64,000 bases of DNA from Monocercomonoides exilis PA203 (GCA_001643675.2 LSRY02000002.1:868001-932000), one strand, 5' to 3'. Positions 1-64,000 are shown, numbered from the stretch's first letter. Numbers and translations: made by a program. Notes: a model not told the origin generated them from the sequence alone.

Positions 1-142
1 CTTTTACAACTTCTTCTTTTCCTGTTGCTTGTTGTGGCTGGAGAAAAGGATTTGCTGCAGATAGTCCTTCGTCTAAATCGTCTGCAAGCGATAGAGGATC
101 GAGTAGAATTCGAGAACTTGAAGGTTTAGATGAAGCAGTCAT
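1..142 (-). CDS. 5' end of a hypothetical protein running off the window start
   Basis: ATG at 142 on the minus strand opens MTASSKPSSSRILLDPLSLADDLDEGLSAANPFLQPQQATGKEEVVK with no stop before base 1. It is GC-richer than the flank and divergent from the gene at 403. Confidence 0.6.
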   Translation of the reverse strand, partial: MTASSKPSSSRILLDPLSLADDLDEGLSAANPFLQPQQATGKEEVVK

Positions 143-402
143 ATCAAATTTCAATGAATCAATTGTCTTTAAAATACAGAAAATAAATTGCATATATTAA
201 ATTATATTGTAAAGATAAAATATAAATGCTGAATAACATTTGCAAACCACTGAAAAATCGAAATAACAATCCGATTTCTCCGCAAAAATATAATAAAGGG
301 AAAGTTGTTTCATGTGAAAAGTATTACACCAGAATAATATTCAAATAGTGACTTTGTCAATTGAGTTGGTGCAACATGTGTTTTTGATATGAAAACCATT
401 AA

Positions 403-2054
403 ATGTCAATTGATTCATCGATCAAAGAAGCAGCAAAGAAAGTTCTTTCTGCTCAAAATACAGAGATAGGAGGGATTGCCCGTCTGTATCAATTCAAAGG
501 AGATAACTGGGCTTTCTCTGGCATATATGGAATTGTTGCAGTCTATGGAAAAGATGATATTCAATTTCTTGGAATTCTGAATCCCGAAATTTCAACTTAT
601 CCACTCATATTTGAGTTTGAGTGTGTGGTGAAATTTAAGTTATTTCATTTTTCTCGAGTATTTTCAATCTGAACATATTTTCTTTTTCCAGGCTATCAGA
701 ACATGAAACTTACAAGTTCAAATGATAACTTTCTTCATTTTTTTGTCGATGATTGCTGGATGGGATTACTTTTTGTTGAATCAAAAGAATGCAAATCATT
801 TTTACAGTCGTTTAATTCATTCAAAACAAAGGCAAAAGGAGGATTTTTTAGCAAAATATTTGGAAAGAAAGAAGAGCTTGTTATTGGGGCTCCTACTGAT
901 TTTAGTCAAGGCTTAGGTTTTTCATATCAATCACGATCACTACAAGGTATCAATCCAACTTTAAAAGAAGTTGCAAAATCAGGGGGTCTCACCGATGATG
1001 ATCTTCTAAATGATCAAGAATTAATGACATTTTTGATGAAGCTTTCGCAAAAATATAACAAAGATGACGACGTTCATGTCGAAGACGCAGAAAAGATGGC
1101 AGACTTGGTCGAGAAGTGTGAAAAGAAAAAAAGAGATAGATTACGATATCAAGCACCAGCAACAAATCCTTCACAGTCATCAATACCTGTTGCTCCTCCT
1201 TTGGGATCCGTTTCCTCTTCATCTTCCCCTTCTGCCAATTCTACTATTCCAGTTGCACCTCCACTTCCTGCTGCTGGAGCTGCGCCTGCTAAGCCTTCAT
1301 TTCCAATGCAGCAACCACCACAATCTTCTCCAAAGCAAACATCTTTCAATCCACAGCCAAAGGCAACCGGGTGGCAACGGCCCGGTAAGACAATGGGACA
1401 GGCACCAATTCTTCCTGCTCCCAGGCAATCAAGTGGATCGGTTCCTATTGCTCCTCCTCTTCCTGCGGCAGGTTCGGTTCCTGTGGCTCCTCCACTCTCT
1501 AGCGGATCTGTTCCAATAGCACCTCCTTTGCCAGCTGCAGGCTCCGTTCCTGTGGCTCCACCTTTACCAGCAGCAGGCTCAGTTCCGGTTGCGCCGCCTT
1601 TGCCAGCTGCTGGGTCCGTGCCTGTTGCGCCTCCTCTTCCTGCAGCAGGTTCAATTCCTGCTGCGCCTCCCGTTTCAAAGTCTTCTATTCCAACTGCTCC
1701 TGCTGTTAAAAGTTCTTCATCAAGTTCGTCATCTTCAAGGCATGAACCACATAAGCCAGAAGGCATTCCTACAGATGTTCATTCTAATTTCTTATCAGGA
1801 ATTCAGAACTTTGATCCAAAAAGATTAAAGAAAACAACTCCGAATCCGCGACCAAAAGTTGCACCAAAAGCTGGTGGAATGGGCGGAGGAATGGGAGGGG
1901 GCATGGGCGGTGGTCCAATGGGAGGTAACAGCGCACTTCTTGCTGCTCTTGCTCGTCGTCAACAGTGTGATTTAGCTTTTATAATTTTTTTCAAATTTTT
2001 AATTATTTTATTAACAAATATTTCACATTTAGGAAAATGCAACAACAATCATAA
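403..2054 (+). CDS. WASP-like actin regulator (WH1/EVH1, CRIB-like, Pro-rich, WH2), 3 exons
   Basis: Introns 623-691 and 1965-2032 (GT-AG) join the ORFs. The WH1 signature reads FEFECYQNMKL...FLHFFVDDCWMGLLF, followed by CRIB-like IGAPTDF, PPLP repeats, WH2 FLSGIQNFDPKRLKKT and central helix ALLAALARR. Spliced end is QKMQQQS-TAA at 2052-2054. Confidence 0.8.
1435..1672 (+). repeat. Coding tandem repeat, 36-bp/12-aa unit GSVP(V/I)APPLPAA, about 6-7 copies
   Basis: Visible in the translation of ORF 703..2136. Third codon positions differ between units while the amino acids are kept. Confidence 0.9.
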
Positions 2055-2132
2055 CCTTTTAATAATTTTTATGTTTTTGATGTTACATATTAATTTCTTC
2101 AATATGTATATTGTGATCTTTTATGTAAAATT

Positions 2133-4673
2133 ATGATAATTCTTTTATGTGGCCTTCCTGGTTCTGGGAAATCTTGGGTCGCGAAAAAGCTTGTTGATTT
2201 GTTTAAAGAAAAAAAAATATTTTCTCAGTGCTATTTATTTGATTTAGATAGCATACTCAGTGAAATTCTTTTAAAAGACAATGAAAAACGATTTTCTCCA
2301 GAACTTTGGAAATTGGCCGAAGAGCAATTATATTCAAAGGTTGTTAGTACAATTCAAAGGCACCAACTTCAAAAAGAAATCGAATTGCATTCTTCATTTG
2401 CTATTGTGATTGACGACAATCATCAATATTTTAGTATGAGGCAGCGCTATCGCCGCCTTTCAATTCAATCTAAATTACCATATTGTATATTATATATTCA
2501 ATCTTCTCTCAATGCGTGCATTTTGCGTGATGATAAGCGTGCCACTCCAGTTGGAAAAGATATTATTCGAAAGATGAATGAAGATTTTGATATTCCAGAC
2601 TCCAGAGAACGAAATGTCTTACTCGTTTCCAATGATAATTATAGCGAAATATATTTTAACCAAATTATTGATTTTTTAGAGGAAAAGAAAACAGATATTG
2701 AATCTGGAATAAATACCGAAATAATCAATAAAGAAAGAGAAAAAGATCGCCAAAAAACATTTGAAAGCATAAATCATAAAGTGGACTTATGTTCAAGGAA
2801 GGTCCTTACAATTATAACTTCGTTGATAAATAAAATGAGCAAGGAACAGCGTGGAAAATCTGATTTAAGCAGATTTATTTCAAATCTAAATGAAACTCGC
2901 CGTAATTTATTAAATTTCGCAAAGCACTGTGCGTTACAGGAACATTTCATTGAAATTCTTAACAATCATTTGGCCGTTCAAGTGAATCATTCAATCTGTT
3001 TTGATTCGCAGGATATTATTTATCAAAATTTAATCATTTGTGCTTTCTCTCTTTTTGTTGCAGAGCAATTTTGCATAACTTTGCTTCAAGAACAAGAGAA
3101 AAAACAGATGGAAATAAAGCAGAGCGCAATGAAGCGATTGTTTCATCACAATTACATTGCTATTGGAGTTGAAGGAGCCACATGTTCAGGGAAGAGTACG
3201 TTAAGCTTGATGCTTCACTTAATTTTTGAGACAGCAGCATTATTTAAAAAACTACATTACGAACCTTCATCGCCTTTTCTTTCTCAAACTACTGCGAAAC
3301 CAGAGCAGCCTTTATTATTGTCATCTTCGTCTTCTCCATCATCTTCATCTTCATCTTCATTAACGCCTTCGTCTTCGCCTTCGTTGCCTCTTTCTTCTTC
3401 TTCTACTTCTCCAACTGACTATTTATCGGAATCACCATCATCACACATTTCAACAGCATCGATATCAACCTGCTTGTCTCTTGACGATTATTGCAAAGCA
3501 GAAGATAAAATAACTTCTCGTGTTGACCTTCCTCTTCCACTTCATTTCAGTGAAGACGATTCTCCACAATCAATTCTTGTCCCTCTTCATGCTGACATCG
3601 ACAAAAATAGTGAAAAAGCACAAGATCAAGCTTCAGATGCATTATCATCGTCTTCATCACAGCCAGCTGTTCCATCTTCTTATCCATCTTCAACTGAGAC
3701 ATTAGCAAAAGAAAGGCATCTGAAGGCAATCAATTGGGATAGCGAAAATGCATTTGACTTTGATTCACTTTGCAAATCAATTGTTCAGTGGAAAGAAAAG
3801 AAGAATCAAGAAAGCCCAAATTTCAGTGAAGACGGAAAAGAAGATGATGCAATTCATTCTTCTTCAATTTCTGTGATTGTTGATCCAATGCAAGATTTTC
3901 TCTTTCGCTTTCTGATTGTGGAAGGTATATTACTTATGGCAGACCAAAGAATACCTCGCCTATGCGATTCTTTTATTCATTATTGTTCAAATAATCCTGC
4001 CCGAATTGCTCAATTGTGGGAACGCAGAAAGCAACGAGCCAAAAAAAGTTTAGTTGAACCCTCTAAAGAATGCATTGAAAAGGAGTTATCTTCTTCTTCA
4101 AGCGAGTGTTCTTCAGCATCTTCAGAAAAAGAAACCTTTCAAACAGTTGTATCAGATCAAGATTTATCTCATTTTGTGTATAGTTATCCTGATAGTTTGG
4201 AATATTGGAGAACATCAATTCTTCCATCATTGTTAAATAATGAACAGTTAATTCATTCAAGTGATGAAGATTCTTCTTCGCTAAAAATCTGTTGCAAAGG
4301 CAGAGAAAATGAAAATCTTACTCAAACAGAATTTGTTTCAAGAATCAAGATTCTTAAAACGGCTAAAATTCCTTCACAGGAGCAGATGATAAAGGATATT
4401 ACAGCATTTGATATGAAAAATTGGATTTCAAATCCATTGAAATCTGATGAAAAACCCATAGATAATTGTCATTCAGTAAATATTTCTCTTTCAATCGAGC
4501 AATTTGAATCAAATTCGCATTCCTCAGAAATGTGCGTATCAGATAAATTTAATGCAATTAAAGATAACATATTTTATTCCATGGGAATTGCTTCTTTTGT
4601 GATTTTAGAGGAGATTATTCCAACAGTATTTTCTCGTTTTTTTGAAGATTATTTTGAAATATACAAAGATTGA
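2133..4673 (+). CDS. PSTK: O-phosphoseryl-tRNA(Sec) kinase fused to a nicotinamide riboside/uridine kinase-like domain
   Basis: N-terminal LLCGLPGSGKS P-loop, IDDNHQYFSMR and INHKVDLCSRK match eukaryotic PSTK motifs. A second P-loop IGVEGATCSGKSTL is followed by SLDDYCK, NWDSENAFD, LIVEGILL, RRKQR and YPDSLEYWRTSILP, the NRK-type motif order. Single uninterrupted ORF. Confidence 0.75.
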   Translation: MIILLCGLPGSGKSWVAKKLVDLFKEKKIFSQCYLFDLDSILSEILLKDNEKRFSPELWKLAEEQLYSKVVSTIQRHQLQKEIELHSSFAIVIDDNHQYFSMRQRYRRLSIQSKLPYCILYIQSSLNACILRDDKRATPVGKDIIRKMNEDFDIPDSRERNVLLVSNDNYSEIYFNQIIDFLEEKKTDIESGINTEIINKEREKDRQKTFESINHKVDLCSRKVLTIITSLINKMSKEQRGKSDLSRFISNLNETRRNLLNFAKHCALQEHFIEILNNHLAVQVNHSICFDSQDIIYQNLIICAFSLFVAEQFCITLLQEQEKKQMEIKQSAMKRLFHHNYIAIGVEGATCSGKSTLSLMLHLIFETAALFKKLHYEPSSPFLSQTTAKPEQPLLLSSSSSPSSSSSSSLTPSSSPSLPLSSSSTSPTDYLSESPSSHISTASISTCLSLDDYCKAEDKITSRVDLPLPLHFSEDDSPQSILVPLHADIDKNSEKAQDQASDALSSSSSQPAVPSSYPSSTETLAKERHLKAINWDSENAFDFDSLCKSIVQWKEKKNQESPNFSEDGKEDDAIHSSSISVIVDPMQDFLFRFLIVEGILLMADQRIPRLCDSFIHYCSNNPARIAQLWERRKQRAKKSLVEPSKECIEKELSSSSSECSSASSEKETFQTVVSDQDLSHFVYSYPDSLEYWRTSILPSLLNNEQLIHSSDEDSSSLKICCKGRENENLTQTEFVSRIKILKTAKIPSQEQMIKDITAFDMKNWISNPLKSDEKPIDNCHSVNISLSIEQFESNSHSSEMCVSDKFNAIKDNIFYSMGIASFVILEEIIPTVFSRFFEDYFEIYKD

Positions 4674-4762
4674 TATATTTTCACTTCTTTTTAAAATATA
4701 TATTAAAAGTTTTGATGTGATTTTTTTGATCGTAGTTCTACAATTAATGCGATTTAAAAAAT

Positions 4763-7700
4763 ATGAGCCAAATCCTTAATGAGGAGCAATTAGTTCTTGC
4801 TAGATATTTTATTGAAGATTGTTCAGATCAGTTGGATATCGGCACACAAGCAAAATGGGAAAAGATTTGTTTCGACTCAGTGAAGCATATTTTTCTTCAG
4901 GAATCTTCATACAAGATGCTCCCACATATGCTTGCTATTCTGAGCAGAATACAACTTCAATCAAAAAAGCATCTTATTGAAGAAATAGTTCTTCTTTTGG
5001 AAATGTTTTTGTCTCCAAGGTTTGAAATCATTTTAATTTTTGAAGGATGTATCATTTTCAGAATAAATTTAGTTCAGTCTCTTGATGTAATGCTAGTTCT
5101 TTCGAGAATGAAAATTCATCCTATTCCTCTTCTAAAGTCGTTTCTTTTTCGTCTTAGAGAAAAAGAACCAGAATCTGTTCTCAGCTCAGTAAATTCTGAC
5201 TCAATATGCTTTTGTTCGAAATTGATAATATTTTTTGAAGGAATGATTGGAATGATAATTCAAGCGCTGCACGCAACATTGCAAGCAGAAAACGAAGTTG
5301 TGCAAAGTTTTTTCGGTGGAGGTTATAAAGCATCTGTAACTCAATTTTGGGCAAAAGAAGTTGATGCTTTGTGTTCTGTCTTAAAAACTCTTTTGCTCAC
5401 ATCCCTAACAAATACAATTGAGGAGCAAGAAACAATCGGATCAGAAAGGAATGTTAACGATTCATTGATGATGAACACGCAACTGTCTTCAAGAGGATTT
5501 GAACTCTATGGAGATTTAAATGATCTCCAGCCATCGCAATTAACATCACAGCTTCGGCAAAGCAAAGCAAACAAAAGGCGTCATCATACAGCTACAGTTG
5601 TGCGAGCTGTTCACTTTGTGACAGGAGTGTTATGGAATAAGAGAGGAGATGAAGAATATGAAGGATCTCGGGAGCTGGTTGATCTGTGCTTCCGTTTCAT
5701 TATCATTCTCGTTCCATTTGCATTGTGTAATCCATTAAAGGCATTTTCAACAGCAATTCCTGGTTCGAAAGAGGTTGCGGCTTCCATTCAGGATTGCTTT
5801 GCAACTTTGTTAGAGAAGATTATTAAGCTTTTGACTGCAGCTTCCCAAAGGCAATCGCACAACCAACTCTCGTTTTTGATTAAAACGCGCTCAGTGGCGA
5901 TGCTGTGGGATCTGTTTGAGTTTATCGAATTAGAAAAAAGAAGGAGGCAGACAGAAGAAAAAATAAGAGAAAATGAAATGAATGAGCAGGACTTTCAAAG
6001 AAAAGAAGCAAATGCAAAGAAAATGGCAGGAATGAGCATGTCAGATAGATTGGATGACCAATTGTTAGTCAATGAAGAGTCAGAAAGAGAATGGCAAAGC
6101 AGCAATCAAAATAAAATACCTCCGAATCCTGTGCTGGCAATCGACCTTAGCTGGATCATATCGACTCTTTATGGTTTGTTCATCAATCTCATATTTATTT
6201 ATTTATTTATTTATTTTTGTTTATAATGAAACATATCATTTTTTTGTTTACAAAAACTTGGATATCTCAACATATCAATAACATATTTTTTCATCAATCA
6301 AAAATTGTGAAGATTCTTCTGTTTCCATTCGTTCTATGGGGCTTCGCGGGATTTGCAGGACTTTTGTTCCATTGATGGAGCAGCACACATCAACCGCTTT
6401 TTTGTCATCATCATCATCTTCTTCTTCTTCTTCTCTTTCTTCCTCTTCCTCCTCATCAGCCCAGCCGCTTCTATCCGATTCTGAGCAAGCCCTGGACATT
6501 CTTCTGTCTCTTCTCCTCGCCAACACGCCAGTCACTACGCGATCTCTGTATGAAATGGCACTGCTGTTGAGTTCAGAGGCTGAGGAGCTGCCGATGGATG
6601 CCAACGAGCACAAGAGCCAGAAAAGAGGAAGGAGCATGAAGATCATTGACGATGATGTGGACGAGAACGAAGAGGAGGAAGAGGAGGAGGAAGGAGAGGA
6701 TGAAGGCAATGACGATAATTCCTTCAGAAGTGTCAATAGAGAAAAGAATGTTTATTTTCGGCCTTCTTTTCATTCTTCTTCTTCTTCTTCTTCTTCTTTT
6801 CAAACTCCTTCTTTTGGTTCACAACCTCAACCATCTTCTCAGCATTCATCTCAATTTTCATCTCTTCCTCGTTCTTTGAATCCAGAAAGCCGGAAAGTCA
6901 ATTGCGAAAGACTCCAAACACTTCACGAGATGGTCGAACTGTTTCCGTTTAATTCTGCTCCTGTTGAATTCATTTCAACTTCTGCCTCTTCTTCTTCGAC
7001 TTCTGCTTCTGCTTCTGCTTCTGCTTCTGCTTCTGCTTCTGCTTCTGCTTCTGCTTCTTCTTCGTCTGAAAATGAGAAGCTACTTTACAAACTTCCAGAT
7101 TCTGATGTGGCTTTGCTAATTCTTTTCTTTGTTTCCTTTGCTGCTTCCTCCATTTCGCAAACAAACACACGCCTTCGCCAGTCAACTCTTTCATCATCAT
7201 CTTCTTCCTCTTCCTCTTCCTTCTCCTCCTCTTCTTCTTCTTCTTCTCCACTCCCCTCCAGCGAGCCCAACACCCTCCATCTTCTGATCGCAAACACCAT
7301 CGTGCTCATCGTCGTTGACTACATCGACCAGTACGGCTCAGTCGTCCCTCCTTCTCTCCTGTCCATGTGGAGCGTGTTCCGGCAGTCGCAGCAGCTGACC
7401 CGCCAAACAGCGCCGTTGATCGGCAGAGGCGCTCCGATGCACTTTGCGACGCTGCCGCCCACACAGCCGGCGATGGGCGGTGGTTCTGCTGCTGCTGCTG
7501 AGAAAGGGGGAAGGAGAAAGAAGGGAGGGAAGAATGAGAGGAATGATAAATTCACAGGCAGACTGAACGAGACAGAAGATGCAATCGAAGAAGAAAGCGC
7601 AGGGAAAGAAGGGATGCTGTGGAGTGGTGTAGGCCATTTTACCGAACAAAAACACGCTCCGAACAGAGAAGCTCAAAATTCACTTGCTCCTTCTTCTTCT

Positions 7701-8261
7701 TCGTCTTCGTCTTCGTCACCGCTTGCCCGTCAAGGCACCAGATTCTCGTCTTCTCCTTGGCAGCCATTTGCATCTACACAGATACAAACAGCTTCAAATG
7801 GGCAAACATCACCATCTCCGCGTTATCCACCGCAGAAAGAGCAAATGTTCCGTTCGTTCACATCTCCGTCTCCTGACCGAAGCGATGAGTCGATTATCAG
7901 TTTTGTCTCTTCTTCTTCTGCTTCTGCTTTTCCTTCTTCTCCTTCTGCTTCAGTAACTGCCAAAGCCAAAAACCCCAACATTTCCCCGTTTCCTTCCAGA
8001 ACTCGTTTGCCTTCACTTTCATTCGCCGAATCATCGAACATCTCATCGCAGCCTTCGTCACATAATTTTCCGTCTTCAGTTTCTCCGGCCATTCAGCTGC
8101 ACACGCCTTTGTTTCTGTTCAGGCGCAAAGTGAACTTCCTGGTGAGTTTGGTGCCTGCTTCGCTGCATTCTATAATTATCGAGTGCATCATTGCAAATTG
8201 CGGGTACAGGGCAACGATAAACCAGAATTTTATCTCTGAACTTCTATCGTTCGATATGTGA
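4763..8261 (+). CDS. Hypothetical helical-repeat (HEAT/ARM-like) protein with Ser-rich inserts
   Basis: ORFs 4763.. and 6336.. join in frame through intron 6174-6312 (LY|DSSVSIRSMGLRGI). There is a probable extra 42-nt intron at 5020-5061. Leu-rich amphipathic segments, no firm family motif. Confidence 0.6.
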
Positions 8262-9153
8262 ACGGGGTATTCCAGGAGTTTATATTTTTGTGATTGTTTC
8301 TTAGGTTTTTTTTTTTTCTTCTTCAAATAAGGCAGCAGAAATACGTGATTTATTCATATTCTTTTATTTGTTGTAATTGTACACACTAAAAAAAAAAAAA
8401 AAAAATCCAATGAGTTTAAATTGATTGAACATTCTTTTATGATTTTTTATTTTTAATTTTTTGATATGATAAAAATCCAAAATTTTTGTATTCAAATAAT
8501 TCATGAAAGTGGAAAAAATAAAAAGTGAAAATTGATTCATCAATTAAATTATCAGAAATAAATCAATAACAATAATTTTTTTATTAATAATAATAAAGTA
8601 TTATCAATACTAAAAAGAATATATAAATATTTAAGAAAGCGCCAAATTTCAAAATCGAAAAAATGCAAAAATAAAATAAAATAAAACTTCAAAAATCTGA
8701 AAAAATGTCAACAAAAACAATTAAAAAAAAAAGCTTAAACAAAAAAATCTTAAAAAAATACACGTTTCATTGTCCAAGTCAGCCGCTAATTGAAACAATA
8801 AGCAAAAGAAATTTATTTCATTAGTAAAAAAAGTAAAAATAGAAGCTAAAAATATGAAATGAATTACAATGGATTGAGAAGACAAGCATCCAAAACACAA
8901 ATTGTGAATGATAAAAAAACATCGTTCAACACTAATTTTTGAATGCGATACGAGTCGGAAAGTGCTTTCAGTTTATTCTTTTTCTTGTTCTTGACACATT
9001 ACCATAGTTTCCATCCATGTTCAATTCCATATTAATCAAAACATTATCTGGTTCACAAGTTGACGGGTTAATTACAAGATAAATCCATTGTTGGCTATTA
9101 TTTTCCAAAGTTTGCTTCAAAAGCCCGGGGAAACACAGCAATATTTCTTCGAG

Positions 9154-10822
9154 TTATGCGGAGGAATTCGATTTAACTGAAGATTTTAAATGCGGAAAAT
9201 CTTCGGAGTCGGCATAGCACGGAACAAGAGATACATAATTAATATCAAGTCCGGGTGATTCTGAATCGCTTTTACCTTGATCATCCGAATTGAATAATTT
9301 CACATTCGGAGATGAACATAATAAACCGTCAGATTCAATACTATTTTCCAGCCATTTCCTTGGCGGATTTGAAATTGAATAGAAAAAGGGCGAAAGCGTC
9401 GTACACAGAAATGAAAGCATTGCAGGTGACACCAACTTCGTGGGAGGAGATTGTTTGGACATTGCAATTTTATCTGGATCGAAACAATCAAATTCGTTCT
9501 TTTGAATATTTTGAGTTGTGACTTCTTCAAAGCCAAGTCCAAATTTTGATTTTACGAATATTGTAGAGTCTGCCTGACTCTGTTGTTTTTGATATTTTTC
9601 TCGATTGATGAGTGTTTTTGAAATTGATGACGCTTCAGAATGTTCCTTTGAAACATATGCTAGAAATGTGTTCGAAGAATTCGTGCTATGGGAACATGAA
9701 CTGTTAATAGTTGTATGTGATATAGTTTGTTTTTTGCGCTTTTGCAATTCTTCAAAATCAGCCAAAGCCAACGGCTTCAAATCTGGTCTTTTCCGAAGAT
9801 AATGAAGGATAGAACTTATATCAACAGCACTAGATACAGTCAGGAACTGTAGAGTTGCTTCAAAGTGATCTTCAACCTTATTAATAGATCTGTCTATCAA
9901 AAGATCAAATGGTTTTACTGTGCTCACAAGCTCGTTCAGAATTGAATCACTTTCATCGTCTATCTTAACTTCTGTCGTAAATAAAGATAGCAATTTTACA
10001 GCTTCTCTAACGTCTCGAATATGTAATTTCCCTCTTCGTAATTCCCGAATTCCACTAACATCTTTCATGAAGAGTTCTCTTTCTTTACAATCTTTCATAA
10101 CGTGACAACCTCCGCAATATAAACATTGTTTTCGCTGACGATCTCCAAAAATCAAACGAGCAGCCTCTTTAAGTTCAACAAGCTCCAAGGTATTTGGATG
10201 AAAGATAGTGTTAAATGCATCAACCACAAGAGAAGCATCGTTTGGATCATAAAACTCTACAAACCATAAAGATCTTCCAGTTGAATGATGATAATATCTC
10301 TTTGAGAAAACAATTTGTTTTTCTGTGCTTAGTCTTTCTATTTGAAATTGATTCAATTTCCCTTTATCGGGTATATGGGCCTTGTCATAAGTAATTAAAG
10401 ACTTCCGTATTATGTTGTCTTCATCTTCGGAAGGATACAGAGCGCTATTTGCTTTCACAATTATATCCCCGTCCATAACAATAACACAACGAGGTCGATA
10501 TTCTTTAATTATGTTCACTTCAGTTCCTGGTAAAATTTGTACAGTCCTGGGAATTTCATTTGCCAAATTGATTTTTTTGTTGAAGAAAATATGAGCGCTT
10601 TTTTCTGAATATCCGAAAGAAATTATTCGTCCATATTTTGAAAAGTAATTACATAGAACATCTCCTGATGGCAAGTGACAAGAGCCATTTGCGGAAACAT
10701 GAACACCAACTAAAAATAAAATGATAAAATAACAATAAATAAAGAAAAACAACAACAAACATTGGTCAGGGAGAAATCGATACAGATTATTGTAAATAGA
10801 AAAGTGGTTTGAATCAGTCATA
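9154..10822 (-). CDS. RRM and CCHC zinc-knuckle nucleic-acid-binding protein
   Basis: RRM-like LCNYFSKYGRIISFGYSEKSAHIFF, a second RNP-like WFVEFYDPNDA and CLYCGGCHVMKDC (CX2CX3HX4C). Probable intron 10760-10710. Start uncertain; first ATG is near 10822. Confidence 0.65.
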
Positions 10823-12132
10823 AATATACTTTTATGCAACTGTTAAAGGATTAATCAAAGTACCCTTAATAATTTAAATGTTGCTGTTTTTGTCGGATGA
10901 TGAATCTTGTTTAATTTATATCAAAAATTCAATTGCAATGTATTATCATTATCATAGGTGATATCAAAAAGGATTTTTTTGATTGTCAATATTACTTATG
11001 GTTATTTTGTTGGTGTATAATTTATTCTGAACAAAAATAATAATTGAATGAACATTATGTTTTGTTAATTTTTCTTTATCTAACTTATGTTTTCAGACAC
11101 GACTTATATTTAAAAGATGGATTCATATTTATTTGAAAGTATTTGACAGAAGTTGATAAGAAAAATTAAATCATCAAGAATTATCATTCTCTTTTCACAA
11201 TCATTTTTTTTCTAAATGATATTCTTGTGAATTTAATAAATATATAAATAAATATTTTTTTATTAATATAATTCGATTTAATTGATTTTTTTCTCCAAAA
11301 AATTATTTTTGATTTCTTTATATGAATTTCTGTTCCAGTTCACAAAATATTACCAGAATGAAAATAAAAAAGTTGGATCGAAATCACAAAATCTCTTTTT
11401 TAAATCATGAAATTTTTTTGTTAACTGGTAAATGCATCAAAATTTAAGCGTTATCCTCCAAAAATGGTTTTGAGTAGATGTGACAGAGTTCTTTCATTTA
11501 TGAAAATTTCAATGATTTGTTCCAAACTTTTACAGCAATTTTATGATTATTATTCCAAAATTGAAGTGAAATATTAAATATGAAAATAAAAAAATCGAAA
11601 AAAATCTTTGAAAGAACTGCGTGGAACAAAATTCATAAAACAAAAAATTTTATCCCAGATAAGAAAACTCCCTTATTGTATTTTTATTCCTTCTATTGTT
11701 TCTATGTTGCAATAATCCGCAATTTCTCTAATAAAAAAAAACATCTTTCAAATATTTGAAAGTTATGCCTATTTACTAAGGATAATATTTTCATTTATGC
11801 GACTCATGTCCGACATTTTAAAGTGTGAAAAGACGTGCAAATTTTTTTAATAATTAAAAAAAAAAATAACAATGATCAAAGTAAAAATATTATTTTTAAC
11901 AAATTGTTTCCTTCCAATATGAAAAGAGCTTGAATATGCTCAAGGGTCAACATTTGGGGCCCGAGCTTTCGGCATTCAAACAGCAAAAAGATATGGCATA
12001 CCGACAATAACTTGCAGAGCACGCAAGACAGAAAAGGATACGGACAATACACTACGTGTCAGACAACGATCACAAAATAGATATCCCTTTTTTTTTTACT
12101 TCTTTTCCTCTTTTCACCAAGCAAACCTTGTC

Positions 12133-15100
12133 TCACTTGTTGAACGCATCCAGCTCGCTTCCAATCGTGTCAAAAGTCGGGAGAGAGAGATGGGAGAAGT
12201 CCAGCGGCGAGTTGTCTGACAAGCGCCGCGTGGGGCTCTCCAGCCCGCCCACCACAGACCCATCGCCTCCGTCTGCAGACGAAGAGGAAGGAGGGCCAGG
12301 AGGTGGAGGAAGCGAAGAAAGAGACAAGTTAAACGACTGCGAATCATACCCGCTTCCCGAGGGCATCTGCAGCAGCGAGGAGAAGTCAGTGGTCATCGTG
12401 GTTGGGTCAAACGCGGAGGCAAAGTTGAATGCAGAGGCAGTCGAAGAGGTTGATTGGGAGCCCAGTGCCAGAGGGGAGAAGGAAGGCTCCATGTATGACT
12501 CGAGTGTGAAGCCGGTCTCAATCAGAGGCGTTAGAGAGAACTGCGAGTGGTCAGCGAGCGCATCCAGTGTGGATGAGGCAGTTGGTGATGAAGAAGAAGA
12601 GGTTGAGGAGGAAGAAGAGGAAGGAGAGGAAGAAGAAGATGTTGTTGTTGAGGAAGAAGAAGAAGCTGCTTCTGCTGCTGATTGTTCAAGTGCGGGAGCA
12701 GACGATGCGTTTGCTGCTGCTGCTGTTGTTGTTGATGCTTCTTCATTCTCAGCACTTCCCAATGCAACTCCTTTCCCTTCTGCTTCCTGCTCTCCTTCCA
12801 CCGCCTTCTTTGCACCCTTCTTCTTCTTCTTCTTCTTCTTTTTCTTCTTCGGCGCTGCTTGTTCTCCATCTGCCCCATCTCCTGCACCAGATGAAGCAGA
12901 AGAAGCAGCAGCAGCAGCTTCTCTTTGAGCATTTTGTGCATCGCGTGCTGCTTTCGCATCAGCTTCAGCGTCAGCACGCGCCTGTAGCTCATCCAGCTCT
13001 TTCTCCCAGTCGCCGGCGGGCGCAGATGACTGAGATGTGGTGGATGAATTCGCTCCGGATTTTTGAGTTGAAGAAGAAGAAGAAGAAGAAGAAGAAGAAG
13101 AAGATGATGATGATGATGATGATGATGATGAAGCAGAAACATGAGAAGAAGAAGCACCAGATTTTAAGGATGAGCTGGATTGTGAAGCAGCAGATTCTGA
13201 ATTTGATGCTGATGATGCAGATGAAGAAGAAGATGAAGAAGATGAAGAAGATGATGATGATGGCAAGTTAGCTCCAGTAGTCTTTCCTGTCTGATGAGAA
13301 AGATGAGGTGCCATCCATGGATACAGCAACGACATTGCAGTAAATGTCGGATTTGTTGGAACAGAAGAAGAGGAAGACGGAGTTGAAGAAGAAGAAGAAG
13401 AAGATGATGATGATGATGATGCCTTGTCTAACTGACCTTCTGCTGCTCCTTCCGGAAGCGACGATGCTGCCCCAACAACATCAGCAAGGTTGTCTCCACT
13501 TGCCTTCATCATCGTTATACCTCCTGTTGATGTGCTTTGCAATGTCACTCCAGCTCCTCCTCCTCCTCCTCCTCTCCCTCCTCCACCAGCACCTCCTCCT
13601 CCTCCTCCAATGCTCCCCAGCATCGCCTGCGCCCCAGCCACAAACGGCGACGAGGATGGCAAACTCGCCATGAACTGCGCACTCCCCGCAGCTGCTCCTC
13701 CTCCATTCGCTGCACCTGGACCTGCGATCATCACCTTCTGCCCGTACGTGCCCATCCACGCCGTCACCCCCGGCTGCACACCTCCTTGTGAGCTGATCCC
13801 AATGCCCATCATATTGAACCCGCTTTTCCCTCCCACTGCTTTGCCTCCGGCTGCTCTGAATTCAGTCAGCGCCTCTTGTGGGATGTATCTGACTGTCGGG
13901 ATGAACTTGCGGGGTGCCTGGAATGTGATGTTCGCCTGCTTCAGGTTGTTCAGCGTGCCTTCCACAAGACAGCGGCGCTCTTGGAAGTGCACAAGGAGGT
14001 TGTTCCACAGTGCTTCTTTTGCTAGAACGCGTGGATTGCCTAAGATAATCAGCCCATAACGAGCACGAGTTAAGGCCACGTTAAGTCTTCTTGGGTCGTT
14101 CAGGAAGCCAATCCCTTGTTTCTCGTTGCTTCGGACGCAGCTGAAGATGATGAAATCTTTTTCTCTCCCTTGGAACGCATCCACCGATGCGACTTCCACG
14201 TCCTTGTATGTGTTTGCATTCAATGGGCCCAGACGCTGCAAGACTGACGGGATATAAGCACACTGGCCTTCATATGGTGTGATGATACCAATGGAGGAAG
14301 GGGAGATTCCGCAGTGCAGGAGGCGTGTGACTATCTTTTCTGCGTTCTCTGCTTCTGATCTGTTGAGATAGGATGTGCCAGACGAAGATATCTCTTCTAA
14401 TGACGTTGACATCTGGAACATCATTGGACTGTCGCTTACTGGCCACGGGAAACCATCATAATACGTGTTGCTGTTAGAGCTTGAAGAAGAAGAAGAAGAA
14501 GAAGAAGACGATGATGATGAACTAGAATCATTGTCTTTCGCCTTCGACTTTCCCTTTGCGATGATTCTCTGCATCGTTCTGTCTGCCGCCGTCACACCGT
14601 TCTGCAGCGACCCTTCATAAAACATTGCCGATGGAAATTCAGACAAGCAAGGGTGCATTCTGTACTGCACCTGCAGACGCATAGGACGAATACCCAACAA
14701 CACAAGACGCTCGAAAAGCGACTGCGACAGACCACTTTTCGCTGCTTTTTTGCACATGATCACTGGGCCCAGCTGGCAGTGATCGCCCACCAGCACAATC
14801 TGCTTCGCCCCTTTCACCAGGGGAATCAAACACTCGGGCTCTGTTGCCTGTGTTGACTCGTCAATCAGCACGAGCTGGAACTGGTACCCCGCCAGACGCG
14901 GGTCTCCTGCGCCAACCGTCGTGCAGCAGATGACGTCTGCATTGAGAAGGATTTCTCTCTCCACTTTGCGACGGAGCTTGAAGAACAGCTGCTCGTCGGT
15001 GTCGCTCAGCTCGCCTGTCTCTATCCGCAGCATCTGCAGCTTGTGCAGCTCAATCGCCTCGGGCGTCTGCAGCTTCTCCACCTGCCAATGGAGTGTATAC

Positions 15101-17045
15101 TTCTCCACTGGAGAAGTAACGGCTTCACGTGATTTCGCACACATCCTGACCACGCGCAGGTTCGTCTTCGCGATCTTCTCAGTCAGCTGGTCCACAGCTA
15201 CATTGGACGGCGCACACACAAGCACCTGCCCTTGCTTCATCGCCACAAAGTTGTACACAATCGTCGCAGATGTGACTGTCTTCCCTGTTCCTGGAGGACC
15301 CTGGATTAGCGTCAGCGGCCGTGTCAGCACCTGCTTCACAGCAGCCACTTGGGAGTGGTTGAGGTCAGGCAGGTTCGGCGCAGAAAAGCGCTCGGGAAGT
15401 GAAGGGAATGGGAAACCAGTTGCTTCTGTGTATGCTGCTTTGGCTGACTCGATGTGCTGCGCGATCATCTGAGGCGTGGCGGTGGCTTCGGTTGGAGGCG
15501 TGGAGAAGATCTGGGACGAGGTGAGGGCAAGCTGCCTGTCGCCGAGGATGAGAGCGCGCAGATAAGGAGAGATGCATGTTGGGTGGTCAGTGAATGTGCG
15601 CAGGGCAGCTGTCATCCGATCGAATGAGGTGGACTTCCACATAAAATGGACAGCGTAGTCAGTCGTGATGGACGGGTTCACGCCGGCATTGCTTCGCAGC
15701 TCCAGGCAGACTTCTTCGTCTGAGTGTCAACAAATGTGCAAGTTTAAGTTAGTTAAGATGGGAAATGTTGTTTATAATTTTAAGAATGTTAAAAAGATGT
15801 TTTAAAAAAACATTCAAATACTGAAAAATCTCTTTTTTAATTAAAAAGTCCAAACTTGCTGTCATTCTAACAACATGGCCAACACAGCTGAATTCTTGGT
15901 TCTTTCCTTCAGCCTGATGGTACAGACTGAGCTCATCTCCAGGCATCAACCGAAATTCGGATTCTTCCTTTGGAAACAGAAAGAATGCTAATCTTTTCCC
16001 ATTCAATCCCATATCCCACCGCACATTTACTCCAGACTTTGATTGGGATTCCTTCATTTTCCGATCATAATCTCCTTCCATCGTGATAAGAGGTGCAAAG
16101 ACAGTGAAATATCGCTCTGGCTCTTCGAATCTCAAAGGAACCGGAAGTAAATCAGGCTCTCTATCATCCGAAATATCAATAACTGCAGGGCTCTGTTGCC
16201 TGCCTCCTCCAGACGACCCACTGTTGGACGAAGCTGCTGTTGCTGCCGCTGCAGCCTTTGCTGCTCTGCCCCATTGCTCTTCTAATCGTGCAATCTCACT
16301 TGCAGATACACGCCTGCACATCCTTTCTTCGGCATCTTTTGGCGCACCAACAAGCCAGTTTACGAAACTTCTTTCTTGAATCAATGGAGTCCATACTGAT
16401 GTATCCCAAGAAGGATCTTTTGCGGTAGATGCGCAAGGTTCACTTAATGTTTTACAGTTTTTTGAAATTATTCAACACTTTTTTTAAAAACATAAATTTA
16501 CAATATTATTCAAACCGACATAAAAGAACAACAGCTGACTCTTCTTTTGCTGAAATAAATCCAAGAACAAAGCAATTACAATTTCCACAGTTGTAGCATT
16601 CAAGTTTAGATTCTCCAAGAGGTCCAGCAGGATGCAAATTGATTTCTTTGTGCTTTGAGCGAACCATATGCATAACAATGTGAGAACCAGAGTTATTCCC
16701 TTTACCATTGCAAAACCATCTTTTGCATATGTTGCATTGGACGACACAAGTTGGAGAACGAACACCACAATAGCTTTAAATTGCAAAACAACGACATGGA
16801 GAATAATAAAGAAAGATACAACAACTTTAATGTTTTCAAAACCTGCATTCAAAAGTGTCTTCATCTTCGCTGAGTGCTTCAAGATCATCTAAATCATCAC
16901 CCCCGGGACTTAGGGCTCTTGACGGATATTTCTGTGGATAATATCCACAACGTATTTAACAAAATCATAAAAAGGCAGGACGAAAGTTAAAGATAAAAAA
17001 GAGTTATTCGCTTCAAAAATTTATGCACACAGAATGGCTTGACAT
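12133..17045 (-). CDS. UPF1: Regulator of nonsense transcripts 1 (SF1 RNA helicase), multi-exon
   Basis: Spliced CH domain [40 protein letters not shown]...LECYNCG. Helicase motifs [35 protein letters not shown] and LNVALTRAR. Proposed 15-nt first exon 17045-17031 (MSSHS), introns 17030-16932 and 16842-16774, plus two more near 16.5 and 15.8 kb. Confidence 0.97.
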
Positions 17046-17397
17046 AAATTAGACTTCTCAGCAAAGGATTCTGGAATAGCAAGCATTTTATGAGGATGGT
17101 CGCCCAAAGCAAAATGTAGACAAATAATAATAACGATAAAATTTTCAGGAAAATAAAACGAATAGTGCTTAATAAGGAAAAATAAATTAATATTGTATAA
17201 ATTCAGACCTCAGCACAAATTATGGTTGATGGCCCACAATCTATCTTTGATATCAAACGCACTATGCTTGAAATATTAACTTGTAATATTTCGTATTATC
17301 TTGGTGAAATATAATAATTCTCCTTTTTTGAGATGGTAGTGAAAGTGGGAAACCAAAGTTTTTTTAATAATCCGGAAAATGAAATAAACATTTAAAA

Positions 17398-18742
17398 ATG
17401 GAAACAAAAACGCGAGAGCAAATTATAAAGCAAATAGAACTGTACGTTATTTGTTTTTTTAAACAAATAAGCGAAAATAACAATGAAAAAAAATATATTT
17501 TTGTTTTTTTCAGAATTGCTGAGAAACAAATTCAATTTCTTTTAGAAGGGAAAATTATAGATCCAACAAGTGAAGAACAATCCGAAACCAGAACTTGTTT
17601 GTTAAATATATTCAAAAGATTCTCATCTGATTTGCATTATTTTTCAGTTTCAATAAAGAAAGCATGCATTTTCTTTCGAGTTCTGTCCATCATTCACAAA
17701 CTTCTTGTGGAAAATAAACGGACAACAAAGCGGTATTTAAAATACTCGGAAAATCATTTTTAAATTATCTTTTGTTGCCTTTGAAGTGATTTGTTTTACA
17801 TGGATGTTGGGTTATTTCAAACGCAATCAACTAGTAATGCTGCGATTGAAGAGTTAGCTTCGTTTCTGAAAGTTCCACGATATTCATTGAATGTATTTGC
17901 TTCGCCAAAAGGTCTTGTAATCGGAAATGTTTCGTTTAATGAAGATGGAAGTCGCACAACTTTGGGTCATTCTCATCATCTGATTAATCCTCAAACAACG
18001 TACAGTCATTTTTCGTCAACAGCGTCTTTCGTCTTAATTGTTGAAAAAGATGCAATATTTCAATCGTTGATAAATGAAAGATATGACGTAACCGCAAACT
18101 GCATTATTGTCACGGTTTGAAATCGTTTTCTTTGCGAGAAAAAATTGTTGAAAGATTTAGGGAAAAGGCTATCCAGATCTTAAAACATTGAATTTTCTTC
18201 ATCAATTGTCTTGTGACTGTCCAGATCTACCCTTTTATGTTCTCGTTGATGCGGACCCCTTTGGAATTGACATTCTTTTATTGTATTCATATGGACCTGT
18301 TGTATGTTTATGTTATTCTTTAAGAATATATTTCATAATTCACAATTCCAAGGAAAGAATTGATCGAGAGGAGTTATGTGTACCTTCAATAACTTGGATC
18401 GGATTATATCCTTCCGAGCTTTCTCATTCATCTCCAATACCAATTCCAAAAGGTGCTATGCTTCCTTTTACAACCAAAGATCAAAGCAGAATGGATGCAC
18501 TTGTAAAACGTGCAAAGGACAATAAAATAAATTTGCAATGGAGGTTTGTTTTATGATTCGCTTAAAATATAATTCGTTTGTTGAATATTAGTCAAGAAAT
18601 CATGTGCATGAACCAAAACAAAATAAAAGCAGAAATAGAATCCCTTTCTGCAATATCCTTGAATTTCATAACTCAAACATATTTGCCTTTGAAATTGTCA
18701 ATCTGTTGTGACAATGTTTCAAAAATAACAAAATTATCTTAG
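17398..18742 (+). CDS. SPO11: Meiotic double-strand-break transesterase (Topo VI A family), about 6 exons
   Basis: Spliced motifs TKR|DLFY (catalytic Tyr), KGLV, LIVEKDAIF, T|GKGYPD, LVDADPFG (DxD) and KAEIESL. Stop TAG at 18740-18742. Confidence 0.95.
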
Positions 18743-18815
18743 CCAAACTTTGGATTTCAAAAATCGTTATTTAGATCAAAAAAGTAATTTTTTTAGTTAG
18801 TTTATTCTTTTGCAA

Positions 18816-19099
18816 ATGGTAGAATGGCCAGAAGAGACATCAAAAAGAATCTTGGTTTAAAGACATCTATTTATTATTATTATTATTTGACACTTGTATA
18901 GCTTGTGGTGTTAGTGCTTCTTATTCTGTTTCCATTTGTTGGATTCTTTATTATTCTTCGAAAAATTAAAAAGGCTGCAAAAGAATTAGAAAATGCACAT
19001 AACCAATCAACAAAAGATATACCAATTCCTCCACTTGAGAAAATTCCCAGAACTGATAAAGATAAAAAGAAAAAGGCGAAAGTTCAGAAAAAGGAGTAA
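18816..19099 (+). CDS. Small single-pass membrane protein (~78 aa), 2 exons
   Basis: MVEWPEETSKRIL|LVVLVLLILFPFVGFFIIL-RKIKK... joined by a phase-0 GT-AG intron ending at 18901. Hydrophobic segment followed by a basic tail. Confidence 0.55.
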
Positions 19100-19621
19100 A
19101 ATTATCAATTGTGCATTTATGTGAATTATTATATCTGTAATTGTTCATTCATTATATCATATGCTTCAAATAAATTCAAAATATTCTTGGTTATTACTCA
19201 TCTTTTTGTTGTCTTCGAATTGTCAATGATTTACGCTGGAAGAAAGAAATAAGAAAGATGTTCTCTATTTGTTCAATTTTTTTTTTTTTGAAAAAATTAG
19301 TCAAAAATATAACATTGCATCAGAATTCAAATTTTCGAGTCAATTCATTTGCTATTTATGAAGTTTTAATGAGAAAAACTCTTCCTCAATCTAATTCATT
19401 AATATTAAAGGAACTTTATTCTTTTTTTATAGACAAAGGATAAGTCGGTTTTGCCTTGTAACGCATCATATTAAAGATGTTGATAAAAAAATTGAGGATT
19501 AGAAATGAAACTATTTCGAAAATTGTAAAATCAGAAAAAAAAGAAAGAAAACAACAACAAAAAAAATGATTTAGACATTGTACCACAAGAAATACAAGAG
19601 ACGAAAAAAATAAAATTGCTC

Positions 19622-21970
19622 CTACTTCTTCAAGTGTATTCCTTCAACTGTCACATCGTTCTCCATCGCCACCACAATGCCCTTTTGTGAAAGCGTGCGA
19701 GAAGTCGAAAAGTCGCCATCAACAACAATCTGTGGCATCCTCTTCATCTGATAGTCAGTCACTTTGCCTTGCTTCACACGACGCATGTTCCACGTGATGA
19801 TAAACGGACCCGAAGTCGTCACAATCGCACGCTCCTTCGGCATCGCCCGCCCTTCACCGCCCTCGTCATCAAAGCCAACCTCCATCGATCTCCGCTTCTT
19901 CTCTTCTTTTCCTTCCTCTTTCTTCGAGCTGTTGCTTCCTTCTCTGTCCTTCTGTGTCAGCATCATCGTGACCCATCCTTCATCATCGAACTTCGCTGGC
20001 GTAAAGCACACCCGCCCGCCCAAACGCATCACATCCCGATACGACAGCTCCAACCTGCGCACTTGCAGACGCGCCTTGTCTTCGCGCGGCATCGACTTCG
20101 TGAAGCAGCTGATAGGCGAGGCTTCGGTTGATGCTGACAGCAGCGTCGGCACCACCAGCAGGCACGTCTGTGTTGTTGCCACCACCCACTCTCCGTCTGC
20201 ACTCACGTCTATTCCAATGATGGCCTCAGGCCCAACGCTCATCATCGTCTTCGCGCGGTTCTTCAGCGACTCGTCGAAGAAGCGCAGGTCGCCCTTCGCC
20301 GAGCCAGACACGATGCACCCGTTCATCGTAGATGCCTCACAAAGGAGGTTTGCTCTCGTTGAAGGTGAATAAAAGAACGAATGCCCAGCATCGCTGCAAA
20401 GCCTACCGTGCAACCCATCTGACTCGCCACGAAGCGTCGAGATCGACGACGCTGTGGACGATGACGATGCCTGGGAAGCGATTCGCGGATCCATCAGGAA
20501 ATGTCCCTGCTTGTTGAAGGCGACAAACAGAGGGTTGTCTGAATGCGGAGACTCCTTCGTCGCTCCGATCAGCCCGTCGATCTTCGTGCCAACCTCGTTC
20601 GTGCCCCACTCCTCCACCACTTGTCCGCGCTCCAAGTCCAGCGCCATCACCCGGCTCATGTCCAGCGGATGCCGCACAAGCATCTGGTTGTCGCTTCGGT
20701 ACAGCATCGCCTGCGACGGGTGTGACCGCTCAGCAACAAGCTGGATCATGCCGTCGCTGCTTGCTCCCAGCGACGATGCAAGCCCTTTGACTGTTGAAAA
20801 TGTGTGGATTTTCTTCATCGGCCCGCTGTTTTGCCCGCGTCTGGATTTTTTCCCACGTGAATGTTTTCCTTCCTCTTCCTCTTCGTCCTCCTCCTCATCT
20901 TCGTCTTCGGGGTGCATTGGAAGTCCGTAGATATCAATTCCACCATTGGACGTGATCACAAATGAGCGAGGTACACTTCTTCCGACTAAAAGCAGCCTGT
21001 TGTCTTCATGTTTGCTAGAAGCAGTTGCCGAAGAACTTTTTTCTGCTTTTCGATCATGTTCTTCTTCTTCATCATCTTCTTCTTCTTCTTTTTCTTCTTC
21101 TTCTTCACTTTCAATCATCTCATCTCCGCGTGCTCTTAAGTTAAGCTCTCTTTTACGTGCCTCAATCAATTCAAGTTCTCTTTGCTGCATTTCTTTCTTT
21201 TCCAGCTCGTCGTCATATTCTTCAAAATCAAGTTCTGATTCGTCTTCATCCTTATCATCTTCTGTTATCGTTTTTCTTGATCCGTTCAAAAGTAATTCTT
21301 GGTCTTCACATTTTTCCCATGGAATTTGATTATTAACTTCAAAAAGTTTCTTTATGCACTCGGTCCGAAATTGTTCAAATTCATCTGAAGAAACAATACG
21401 AACAGTCAATGTAAGGACAGTTCTTTCTAGATGAGTAACAAATACAAATGATTGATGAGCATCTAAAAATGTTAAATTCAAATCGGGTGTCAGTCTATGT
21501 AGGATAAGTGGGGTTCCATCTTCTTTTGAGATATATAAATTGAAATCAAAAAACGGTTTTGTTTTTTTGCCTTTTTGCGGTTTGGCAGTAGAAGTATCAT
21601 TGGTTGTTGGATAAATGCTGACTGTGCATGATGGCTCGGCAAGTTCAAATTGTTGGGCTCTTCCATTGAAAATAAACAGAACTCCATGAACTTGAATTAG
21701 AGGTGCAGGCAATCCAAGCTCAGGAAGATCATCATCTGAATGTTTAGGAGGAAGTTCCGGATAATCTGGTAAATCTTTAAGAAGAGAATCTTGAGCATGT
21801 GGTACGCTTGATGAAGGAGCAGTCAAAGTTTTAATAAGTTGTTCATTATCTTTTCTTGGATTTGAGCGACTCATTCTTTGTTCGATAACTTTTTCTTCAT
21901 CCACATTATTATCTTTCTTCCATGACAATGGATTTAAATGTCCGACAGCTGATTTAACCCAGCCAAACAT
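19622..21970 (-). CDS. VID27: VID27/CYPRO4-family protein (PH-like plus beta-propeller)
   Basis: LDLERGQVVEEW, FLMDPR, GSAKGDLRFFD..RAKT, IIGIDVSADGEWVVATT, FTPAKF and IVTTSGPFIITW match the VID27 C-terminal domain. Intronless 782 aa. Confidence 0.88.
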   Translation of the reverse strand: MFGWVKSAVGHLNPLSWKKDNNVDEEKVIEQRMSRSNPRKDNEQLIKTLTAPSSSVPHAQDSLLKDLPDYPELPPKHSDDDLPELGLPAPLIQVHGVLFIFNGRAQQFELAEPSCTVSIYPTTNDTSTAKPQKGKKTKPFFDFNLYISKEDGTPLILHRLTPDLNLTFLDAHQSFVFVTHLERTVLTLTVRIVSSDEFEQFRTECIKKLFEVNNQIPWEKCEDQELLLNGSRKTITEDDKDEDESELDFEEYDDELEKKEMQQRELELIEARKRELNLRARGDEMIESEEEEEKEEEEDDEEEEHDRKAEKSSSATASSKHEDNRLLLVGRSVPRSFVITSNGGIDIYGLPMHPEDEDEEEDEEEEEGKHSRGKKSRRGQNSGPMKKIHTFSTVKGLASSLGASSDGMIQLVAERSHPSQAMLYRSDNQMLVRHPLDMSRVMALDLERGQVVEEWGTNEVGTKIDGLIGATKESPHSDNPLFVAFNKQGHFLMDPRIASQASSSSTASSISTLRGESDGLHGRLCSDAGHSFFYSPSTRANLLCEASTMNGCIVSGSAKGDLRFFDESLKNRAKTMMSVGPEAIIGIDVSADGEWVVATTQTCLLVVPTLLSASTEASPISCFTKSMPREDKARLQVRRLELSYRDVMRLGGRVCFTPAKFDDEGWVTMMLTQKDREGSNSSKKEEGKEEKKRRSMEVGFDDEGGEGRAMPKERAIVTTSGPFIITWNMRRVKQGKVTDYQMKRMPQIVVDGDFSTSRTLSQKGIVVAMENDVTVEGIHLKK

Positions 21971-22310
21971 TTGATACGAAATTATACCGAAATATGAATG
22001 AACGTATTAAGGGCGCCAGAAAAAATTTTTTTGTTAGAATTAAAATATTAACATAATAAATTAATGAATAAATGATGATGATTTATAAATCGAAATTTGA
22101 AAGATGTCATATATCAACCTTGTATTCTTTGAAAAAAGATTGAAAAAAATAGAATTATTATCTAGTTGCATTGAGTTGAATTTAGTCCAAATTGAAGTGA
22201 TAAAAAAAGAGTTTGTCAACATCAATACCTCCACTTTTTTAAAACAAAAAGCTTATTAATTTGAGAATTAATTTTATTAACTGAAAAAAAAATGAAAAAT
22301 TGTTTGAATT

Positions 22311-22690
22311 ACAGATATCGCATAAAATACTGGACATCGCACAAAATTCCGGACAAGATCAATTTCACAATAACTGCAAGAGGAATAATTCTGACAATTT
22401 TCATCAAAATATATCTCATCAATACAAACTCATTTGATATAAGAAACTTTGAAAATAGCTTCATTTGTGCTCAGAGAAATATATTATTAAAATCTCGTAG
22501 AAATAGGATTATGAGTTTCTCCGAGATTTCAAAAATATTTTATTTCTTGGTTCAAATGAAGCTATTTTGAAAGTCTCGTTTATCATTTGAGTTTGCATTG
22601 ATGAGATATATTTTGATGAAAATTGTCAGAATTATTCCTCTTGCATATATTGTGAAATCGATCTTGTCCGGTATTTTGTGCGATATCTGT
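22311..22690. mobile_element. Foldback/MITE-like palindrome, ~180-bp arms
   Basis: Ends ACAGATATCG / CGATATCTGT. The long block TGCAAGAGGAATAATTCTGACAATTTTCATCAAAATATATCTCATCAAT is mirrored exactly on the right arm. Short central loop near 22505-22515. Non-coding. Confidence 0.7.
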
Positions 22691-22968
22691 GCTTTGAAAA
22701 AACTTCAAAATAAACATTGATAATAATATTTTCCATGTTTTTTCTTTTCGGAGTCTAGGTAAAAAATTAAATCTGTCTCCTTCAAAACAATATTTGAATC
22801 AAATAGTTTGTTTCGTCAAGATATTTCAAAAGAACACTCAGAATATCATTCAAACAAAAAAAGGAGGATTATTATTGACTTTTTCAAGCTGAATATTCAT
22901 CTCTCTTGTATAAAAAACAAATTGTCAAATTGAAAACATTCTATTGAAAATAATTGCACTTTGCAGTC

Positions 22969-22969
<1 letters not shown>

Positions 22970-23015
<46 letters not shown>
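22970..23015 (+). repeat. Poly(T) homopolymer, ~46 nt
   Basis: Directly visible. Confidence 0.95.
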
Positions 23016-23017
<2 letters not shown>

Positions 23018-23029
23018 AAAAGGACAAAT

Positions 23030-23250
23030 TTGCATTTTTTTGATGAACATTCATTTTGAATTAAATTTATTCCAAAAACAATCAACAATGATTAAAGAAT
23101 ATATATATTAGATACAATGCAGATTAAATCAAATTATTCAAATTGAAAAAATAATTTAAAATTGTGGGGGTTATTTAAAATAACCCCTGTTTATTTGAAT
23201 TGACTTGCTTATTTTTAAAATCTTCATCCAATTTTGAATTGAATGTTCAA
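23030..23250 (+). repeat. Left copy of a diverged inverted repeat (partner ~26490-26740)
   Basis: TAGATACAATGCAGATTAA (23109-23127) and TTTAAAATCTTCATCC (23214-23229) recur as exact reverse complements at 26624-26642 and 26520-26535. Internal palindrome GGGGTTATTT-A-AAATAACCCC at 23167-23187. Confidence 0.75.
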
Positions 23251-23732
23251 AACATGAAAATAGATAACATTAAATAAATCGCATAAAAGATTGATATGAA
23301 ATACTGAAGTTTCTTTTGATTCTCTTTTAGAAAAATTTTGATCTTTCAATAATCTTCTTCGAAAAAATAGAAAAATTCGATAATTCGTTTAAAAGACTGT
23401 TCTAACTTATTCAATCGAAAATTCCAGCTTTATAATGTGAGTTTGTTTGATTATAACAATTAAAAAGTCATTTTTCCCAATATACAAATCATAAAAGCTT
23501 TATCAAATTTTCAGTTTATTTCTTCACAATTGTGAACTGTTTCTTTTAAACCGAAGCACCAATGACAACTTCTGTTCCATTTTGTTCAGCACTCATTAGG
23601 TAATTACGACTTTTTTTGTTTTAAGCAACAGCAATTTTCAAACAATATTGTTTTACATTTTTCACCTTGTTGAAAAACAATGTTAAAAATCATTAACAAG
23701 AAATATATAAAACACTGAATGTTTAAAGGAAT

Positions 23733-25782
23733 ATGTGGTTATTTTTCAAGATTTCCTGTCGAGTATTAAACATTTCTATTTTTAACAAATTTTTCTTTTT
23801 CGATTTTTATCTTCTTATTTTGCAGATTACACAATTTTCTTACAGATCCAAATTCCATAAACCTTTTGCTTTTGTATATCCCACATTTGCAACGCTATCC
23901 ATCCTCAGGATTGCTCACAAACGAAATACTTATTTCAATTGTGGCAAACATTTATTCTCTCGTGTCCCCATCAACAGCTTTCGCTTCCAGCACGTTAAAA
24001 ACACCATCAACTGTTCTATTGCCTCTTCTGCCAACAGTTCCGACACTTTCTTCTCTGCCTTCAACGCTTCCTTTTTCCACCAAACACTCTCTTCACAAAA
24101 TGCTCCTGTTCATATTGGAACAGAATCTCAGCGAGAAGCACCAGGAAGATTGGCTTCATTCGGACAGTACGGCCATCACTTTGAATGGTGCACATGGAAA
24201 GATTCAACTGGTGGATCAAATAACGGCGGAGCTCTTTATGTTGAATGCACAAATGCAGATCTCTCAATCACGTCTTGTTCATTCAACAATTGTTCTAGTG
24301 GTGATGTTGACGGGGCGTTGTTTTACAGATATTTATTAAATGTAAACATTGCAAAATCCAATTTCACAAGTTGTTCAGCTGCACATGCAGGTGCTGCTTA
24401 TGTTGGCTGGCCCCAATCCAGTTCTGTTTGGGTATTATCAGAAAACCGAGTGGATAATTGCTCAATAAGTAGCAACATTGGAACTGGTTGGGATATCGTG
24501 CTTGACAATATGACATCAAACGGTCAATTCCTGTTTTCGAAATGTGTCAGTATTGCTAATACCGGAGGTGATGCAGCTGGTGCAGTCACGTTTCATTACC
24601 CTCCACCAGTAATACCTCTTCAATATTTGCTCCAAGAGTGCCAGTTCATCAACAACAAAGTCGAAAATCCAACTACCTACGGCGGTGCTGCGCTGTGCTG
24701 CACAAGAACATATGATTGGATGAGCGGGTTCAAATTCATCACATTCTGCTTCTTTGATGGCAATTCCGCAACTAATGGCAGAGGGAATGATGTATTCTTT
24801 TACGGAAGTATCATCACCAAATCTCCATTCCAGCAATGCGGTTCAACAACCCCAACACAAAGAGTATGGAATAACTATACCGCAGATAGCCCCGTATATA
24901 ACGGCTGGCTCCCTCTCATAACAACATTCAAAATCGTGCCAAATGGTGGAACTGATGCTGAAGTCTGTGATAGAACTCAACAGATCCCATGCGCCACAGT
25001 GGAGTATGCACTCGGATGCGTTGCTCCCTTCAGCGATTCCTCCCTCTCTCTTCTCGTCTCCTTTCACTCCCACAAGGACTCTCAAATTCAGTGCATAAAA
25101 TACAAAAATCACAGGAAATAGCACAACTGCCAACACCATCGCCTCCAGTGGCATTCCCCAACCACCAATCTCATGTTCACAATCTTCACAATCAACATCA
25201 TCATTTTCTTCATTTTCATCCTCATTATCATTATCAACATCTTCTTCACCAGATCCATCTGCCTCTTCTGCTCTCTTTCAACAGACCCAGGGTTCCCTCA
25301 CAGTCTCTGTAATCTCCATCGCACACAACTCCTCAAATCCAATCGCCCCCATCCTCTTCCACCTCTCCCAAAACTCCCCTTCCCTCAACCTCAACACAAC
25401 CATCATCGCTGGAACAACCTCCATAACAATAAAAACTCCCCTCTTCTTCCTCACTGCTGGCTCCCTCGCCCTCAACCACACAGCAATCACCAGTCTCGCC
25501 CTCAACTGCCAAAGCATCTTCCACCTCACCTCCCTCACCGCTCCCCTCACCCTCAACTCCTCCAGCATCACCGATATCACCTCCACAGCCACCCCCTCCA
25601 GCTGTGTCCTCTCCTCTGCCACCTCCCCTGCCCTCTCCCTCTCCCTCGCCAACTGCACCATCACCAGCATCAACTCAGCTCCACAAAACCAACAGACTGC
25701 AACCAATGGCGGGTGCATCTCATTCGCATCATCTGCCCCAACCAACGCATTTTCGGTGAGAGCCTCCACTTTCACGGGCTAA
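23733..25782 (+). pseudogene. Frameshifted, truncated GGA-repeat (PMP-like/beta-helix) surface protein
   Basis: GGALY, GGAAL, FxxN motifs and the C...PCATVEYAL module. Frame shifts near 25060-25065 into FTPTRTLKFSA, hits TAA at 25096, then runs 227 sense codons (NTKITGNST...NGGCISF) to TAA 25780. No TM anchor. Confidence 0.75.
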
Positions 25783-26489
25783 TAAATGAGCAAAGAATAA
25801 CAAGTGCTTTTGAGATTGATGAGAAATAACTGTAAGAGTATGATGAATGTTCATGGAAACAGAAGCAAAGGTGAAAGGAAGAATACGCTTTTTTTGAAAA
25901 GAAGCTTTCATAAGAGATTTGTGGAGATGAAGAATGAAAAGGAAGAAAGAATTGATAACAAAAATATAGATGATGTGCAACGTGAAAAGAATGAGAAAAT
26001 TAAAGAGAAAGAACAATTCAAAATTTAGATATAACGGAAAAAGAGAGAATGAGGGAAAAAATGAAAGGAAATAAAGAAAAAAGGAAAAGAAAAAGGAAAT
26101 GGACATACGATTCTGCAACTTTAAGATCACTATTCCATGAAAATGGTGATGATTCATTCTGTATTATAAAACACCCAAATGAAACAAATTTATTCATCAG
26201 AATTTTCAGAATATTATTGTTTTCTTTTTATTATTTATGCAAAAACTATAAAAATTATCTTCGAAGCGAATCATTCTTCTCTTAAAATTCAAAACAAATA
26301 ACATTTTCACTTTATTAACAAATTATTTATTTAACATTTATTTAATTTGAGCTTATTTTCACGCTTCCGTAGAATTATCAAGATTTCGTAAATAAAACAG
26401 TCAAAAAAGGTTTGATTTTTCATTTATTTCCACTTTGTTTTAATTAGTGTTTTTTGTTTGTTTTATATTCCTTTCCAACAATTATTATT

Positions 26490-26740
26490 AATTTGAATGA
26501 TCTTTTCTAATTTGAATTAGGATGAAGATTTTAAATTTTTTCCCTTTTATTTGAATTGGGTGGTATTAATTCAAATTGACATAGGTTTATTTAAAAAACC
26601 TCAATTAATTCAAATTTCCCAACTTAATCTGCATTGTATCTATTGAATTAAAAAATACATTAAAAATTTTTTGGAAGAATAAATTTTGACTCAAACTTTT
26701 TATTGCAAAACCAATATTCATCATCACATGAAACTGCAAA
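26490..26740 (-). repeat. Right copy of the diverged inverted repeat (partner ~23030-23250)
   Basis: Same two exact blocks (19 and 16 bp) in the same order, with a degenerate version of the internal palindrome (AGGTTTATTTAAAAAACCT). Confidence 0.75.
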
Positions 26741-27268
26741 TAATATTTTCGTTCGTGACAAACAAAAATGTTATTTGGATGGAAAAAAAATTTTTTTTTC
26801 TTTGATTCAACAATCAATAATTGTTTTTTGAAAAAACCAACTTTTCGATGTTTTTGCACAAAAATTTTAAATTGGAGTTTTTCATGATTTCAGTGGAACA
26901 ATCATTCACAGAATATGATTCTTTAATCCCTTTCAAACACTCAAAAATAGAACAGTTTGTCTGAAGTCAATTTTATTTAAAAAAAAACATGAACAAACCG
27001 TTTCTGGATAAAAAATTAACTTTTTTCAATATTATACGAATGAAATCAATAATCATTTAAAAATATTTCATTTAATTCAGAATTAAAATTAATGGATTGC
27101 ATTGCGTTCAAAAATGGACTGAAAATCATTCAAAAAATAAAAATTTTACATCAATTTATTATTGTTAATGCAAGAAATACTAGACATCACACAAATAACT
27201 GAAAAATATTGTTATTTCGGTGACTGAAACAGGTATTATTCAGGTATTTTTCATGGTAATAAATTTTG

Positions 27269-27464
27269 TCGAAACTGACTCATTCAGCATATGAGCGTTT
27301 CATTTTTGTTTTGACTGAACATGGCAAAAAAACATTATTGTTATCTCCAAAAAAGCAAATCCAAAATTTCACATCTTTCAATAATTGTTTTTTGCAATGT
27401 TCAGTCAACACGAAAATAAAGACTCGAACACAACATGAGTGAGTCGAGATGAAGTTTGTTTCGA
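27269..27464. repeat. Imperfect hairpin, MITE-like relic
   Basis: TTGACTGAACATGGCAAAAAAACATTATTG (27311-27340) pairs with CAATAATTGTTTTTTGCAATGTTCAGTCAA (27379-27408). Outer arms GACTCATTCA / TGAGTGAGTC and TCGAAAC / GTTTCGA. Confidence 0.6.
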
Positions 27465-28072
27465 GCTAATTTTTCTGAATTATTCCTCTTGCAGTTATAG
27501 AAAAAATAAAAATGAAATGTGTTTTTATCACAATTTCGTATTTTCATTTTTTATTCTATTTTTATTAATAAATCTTTTTGGTTCAATTATTGAAATAGTT
27601 TTTTCTGTCTGTGCTGTGATTCATCTCAGGAAAGATGTTTTTGCTATTTTTATTTTTAATTTTGGAACAAAAAACACAAAAAAGAAATTGAAAAAAAAAA
27701 AATAATTAGTGCAAACTATCAGTTTCTTTATGAAAGTTTGAAATTCTTCCTCAAGTTTTTTTCATAAATGGTTGTTTAACTGATTATCAAAAACTGTGGA
27801 AATTGTTTTTCGATTGTATATGAAGCATTCATTTATTAGATCAACAAAAAAAGATATTTATAAAAAATTACGAAAAAAACATTTTTTTCATTAAAAAAAC
27901 GAAAAAATGCAAATAATTATCCAAAAAAATTTTGAATTGATATTTTCGTTTTGCATATATATCGTCATCCATTTTCATTTATAGATTTTATTTTTTGTGA
28001 AGAAATTGTCGAATCGATGATTGGAGGTTATTAAGAATATGTATGTAATTATGGTATAATCGTTTATTTTAA

Positions 28073-29645
28073 ATGACCGAAGCAGAGGAGAAGGAAGCAC
28101 AAATTCAAAAAGTGCTTCAGGCAAAGAAAGAGTATGAGATGGAGCAGATGCTAAAAGACCAATATGTCGGGGAAAGAGTTTGAATAATTAAAAATTATCA
28201 ATATTTGATTATATTTGATTCTTATTAATATTAGGAAAGAATATCAACATTTCTAACTTTTAAAAAGCAAGAAGTTAAAGCACTTCAATCGGAAATACGT
28301 AATCAAGAGAGACTTGCCGAAGAAAAACGCGAGAGTTATCGCATCATGAAAAAAGTTTTTTAATTATTTAGAATGATCCATTTTACAAGCAAATTTATCT
28401 AATATAGGAATATCTTCAAAAGCTAAACCATTTGCTTTATGAGTATCAAAATGAATTATCTCAAAAGAAAACTGAAGCCATCGTTCATGTTGCTCGAGAC
28501 CTTGATGAACTGAGAACTTCAGAGCGAGAAACAGAAATTGAAAGGCGAGACGCAAAGGAAAGATTTAAAAGAGTTGATTTGGATGAATCGGAATTGTTTT
28601 TTAGGGAAAAACTTGTTTGCATTTTCTTTGTCAAAGCTGTTCATATTTGATATAATGTTATTTAAGGCGCATGATCGAGAAATATCAGAAATCCGACAGC
28701 AACACGAAATGGAAGTGAGAGAAATGATTCATAAATATGATGAAATTATTCGGGATTTGCGAGATGAAATGGAAGCACAACGCAAAAAGGAGATAACAGC
28801 TCTCAATGATGCAAAACGTCAACAAATCACCAAACTGACTGAAAAGCATCTTGAAGTGTGATAATAATACTAAAAGAAATAGAATTAATCATTCAAATTC
28901 GTGTCAACATTTTGTTAAACATTTTTCTTCTAGGAATTCCATCGAATCAAAGCATATTACAATGAAACCACTCATCAAGAACACTTCACATTAATTGAAC
29001 AGCTGAAGGGGCAAGTCAGTGAGAAGAAAAAAATAGAGGCAGCGCAACGAAAGATGCTGAGTCAGACAGCTGCTGAAAGCAAAAAAGAAGAAGAGCCACT
29101 TCGGCAAGCAGTGGAAGAATCAGAGAGGCTCCGACAGAGGCTTAAAACTTGGGATGAGGTTAAATGATTCATTTTATTTATTTATTTATTTTTTTTGACA
29201 ATTTAATTTTCTCCCTTAACTTTTCCTCAACGAATGCTGTTCTGAATGATGCATGCTTTCACACATCATATACATATTGCATATATAAAAATTCTTTAAC
29301 AATCATTTAACCTCCTTTCCATCTTCAACTCAAAACATACATCACCCCAACTTCCCCCTCTTCCCTTTCCCCCTCTTCCCTACCCATCCATAGCAAAAAA
29401 TGCAACTCGACGAAGCGAAGTCGAAGGAGCTCACACTGAAAGCGCGTCTGGAGCAGCTGAGCTGGGAGCACGAGGTGCTGACACAGCGGTGTGCGCAGGA
29501 GGAGCGGGACAGAGACGAGCTGCAGGAGGCCTTTGAGAAAGAGGCCTACAGCATCCAGCAGTCGGCGCTGCTCCACGGAATGCTGATGGAGAAGAAGATG
29601 GCGAAGCTGAACGAAATGATGGAGAGAAGAGTGTGAATTAAATCT

Positions 29646-29676
<31 letters not shown>

Positions 29677-30781
29677 TTAACATTTGAAACCTCCACTTTA
29701 TTTTTCAATGACAATATGCTTAATAATTTATTCACTATATTTATAATAACTTCACACTTTCTTATTCTTCTATTTTATCTACCAACACTTCAATTTTCTG
29801 CTCTTCCTTCTCCTCTTTTTTTCTCTCTCTCTTTCTCTTTCCTTCTCTCTCTCTCTCTCTCTCTCTATTTCTCTTCCCTCCTCTCTTCCCTTCCCAATCA
29901 GGATGCCCAACTGTCCGAGCTGCTTCTTCTTGCCGATCCCGATGGTGATGGCATGATTGGCGGAGTTGACCAGAGAGAAGCACGCGACACTGCCGTGGAT
30001 GTGATCAAGCAGAAGAACCAGGAAATACACAGACTCGAAGACGACCTGGAGAAGCTGACGAAGGCGCACAGGGAGACCATTCGGTTCTATGAGGACATCC
30101 TCAAGCAGTACGAGATCCCGTTCGAGGTGTGGATTTGCAGGATGATTGATAGCATTTGTAGTTATTTCATTATTTATTTTGAATTTATTATTATTGCTAT
30201 TATTATTATTATTATTATTATATTTATTAATCTTTTTTCCCATTTGGAATAATTGCTCATTCCTTTCATATTCACCCTCACCCTCCACCCCTTTTCACAT
30301 ACATCAGGAACTTGGCTTCCTTCCTCTTGTTACATCACTGGAGGTTCCCCCGAGCCACGACGAAGAAGAGCTTGAAGAGATTGAGAACATCGACCAGTCA
30401 ATCATTCGGAACAAGCGCAGCGGGCGCACAGGGCGGATGGGGCAAGAAGAAGAAGTGCCGCCGTATTCAGCAACACATCCGATCAGCAAAACAGGCAATG
30501 AAGAAAGAAGACAGCAGATGGGCCAGCCTTCTAGTTCATCTGCTTCTTCTTCCTCTTCTTCTTCCACTATTCCTTCTTCTCCTTCATCACCATCTTCTTC
30601 TTCCTCTTCTACCTCTTCCTCTTTGTCTTCAGCAAGAAAACCTTCTTCGCCTGCTTCAACCACTCCCAGAAGAATCGCCTCCACAAAAGTCACAGCCCGC
30701 TCGCCAATCGCCAAAACCACTGCGAAAAAGGCTGTCACCCCAAAAGCAGTAGCAAAACCCAAGTCAGCAACAACCAAATGA
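28073..30781 (+). CDS. GAS8: Dynein regulatory complex subunit 4 (GAS8/trypanin), about 8 exons
   Basis: Spliced coiled-coil protein with HLLYEYQNE, EFHRIKAYYNETT...LIEQLK, LSWEHEVLTQR..ERDRDEL and KAHRETIRFYEDILKQYEIPFE|ELGFLPL, matching GAS8 motifs in order. Confidence 0.85.
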
Positions 30782-31290
30782 GCAAGAAGAAGTTTGGTGG
30801 GATAAGTGTGATTGTGAAATGAATTCATTGTTTGGCCTTTCACGTCAATATGCCAAATAAAAACGTTCTTTTTTTTCTCCTTTCTTTCTTTCTTTCTTTT
30901 TATTTTTTTTTCGTTAATCTCGATAAAGACAGTTCTTTTTTCAAGATGTTTCTAACATTTCTTTTGTGTTGGATTGTAAAAAAAAAGAAATAAAAAGGAA
31001 ATTTCAAATCAAAATTATACATATCGAAAGCAAACTTGAATGTAACTGAAAAAAGAAAAGAAAAGAAAAGAAAAAATTATTTATAAGTGAAATGGAATAA
31101 AGTTCGAGAACGGAAACATACAAACATATAATAGAAACAATAGAAACAACTAGAAAAAAAGACATTGGGAAAAATTATCTTTGAAATGAGAAGTGAAATG
31201 AAAATGAAATGTGTTACTTTCATTGAAATGCGATTATAATTAGATTAATTTTTTTATTGTTTATTTAAAACTTGTTTTCTCATTAACCTT

Positions 31291-34200
31291 TCATTTGTTC
31301 TTTCTCTTTCTCGTACGATGAGGAGAAGACGAAGAAGACGACATCGAAGAAGAAGAAGAAGAACTCCTTCCAGTCGAACTTCCATTTCCCTCATCCGATC
31401 CATTTCTCCACTCGCTATCACTGCTATACGAATCACTTTCATCATCATCATCCTCATCATCCTCTTCCTCTTCCTCTCTCCTCTGTGCATACGCTGTGAT
31501 CACCCTCCCAAGCTCCATGTCGCTCGTCACGATGTGCTGGATGAAGAACGACTGCACCACGTTCGACGTCACCAGCGACGTGTCGGGGCGGTGGATGAGC
31601 AGCCGCAGCAGATACGACGCCTCCTTCAGAAGAAACTTGTGTTCTCTTATGTGCTCAATGGCATCTCCTTCCTGATACGACTGCGGGCACAGCGTGATCA
31701 TCCACTGCGCTTCCCGGTCGAACTGGCTCTTCATCGTGCACAGCACATTCTCTGCCGCCTGCACAAGCATCGGGTCTGCAGCTATTGATAGACCAGAGTC
31801 AGAAGAAGAAGAAGAAGAAGATGAGGAAGAAGAAGATGAGCCAGACGAAGACGAACCAGCAGCTGTGGGGAGCAACACAGACGCGCCTGCCCCTGAACTC
31901 GACTGCTCATTTACTTCGCTCTTCTCCTCTGCGATTTCAACTACCGATGCGAGCAACGTGAGCAGGCGCTTGTTGGCGAAGTTGAGCGGCGGGTGAGCTG
32001 TGGCGTATTCGTCCTTCCACTGCAGGTCTTCTCTTTCAATCGACGGGATCAGGTCGCGCAGCAGCTTCGTTTGGTTCATTAGGTCAGTGAAGAACGAGCG
32101 CAAGGGGAGCATCACAAACAGCACCACAAACAGAAATATCACCAGGTTGATGATCGCCATCGTCCGGTTCATCTTCTCCGCATCGCCGATTTCGACCTCT
32201 GTCTGCGCGCGAATCAGCTGCGTGTGGATCTCCGAGCCTTCGGTGAGGTCGTTACTGGCGATGCTGAACAGTCGGAGGAATTGTGCATTGCTCGAATTGA
32301 CATCGGCCAGGCTGATGTGTGAGAGATACAGGCAGTCCCGGAGAAACACATGGATCAGCCCATCAAGGCCAGCAAACCGCTGCGTCATCAGCACATTTCT
32401 GTCTGGCTTCTCTTCACATTTCGTGCGGTTCTTCAGCAAGCAAGACGTGCGCTGCACCATCAGCACATCCACCGATGGAAGTGAACCTTCCAGCACAGTT
32501 GTCTTCAGCCCTGCAATTGTGGCATCCTGTGCAATCTCCTCCACCACCACCCCCTTTTCGGCCTCTTCGCTTCGGACTTTGCTGCGGATGTAGTCAGAGC
32601 CGTATCTGAGGTGGTCGTCGGTGTTGCGGTAGTCCATCACTGCCCTCGCCAGCAGCTTCTGCAGCTCTGCTTTGCTGTTCATCAGGTGGCACAGGTCTCT
32701 GCTGACTGGAGATGTTCCCTTGGAGTCAACAACATTTGTGATTGGTGCGGGGTTGTTGGGAAAGACAAGCTGCATTGCGTAGTAATTGAGCTGCATGATC
32801 TGCACATGGCGGATCGACGACAAAATGAGCTGGTTGCCCAGCGCTTCCACTTTCGTGAAGGAAGTAAAGCCGACGATGATTGTCGCGACTAACAGGCCCA
32901 ACACACACACAATCGCGACTGTCAGCTGCAGCACGGCGCGGACGCTGATGAACGAGGGAAACTTTCTCGCCTTCGTCTGCAGCTCTGCCACAGCGTGCTT
33001 CATGTTCGACCGCCACTCGTTCCACTCCCTCTCTGTGCGCACATGCACATTCAGCTCTGCCACATCCACATGCGCTGCACCAGCGACTGAGGGCGAAGGA
33101 GGCGTCGGCGGAACATCCAGAGCTAAGGCACGGGCTGTCTGGTGGCTGTCTACATTTGCTTCGCCTTCGGCTTTGTCTGACTGATACAACCGATCATCGC
33201 CTCCTCCTCCTCCTCCTCGCGCTCTGTGGTAGCGATCTCTCAGACGCTTGTGAAGGGAGCTGATCGAATTCCGTTTTTCTCTTTTCCCCTTCTTTTCTCT
33301 GTCTCCTTCTCCCCTTTCGTTTTCCTTGTAGCGCTCTTTCGACCCTTCTTCTTCTTCTTCTGATTCATCCATCCCTTTTACTTCGCCATATCTCACTTTC
33401 ACTTTGTACCCCTGCTGTCCCTTTCTCCCTCTTCTCTGCCTTCCTTCCTCACTCCCGTCACCTCCTTGTATTATCTCCAGATCAAGCGACGGCGGCCGTT
33501 TCGAATGCTTTCTTTTCCGCTCGTCGTTCCTTCCCCTCTTCTTCCTGCTCCCTTTTCTTCCTCTTTCGCCATGTCTGCCACCAGACGAGGAAGAATCCGA
33601 CCCTTCTTCTTCTTCTTCTTCCTCCTCTCTGCTTTCACTCACACGATGTCTATGTTTGTGCTTGCGTTTACTTCTGCTCTTGCTCTTGCTTCTGTGCTTC
33701 TCCTTCCTCCTGTTTGCTCCATATGATTTCATGCTCACATGAGAGATTGAGCCGTCGTGGCTGACCAGTGACACAAGATCACCCGAGCCCTTCACCCCCG
33801 ACTGCGCAATCACTCCATTGCTCTGATCTGCCGGCAAAAGCGCATTCAGCGCGCTCACATTCGCTACCAACTGCTGCTGAATCTGCTGGTGCTGTGCACT
33901 CATCTGACTCAGCGCCACCTGGCCCTGCTGGAACTGCTGGTCAAGCAAGTACTGCTGCTGCTGGAGTTGCTGCTGCATCTGCTGCTGGAGCTGGATGTCT
34001 TCCCCCGGTGCGTGTGTATTCATCTGCTGGGCGATTGTCATCGCCTGGAACGCAATCGCATTTTGCTGCTGTTCTGTCTGTTGGATCGCAGACTCAACTT
34101 GCATAAGCATCATCTCCAGCTGCTGCATGTTGTATTGGAGAGACAGAATCTGCTGTTCTTTCTGTGCTTGCATCGCCTGCATCGCTTGGACTGTCTGCAT

Positions 34201-37200
34201 GTTCTGCGCGGATGGGCTGAGGGAGTGCTGGAAAGAAGAAGAGGATGAAGAAAAAGAAGATGGCACATTCCCAAGCTGCATTGGAGGAAGTAAAGAGAAC
34301 TGTGAGGGAGAGCGGAAGTTCTGTAAAATAAACTGTTGTTGCTGTTGCTGCTGCTCATTCATCAGCATCTGCTCCTGCGACGCAGTCAGCATCGCTTCTT
34401 GCTTCAGTTTCTCTGCTGCTTCCGCCTCCGCCTCTGCTTCTGCCTCTTCCTGTCTCATCCTCTCCTCTTCCTCTGCTTTCAGCCTAGCTTCTTCGATTCT
34501 CCTCCTCTCCTCGTTCTCCTTCGCCACCAGCTCCTCATACCCCAGCTCTGTCCTCTCGTCTGCCTTCTGCCACTCCAACTCGCTCTCTATCGCTGTCACA
34601 TCCTGCAGCCGCGCCAGCAGCCCTCCGATGGTTGAACGTGGCACCATCGACAGCACCAGCAGCGACTGCTTCCCTTTCTCCGACGCCTTCCGCATCGTCA
34701 CCACGACAAACACACTCAGCAGCACCATCGCTGCAACCACACACACACACAGGGCAGCTGTGATGATGGCTGACATCTTCGTGATGTTCTTCTCCATGTT
34801 CGCACTGTCTGTCGCCAGAATCGCCTTGATGCGTTCAGTCAGCAAGCCAGGCACTGTCGCCAGGGAAACAAGCATCTGCGTCGCGAAGGAGTTGCTCAGA
34901 GAAGCAGAACCACCTCCCCCTGCTTCTATCGCCGCAACCAAGTTCTTCGCCTCGCTCATCACGTTCTGTGAGACCGACCGCAGGATGCCAATGACTGAGT
35001 CTGCCCGTGTGTTCTGCCGAGTCGCCAGCCCGTTCTCTACTGTGATGTGTGTGTATTCTTCCCTCTTCTCCCAGAGTGCATAGACATGGTTGTCGTTCGC
35101 TGATGTCCGCACGAGTTCAGACAGGTCGGTCGTGACAGCCACCAGCTGCGCTGCGAGCTCGGCCAGCGGAGGCAGCACGTGCTGTGCATCGAGTGTGAGG
35201 CAGCTGTCTGGATCTCCGGGAGAGCCCGTGGCGTTCATGTAGAAGACAAGCCCAATCTTCGTCAGCACCGCCATCCTCGACGCATTCGCCATGATCGACC
35301 CGACTTCTGCCAGCGTCGCCACGTGGCTTTCTGTCGCCTTCCGGATCGAGTTGAAGACGAGGAAGTTCGCAAGAAAACCTCCACCAACCAGCAGAAACAC
35401 AACAAGCAGCACAACCAAGTAGATATCCACTGATGATGCCATTTTCTCTTGCCCTGTCAGCTCAATGCCGATCAGCGCTGCCATCTGCCGCTTCTTCCGC
35501 AGCGCATTCTGCTTGTCGCTGCTCGCCCCTCCGCTGCCGCCCCGCTTCTTCAGCCGGTTCCGCCGCAGCGTCGCCTTCAGCTCCGCTTTCTCTCTCCGCT
35601 CGCGCTCTCTTTCATCTTCCTTCTCGTTCCTCTCTTTCTCCACCACTATCACTTGCTCTGATGAGCCATCACTGCCATCTGCTTTGCCAGCGTTCTTGGC
35701 ACTTTCGGAATTCGCATCTGCTCTCAACAGCTCCACTCCTTCTGTCTGCTTTGCTTCTGGCAACACTGTGGCTGGTCCTGAACTTGTTTGAGCTTTTTCT
35801 TTCTCCCTCCGCTTCCTCTCTCTGTCTTCCTCTTTCTTCCTCTCCTCTTCCAGCTCCTCTGCGCGGTAGTACATCTGCTCCGCCGCGTCGTCGTCCTTCA
35901 TCACTTCATACAAGAAGTCTCCATACGACGACACAACATCTGCTGAGTTCGGATATTCTGACATGAGTTTCTCGTATCTCCTCTGCGCTTCTGCCGAGTG
36001 GTCGTGTATTCTCCTCAAAAGCGACGGCAGCCCTGCAAAGTCCGGCTGCGGGCGCTGGAGGTTCTCCCAGAACTCCCTCAGCGCCTGTTTCGCCTGCTTG
36101 TGGGACTCAACTGCGAGGGGCAGGTTTTCTGTGAGCTGCTGCTGCGACACAGCAGCCACGAAGATATCGTCAGCAGAGCGCGAGTCGGCAGTCCAGCTGC
36201 GGAGGGCGACGAAGATGCAGAAGCGGTGCAGGCGCTCTGGGTGGTGCTGGCGGGCAGTGGTCATCAGGGCGTGGGCTTTGGCGCTGTCCTTCGTGTAGAA
36301 GTGGAGAAACGTGGCGTAGCGGATGTAGGAGAGGGGCATTTCCTTGAAGCGCTCGAGGGAGACGCGGTAGATGGCTTCCGCGTAGTGCAGATGGCGTTTT
36401 GTGCGGAAGGGCTTGAGGGTGACGAAGCGAGTAGCTCCAACCACTTCGTCGGGCGCGCGCAGCTTTGGAATGTGAGGGTATTTGTACTGGCTGTGGGGTG
36501 GTGCTACGACATCAACTGGAGAAGAGAAGAGAAGAGAAGAGAAAAAGGAAGAAGAAAAAAGTTATTGAAGAAAAAACAAAGAAAATCGAATTGTAAATCA
36601 AAGAATATTCACAAAATAATAATCCAACAATTAATTTCAAAAAAAAAAAAAATATGTATATGCGCAAACTGTCATCATAGTTCAGCTCCTCCATCTCGTG
36701 TGGTGTCTCAGACGGGAGCTGCACCATTTCCAGCATCATCTTCTCTTCCTCGCTCTTGTTCCTCTTCAGCCGGTCCCTCACCGCCTTCTTCCTCGCCCGC
36801 TCGTCTGCCACATCAGCGTCTTCTCTTTCCTGCTCTGATTCGTCCTCTTTCTTCAGCACTTTGTCTCTTTCGACTTCGATCCTGCCCAGCAACGTCGGGC
36901 GCGCGGCTGGCTCACACAAAACCGCCTCAGCTGGCTCTGAAGGAACACGCACCTGCTGCGGATCAGCCGGGTCGGCATACATTTCGCCGTCGCTCCAGAC
37001 AAACCACTTGCCACGGAAGGAATGCTTGAAGAGGAATGAGAGGAGGAGGGGGAGGCCGATGACCCCGGCGAAGAGGAGGAGGAAAGTGATGACGTTCATT
37101 GCGGTGGTCCGGGGGAGATACAGTGCTAATGGAAAAGTGGATGAGTTTTTTTTATAAAATATTATTATTTATTGTTTAAATAAATAAATAAATAAATAAA

Positions 37201-38850
37201 AAAGGAAATTAAATTATGAAAAATTTCAACAGCTGATAAAATTCTATTGCAAACATATGAAGCTGATGAGCAGAATCCAACATTGGACAATTGTGTTCGT
37301 CATAAACAAGATGTTCCCTGTTTCTTGATGATACGGCTGTGCAGCAAGAGTAAATCAATCAATCAATCGTTCAGTCAGATCGAAAGATGCCATCCAAGTC
37401 ATCAAATAAATAAACAATATAATTTTTATAGAAAGTGAAAGAAAAAGGAGAAGGAAGAAACAAATGTTTTGATACCAATAATCACAATAATTATTAAATA
37501 AATGTTTTTTTCATTGAACTTCCGTTGTCAAACAGACAAAAAGCATCAAACCTGCTCGTCAAAACAGAAATATGTGAGCACCAGAAAAAACAGTGACACG
37601 AGGGCGAATCTCCACCAGCCGTAGTAAGTGACGATGTATCCAACAACCACATGACTGATTTCAATGCTTGACTATTTCAATCAAAGAAAGTGTATTTATT
37701 TATTTATTTATTTTTAGAAAATAAAATAAGTTATAATTTATATAAGTAAATGCATATGACATTACCTCCCAAAATGCCCAATTTCCGTTTTCACGTGCAA
37801 ATATTCCTCCATGTTTCGTGTTTGTTGGGTTGCAATAGTAGCGAACGAAATATATAACAAACCATATGAGAACAATAATAACGCACGAAATAATAAATAG
37901 AGAAAGATGTGTCGCAGAACTGTGGAAGAAGCAAGAAAAATGTTTTTGAAATATTCATAAATTTTCATGACGAAATTTCAATGTTTAACAAAAGAAAATT
38001 AAATGTAGTTATATTAACAAATGATCAAATATAAAATAAACAAACAATGCAGTCATCCAAGGAAGAAGATCAAGATAAATTACATCTTCAGGCGAGTCGT
38101 AGTCAAAAACAAATATGACAGATAGCCAACACATGGATGGAATAACTCTTTAATAACAATAGAAAAAAAGATGAAGTTCAAAGAATAAAATTTCAATTAA
38201 ATTTATCAATAATAATGTAATATAAAAAGTACTAACAAATGATGCATACAAAACATATTGATAGAACTTCACCCACATTCGATAATAATCAAGAAGCCAT
38301 TTCATTGATTTTTGTAATTTCTGAATTCAAACAATCGATATATATACATAATTTTGAAAGAATGAATTAATCGACACACCTTAAAAAATTTCGCAGCAAG
38401 AATCATTGATAACAACAAATTAAAAAGAAAAAATATGGCCAATCCAAAACAAATAAAATATGACGTTTGAGACAAAGTTGCAAGAGGAGCAAGAGTAATC
38501 CAATTTATGATAGTATAAAACATGTCCGGAAATGGCAAAGGTGAGAATAACAATGAAATGGAAGTGCATTGAAGAAAAAACACAATCCAAAGAAAAAGAT
38601 CGAATGACGGTGTTCCATGTTTATTCTAAATTATTAATGCAGAAAATAATAACATTATTTGTGAAAAAATAATTAGAAAAAAATCAATGTTGGAAAAATT
38701 GTATTTCAGATGAATAATATATAATATAAAAAAATAAACCTGTACGGCAAGAGGATAACATAAATTAAAAATAATTTCGTCAGTGGTAGAACTTTTTTCT
38801 AATGAATCACTTTGTGAAGATTTTTGTCGATCATCTGCACCACCTTTCAT
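31291..38850 (-). CDS. TmcB/TmcC-family multi-pass membrane protein with TPR segment and C-terminal hemerythrin-like domain
   Basis: Small hydrophobic 5' exons from ATG 38850 (first intron 38739-38626). TPR-like block ALREFWENL...YPNSADVVSSYGDFLYEVMKD, two TM-ectodomain-TM modules, then WKDEY...QFDREAQWM...HIREH...HIVTSD. Internal exon boundaries at 37.1-38.4 kb are not fully resolved. Confidence 0.75.
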
Positions 38851-39510
38851 AATAATTGCAGATGAAAGTTATCAATTGAATCCACCAATTTTCTTGTGGC
38901 TTGATCACAGGAAAAAAAATTAAAAAAAAAAGAGAATTAAAAGATGTCTTTAAATGTTGTTTATTTTAAAAATGTTATTTGTTTTATTAACAGCAAAATA
39001 AAACTGAATTCAGAAACGATAACTATAAAGATTTATTTTTTTCTATTCGAAACAAAAATTGAAGATTTCTTATCTCTTTGAAACTATTCCGTGTATTATG
39101 AAAATACATTTTTCATAATGTTTGATAAAAATTAGTTTGATTTGGAATCGATGTTGTGCAATTTCAATTCATTCAATAAATGTTTTCCAATATCAAAATA
39201 AAAACTTCTTGAAAAGCCAATAAAATTAAAAATATGCAGAAAATAATTCAATATCAATTTCTCAAATTATGCGAAAAAATTTATGTGTTTTTCTATTTAT
39301 TATTAACTGGAAATCCAATTATTGGACACCCATAAATAATTAAATCATCAAATTTGGAAATTTGGACTACAATTTGTGATTTGACGTGAAAAGTATTGGA
39401 TTTTTTGGAATGATGCATCAACTTACAACTTGTGGTACGACATCTTCGTCATATTTTGACGTGAATAACATCGATCTTTATAAAGGATATTTGTTGACAT
39501 TGATCTCTTC

Positions 39511-42500
39511 ATGTCATCGCCTCAATTTGCTTTGTCATCAAAAGAACAGTTAATTATTCAAACTTTATCAAATCCTCAAATTTCAGCGTTTACATTTCAT
39601 TCTGATTTTCTGGACATACTTTTTGGATTCACTGTTCTGGCTGAAAATGATGAATCTTTTCTTCCTCTATTTTGTGAAATGATTCAACGATATGATTGGA
39701 CACTTAGAAATGAAAAAGTCGATCAAAGATGCGAATATAACTTCTTTCAAATCAAACAATTTATTTTGCAAACAGTTGCTCAAAAGCTATCAATACTTGA
39801 TCGATTAACAGTCAAACCTAAAAATCCTTTGATGGCGAGCGTTCAAAATCCATATCTTGTATTCTTTTCATTCATTGTTCCAGAATTAGGACAGATTTTC
39901 TTCCGAGAAGAGCAAGCAAAATTTGGTACAAACCTTTCTTCTCCAATTTTCGTGGAACAAATAGCAAATGCACTAAATCAACACAGTCAAGCAAGAATTG
40001 ACTTATCTTATCTTCTTTCTCTTTCATCTTTGGAATCGCTTCAAGTTGCTAGCGATCAATTTGTTGAAATGGAGAATTCACGAAGTTTGCTTTTTATCAT
40101 TTCTCAAATTTCAAATTTTTTTAATCATTTTTTTTTTTCAGCGCAAGAACAGATCAACCAGGTTGATTGCAACAGGGAAATTTCGCAGCAAGTGATGGCC
40201 ATTTCACCAGAGTTGGATCCATCTTCTCTGGCAACATATCAGCAATCGCGTGGGCTTGTTGGCGGAGCGATGGATGCAGTGAGCTACCAGAACATGATGG
40301 TGCAGTCTTATGAAGGAGAACTTAAAATGGACAATGAAATGGACAAGTGGGAAATGGACAAAAAGAAAGCGATGATGCTGGGCGTGGAGTCTGCTGCGTC
40401 GGCACAAGCACTCACAAGCAGTGAAGCAGGCAACGAAATGATGGACATCGATGAAGTAATAAATGATAATGCCAGCATTTCAGGCAGTGCTGGTGGTTAT
40501 GATACTCTGAAATCAACGCCTCGAATAAGAGGCGACTCGGGGATGTTTTCTTTGAAGAGCTCGTTACTCACGCTGTCGCCGTCGGTGATGCTGCACGAGA
40601 TGCAGAAAGAGCGAAGAGAGAAAATTAGAGATGAAGAAAGTCAGAGAGAGAAGATGAATGAAAATGCAATGGATTTGACACCACGCATTTCATCGTATTC
40701 GTCTGCTGCAGACTCAGCTGCATTGCAAACATCGCTTTCTTTGCCTTCTTCTTCGTCTTCGTCTTCGTCTTCAATCTTGTCAACTCCTCCTATTTCTGAC
40801 TCTTCTTCTTCCTCTTCTTCCTCTGCGTTTTCACTTGGATTTCATTCAACACTGTCACCAAACCAATTCCATCATTTTTCTTTCTCTCCCACCTCTTCCT
40901 CCTCCTCCTCTTCGTCTTCCTCTGCCCCCTCTTCTTCTTTATCTCCATCATCTTCTTCTTCCTCTTCCTCTAACATCATCTACCCTTCTGATTCTTCACT
41001 CGAACAATCATCATCATCATCATCATTATCTTCTTCTTCATCTTCTTCTTCTTGTGAATCAATTCCATCTTCATTGAGCTCTTCCTTCTACACACACACT
41101 CTTTCAATGCTCGACCAAAACAGCTCAATCACATCCACCCCACCTCCTTCTGCTTTGTCTCTTTCATCAAACGGATCATCTTCAGCATCAATGTCTGCTT
41201 CTTCTTCTTCTCCCTCTTCTTCCTCTTCTTCTTCTATTTCTTCTTCTTCATCTTCCTCCACTTCTTCACCAACGCCTTACACTTTTCCTTCATTTGGTTT
41301 CTCTCCCTTTGTATCTTCTTCTTTCTCTCCTTCTTCTTCTTTCGCATCGTCCTTGTCTTTCACACCTTCTTCTTTCTCTTCTTCGTCCTCCTCCTCCTTT
41401 TTCTCTTCGTCGCCTTCTTCTTTCCTGTCTTCTGACAGACACAACTCGATTACTGAGCTTTCGTTGACACAACCTCAGAACATACTCGATAACACAACAA
41501 CAACAACAGCAGCAGAAGCAGAAGCAGAAGATGAAGATCCAGCTGCAGCCATCGCAAATAGAAGCAGAAGAAACAGAGAAGCAGAAGAAGAATCTGAAGC
41601 AAAAACAATGGAAGAACAAGAACAAGAACAAGAACACGAAGGAGAGGAAGAGAAAATTGAAAATTTGTCATTTGCCCCTTTGTCACTGGCAGACAACAGA
41701 AGCACAGCAAAAGAATCGACTTTGTTTTCTGGAAGGGATTTCAAACAAATTTCTGAAGAGACACAAGGAAAGATGTTTCAGCCACAAAATGCAGAAGGCG
41801 CAGGGCTGATTGGCAAAGAGGGCTTTTTTGAGAGAAATGCGAATGGAAACATGCCAAATGGATTGTCCCAGCAATTCAAAGAAGAGATTTCAAACTGCTC
41901 GCATTTCGCATTCAACGCAAACAAAGAAGGAATTGAAAGTTTTGAAGAGAAAAACAGAATGAAAAGCGAAAATGTGCTGGAACAAAATGCAAGTGAAGAT
42001 GACAACGACGACGCGTTTTTGGCTGGCTCAGCTTCAGCAGGCGCTGCAAACATGCCGGAAAAGATGTTTCGGATGATGCAGAAGACGAAGAAGACGCTTG
42101 AAGATTTGGATAAAAAAATGACTGGAAGTTTTGAAAAGGAAGGCGAAATGCAGGAAATGGAAGGCGATGAAGAGAAAGAGAATCTGCCACACGATGCAAG
42201 TTCTTCGTTGTTTCTGAAAGTGGAAAAGAAAACTTCATCATCATCATCATCATCATCATCTTCTTCTTCTTCAAACCCAAACACCAAAAATAATTCATCT
42301 TCTTCCACAATTTCTGAATTTGACAGCACAACATTAACATACCCTCCACATAATGCTGACTCCCCCACCTCTTTTTCTCCGCTTCTTCCATCTGACCAGC
42401 CAACCAATGTAACCACTACAACTTCTGCAACCACTGGAATCACTGCAACTTCTGCAGCTACTGGCTTTTCTTCCTTTTCTGATGAGGAAGACGAGCAAGA

Positions 42501-42682
42501 ACAGCCAAAAAGAAGAAGCGGGCGGTGCGGGCTGAAGAGAAGAATAACACCAAGAAACCAGAGTCCAAAGGAAGGAAGCTACTGTAACATCAGAAGTGGG
42601 AAAATGGATGAAGGAAGCTTGGGGGATGGGAGTGAGGAGAAGAAAGAAGAAGATGCAAGGAATGATGATGGAGAAAGAAAAG

Positions 42683-42714
<32 letters not shown>

Positions 42715-45700
42715 TATGATGATGATGATGATGATGATGGAGTGGATGCTCAGCAAATTTCTGGCTTTTTGGATCCGCTTGCTCCTCCGCTGCAGACAAT
42801 GACAAGAAAGATGGAAAGGCAGGAAATAAGAGAACAGAACAAACAAAACATGAGAAACGAGAAAGAAAGTGAAGAAAATTTTGATGAAGGTAGAATCAAT
42901 GAAGGAGGAAGAAGCGAAGCTGCTGGCATTTCCAATGATAACTCGATGATAACAGGCGAAACTGAGCTTGGCAAGAAAGACGATTTCATTGATGAGGAGT
43001 ACGGGATGAAGCTTGACACAGAAAAATCAATATCATCAATGACTTCAACATTATCTTTGCCTTCCTCCTCGTCTTCTTCTTTCCTTTCGCTTTCTCTTTC
43101 GCTTTCGCCTTCTTCTTCGTTTTCTGAGTCGCCATCAGCTGTTTCTGCCTCAGCAGTCCATCCGTTTCTGACATCTGCCTTCAACATTCATCAGATGCAT
43201 CAACCTCAGAACGAACTTAACGACGCAATGCAATCAATCTCTTCTTCTTCCTCTTCCTCTTCCTCTTCCTCTTCATCATCATCTCCATCTTCTTCTTCCT
43301 CTTCTTCGCTTCTTGCTTCATCAAACATTCCACCTTTGTCTTCACTTCCACTCTCTCCAACAAATCCTGATTTTTCCTCCACAAACATTCATCCGTATTT
43401 CTCTTCCTCTTTTTTCGGCTCATTATCATCATCATCGTCTTCTTCTTCTTCATCTTTATCATCTTTGTCATCATCATCATCATCTTCTTCTCTTGCTTCA
43501 AACGGATTGCCTGTAACAACCTATCAAACCTCCTCCTCCTCCTCCTCCTCTTCCTCTTCCTGGATCCCTTCCCCTTTCCTCTCCTCTCCTTCCTCTCCAT
43601 TCAACACAGAATTCACTTCTCCTTCTCTTTCTGAAGCGTCACTTTATCCATCAGCTTATTCCCAGCTGCCTTCAATGATGTCTTCTTCTTCTTCTTCTTC
43701 TTCCTCCTCTTCCTCTTCTTCCTCTTCTTTTGGCTCATATGCACCACACAGCTTCTGTTCTGCTCGCAGTTGTGGTAGAAGCAGAGGAACGATGATGCCA
43801 TTGCAATCATCATCAATGCAATCATCGTCACCATCTTCTTCTTCCTCTCCTTCCTCTTCTTCTCCCACAACTTCTGATTATACATCTCCATTGCTTTCTT
43901 CTTCTTCTTCTTCTTCTTCCTCAAATTTTGTTCCATCATCTTATCATTTGCGTAATCCTCACCCACTTTCCTACTCAACATCACTTTCTTCTTCTTCTTC
44001 TTCTTCCTCCTCCTCTCCTTCTTCTTCTTCTGCTTGCAATTTTTCAATGACACATTCCGCCCCTTCTTCCTCTTCTCTGATGGGCTCTGCTTCTTCCTCT
44101 CTCCAATCCCCCTTTTTCACTGCCCACTCTCAGCCGCCTCATCCGCTTTCCTCCATTTTTGCTTCCTCGTCGCTTGCCTCTCCTTCTTTCCTGCCAACCA
44201 CTTACTCTTCTGGAATGAATGCCATGCACCTTTCCTCTTCCTTTTCCTCCTCCTCCTCTTCTTCCTCCTCTTCTTGCTCCTCCTGCTCCTCCTCTTCCTC
44301 CTCTTCTTCTGCTTCTTCCTTCGGCTTTGGAGAGGCACACGAAGCGCCAACTTTATCGTTTCCTTTCCTTTCGACCGTATTTGGCCCCCGCTTAGCGCAG
44401 GCGATGTGCGCATTCCTGGCAGAAACAGCTGAGCCAGTGATCCAATCAACCCCAGCCCTTTCTCTGCAAATGATCTCTGCCTCTTCTTCTTCCTCATCAT
44501 CTTCCTCCTCCTCCTCCTCTTCTTCCTCCCCAGCTCGCTCTTCTTCTGACTTATCACCCATCTCCTCTCTGCTATCTTCCTCTCTCTCATCCGCTTCCCC
44601 TTCTTCCTCTGCACTCTTGTCCGGAATGACACCTTCAGTGATTCCTCTCTCTTTGCCCCCGCCGCAGAAGGAGAACGGGAGGTTCACGCCTTCAGTGCTG
44701 CGCCTGCTGAAGATGTGGTACGACGACAAAAAACGGAGAATTAGAGAAGAGGCAATTCTCCGGGCATATCCGGGACAGATGAGCCAACAACAACAACAGC
44801 AGCAGCAACAACAGCAGATGATGATGAAGCAACACAATCAGAAGCAGCTATATGGACAGTCACCGTATTATCAGAGAATAAACCAGCAATCATCGACTTC
44901 ATCATCATCATCCTCTTCTTTTTCTGGTTCTTATCAATTTGCAGACTCGCAAATGGAGGACAGTTCGATGAGCATGGCTGGAGGAGAAGATGAGCAGATG
45001 CAGATGAATGAGGAAGGAAGATACAACACAAGAATGAGGGAGGACCGAGAAAGGGAATTTTTGCACTCGAGAAGAGGAATTAAGAATGGGAAAGGGAGAA
45101 AACGGTACAGAACGTCGTTTGGCGGAGAATTCGAGAGATTTTACGATGATGAGGAAGAAGAAGAAGATGACGATGATGAAGAAAATGATAACGATGAAGA
45201 AGATGAAGATGAAGAAAACAAAATGAATGAAGCTAATGGAATGGATATGCTCCAAGGCGGATGCAGCAGCCAGATGTCTGCTGATCTCCAAGGCCAACAA
45301 AGCTATCAGTCTCAATTCGACCAGCAAAGCCAGTCGATGCAGTATTCAGCAGGAAACAGCTCTTCTCCATACAATTTTGGTGCCACGTACTATTCATCAG
45401 CTGGTTCAGTAGCTGGCTCAGTGGCTGTATCAACTGCATCAGCTGCTTCCCCATCGTATGGAAGGATGCCGTATCGTGGGGTGTATGCTACGAAGGAAGA
45501 GAAACGCATTCTGTGTGCGTTGACGAGGCTGTCGATGACACAGATGACGAACTGGATATCCAACATGCGCAATAGAGATCCAGATAAGAAGAGAGACAAG
45601 AAGGAGAGAGAAAGAGAAAGAGAAAGAGAAAGAGAGAGGGAGAGGGAAAGAGAGAGAGAAAGAGAAAAGGAAAGAGGAAAGTATTCAGAGAAGGACAATG

Positions 45701-47679
45701 CAAGACTGAACCACAACTCGCGCAATTCAAAGACGTATTCAGCTTCTTCTTCTTCTTCTTCTTCAAATTCTCCTCTTTATTCATCTTCTTTACACAGCAC
45801 ACACAATTCAATGTATACCACAGTTGGTCTTCCGTCTGCTTCTTCTTCTGAGCTTTCTCCTTCACATTCGCCGCGCCATCGCCAGAGGCAGCTGTCTGGA
45901 TCTTCTTCTCCTTCTTCTCTCGGCAGTTCGTTCTCTTTGGGCGACGATTCTTCTTCTCCTTCTCTTTCCTCTCCTCTTTCTCCTTCAAATTCTCTTTCTC
46001 TTTCTCCTTCTTCTTCTTCACCTCGATCACTCCAGTGTGATTCTCAACTTTTCGCCTCTGCTGCTCCTTCTGAGATGGACAAAGATTTTTATGGAATGAA
46101 CTCCTCAGAGCTGATTCAAGGCTCCTCTGCTTCATCATCTTCATCAGCTTCATATTCTATGTCTTCCAGTTCATCAAGCTTACTTTCTTCGACCGGCTCT
46201 TCTTTCTCTTCTCTTTCGTCTTTTCAGCCATCATCATCATTATCTTCTTCCTCTTCTTCATCTTCAAACGCACCCGCAACGTTGATAGCAGCTGTTTCTT
46301 TGAACAATTCACTGAAATCTGACCACTATGCCTTTGGAAATGCGAATCGTAGTCAGAATTCATTCACTTTCGAGTCACAATCAGCCAGCGATAAAGACAT
46401 TGATGAAGATTTGAGCTGGATCGATGGAGAAGACGAGAGCGGGGCGGAGAACACGAAGAAAGAGCAAACAGTTCAACAAGAACAGACAAATCAAACATCA
46501 TCAGCTTCATCGGCTTCATCATCTTCTTCTTCCTCTTCCTCTTCTTCAATGCAGTTTCCTTCATCAACAGGAGAATCGTCTTTATCTGATCAATCACGGA
46601 TGTCTTCAACAATACACACACCGCAAAATGGCCCAACACCATCAACATCGCCTTTTAATTCATCTTCTCCTCATATGCCACTTGTTTCTGCTTCAAACTC
46701 TTCCTCTTCGTTGGATGGCTCTTCAGCTCTTTCAAAGGAAGCAACAGAACTTTCTTCAGAACATTCACAGGGCATTCAAAATGAAACGCTCGATTTTGAT
46801 TTTTCAAGTGAAATGCCACAAGACAAAGCTATTTCTGATGAAAAGAACAGAAGCAGAGGAAGAGGCAGAACACGCGGAAGAGGACGAGGAAGAGGCAGAG
46901 GGCGCGGAAGGGTCGAAAGCAAAAAACGCATTCGGCTATCAGATTTGAAGAGCTTTGATTATGATGAAGAAGAGCATTCAACTGATTCACATGCAAAAAC
47001 GGAGAATTATCCAGTGTTCGGAGGCAGCAGCCATCCGATGATGAACAGCTTCTACTGCCCAACACAGCCAGCTTCTTTGGCTTCGCAAATTCCTTCGGTC
47101 ACACAGAACCAAACTGTCGTTGGAGCAGAAGGCTCAAATTCAGCAGGGCAAACATCAGAATCAACAACAGCAGAAAACGGCGAAGCAAAGAAAAATGACA
47201 CAAAAACTTCTCCGCTCGAAACTTCGAATATTAAAGTGGCTTCGACTTCTCCTATTTCTTCTCTTCTTGCATCCTCCTCTTCATCATCATTGATTCCCCC
47301 AGTTATTCTACCATCTTCCCTTCCTTCTCTTTCCCCAAAATATTCATTCCCCTCTCATAAACTTGGGCAGCCGCTGCCAAGAGCATCTTTGGCCATGCCG
47401 CCATCATTCAACCCGAATCACCTTCCTTCATACTCAACCACTTCAAAAGGCTTATCTACATTTCCTGTTACATTTCCTACTTTTAATGTTTCCAATCTAT
47501 CACCTTCTCCATATACCACGTCTTCTTCAGCTGCAAACATTCAGAAAAATATTCTGCCAAAATCAACTCTAATTCCATCTTCAGTTAACACTGTAACTCC
47601 TAGCATTACTTCAACTATTCCTTCAACTTATAATTTGCAGAAGAATGCAAATAACTCTTCAAAAAATATCCCTGCATAA
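39511..47679 (+). CDS. Giant Ser-rich protein with an interrupted TALE-class homeodomain
   Basis: Single 2722-aa ORF. Helix 1 RFTPSVLRLLKMWYDD (~44680-44727) and helices 2-3 YATKEEKRILCALTRLSMTQMTNWISNMRNR (~45484-45576). Also an (ER)n tract and an (RG)n tract. Confidence 0.7.
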
Positions 47680-47840
47680 TAAATTATTTGTTTACTGTTT
47701 TTGTTAAAAATGTAATGGAATATATTTATTTAAAACTTAAATTTATTGTGTGTTTTTCGATTTTCAATACACCCTTAATACAACTTTGACACTTTCATTC
47801 TTGACAATTTTTAATAATTCCAAAACAAGTGCCAACTTTT

Positions 47841-50800
47841 ATGATACAAAAGCAACGTGTATATATATGTCTTATTGCGGCGTTTTCGCTTACTGTGACA
47901 TATGCAATCTTACAATCATTATCACAAGCTTATTCAACAAATAATTTCCCAATTTCTTTTTCGCCATACTTAAATAACCCTGTTATTGAATCACATTTTA
48001 ACGATATTCACAATGATATTAAGCCTTATTCAAACGTTGTGTTTATAATGTTTAACGGAATCTCCGAAAGACAAGCAAGTCCAATATACAAAGCTCTTGG
48101 ATCGACTTCACACCAATATATAATTAAAAGTCCTTTTTTAAAAAATCCAATTAACACAAAATTATCAGTTCTTTATGGATTTGATCCTCAGAGGCTTAGT
48201 CTTAGCCCAACTTTTTCCGATACTTTCATCAGCAATTTTGGAGCTTCACATAATTACTCGAAAATATCATTTAGACCAACTTTATTTTCGAATGCATCTA
48301 TTAAAAGAGAACCAATTATTGATCCTACAAGCACATTCGAATCATTTTTTAGCATTTTAGATAAAAATCAGAAATCAAACAGTTCCTTGTTTGTATTTTC
48401 GGAATGGCCTGACTATTTTCAATCTCAAGACCGTGAAGAAGTTATGGTATGGTAATCACTATTTGACTTTTCCTTTTTTATCCTGTTAACATTTACTAAA
48501 AAAGTTTAATTCTTCCAGACTCGGACCGTTTGATGTGATGCAGATTGCAAAAGATATGCAAAAGATAGCGAAGTGGATTGATGATCATCCCCAATACCTT
48601 CTGGTCATTTTAGACGGAGAAGGTCCTGACGAGCAATGTATGTCGAAAGCTCTTTTACTTCGAATTGACGCATCATTTCTTTCATGTAACAATTTAATTA
48701 ATCATACCAATTTTTTCATTACAAATTTGATTTGCTTCATTAACATCTTTCTCAGGCAAAATAACCCCAGACTCATTTCCAGTTCGTGTGAAAGGCGGCT
48801 GGAAAGAAGCTGGCGACGGGTGGATGGTGATCTACCACCCTTCACTTAAGTCATCCAGCCGAATCATCAACCTGGGCGATGTGGCAGCCACCTTGTCAAA
48901 AGTGCTTCCAGACACGCAAATACCGTTCTATTCAGTGGGGAGAACAGAAGCCATCCTCCAGTCAGCACTCGCTGAAGTGGTCGCCAAGCAGGAAAACTTG
49001 TACCAGCTGTGGAAACTTTGTGCTGCATCGACTTATCACTGTGATGGAAGCCTTCAACTGAATGAGACTGATTCAGTGGCTTCAAAGAAAACAATGAGAT
49101 CAAAATTAAGTAGCTTTTCTTCACTTTCATCATCATCATCATCATCATCATCATCTTCTTCTTCTTTCTCCTTCTCTTCCTTCATCAACAATGGCAATGG
49201 CAACAACAAGAGCAACACCTCTTCCTCTGATTCCGTCCTGGTTGACCGCAAATTCATATCACGTCTTGTTAATTTCGATGCATTCACTGTCTTTCCTCTG
49301 GGCATCTCTGCCGACGAGCTGGATGACATCGCTTCTGAGCGAGTAAACTCCACCGTCCTCACAAAAATCGAGGCAGCAGCGAAGCTCACGACATTTCTGG
49401 AATTCAACGACGACTTCACAAAGGCATACGAAATGCTGAAAAAGGCGATTGACACCCGCAACAAGTCGTCGATGAAGATGTTTTATGTGCTGATGTGCTC
49501 AACAGGGCTGGCTGTGGCTGTTGCTGGGGCGCTTCTCGACTTGTGTGTGATGTATGCGATCAAGAGCCCATCGCTAAACGAAGAAGCCTTCCAGGAAAAC
49601 GAGCTAAAAAAACGGATTGAAAAGGCGAAGGAACTGGAAAGTAGAGAAGCTGCTAATGTTGGAAATGAAGGGACAGTTGAGGCAAAAGAAGGCGATAACG
49701 AAGATAAACACAGTAGCAGTTCTGAAAATGAGAGAGATAAAAATAAAGATAAAGACCATGAAAATAACCACTCTGAAAACAACGAAGCAGCAGCAGCGGC
49801 ACCAACTGAAGAGCCACGTGTACATACTCCTTCACGCATCAGCAGCTTCAAGAGCATGCTGTCTGTCATCAACCCAATCAACATTGTGGTGTTTCTGTGT
49901 CTGTTCCTTCCGCTCAATCTACTCCCGTCGGCTTTCTTCTTCCACCTCCGCTTCCCTTCATTGAAACTATTCCACATGCTTGTCTCAATGGAGTCCATTT
50001 TGGCTTCTTTTCGGGCACTTGTACTTGGCGTGGCAGTGCTTCTTATCCTGTTCTCATTCATCCGCATCATTTCATACTTCATGCGTCCACTTCCACCACT
50101 CGTAATATCTTCATCATCTTCCTCTGCTTCTTCTGCTTCTGCATCCGCATCCGCTTCTGCTTCTGCCTCTTCTTCTTCTTCAGCATCATCTACCCGCCGT
50201 CGTCGTTCTGTTGGCATTTGCTCGCCTCGTGCAAAGCAGTTCTACTCATTCTGTTCTCCTCTTCTCGCTCTCATCTTCTACGGACTTGTATTCATTGCAG
50301 TTTATGTTTTATTCCCGTATTTCCCCGAATGGATCAACAAGCTGCAGCAGAAGTTACCGCCAACGACGCATTCTGCTGTGTGCTGTGTGCTGGTTGAGCA
50401 GACAATGCGATATGCGACTGTGATTGTGATGATAGTGGAGCTGCTAATTCCCTCGCTGTGCATTGTTATCAGAGGAGTGGTTGAGCACAGAAATAAAAGG
50501 ATTCGGATGGGCCGGTCGATTCGCATGGCAAACTCGAATCGCAGCTTCGGCTCGCTGTTTAATGATGAAGGCAACAGTGGAATGGATTCAGATGAGCAGC
50601 AGAAGAGGAAGGTCTGTGGCTGTATGGAGACGGTGGATAAGGAGAAAGAGGAAGACGATGCATTCATTGAGAAGGCTGACCAGAGGATGATTAGAGAGGC
50701 TGTGTCTCAAGGAAAAACATGGAAGGTCAGGTATTTGAAGACGAAGAAACTGCTGAGGAGCAGACAGGCTGTCTTAATGCAGCCGCTATCTGCTGCTTGG

Positions 50801-51507
50801 GCAACAACGGTTTTTTGTGCACTTGGTATGTATTTTCCAGGAGAATAGTTGAGTTTCAATTATTATTATTATTATTTGAAATAATCTTATTGATTACTTG
50901 GCATCTTTTGAAGAAACAAGAGAATTTTTATTTTTCAAAATTTGTATAAAATATATTTGTTTCATTTTTCTTCCTTTCTTATCAATTCTCTTTTCTTCTC
51001 GTTCTTCTTCTTCTTTTTGAAAAAATAAGATTTCTTTTCCATTCCAATCAGCGAAAGCAGCTACATCTTAGGGATGCATCCAGCAGGCGCATATGTCGTC
51101 ATAAGCAGTCTCATTGCCATGGTCATCATTGCTCTTTCTCGCCCTTCTCTCACCCGCCACACGCCTCTCCCCCGTCCTGCCTCTTTCTTCGCCACATTTC
51201 GCACGACATTTTCTGTTTACCACACTCTTTCTGAATCCTTCACAGCACACACTCCGTTCTTTGTCCCTTGCTTCTTCCTCATCTGCGCACTGTACATCTC
51301 ACAGCCTGTCTCTCTCATCGTCGCTGTGCTTTTCCTCCTCTTTATGAAAGTGATCGTCTACCCAGCAATTGGCATAACAGCAAACCTGCTGAGCCTCCAG
51401 CAGCGAGTGAATCTGCTCAACAAGCAGAAAAGAGAAAGCAAAAGAAGAGCTGCAAAACTGATGGCGCGGTTGAACCAAGGAGGAGAGTGTGCTGAGATTT
51501 ATATATT

Positions 51508-51558
<51 letters not shown>

Positions 51559-52900
51559 TTATTTCTTTTATTACTATTATTCTTGTTTCTCTCTTTCATT
51601 TATATATATTCTTATTTTTTAAATGTGTCATTTGTATTTTTTTGCCTTTGAATGTTCACATTTGTTAAGAATGAAAAAACAAATGAAAACAATAAAGACG
51701 AAGATAGCGGAAATGTTTACATCTGCCGAATCTGTTTTTGGAGTGGCACTTGTTGTTTCTTTAATCGCTCTCTGTTCTTTCAGCTTTGCCGGGTTTATGT
51801 ATTCAATGGGATACACTCCTCTATTTGATGTATGCACATAATTCTTTTCTTATTTTTTTGGAAAGTTTAACAATTGGTTTATTTCTTTTGAACAATGTAT
51901 CTTTTTTTATTGTTTCAAATGCTTTCTAATCATTAATTATTTTTCATTTTCTGTTTTCTGTTTAATGTTTTCTTTTCTTTTCTTTTTTTTCTACATCTAT
52001 TTTTCAAAGGTTGACTCATTCAGAACCTGGACTTTGTTCTACACGAAAGACAGTTCCATTGTTGAATACAACATCGCTGCACAGATTTTGTGGAAGTTTG
52101 GCATATGTCTGCTGAGTTTCTGTGACAACCAGTTTATCTCATCTGCTGCGCTTTATGCGATCGGCTTCCGCTTTGGAAGGAGACCAGGGCAGAAAAGGCG
52201 CCGCAGCGTTATCACAGCAGACGATGAGCAGGAGACAGAGTATGTTCTGCTGAAGGACAGCGGCGAGCAAACGGAGTTGTTGGAGATGGAAGGAGAGCCG
52301 ACGGGGCTGATGGATCTGCCGGATGCTGAGGAGCATGGGCAAGCTATTTTTGGAGAGAAGACTAAAGGACAAAGTGAATTTGGAGGGGAAAGGGCACTTG
52401 TAAAGAAGGAAGAAGGCAGATCACCTATTTTGTTACAAGGAGATTCTACTGCATCTTCTTCTTCACATTCCACCTCGCAAAATTCTTCATTGTCATCACC
52501 ATTCTCAAACACTTCAACTGCACCTCAGCAATATGCGCTCATTGAAGACGCAGAAGCCAAAATGAAAGCGGAGCCAAAGATTCTTCCAGCAAACTTTGGC
52601 GACATAAGCACAGAGAACTACTTCCTTCCAGAGGAGCTTGAAGAGCTCTCTTCGCCTCCTCTGTCCTTGTTTGAAACCCTCTTCCACCTGATGATGAATC
52701 TTCATCAGTTGTTCTTTTTCGTCTCGTCGCTCCTTGTTGGTGTTGGAGTCGTCAGCAATCTTCTGGAGGTTCCAAGCATCCCTGGAAACGAGCTTTCAAA
52801 CTCAATATACACACTTCTCGTGATTATCGAGTTTGCTATTATTTCGTTGTCAATTCCATCGATTTTCCGTGCATTTTCTCCTTTATCCATAAATCATTAA
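47841..52900 (+). CDS. PIG-O/PIG-G-like (alkaline phosphatase fold plus multi-TM) membrane protein, about 6 exons
   Basis: N-terminal anchor, VVFIMFNG strand, LLVILDGEG and INLGDVAATLSKVL..IPFYSVG (cf. QIDLVPTLSLLLG.PIPFS.LG), followed by many TM segments. ORFs link through GT-AG introns, e.g. 50826-51071. Confidence 0.5.
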
Positions 52901-53467
52901 AATTTTTTGAATTGTTTTGTGGTTAATTTTATTCTTTCGTTTGTGAAAATAACAAAAACAAGAACGATCTCTAAGATATAGAACAATTAAGGAACTGAAA
53001 AAACAGTCAAAAAGGCAAAGCTTCATTGCAAAAATTGGTACATGTCTTGCATAAAAATAAGACTCAACATAATGAATAATATAACTGTTTAACAGCAAAA
53101 TCAAACTCAACAAATTGAATCGATAAGAATGAATTTACTGGTAATAAAAAACCTAATAAATAATAATACATAAAATAAAAAAATTACTTATAAAAATACA
53201 TACAAAAAGAAAAAGTGAAAACAATGAAGAAATCTTTTAAAAACGTTTGTAAACTAATATTAAATGTATAATACAAAAAACATCTCGATAAAATGACTAA
53301 TTATTATAACAGTAACTTAAATAAATAAAAATAAAAATAAAAAAAATAAAAAAAAAAAAAAAATTAAACAATATTTCTAATATTATATTTTTAAAAAATG
53401 AATTATTAGCACAAAGAAAAGATAAAAAAAAAAAGTAAACAATCAACGCCTCTTCATAAATGCAGCG

Positions 53468-56400
53468 CTAAAATTCACTTGTGTCACTTCCAGCCTCCTG
53501 CTTTATTTGGTTGTTCGAACGATTCACATATGAAACATTGTAATCGACAGCATCAGACATTGTCAGCATAGCTGCATTATGAGGGAAATATTGAATGAAC
53601 TCCTTTTTCAGCTCAGAAAGAGCAAACCGAACTTTAGCACTTCCCGAAACACAATTCTTTATCAGCTTTTCGAATATTGACTCTTCCACGCTTTCAAAGT
53701 TTGGTCGCTCTCCATTCAGAATCTTCTGTCCAGCAATTGTTGGCTCATACTCTCCAAACGGGATCTGAAGCGTTAAGCATTCCCACAACATCATCCCAAT
53801 TGAAAATACAACAGTTTTCTTTGTCGCATGTTTCTTATCTCCATTTAGCAGTTCGGGTGCCTTCCATCTCAAGCATTCTTTCTTGTTGTCTTCATCATCC
53901 TCAAAGGCGGATGATGGCAGTGGTGAATTTCTGCCATTCTTACTTGTTGAATAACTAGAAGACGATGTGACGATGGTAGAGGACGAGATTGACGATGAAT
54001 CAGAATCAGAATCATCCTCCGAGCAATCTGAATGAAAAGCAATTGCAATGACCATGTGTTCAGAAAACAGAACAATGAGAGGGCTCAAATTGTCCAACGA
54101 TTGAAGAACTTCTTCATCGTCAAATGAGTGGAGCGCCCCATTCGCCACCCAGAACAATACCTGAGCGGCTGTCACTTCTCTTTCCTCTTGCGTTCCAATC
54201 CGCATTTCCTTCTTTTCATTCCTTCCATGAAGCAACATGAAAAGCGAATCCCTCAAATCCACAATCAGCTTCTCATGAGGAGACGAACATGCCATAGCAT
54301 CCACCAGATTCGACATTGATGAGGTGGTTGGACATAAACTCTCCGTTCTAACAAATGTTGTGTCTGTGTCCGTGGTCGAAACAGTTGAGGTGGATGAGAT
54401 GGATGGAGATGGAGTCCGCTCCCTTGAAATATCATCTTCTCCCTTCTCGTCAACCTTCTCCAGTATCCATTCTGGGATCTTGTCTGAGTCTTGCAAAAGG
54501 ATATTTTCAGTTGACCCACACTCTGCTAGCAGATACTGTGATGATTCTGAGTGTTCCATCTTCTTTCCACACATCCTCCTCTTCTGCATTTTCTCTTCAT
54601 TTCTTTTCTCTGCCTCTCTCTCTGCTTTTCTCCATTGCTCCTCCGGAGACATTTCCATCGTAACCATTTCAAATGCTTTCGGATCCTTCTTTATGTTATC
54701 ATTCACAATCTCTTCCAATTCTTTTGTTCTTCTCTTTTGTTTTCTCCATCGAACAATGAATATTATTGAAACAATAAGAACAATCAAAAGCACAATCGCC
54801 ATTACAACAACAACAATTGGCCACATTGATCTTTCTTTGTTTCCCACTTCAGATATTCTTTCATCTTCTTTTGGTTCAGATACACTTTTGTTCTTCAAAA
54901 TGAATGACTGTGTTGATGAAGGAGAATATGAATTACCAAATAGAATTTGAACACTCACTTCTATTTCATTTCCACAACTGCTGATAAGATCTTTTGCCAC
55001 ACTCCCTTCAACTTCTCTTTCTGACAAGTATCCATTTGAATCAAAATCATAATTTTCAATCTCTTTCTCTTCACCTTTCCTCTTTACAACTGAAAATGAC
55101 AGATTACACGGAACAAGAAGCAATCCTTTGAATGTCAATTTCATTCGATTTGCCTCTTCTTTTGCTTCCACGCTTTCCAGAACAGGAATGAAAAATAATG
55201 AATCCCTCTCTGAAACAATTCCTTCAAAGATGCACCTTTCATTCAACATCCAAAGTGATGTGTTTGGCAATATTCCATCACCACCTTTTAAACTTTTCAC
55301 ATTCAGTTGCGCATTGTCAGAGCAGTGAATATTTCTTCTCACAGATGGATAATTTTCCACAGACGGATTGTTGTTAGTGAACATTCCCATCTCGATCATC
55401 ACATTTCCTCCACTAACTTGAAGCCCTCCATTGGATGAATTCTCAATTTCTAAATCGTGAATAATTAGTGTGCAATTATCCGAAGAAAGCAAAGATCCAT
55501 TCCAATCGCAAATCTCATCAATGCCATTAAGCGCTTCGTAGAGATTTGCTTTTTCTTTTAAAGTATATCCATCAAACAGACACGAATCTAGTATTGTATC
55601 GGTGCAATTACATAAAGATACAGATTGGCCTTTAATACCAGATGAGGTGCAATTCTGGAAACTGTTGTTTTGTAAAAAGACGCATATCTTCGATGAACTA
55701 ACAGATATAGCACTTGAACCATCATTCTTGTTTGTAATGTTGGAGAAAGAAGAAAGTGAAAGCTTTATTAAATGCGTTTCTGCGTTATCTTCAATATGTT
55801 CATCACACGCAAAAATTATGCATCCATTGTTAATTTCAATATTTTTTGCGTTCACCCATTCAAAAGTTGCATTGCTGGTAGCTTTGTTCAACTTAATTAA
55901 TGAAAACGAACAGTTCACATTATTAAGATTTAATCTTGAAACATTCAACCCCGAACTTTCTTTATCGTTAATTAGAGAGGAGCCAAGTGAACAATTGAAG
56001 CAATCAAAACTTCGTATGTCCATGCTTCCCAAACCTCCACATTCCAAAAGTGGTTTCTGAAAGTTAAGACACTGCACTGAGCATGAATCAAAAACCGAAT
56101 GAGACAAGCTGATCGATGCCAGAGAAAATGGCAGAGTTACGGTCAATGCTGAAGGTTCAGCCTTGCTTTCGAATGAACAGGAAATAAAAGTTGTCTCACC
56201 AGATTTAAGAAGAAACAAGATCTGATGATCACTCAAAAATGATGTATTGAAAGAGAATAACTGGTTTTCTATTTCAACTATTCCATCACAACACACAATA
56301 TATTCCCTAGATTTCTCAATTCCAGAAGAAAATTGAAGAGAAGCTTGTTGCTTTGATACACTTCTAATCTGAAGATCTTCCAATTTACATTCAGCGTCAA

Positions 56401-59400
56401 TAAGCCCATTTTCTCTAATCACAATTCGACTGTTGAATGATTTGTCAAGATGATCTAATCCGCGATTTACTGTCAAACAAGGCGAGTTGACGCTGCCACA
56501 CATCTTTAGACTTGTTCCTCCACTTGATTCATCTCCAACGAAGATTGTATCGCTTCTGTAGCTCGCAACAAGATCGATGAGATTTCGATCTTCGTCATCG
56601 GCACTCATCAAACTGTCTCTTCCATATATTGCGTTCGACCTGTTATACACCGATTGATCGAGATTAAATTTAAATTGAGTTTCGTTAATTTGCCTATCGA
56701 GATTTGTGCAAAAGACAAAAATGTCTCTTCCAACAGCAGCGTCGTTCAGATGGAATGCATCATTGATGAATTCAAATGACAAATCTCCTTCACCACTGCA
56801 ATTAAGGTAGGTTGTTCCCCCTTTCCCTTTTGGTGCTTTGCACAACAAAAATATTGAGTTGGAAATCTTCACATTCATCCCTTCATTATATTCAACAAAC
56901 AACACCCCTCCCTTCAAAGAATTTTCGCTTTCACAACTTGTGAAATTTGTATTATTTACAAAAATAGATTGCCCAATTGCGCCGAACTCGTTTCTTAGAA
57001 TACTCGGATTGATATCTTCAAGTAATTCCTTCTGAAAGATCTCCTTTAGAGAACAGTCTTCAATATCAATTCGATTATTTTCGTTATTATATTTACCTAA
57101 ATTTTTCTTTCTTTGAGAAATAAGGCTTCCCTGTTTTAGAGTGATCCTTTCCATTTGGCAACATCTTAGCAAAGCATTTGCTTCTTCTTCAACAGTGATA
57201 ATGCCATCAGTGCTCCCTTCAACAGAAATAATATGCACATCATTCAAAGAAGCTACACCTGTGCTCTCAATGTGCAAAATACCACAAGTTGAAACAAATG
57301 ATGCCCATCCAATCCAACTTGATTCCATTTGCACTTCTCCTCCTTCAATATTGCACACCCATCTATTCCAACGGCTGGATGAGGTTGCTGATTTCTTCCC
57401 AAAAACACATTTGGCTACAATAAGTTTTCCAGTTTGCACTTGAATCAGGCTGAATTCGTCTGATAAAGAAAAATTAACAGTGAACATTAATTTCTCTATT
57501 TTTGACACTATCTCTGTGCTAGTTCCGCAAACATTTAGTTTTCCATGCTCATTTGTAATAATTTCTGTGTCTTCTATTTTCCCTAAAAGTTGTAGAAATG
57601 TTGTTCCCATGAGAATGTTCGTTTCAAGTTTTGTGCTGTTTTGAATAATGATGTTTTGCAATTGATTCACAAAAGAATCAATACTATATTGAACACTTTC
57701 GCAAGGAACAGCTTCCCATCCGCAGCGCTCATAATCGATGCCATTGTTATCAATATAGATTGTTTCATCCACTGGCTTTAACAAAAAGCAAATAAGAGAC
57801 GCGCTCAATGAACGATCAGGTGTCGAATCCATTAGCCACAGTTTTTCTTTGTGTTCAATGCTCTTTGTTGTTCCTTCCCATTTTTCAGATGTAATTGATA
57901 TTTCTGGTGAAGGTATTACAAGATAAACATCATCTCCAAGATTTGCTGTATTTTTATCAAATATTATATCTTTCATTAAATAAACAATCGAAGAAGATAC
58001 AAATGATAAATAAAATCCTCCTCCAAATCCATCTTCACTTGGAACGCGACACTCACTTACACTACAATTATGAATGATGATACTCCCTCCTTCTTCAACA
58101 CAACTTTTAATTGCACCTCCTTTCTTCAGAGAACCAGAACAAACGCAATTTTCGAATGAACAATTTTTCAGCTCTGTAACATTTCCATTTCCAATTTCAA
58201 TATTCATCACGCTTCCATCATCATTATCTCTCCAAATATTCATAAAAGTGTTATTTTCCAGCAAAGAAGAACTTTTATTATCTATATGAATCAATTCGAA
58301 GCGATGAGAGGTTGGGAATGTCATCAAAGTATTACTGAATGAGAAAAGATTGACTTCTGTTGCATACAGCAATCCTGTTGAGGCTGTTGTAGATGAACCA
58401 TTAAGAACCATTTTAGAAATGTCGATTGTTCCATAATGAAATGCAAAAGCCGAGCAGCTCAAAAATGATAGGTCCAAAACAGACACTTCAGTCAATGTAA
58501 CAGATCCGCCGTTTGAAGATAAAAGAGAATAAGGAAGAGATGTTGAAGAATCTTCTGTTGATGATAACAAAAACGAACAGACACTAAATTCTGTTTTTGA
58601 TTCAGATAAAGAAAGAGAAGAAATTATAAATGAGGTCCTTCCATTTAAAGAAGAAGGAAGAATGAAAGAAATTCCTTTAAAGCTTGTTGAAAGAAATAAT
58701 GAAAGTAGTCCATTATTTTCTTTTGGAGAAGATGCATTGACGTGGATGGCAACAGGGGTATCGTTTTTTCCGATTTCGTATTCCTTTCCGTTAAATTCCA
58801 TCTCGTGATCAAATGAAAAAGCAGAACTTAAAACTATCACTCTTTTAATCCCAACGAAATGGAGATCAACTGCTCTTTCAATTGTTTCACAAGGAAAATC
58901 GGCAAACCCACAAGCGCTAAAATCCATTCCCTCGCTTCCATTAACAAAAGCGGAGCCTGCAAACTCACGATAGAAGCAAACAAGAGGTATCGTAAATTCA
59001 TTGCTAACTGATCTTTCCAAACCAGAAAAAGCAAGCTGATCATTCAAATCCATTGAGAAGTTGAACGTTTGATTATTCACAACATTTTTTAAGATGTTTG
59101 CATCAACAAACAAGTTTTTTCCTTTTTCCGCTACACATTGCTGAAATGATATGCTTTTTAAAGCAAAGGCGCAACTGTCATCCGACAAAAATAGAAACAA
59201 CCCTCCTCCGTATCCCTTTCCCAAGTTCTGCCCATTTTGTGCAGCGCAATTCAAAAAAGTTCTGCCGCTATATGGACTATTAATTTCAAAATATCCTTCA
59301 TTCTCAACACGCACGTTTAACCCACCTCCACATCCATCTTCGCATGAGCAATCCTCAATAAAACAATTTGAGAAAATAATTGATCCCCCAGTATTTGCAA

Positions 59401-61528
59401 CCCCACTTATCAGTGAACCATTTCTCTTCGAACGAGAAACTCTGCTAATGTTTGACTCCTTAAGTTCCAACTTCCAGACCCCGTTTCCTAAAGAATTTCT
59501 AATTATGCAAGAGTCATATAATCTTATTGATGTAATTTTCACATCTTCAAATACGCATTCCCCTCCATTAAGATCAAAAATACTTGTGTGAATCACATTC
59601 TGCTCATTTATACATGTAACGTCGCATCGGTTTAAAACAATATTGCCGTTTCCATTCATCAAAAGGAAACTGTAAAGTACAACTTCTCCTCCTTCAAAGT
59701 GTTTCAGGTTGCAATCAGCAATTGCTATTGATCCTGATTCCACTGTAAAGACATACCCAGATCCGTTCGATGATCTTATCACTGTTTCGTTCCTTGACAA
59801 TCCAGAGATTGCAATTGATGTCGTGCCAACAGCAATTGTATCTTCATAGAATTCACATGTGTCAGCAATAATTGTCTTGTTTGTGCTCAAAGTATTCCTG
59901 GTCAAAGAATACTTCAATGTTTGACAATTCGGAGAAAAGCCACAGTCGTCACAGTTAATTCCATTCAAATAATTTGCTTTTATCTGATAATTTGTTGATA
60001 TATCTGGAATCCAACTATCAAAAGATTCGTATGTCAAACATTCATAGTCTTTTTCATCTTTACAGCGCAAAACTCTTGGCTTGTCGGATAAAGAGAAACA
60101 TTCCGTAAAATTGTCAGAATTCAATAAATTCCATATTTGCCTGTTACATATATGAATGTCATTTCCTCCATACTTTTGTGCCGTATTATTATGGAAAGAG
60201 CAATAGGATAACTGCACTGATGGTGAAAAGTCTTCAGCTAACTCTGCGAACATGATACAACCTGCAAAAGTATTTGCATAATTATATCTGAAGATTACAC
60301 TAGAGATAGTTAGTGAAGCAAAAAGAACCCAAATGTGGATACATCCTGTGTATTCACGAGTTGTCGATCCATTTTCATAAATATTTGAATCTAACACATG
60401 ATATCCGCTTGTTACATTACTTATGACCATATGCCCTTTGCCATCTGCTTGATTACAGGAAAAATTTGACGCATAAATTTTGCTGAAAATAACATTCCAC
60501 ATGCTTACACCTCCTGCCTCTTTCTGAGCTTTACCATTCTGAAAAGAACTTCGTTCACTAATAAACGTTCCTCTTGAAAGCATTCTAATTGATCCACCAT
60601 CAGCAGTAGAGTTGCATTTGTCAAACACACAACGGGCTACATTTAGAGAAGCTGTCCCCGTACAATAGAGGGCTCCTCCATCGCCAATGCCGTCAACAGA
60701 AAAATAGCTGTCATTAAATGAAGTATCTCCAGAATCAAAAGTATCTCTTATAGAATAATTTGAAGCGCATGAAGAAAAGGATGAATTAATGCATGTGAAT
60801 GCAACAGATGCAGGAGATATGATCAATCCTTGAAACGGATTGTGGCATTTCATCATCTCAATTCCACTTATTTGTGTATTCAAACATTTTTCATTGGTTC
60901 TTTGATCATTGCAAGAGGAAGTTGAAGTGATGTTTGAAAATATGCTATTTGATACATCCATATGAGTTGCAAGACCCACACAAACGAATGGAAATGATGA
61001 AACAATTACAGATGAAAATAACGACTGTGCTAAACTAACTGTGTTAAATAACTCACGATGTCTTTCTTCAGGAATAATTGAAACAAGAGCTGGTGATTGT
61101 GATAGCTTTTTTATTGAAGAAAAAGAAATATTTTCCATTAAAATATTGCCTCCTGCCAAATAAAAAGGAATTGCATTCGAGCAACAATCAGTAAGAGAAC
61201 AACAAATAATATTGAGTGAAGACATCAAGCAGATATAAGCAATACTGCAGTGTTCACTGCGACAAATCGATATATAAGACAATGTTGTTGATGAATTTGA
61301 TAATTTGAATGCTGAATGACCATTTTTTAAAGATGTCGACAACAAAGTGGGTAATATATTGAACTGCGTTGAACGGAGTGAATTCATTTTTAATCGTTCG
61401 AATTGGCGCTCATCTTCATTTAATGACGTATATGATGCATAAGAGCAAGAAGAAATTCTGTTGTTTAATTTTTGAAAAGAATCAAATAAACAGTATAAGC
61501 TGCAAATCACAAAAATAAGGAAAAGCAT
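53468..61528 (-). CDS. Large single-pass receptor-like protein: GGA-repeat ectodomain, TM, degenerate kinase C-lobe
   Basis: Signal peptide, repeated GGAL/GGG+FxxN and CG....PC.T modules, TM WPIVVVVMAIVLLIVLIVSIIFIV, then LRWKAPELL...VFSIGMMLWECLTLQIPF...GERP. Intronless 2686 aa. Confidence 0.85.
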   Translation of the reverse strand: MLFLIFVICSLYCLFDSFQKLNNRISSCSYASYTSLNEDERQFERLKMNSLRSTQFNILPTLLSTSLKNGHSAFKLSNSSTTLSYISICRSEHCSIAYICLMSSLNIICCSLTDCCSNAIPFYLAGGNILMENISFSSIKKLSQSPALVSIIPEERHRELFNTVSLAQSLFSSVIVSSFPFVCVGLATHMDVSNSIFSNITSTSSCNDQRTNEKCLNTQISGIEMMKCHNPFQGLIISPASVAFTCINSSFSSCASNYSIRDTFDSGDTSFNDSYFSVDGIGDGGALYCTGTASLNVARCVFDKCNSTADGGSIRMLSRGTFISERSSFQNGKAQKEAGGVSMWNVIFSKIYASNFSCNQADGKGHMVISNVTSGYHVLDSNIYENGSTTREYTGCIHIWVLFASLTISSVIFRYNYANTFAGCIMFAELAEDFSPSVQLSYCSFHNNTAQKYGGNDIHICNRQIWNLLNSDNFTECFSLSDKPRVLRCKDEKDYECLTYESFDSWIPDISTNYQIKANYLNGINCDDCGFSPNCQTLKYSLTRNTLSTNKTIIADTCEFYEDTIAVGTTSIAISGLSRNETVIRSSNGSGYVFTVESGSIAIADCNLKHFEGGEVVLYSFLLMNGNGNIVLNRCDVTCINEQNVIHTSIFDLNGGECVFEDVKITSIRLYDSCIIRNSLGNGVWKLELKESNISRVSRSKRNGSLISGVANTGGSIIFSNCFIEDCSCEDGCGGGLNVRVENEGYFEINSPYSGRTFLNCAAQNGQNLGKGYGGGLFLFLSDDSCAFALKSISFQQCVAEKGKNLFVDANILKNVVNNQTFNFSMDLNDQLAFSGLERSVSNEFTIPLVCFYREFAGSAFVNGSEGMDFSACGFADFPCETIERAVDLHFVGIKRVIVLSSAFSFDHEMEFNGKEYEIGKNDTPVAIHVNASSPKENNGLLSLFLSTSFKGISFILPSSLNGRTSFIISSLSLSESKTEFSVCSFLLSSTEDSSTSLPYSLLSSNGGSVTLTEVSVLDLSFLSCSAFAFHYGTIDISKMVLNGSSTTASTGLLYATEVNLFSFSNTLMTFPTSHRFELIHIDNKSSSLLENNTFMNIWRDNDDGSVMNIEIGNGNVTELKNCSFENCVCSGSLKKGGAIKSCVEEGGSIIIHNCSVSECRVPSEDGFGGGFYLSFVSSSIVYLMKDIIFDKNTANLGDDVYLVIPSPEISITSEKWEGTTKSIEHKEKLWLMDSTPDRSLSASLICFLLKPVDETIYIDNNGIDYERCGWEAVPCESVQYSIDSFVNQLQNIIIQNSTKLETNILMGTTFLQLLGKIEDTEIITNEHGKLNVCGTSTEIVSKIEKLMFTVNFSLSDEFSLIQVQTGKLIVAKCVFGKKSATSSSRWNRWVCNIEGGEVQMESSWIGWASFVSTCGILHIESTGVASLNDVHIISVEGSTDGIITVEEEANALLRCCQMERITLKQGSLISQRKKNLGKYNNENNRIDIEDCSLKEIFQKELLEDINPSILRNEFGAIGQSIFVNNTNFTSCESENSLKGGVLFVEYNEGMNVKISNSIFLLCKAPKGKGGTTYLNCSGEGDLSFEFINDAFHLNDAAVGRDIFVFCTNLDRQINETQFKFNLDQSVYNRSNAIYGRDSLMSADDEDRNLIDLVASYRSDTIFVGDESSGGTSLKMCGSVNSPCLTVNRGLDHLDKSFNSRIVIRENGLIDAECKLEDLQIRSVSKQQASLQFSSGIEKSREYIVCCDGIVEIENQLFSFNTSFLSDHQILFLLKSGETTFISCSFESKAEPSALTVTLPFSLASISLSHSVFDSCSVQCLNFQKPLLECGGLGSMDIRSFDCFNCSLGSSLINDKESSGLNVSRLNLNNVNCSFSLIKLNKATSNATFEWVNAKNIEINNGCIIFACDEHIEDNAETHLIKLSLSSFSNITNKNDGSSAISVSSSKICVFLQNNSFQNCTSSGIKGQSVSLCNCTDTILDSCLFDGYTLKEKANLYEALNGIDEICDWNGSLLSSDNCTLIIHDLEIENSSNGGLQVSGGNVMIEMGMFTNNNPSVENYPSVRRNIHCSDNAQLNVKSLKGGDGILPNTSLWMLNERCIFEGIVSERDSLFFIPVLESVEAKEEANRMKLTFKGLLLVPCNLSFSVVKRKGEEKEIENYDFDSNGYLSEREVEGSVAKDLISSCGNEIEVSVQILFGNSYSPSSTQSFILKNKSVSEPKEDERISEVGNKERSMWPIVVVVMAIVLLIVLIVSIIFIVRWRKQKRRTKELEEIVNDNIKKDPKAFEMVTMEMSPEEQWRKAEREAEKRNEEKMQKRRMCGKKMEHSESSQYLLAECGSTENILLQDSDKIPEWILEKVDEKGEDDISRERTPSPSISSTSTVSTTDTDTTFVRTESLCPTTSSMSNLVDAMACSSPHEKLIVDLRDSLFMLLHGRNEKKEMRIGTQEEREVTAAQVLFWVANGALHSFDDEEVLQSLDNLSPLIVLFSEHMVIAIAFHSDCSEDDSDSDSSSISSSTIVTSSSSYSTSKNGRNSPLPSSAFEDDEDNKKECLRWKAPELLNGDKKHATKKTVVFSIGMMLWECLTLQIPFGEYEPTIAGQKILNGERPNFESVEESIFEKLIKNCVSGSAKVRFALSELKKEFIQYFPHNAAMLTMSDAVDYNVSYVNRSNNQIKQEAGSDTSEF

Positions 61529-61716
61529 TTCTTATTTCTCTTGAACAAAATATTAACTCATAATTTGATCTACCTTTTATTTCATTTTCGAAAGATTTAT
61601 AATGATTGTCTTATAAATTTTTTTATGAAATTATTACAAAAATGACAAAAGTTTATAAATTGGTAAATATCTCAAAAATAAGTATGGTACAACCATTTTT
61701 TTGCATTCGCTTGTCA

Positions 61717-64000
61717 ATGGCAAATTTACTGGATGAATATGTCAAAACTCCAATAAGGAAAACATGGGGATATATTACGCAACATCACTACACAGATTTA
61801 GGAGTTGTTTCCTTACTTGGAAAGAACCATCATACTGAAGAAAATTTTGTTCCTGACGCTTTGACAAGGCCATATATAACTTTTCGAAGAAATTTTATGC
61901 CAACATCACGAGGATTTACATCTGATGCAGGATTTGGATGTTTGACTTATTTTAATTATGCATTTTAGAAAGGATTCTTTTTTCAGGTATGATACGTTCA
62001 GGTTCTATGCTTGTGGCTGAAGCCATTCAAAGGCATTTGCTTGGACGAAATTTTAGCTTCAATCCAAATTTTTTTCCTTTTTGTCCAAGATGCGTTTGGC
62101 TAGCTTCTCTTTTTTCTGATGAAATGAAGCCTGGCACTCGCTATCAGCATCCTTTTTCAATTCAACATTTAATGGAACTCGGAGAAAATTACGGAAAAGC
62201 TCAGGGACAGTGGTTTGCACCCGGAACTATTGCAAATGTCTACAAGAGTATTATTACAAGACATGTAGGTCCTCAACTAGGAATGGCAGTATACATTCCT
62301 CCTGCAGGATTCAATACAATTTACATTGTTTGCTTTTTCAATTTTTTTGCAAGTCTTCTAAATTTATTTGTTTTCCCTTTGTACAGTCCGATGTCTTAAG
62401 GCTCCTTCATTCTCCTCTTCAACAGCCTGAAAAGTTTCCAGATAGCCGTTTCACAACTCCTTCCTGCCCTTCTTGCCCAATAATTGGTTGTATGTGTTCG
62501 ATTCAAAGCCGTGAGGAAAAACATAGGAAAATGGAAGAAGAAAAGAAAAAGAAGATTCTGCAAAAATTAAGTGAAAAAGAAAAGCAAGAAACAAATAAAA
62601 AAGAAAGTGAGCCATCATCGTCAGATCCATCAGATTCCAGAATCGACTGCCAAAAATTAAAATTTCCAGAGCTTTCGCCTTCACAGGCAGCTTCTAACAC
62701 AACGACCCCATCTTCCGTTACGTTATCTCCACGACCCTCTGAACAAGAAGGATCCAAAGAAGTGAATGAAAAACAAGAAACAAAACAAGAAACTGAAATT
62801 TCTGATTCATCAAAAACTGAAATGGAAAATGAAATAAAAAATGAAAATACAACAGAAAGTGACGTTTCTTCAGAATTATCTTCTCCACAGCAGAGCCCAA
62901 GCCAGCAGCAGTCTCCTTCTTCGACTCCCACTTCTTTCATTTCTTCGCATTCTGCTTCTTCAGAAAAGCTATCTTCATCAGCGCCATATTCCTTCGGCTC
63001 CGTCTCCCGCTCTTCTTCTCTCCCCACATCCTCCGGTCCCATGGCAGCATCAGCATCAGTATCATCAGCAGCATCAACAACAGAGTCACCTTCACGCGCA
63101 GTCCTTATCCTCTTCCCAACTCGCCTCGGCCTCACAAAGATTCCTTTGCATTACACACGGATCTTGTCAGCGCTGTTCCAACTCCCGTCGTTCTGTGGCA
63201 TTGCTGGTGGACATCCTTCGTCAGCTCACTTCTTCTTTGGGTGTGTGTGTGAGAAGGAGAAAGACGACAAGAGAGAGAGGCAGAGGAAAAGAGGAACGGA
63301 AAGCGTGCTCTATCTTGACCCCCACGTCACCAGAGAAGCAGAGGAGGTGAAGATGATTCGGGTGGAACACGATGAATTTTGGGAGAAAGAGAGAGAGAAA
63401 GAGAACAAAATCAAGAATTTTGATGCTGTTTCTCCGATAATCACTTCAGCTCCTTCTCCTTCTTCTCCTTCTTCTCTCTCTTCAACTTCTCCATCATCAG
63501 CTTCCCTTCCAACCTCACCATTATCAAAGTCAATGTCACCATCATCACCATCTGATCCATCATGCAATTCATCTTCACCAAACTCACCATCAGCAAACAT
63601 TCAGTCAACTTCTTCTTCTTCCACTTCTTCCACTTCTTCGACAGCATCATCACCTTCTTCAGGGAATACTGCGTATCCTCACTCATCGTCTAAATGCTTA
63701 GCTGCCAATTCCTTCCATCCACCGTCTCCCTCAGCCATCCACTCGATGCCTATCAAAGCGATGGATCCGTCGATGTGCCTGGGCTTCCTGATAAAATCGG
63801 ATGAAGAGCTGTTCGAGCTGAAGAAGCAGGTCGAGTTTATCTTCACTGTGCAGTCGGCGATCCGAAAGAAAGAGGCGAGAGAAAGAAGAGAGAAGAGGAG
63901 AATGGCGAAGAAGCTGGAGAGAGAGAAAAGGAGAGAGAAAGAGAAAGAGAAAGGACAAGGGCAAGTGGAGGAGAGCCAAGAAGCAGACGACGAAAGCTTA
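61717..64000 (+). CDS. ATG4: ATG4 cysteine protease (peptidase C54), 3' end beyond the window
   Basis: YITFRRNF, FTSDAGFGC|MIRSG (catalytic Cys codon split by intron 61940-61986), PFSIQ, GQWFAP, then after intron 62328-62386 LFPTRLGL, GIAGGHPSSAHFFFG, LYLDPH and MDPSMCLGFL. Start codon uncertain. Confidence 0.93.

Follow-up and report, generated by a model that had tools for sequence, protein, structure and literature searches.

The window, a 64,000-nucleotide stretch of the Monocercomonoides exilis PA203 genome (GCA_001643675.2, LSRY02000002.1:868001-932000), carries on its minus strand a gene for a predicted multipass membrane protein with a hemerythrin-fold domain at its C-terminal end, referred to below as the receptor. 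Upstream of a 1717-codon open frame on the minus strand (36444-31291), tblastn with two paralogs identified eight more exons and placed the start ATG at 38850. All eight introns have GT-AG ends, their phases are consistent, and the joined frame has no internal stops. The gene model is as follows.

38850-31291, minus strand: receptor gene, nine exons, CDS of 6567 nt, 2188 aa
38850-38740, 38625-38380 and 38320-38250, minus strand: exons 1-3 (tblastn with paralogs)
38147-38046, 37919-37766 and 37671-37552, minus strand: exons 4-6 (tblastn with paralogs)
37336-37255, 37125-36670 and 36515-31291, minus strand: exons 7-9 (tblastn with paralogs)
36516-36669, minus strand: intron 8, 154 nt, GT...AG ends, spliced in RNA
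31291-31482, minus strand: acidic, Ser-rich tail and TGA stop; tail unconserved in paralogs

Other genes were seen in the same window. On the plus strand, a spliced coiled-coil gene (28074-30781) converges on the receptor gene and ends 510 bases from its stop; we take its product to resemble a dynein regulatory complex (GAS8/DRC4-like) protein. A 2722-aa ORF with a partial Homeobox_KN match (39511-47679; E 2e-4) lies divergently, 660 bases upstream of the receptor gene. Farther away are a KTI12/PSTK-like kinase fused to a PRK/uridine-kinase-like domain (2133-4673) and two ordinary genes, one for an Upf1-like superfamily 1 helicase (AAA_11/AAA_12; 12133-15681) and one for a VID27 protein (19622-21970).

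Transcription was followed in four RNA runs from one 2024 synthetic-community study. One contig per run precisely skips intron 8 (4/4 runs), and none of the listed RNA contigs falls within that intron, so the receptor RNA is spliced; the RNA test of splicing applies to intron 8, and the other seven introns rest on tblastn, GT-AG ends and phase. The four runs contain 99% of the sampled words, and the receptor gene is expressed. RNA contigs span both halves of the hemerythrin domain, run through the start of an insertion located between them, and break at a masked repeat (31791-31841). At 33026-33187 a second contig of 162 nt was present in 3/4 runs. It differs from the receptor gene at seven positions, six of them synonymous and one changing E to V within a conserved AELN motif. 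MONOS_13504, at 75% identity, is not its source; the contig suggests a near-identical expressed second copy, an allele or a culture variant.

Database searches were run with single-exon pieces of the receptor, and the closest protein was M. exilis MONOS_13504. Word-based protein searches matched members of the close subfamily only, the receptor's own protein being absent and no TMAC (transmembrane adenylyl cyclase) among the matches, and metagenome scans for receptor relatives found none. The subfamily compared throughout has seven members: the receptor gene, MONOS_13504, Blattamonas BLNAU_817/1833/6303, Streblomastix EZS28_008753 and a protein from a JGI metagenome contig (P0003).

The preliminary description had called the protein a TmcB-type membrane protein, and this identification is upheld by hydrophobic helices together with a TPR_TmcB domain (PF25474) that scores well above its cut-off (84.3 bits versus 27) and is the sole Pfam match in the receptor. 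The same domain was found in P0001, P0005 and P0085. Hydropathy predicts about 11-12 membrane helices. The N-terminal helix block is homologous to the hydrophobic N-termini of P0001 and P0002, and four predicted helices follow the TPRs in the receptor and in every full-length relative. The parts of the protein are listed from the N-terminus.

37050-38625 (limits approximate), minus strand: N-terminal block in exons 2-8, putatively 7-8 membrane helices
35833-36153, minus strand: TPR_TmcB (PF25474), predicted cytosolic (Pfam, E 8.5e-24)
34681-35448, minus strand: membrane helix, loop A (about 185 aa, predicted outside), membrane helix (hydropathy; sidedness putative)
32962-34680, minus strand: long low-complexity Q/E/K/R/S-rich loop, predicted cytosolic
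32077-32961, minus strand: membrane helix, loop B (224 aa, predicted outside), last membrane helix (hydropathy)
32026-32073, minus strand: juxtamembrane linker with LLxxLIP, motif kept 7/7
31483-32025, minus strand: hemerythrin-fold domain, four helices (profile and structural model)
31780-31914, minus strand: Ser-rich insertion of 45 aa between helices A and B, present in the receptor copy only and disordered in the model

Because four helices separate the TPRs from the hemerythrin domain, the two are expected on the same side of the membrane. N-glycosylation sequons occur at 0.7 per 100 aa in loop A and 1.1 in loop B, versus 0.4-0.5, and this excess, together with a Cys pair in loop B, lends weak support to a topology in which both loops face outside and the tail is cytosolic. 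The Q/E/K/R/S-rich loop terminates in a conserved LDVPPTPPSPS..AGAAH motif. Motifs of loop B include the Cys pair, which is invariant, HLRYG and GLD, and a P-box-like Arg follows the first helix of the loop in 5/6 relatives. Profile searches of Pfam and the PDB with loop B gave no match. In a model with a pLDDT of 52, its nearest named family in the Atlas was PilJ (0.89), and its similarity to NarQ was at noise level (Z 8.1). Loop B may bind a ligand outside the cell, the weak likeness of the model to NarX/PilJ four-helix sensors serving as a lead only. Unnamed clusters from ciliates and chytrids also resemble the segment at 32176-32847 (feature score 0.95).

The LLxxLIP linker presumably resembles the transducer element found ahead of class III cyclase domains. 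P0088, a TmcB protein without a hemerythrin domain, has a like motif (LIAMIP) and ends directly after it. The cyclase transducer element has been described (PMC5995499), and Trichomonas TMACs begin with 6-8 helices, continue with a conserved domain in the cytosol and then 4-6 helices that include two outside loops, and end in a C-terminal cyclase (PMC2914791). Pfam detected no chemoreceptor (MCPsignal, HAMP), kinase, cyclase or PAS domain in the receptor; since it has no catalytic output, any signal must go through protein contact, either by the TPRs or by a distal patch on the hemerythrin domain.

The final hydrophobic helix stops near 32077, and sixteen residues on, the domain begins with LQWKDEY (32025-32005). 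The four peptides on which the preliminary description was built, among them SQFDREAQWM (31728-31699), EHIREHKF (31656-31633) and FFIQHIVTSDMEL (31548-31510), all lie in a single open minus-strand frame within exon 9. Pfam, including PF01814, returned no hemerythrin match for the receptor domain or its relatives, and a single-sequence PDB search with the domain gave noise only. NCBIfam model TIGR02481 matched the receptor domain with an E-value of 1.6e-5 (25 bits, below the cut-off of 51.75) and two relatives over nearly their full length with 34.4 and 43.2 bits, also below the cut-off (E 1.9e-8 and 3.5e-11). When a four-sequence profile was run against 1.84 billion proteins, four close proteins came first and about 60 hemerythrins followed; the best PDB sequence match was the L114F form of Methylococcus hemerythrin (4xpw; profile E 0.0026). 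AlphaFold2 was given six oxymonad-type sequences only, with no known hemerythrin in the alignment, and produced four helices at a mean pLDDT of 75.7 with the insertion disordered. Among 48,161 chains the best structural match to this model was DcrH-Hr (Z 16.3, rmsd 2.2, 131 residues), followed by Methylococcus Hr (Z 14.9) and Themiste Hr (Z 13.3), the first unrelated bundle scoring 12.0. Hemerythrins also took ranks 1-5 in Foldseek, with weak E-values, and the top four places in the Atlas. The hemerythrin fold proposed earlier is recovered by two approaches, profile search and structure prediction, and by profile and modelled fold the C-terminal domain is a hemerythrin.

In addition to the Ser-rich insertion, the receptor domain has five extra residues in its B-C loop; the preliminary description mentions neither. 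The Ser-rich insertion is transcribed, as RNA contigs show; the masked repeat within it is unbridged, and continuity across it is likely. We considered that the insertion might be an unspliced intron and rejected this, as RNA contigs continue past a possible donor site near 31914 and none shows a splice junction.

Hemerythrins are defined by a diiron site, in which H73, H77 and H101 bind Fe1, H25 and H54 bind the O2-binding Fe2, and E58 and D106 bridge the two metals. Ligand columns were mapped without gaps by a profile of 40 short bacterial-type hemerythrins. This mapping agrees with the alignment by eye that first drew attention to the domain: E58, H73, H77, H101 and D106 are kept, H25 is replaced by N and H54 by Q. 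The positions concerned are given below, with counts over the seven subfamily members.

31972-31974, minus strand: Asn at the position of H25 (Fe2), N in 7/7
31723-31725, minus strand: Gln at the position of H54 (Fe2), Q in 6/7, H in the JGI protein
31711-31713, minus strand: Glu58, bridging carboxylate, kept 7/7
31639-31653, minus strand: His73 (31653) and His77 (31641), Fe1, kept 7/7
31519-31548, minus strand: F97, F98, His101 (31536, Fe1) and Asp106 (31521, bridging), 7/7
31585-31623, minus strand: motif E-A-x-Y-L-L-R-x-x-x-H-x-P in helix C and the C-D loop, candidate docking surface

In the alignment the receptor Q shares a column with His58 of Methylococcus hemerythrin, by our numbering the equivalent of H54. 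O2-pocket positions I28, F55, W97, L98 and I102 read L, F, F, F and I in the receptor, and the change of W97/L98 to FF is common to all seven subfamily members and absent from 74 other domains; the preliminary description does not mention it. The E-A-x-Y-L-L-R-x-x-x-H-x-P motif, together with an N and a Q in helix D, is invariant in 7/7 and variable in the same 74 domains; judged by the layout of the modelled bundle, this patch would lie far from the metal end.

Members of the subfamily are 40-59% identical and form a single clade (SH-aLRT 99) in a tree built by a quick method from 84 rows and 133 columns, a tree in which no bacterial donor of the oxymonad hemerythrin could be resolved among the sampled domains. 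The nearest relatives are oxymonad proteins, in line with the anaerobic protist host that had been guessed from the sequence. Six of the seven domains have the ligand pattern N-Q-E-H-H-H-D and the JGI protein has N-H-E-H-H-H-D; strict conservation consequently holds for N25 and the five kept ligands only. Invariant columns number 34 of 143, so that the chance of five given columns all being invariant is roughly 8e-4, a figure that ignores kinship and is a guide only. The preliminary description had set random ligand loss across relatives against its proposal, and no such loss was seen. On these alignments, the N25/Q54 pattern is a product of selection and not of decay.

Two members differ from the others in their gene models. 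Three annotated proteins of Streblomastix together make up the ortholog, a single gene when TAR is read as Gln; the exception is a TGA in frame within the TPRs (L008 3513-3515), where MONOS_13504 has Arg; the sequence is compatible with either a recent nonsense change or an assembly error. BLNAU_817 (3319 aa; L004 10001-22066) continues beyond the hemerythrin domain for about 1500 further residues, with numerous hydrophobic segments, and is probably a fused gene model.

Ligand loss is not peculiar to oxymonads. In 73 other domains H25 is lost nine times (six times to N), H54 four times and the other five ligands five times in all, so that 13/18 losses fall on H25 or H54, an excess inflated by recruitment of the bacterial set with an N/Q-biased profile. 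Replacements include N, R and C; double losses of the types N/R, S/R and N/C occur, some of them in tandem betaproteobacterial proteins that have close relatives with the corresponding domain intact, and four bacterial domains are N/H. The concentration of losses on these two positions indicates that Fe1-only domains recur in bacteria. Double-loss bacterial domains group apart from the oxymonad clade in the tree, and a published survey lists 106 bacterial ligand variants and leaves their function open (PMC4919030). As the sequences stand, ligand loss itself does not set the oxymonad subfamily apart; its amides are fixed in several genera, and its hemerythrin is fused to a receptor, and these two features do. 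Tandem two-domain bacterial hemerythrins with relatives in Betaproteobacteria/Rhodocyclaceae were observed at L005 2988-3881, L007 6001-7215, L009 656-1537 and L010 4001-4855, with Fe2 pairs H/H, N/H, N/R, S/R, L/H and H/D and with the Fe1 triad mostly retained; their housekeeping neighbours are uninformative. In the proteins at L009 and L010 the first domain is intact.

The explanation that we place first, and hold tentatively, is that the protein is a TmcB/TMAC-type multipass receptor in which a one-metal hemerythrin would act as a cytosolic switch or docking module at the end of the chain. The domain probably holds one metal and has a job unlike that of any studied hemerythrin. One divalent metal, most likely Fe2+, would occupy the old Fe1 site, bound by H73, H77, H101, E58, D106 and probably a water, and the amides of N25 and Q54 would stand in for the second iron by hydrogen bonding to those oxygens of E58 and D106 that are left free. 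Such a domain could not form the two-iron hydroperoxide seen in O2-binding hemerythrins. Single-metal occupancy, the redox state of the metal, or NO at the water position could instead alter the packing of the bundle, which would be coupled to the last membrane helix through the short transducer-like linker and would present the conserved distal surface to a partner. The analysis establishes the fold, the ligand pattern, its conservation, the expression and the architecture; from these we infer the identity of the metal, the role of the amides, the topology, and any signalling and its direction.

Retention of both bridging carboxylates beside fixed amides is most readily accounted for if the Fe1 site holds one metal and the NH2 groups of the amides cap the carboxylate oxygens thereby freed, and Arg54 in bacterial variants could provide the same capping by a salt bridge. 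This explanation draws on the fold, the five invariant ligands, the fixation of N and Q, the recurrence of Fe1-only domains, the TMAC-like layout, the second conserved patch away from the metal, and the spliced RNA. Against it stand the JGI member that keeps H54, the capacity of amide oxygens to bind metal, a model that carries no metal, the in-frame TGA of the Streblomastix copy, and the 45-aa insertion that the receptor copy tolerates at the same bundle end as the proposed docking patch. A bolder form, which is conceivable and which we regard as doubtful, would make these proteins a cyclase-free receptor class: oxymonads would have grafted a hemerythrin of bacterial type into the place that the cyclase takes in TmcB/TMAC receptors, where it became a mononuclear Fe2+/NO/redox switch with amides replacing the second iron. 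If true, the metal site of this grafted switch is one not yet described for the hemerythrin fold.

In a rather unlikely alternative the domain senses nothing: a purely structural metal staples the bundle, which is constitutively active as a module for docking, dimerisation or output, perhaps pairing with putative paralogs whose diiron site is intact, and it is the outside loops that give rise to any signal. The domain occupies the output slot of TMAC-like receptors, its strongest clade-specific conservation lies in the patch distant from the metal, and loop B is highly conserved with its weak NarX/PilJ likeness. F98 matches the Leu114Phe variant of Methylococcus hemerythrin, in which Leu114 is reportedly a regulator of a water tunnel; F98 is, however, present in 33% of other domains, most of them with intact sites, and a structural site has no obvious need for fixed amides at both positions.

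In a further alternative, unlikely in our estimate, the amide oxygens of N25 and Q54 join the bridging carboxylates in holding a labile Fe2+, Mn2+ or other hard cation, and filling of this weak second site is the sensing or catalytic event. Amide oxygens are weak metal donors. Both bridging carboxylates are present in 7/7, the replacements are fixed as amides and not as hydrophobic residues, and the N25/H54 pair of P0003, taken with the four bacterial N/H domains, suggests a graded series. This proposal is opposed by the Arg54 of bacterial variants, which cannot bind a cation, and by the lack of any known hemerythrin with such a site among those found.

A classical O2 sensor like DcrH-Hr, in which a retuned diiron site binds O2 and autoxidises, is scarcely credible. 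DcrH-Hr is the best fold match, pocket residues 28, 55 and 102 remain hydrophobic, and the anaerobic host has an enlarged oxygen-stress gene set (PMC6759080), but all seven members have lost W97, a chemoreceptor output domain is missing, and exogenous ligands bind Fe2, as in DcrH, where H118 is on Fe1 and azide on Fe2 (PMC3947700). With both Fe2 histidines gone, two-iron, two-electron O2 chemistry is unlikely, and O2 sensing by the hemerythrin mechanism, one of the functions first suggested for the domain, is unlikely with it. A decay scenario, in which a hemerythrin that was once intact degenerates neutrally as an unstable receptor family expands, is very improbable as well: 46% of TMAC family members are pseudogenes (PMC2914791), the receptor copy has private insertions and the Streblomastix copy a stop, yet the five ligands and N25 are invariant over three genera, the gene is open and spliced, and the hemerythrin domain is conserved to the same degree as the rest of the protein.

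A one-metal receptor domain would matter in several ways. The M. exilis genome paper treats hemerythrin as an oxygen-stress gene and mentions no receptor fusion, a paper on Preaxostyla leaves hemerythrin unmentioned, and a metamonad survey places tmcB-type systems in Carpediemonas only. Neither a TmcB-hemerythrin fusion nor a mononuclear hemerythrin appeared in a literature search that covered few subscription papers. The oxymonad domain offers a fixed, selected and expressed ligand variant, as against bacterial variants flagged as uncharacterised, and its size of about 150 residues makes a sharp prediction testable: one metal, no oxo-bridge bands, and restoration of a diiron site by N-to-H plus Q-to-H substitution. 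The receptor is a candidate for iron, O2 or NO sensing in an amitochondriate gut anaerobe.

The comparison with DcrH made in the preliminary description stands for the fold only. DcrH-Hr of Desulfovibrio vulgaris (PDB 2avk) shares with the receptor domain the four-helix fold and an N-terminal W..Y loop at 14% identity, and in both the hemerythrin is the C-terminal domain of a membrane protein, cytosolic in DcrH and predicted to be so in the receptor, with Fe1 and bridging ligands present. The intact diiron site and the chemoreceptor output do not carry over: DcrH is a methyl-accepting chemoreceptor with seven ligands and O2 or azide at Fe2, whereas the receptor has N/Q, F in place of W97, and no MCP. 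The bacteriohemerythrin of Methylococcus capsulatus (4xpw, L114F) shares F at the Leu114 position but is a soluble single-domain O2 carrier with its diiron site intact. Bacterial ligand-variant hemerythrins (PMC4919030; P0008, P0011, P0025) likewise keep the Fe1 triad and replace H25 and/or H54; in contrast to the oxymonad domains, they are soluble tandem proteins outside the oxymonad clade, their replacements vary among close relatives, and none has been characterised.

Among membrane proteins, the TMACs of Trichomonas vaginalis share the layout, as compared by description only, and an anaerobic metamonad host, but end in an active class III cyclase where the receptor has a hemerythrin and no cyclase match. 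The Dictyostelium TmcB/TmcC family (PF25474) shares TPR_TmcB in a multipass membrane protein, and a part for it in cAMP signalling and sexual development of Dictyostelium is cited in PMC12750705 and PMC8516963; no hemerythrin is reported for this family in the literature found. FBXL5 and plant HRZ/BRUTUS are functional analogs, eukaryotic regulators in which a hemerythrin-like bundle monitors iron status and does not carry O2. They differ in being ubiquitin ligases with diiron HHE-type domains, and FBXL5 has no significant similarity to O2-binding hemerythrins, whereas the receptor domain derives from the O2-binding type. The protein would work most like a TMAC-like receptor that bears a hemerythrin-type metal or redox switch, and it belongs neither to the O2-binding hemerythrins nor to the DcrH-type chemoreceptors.
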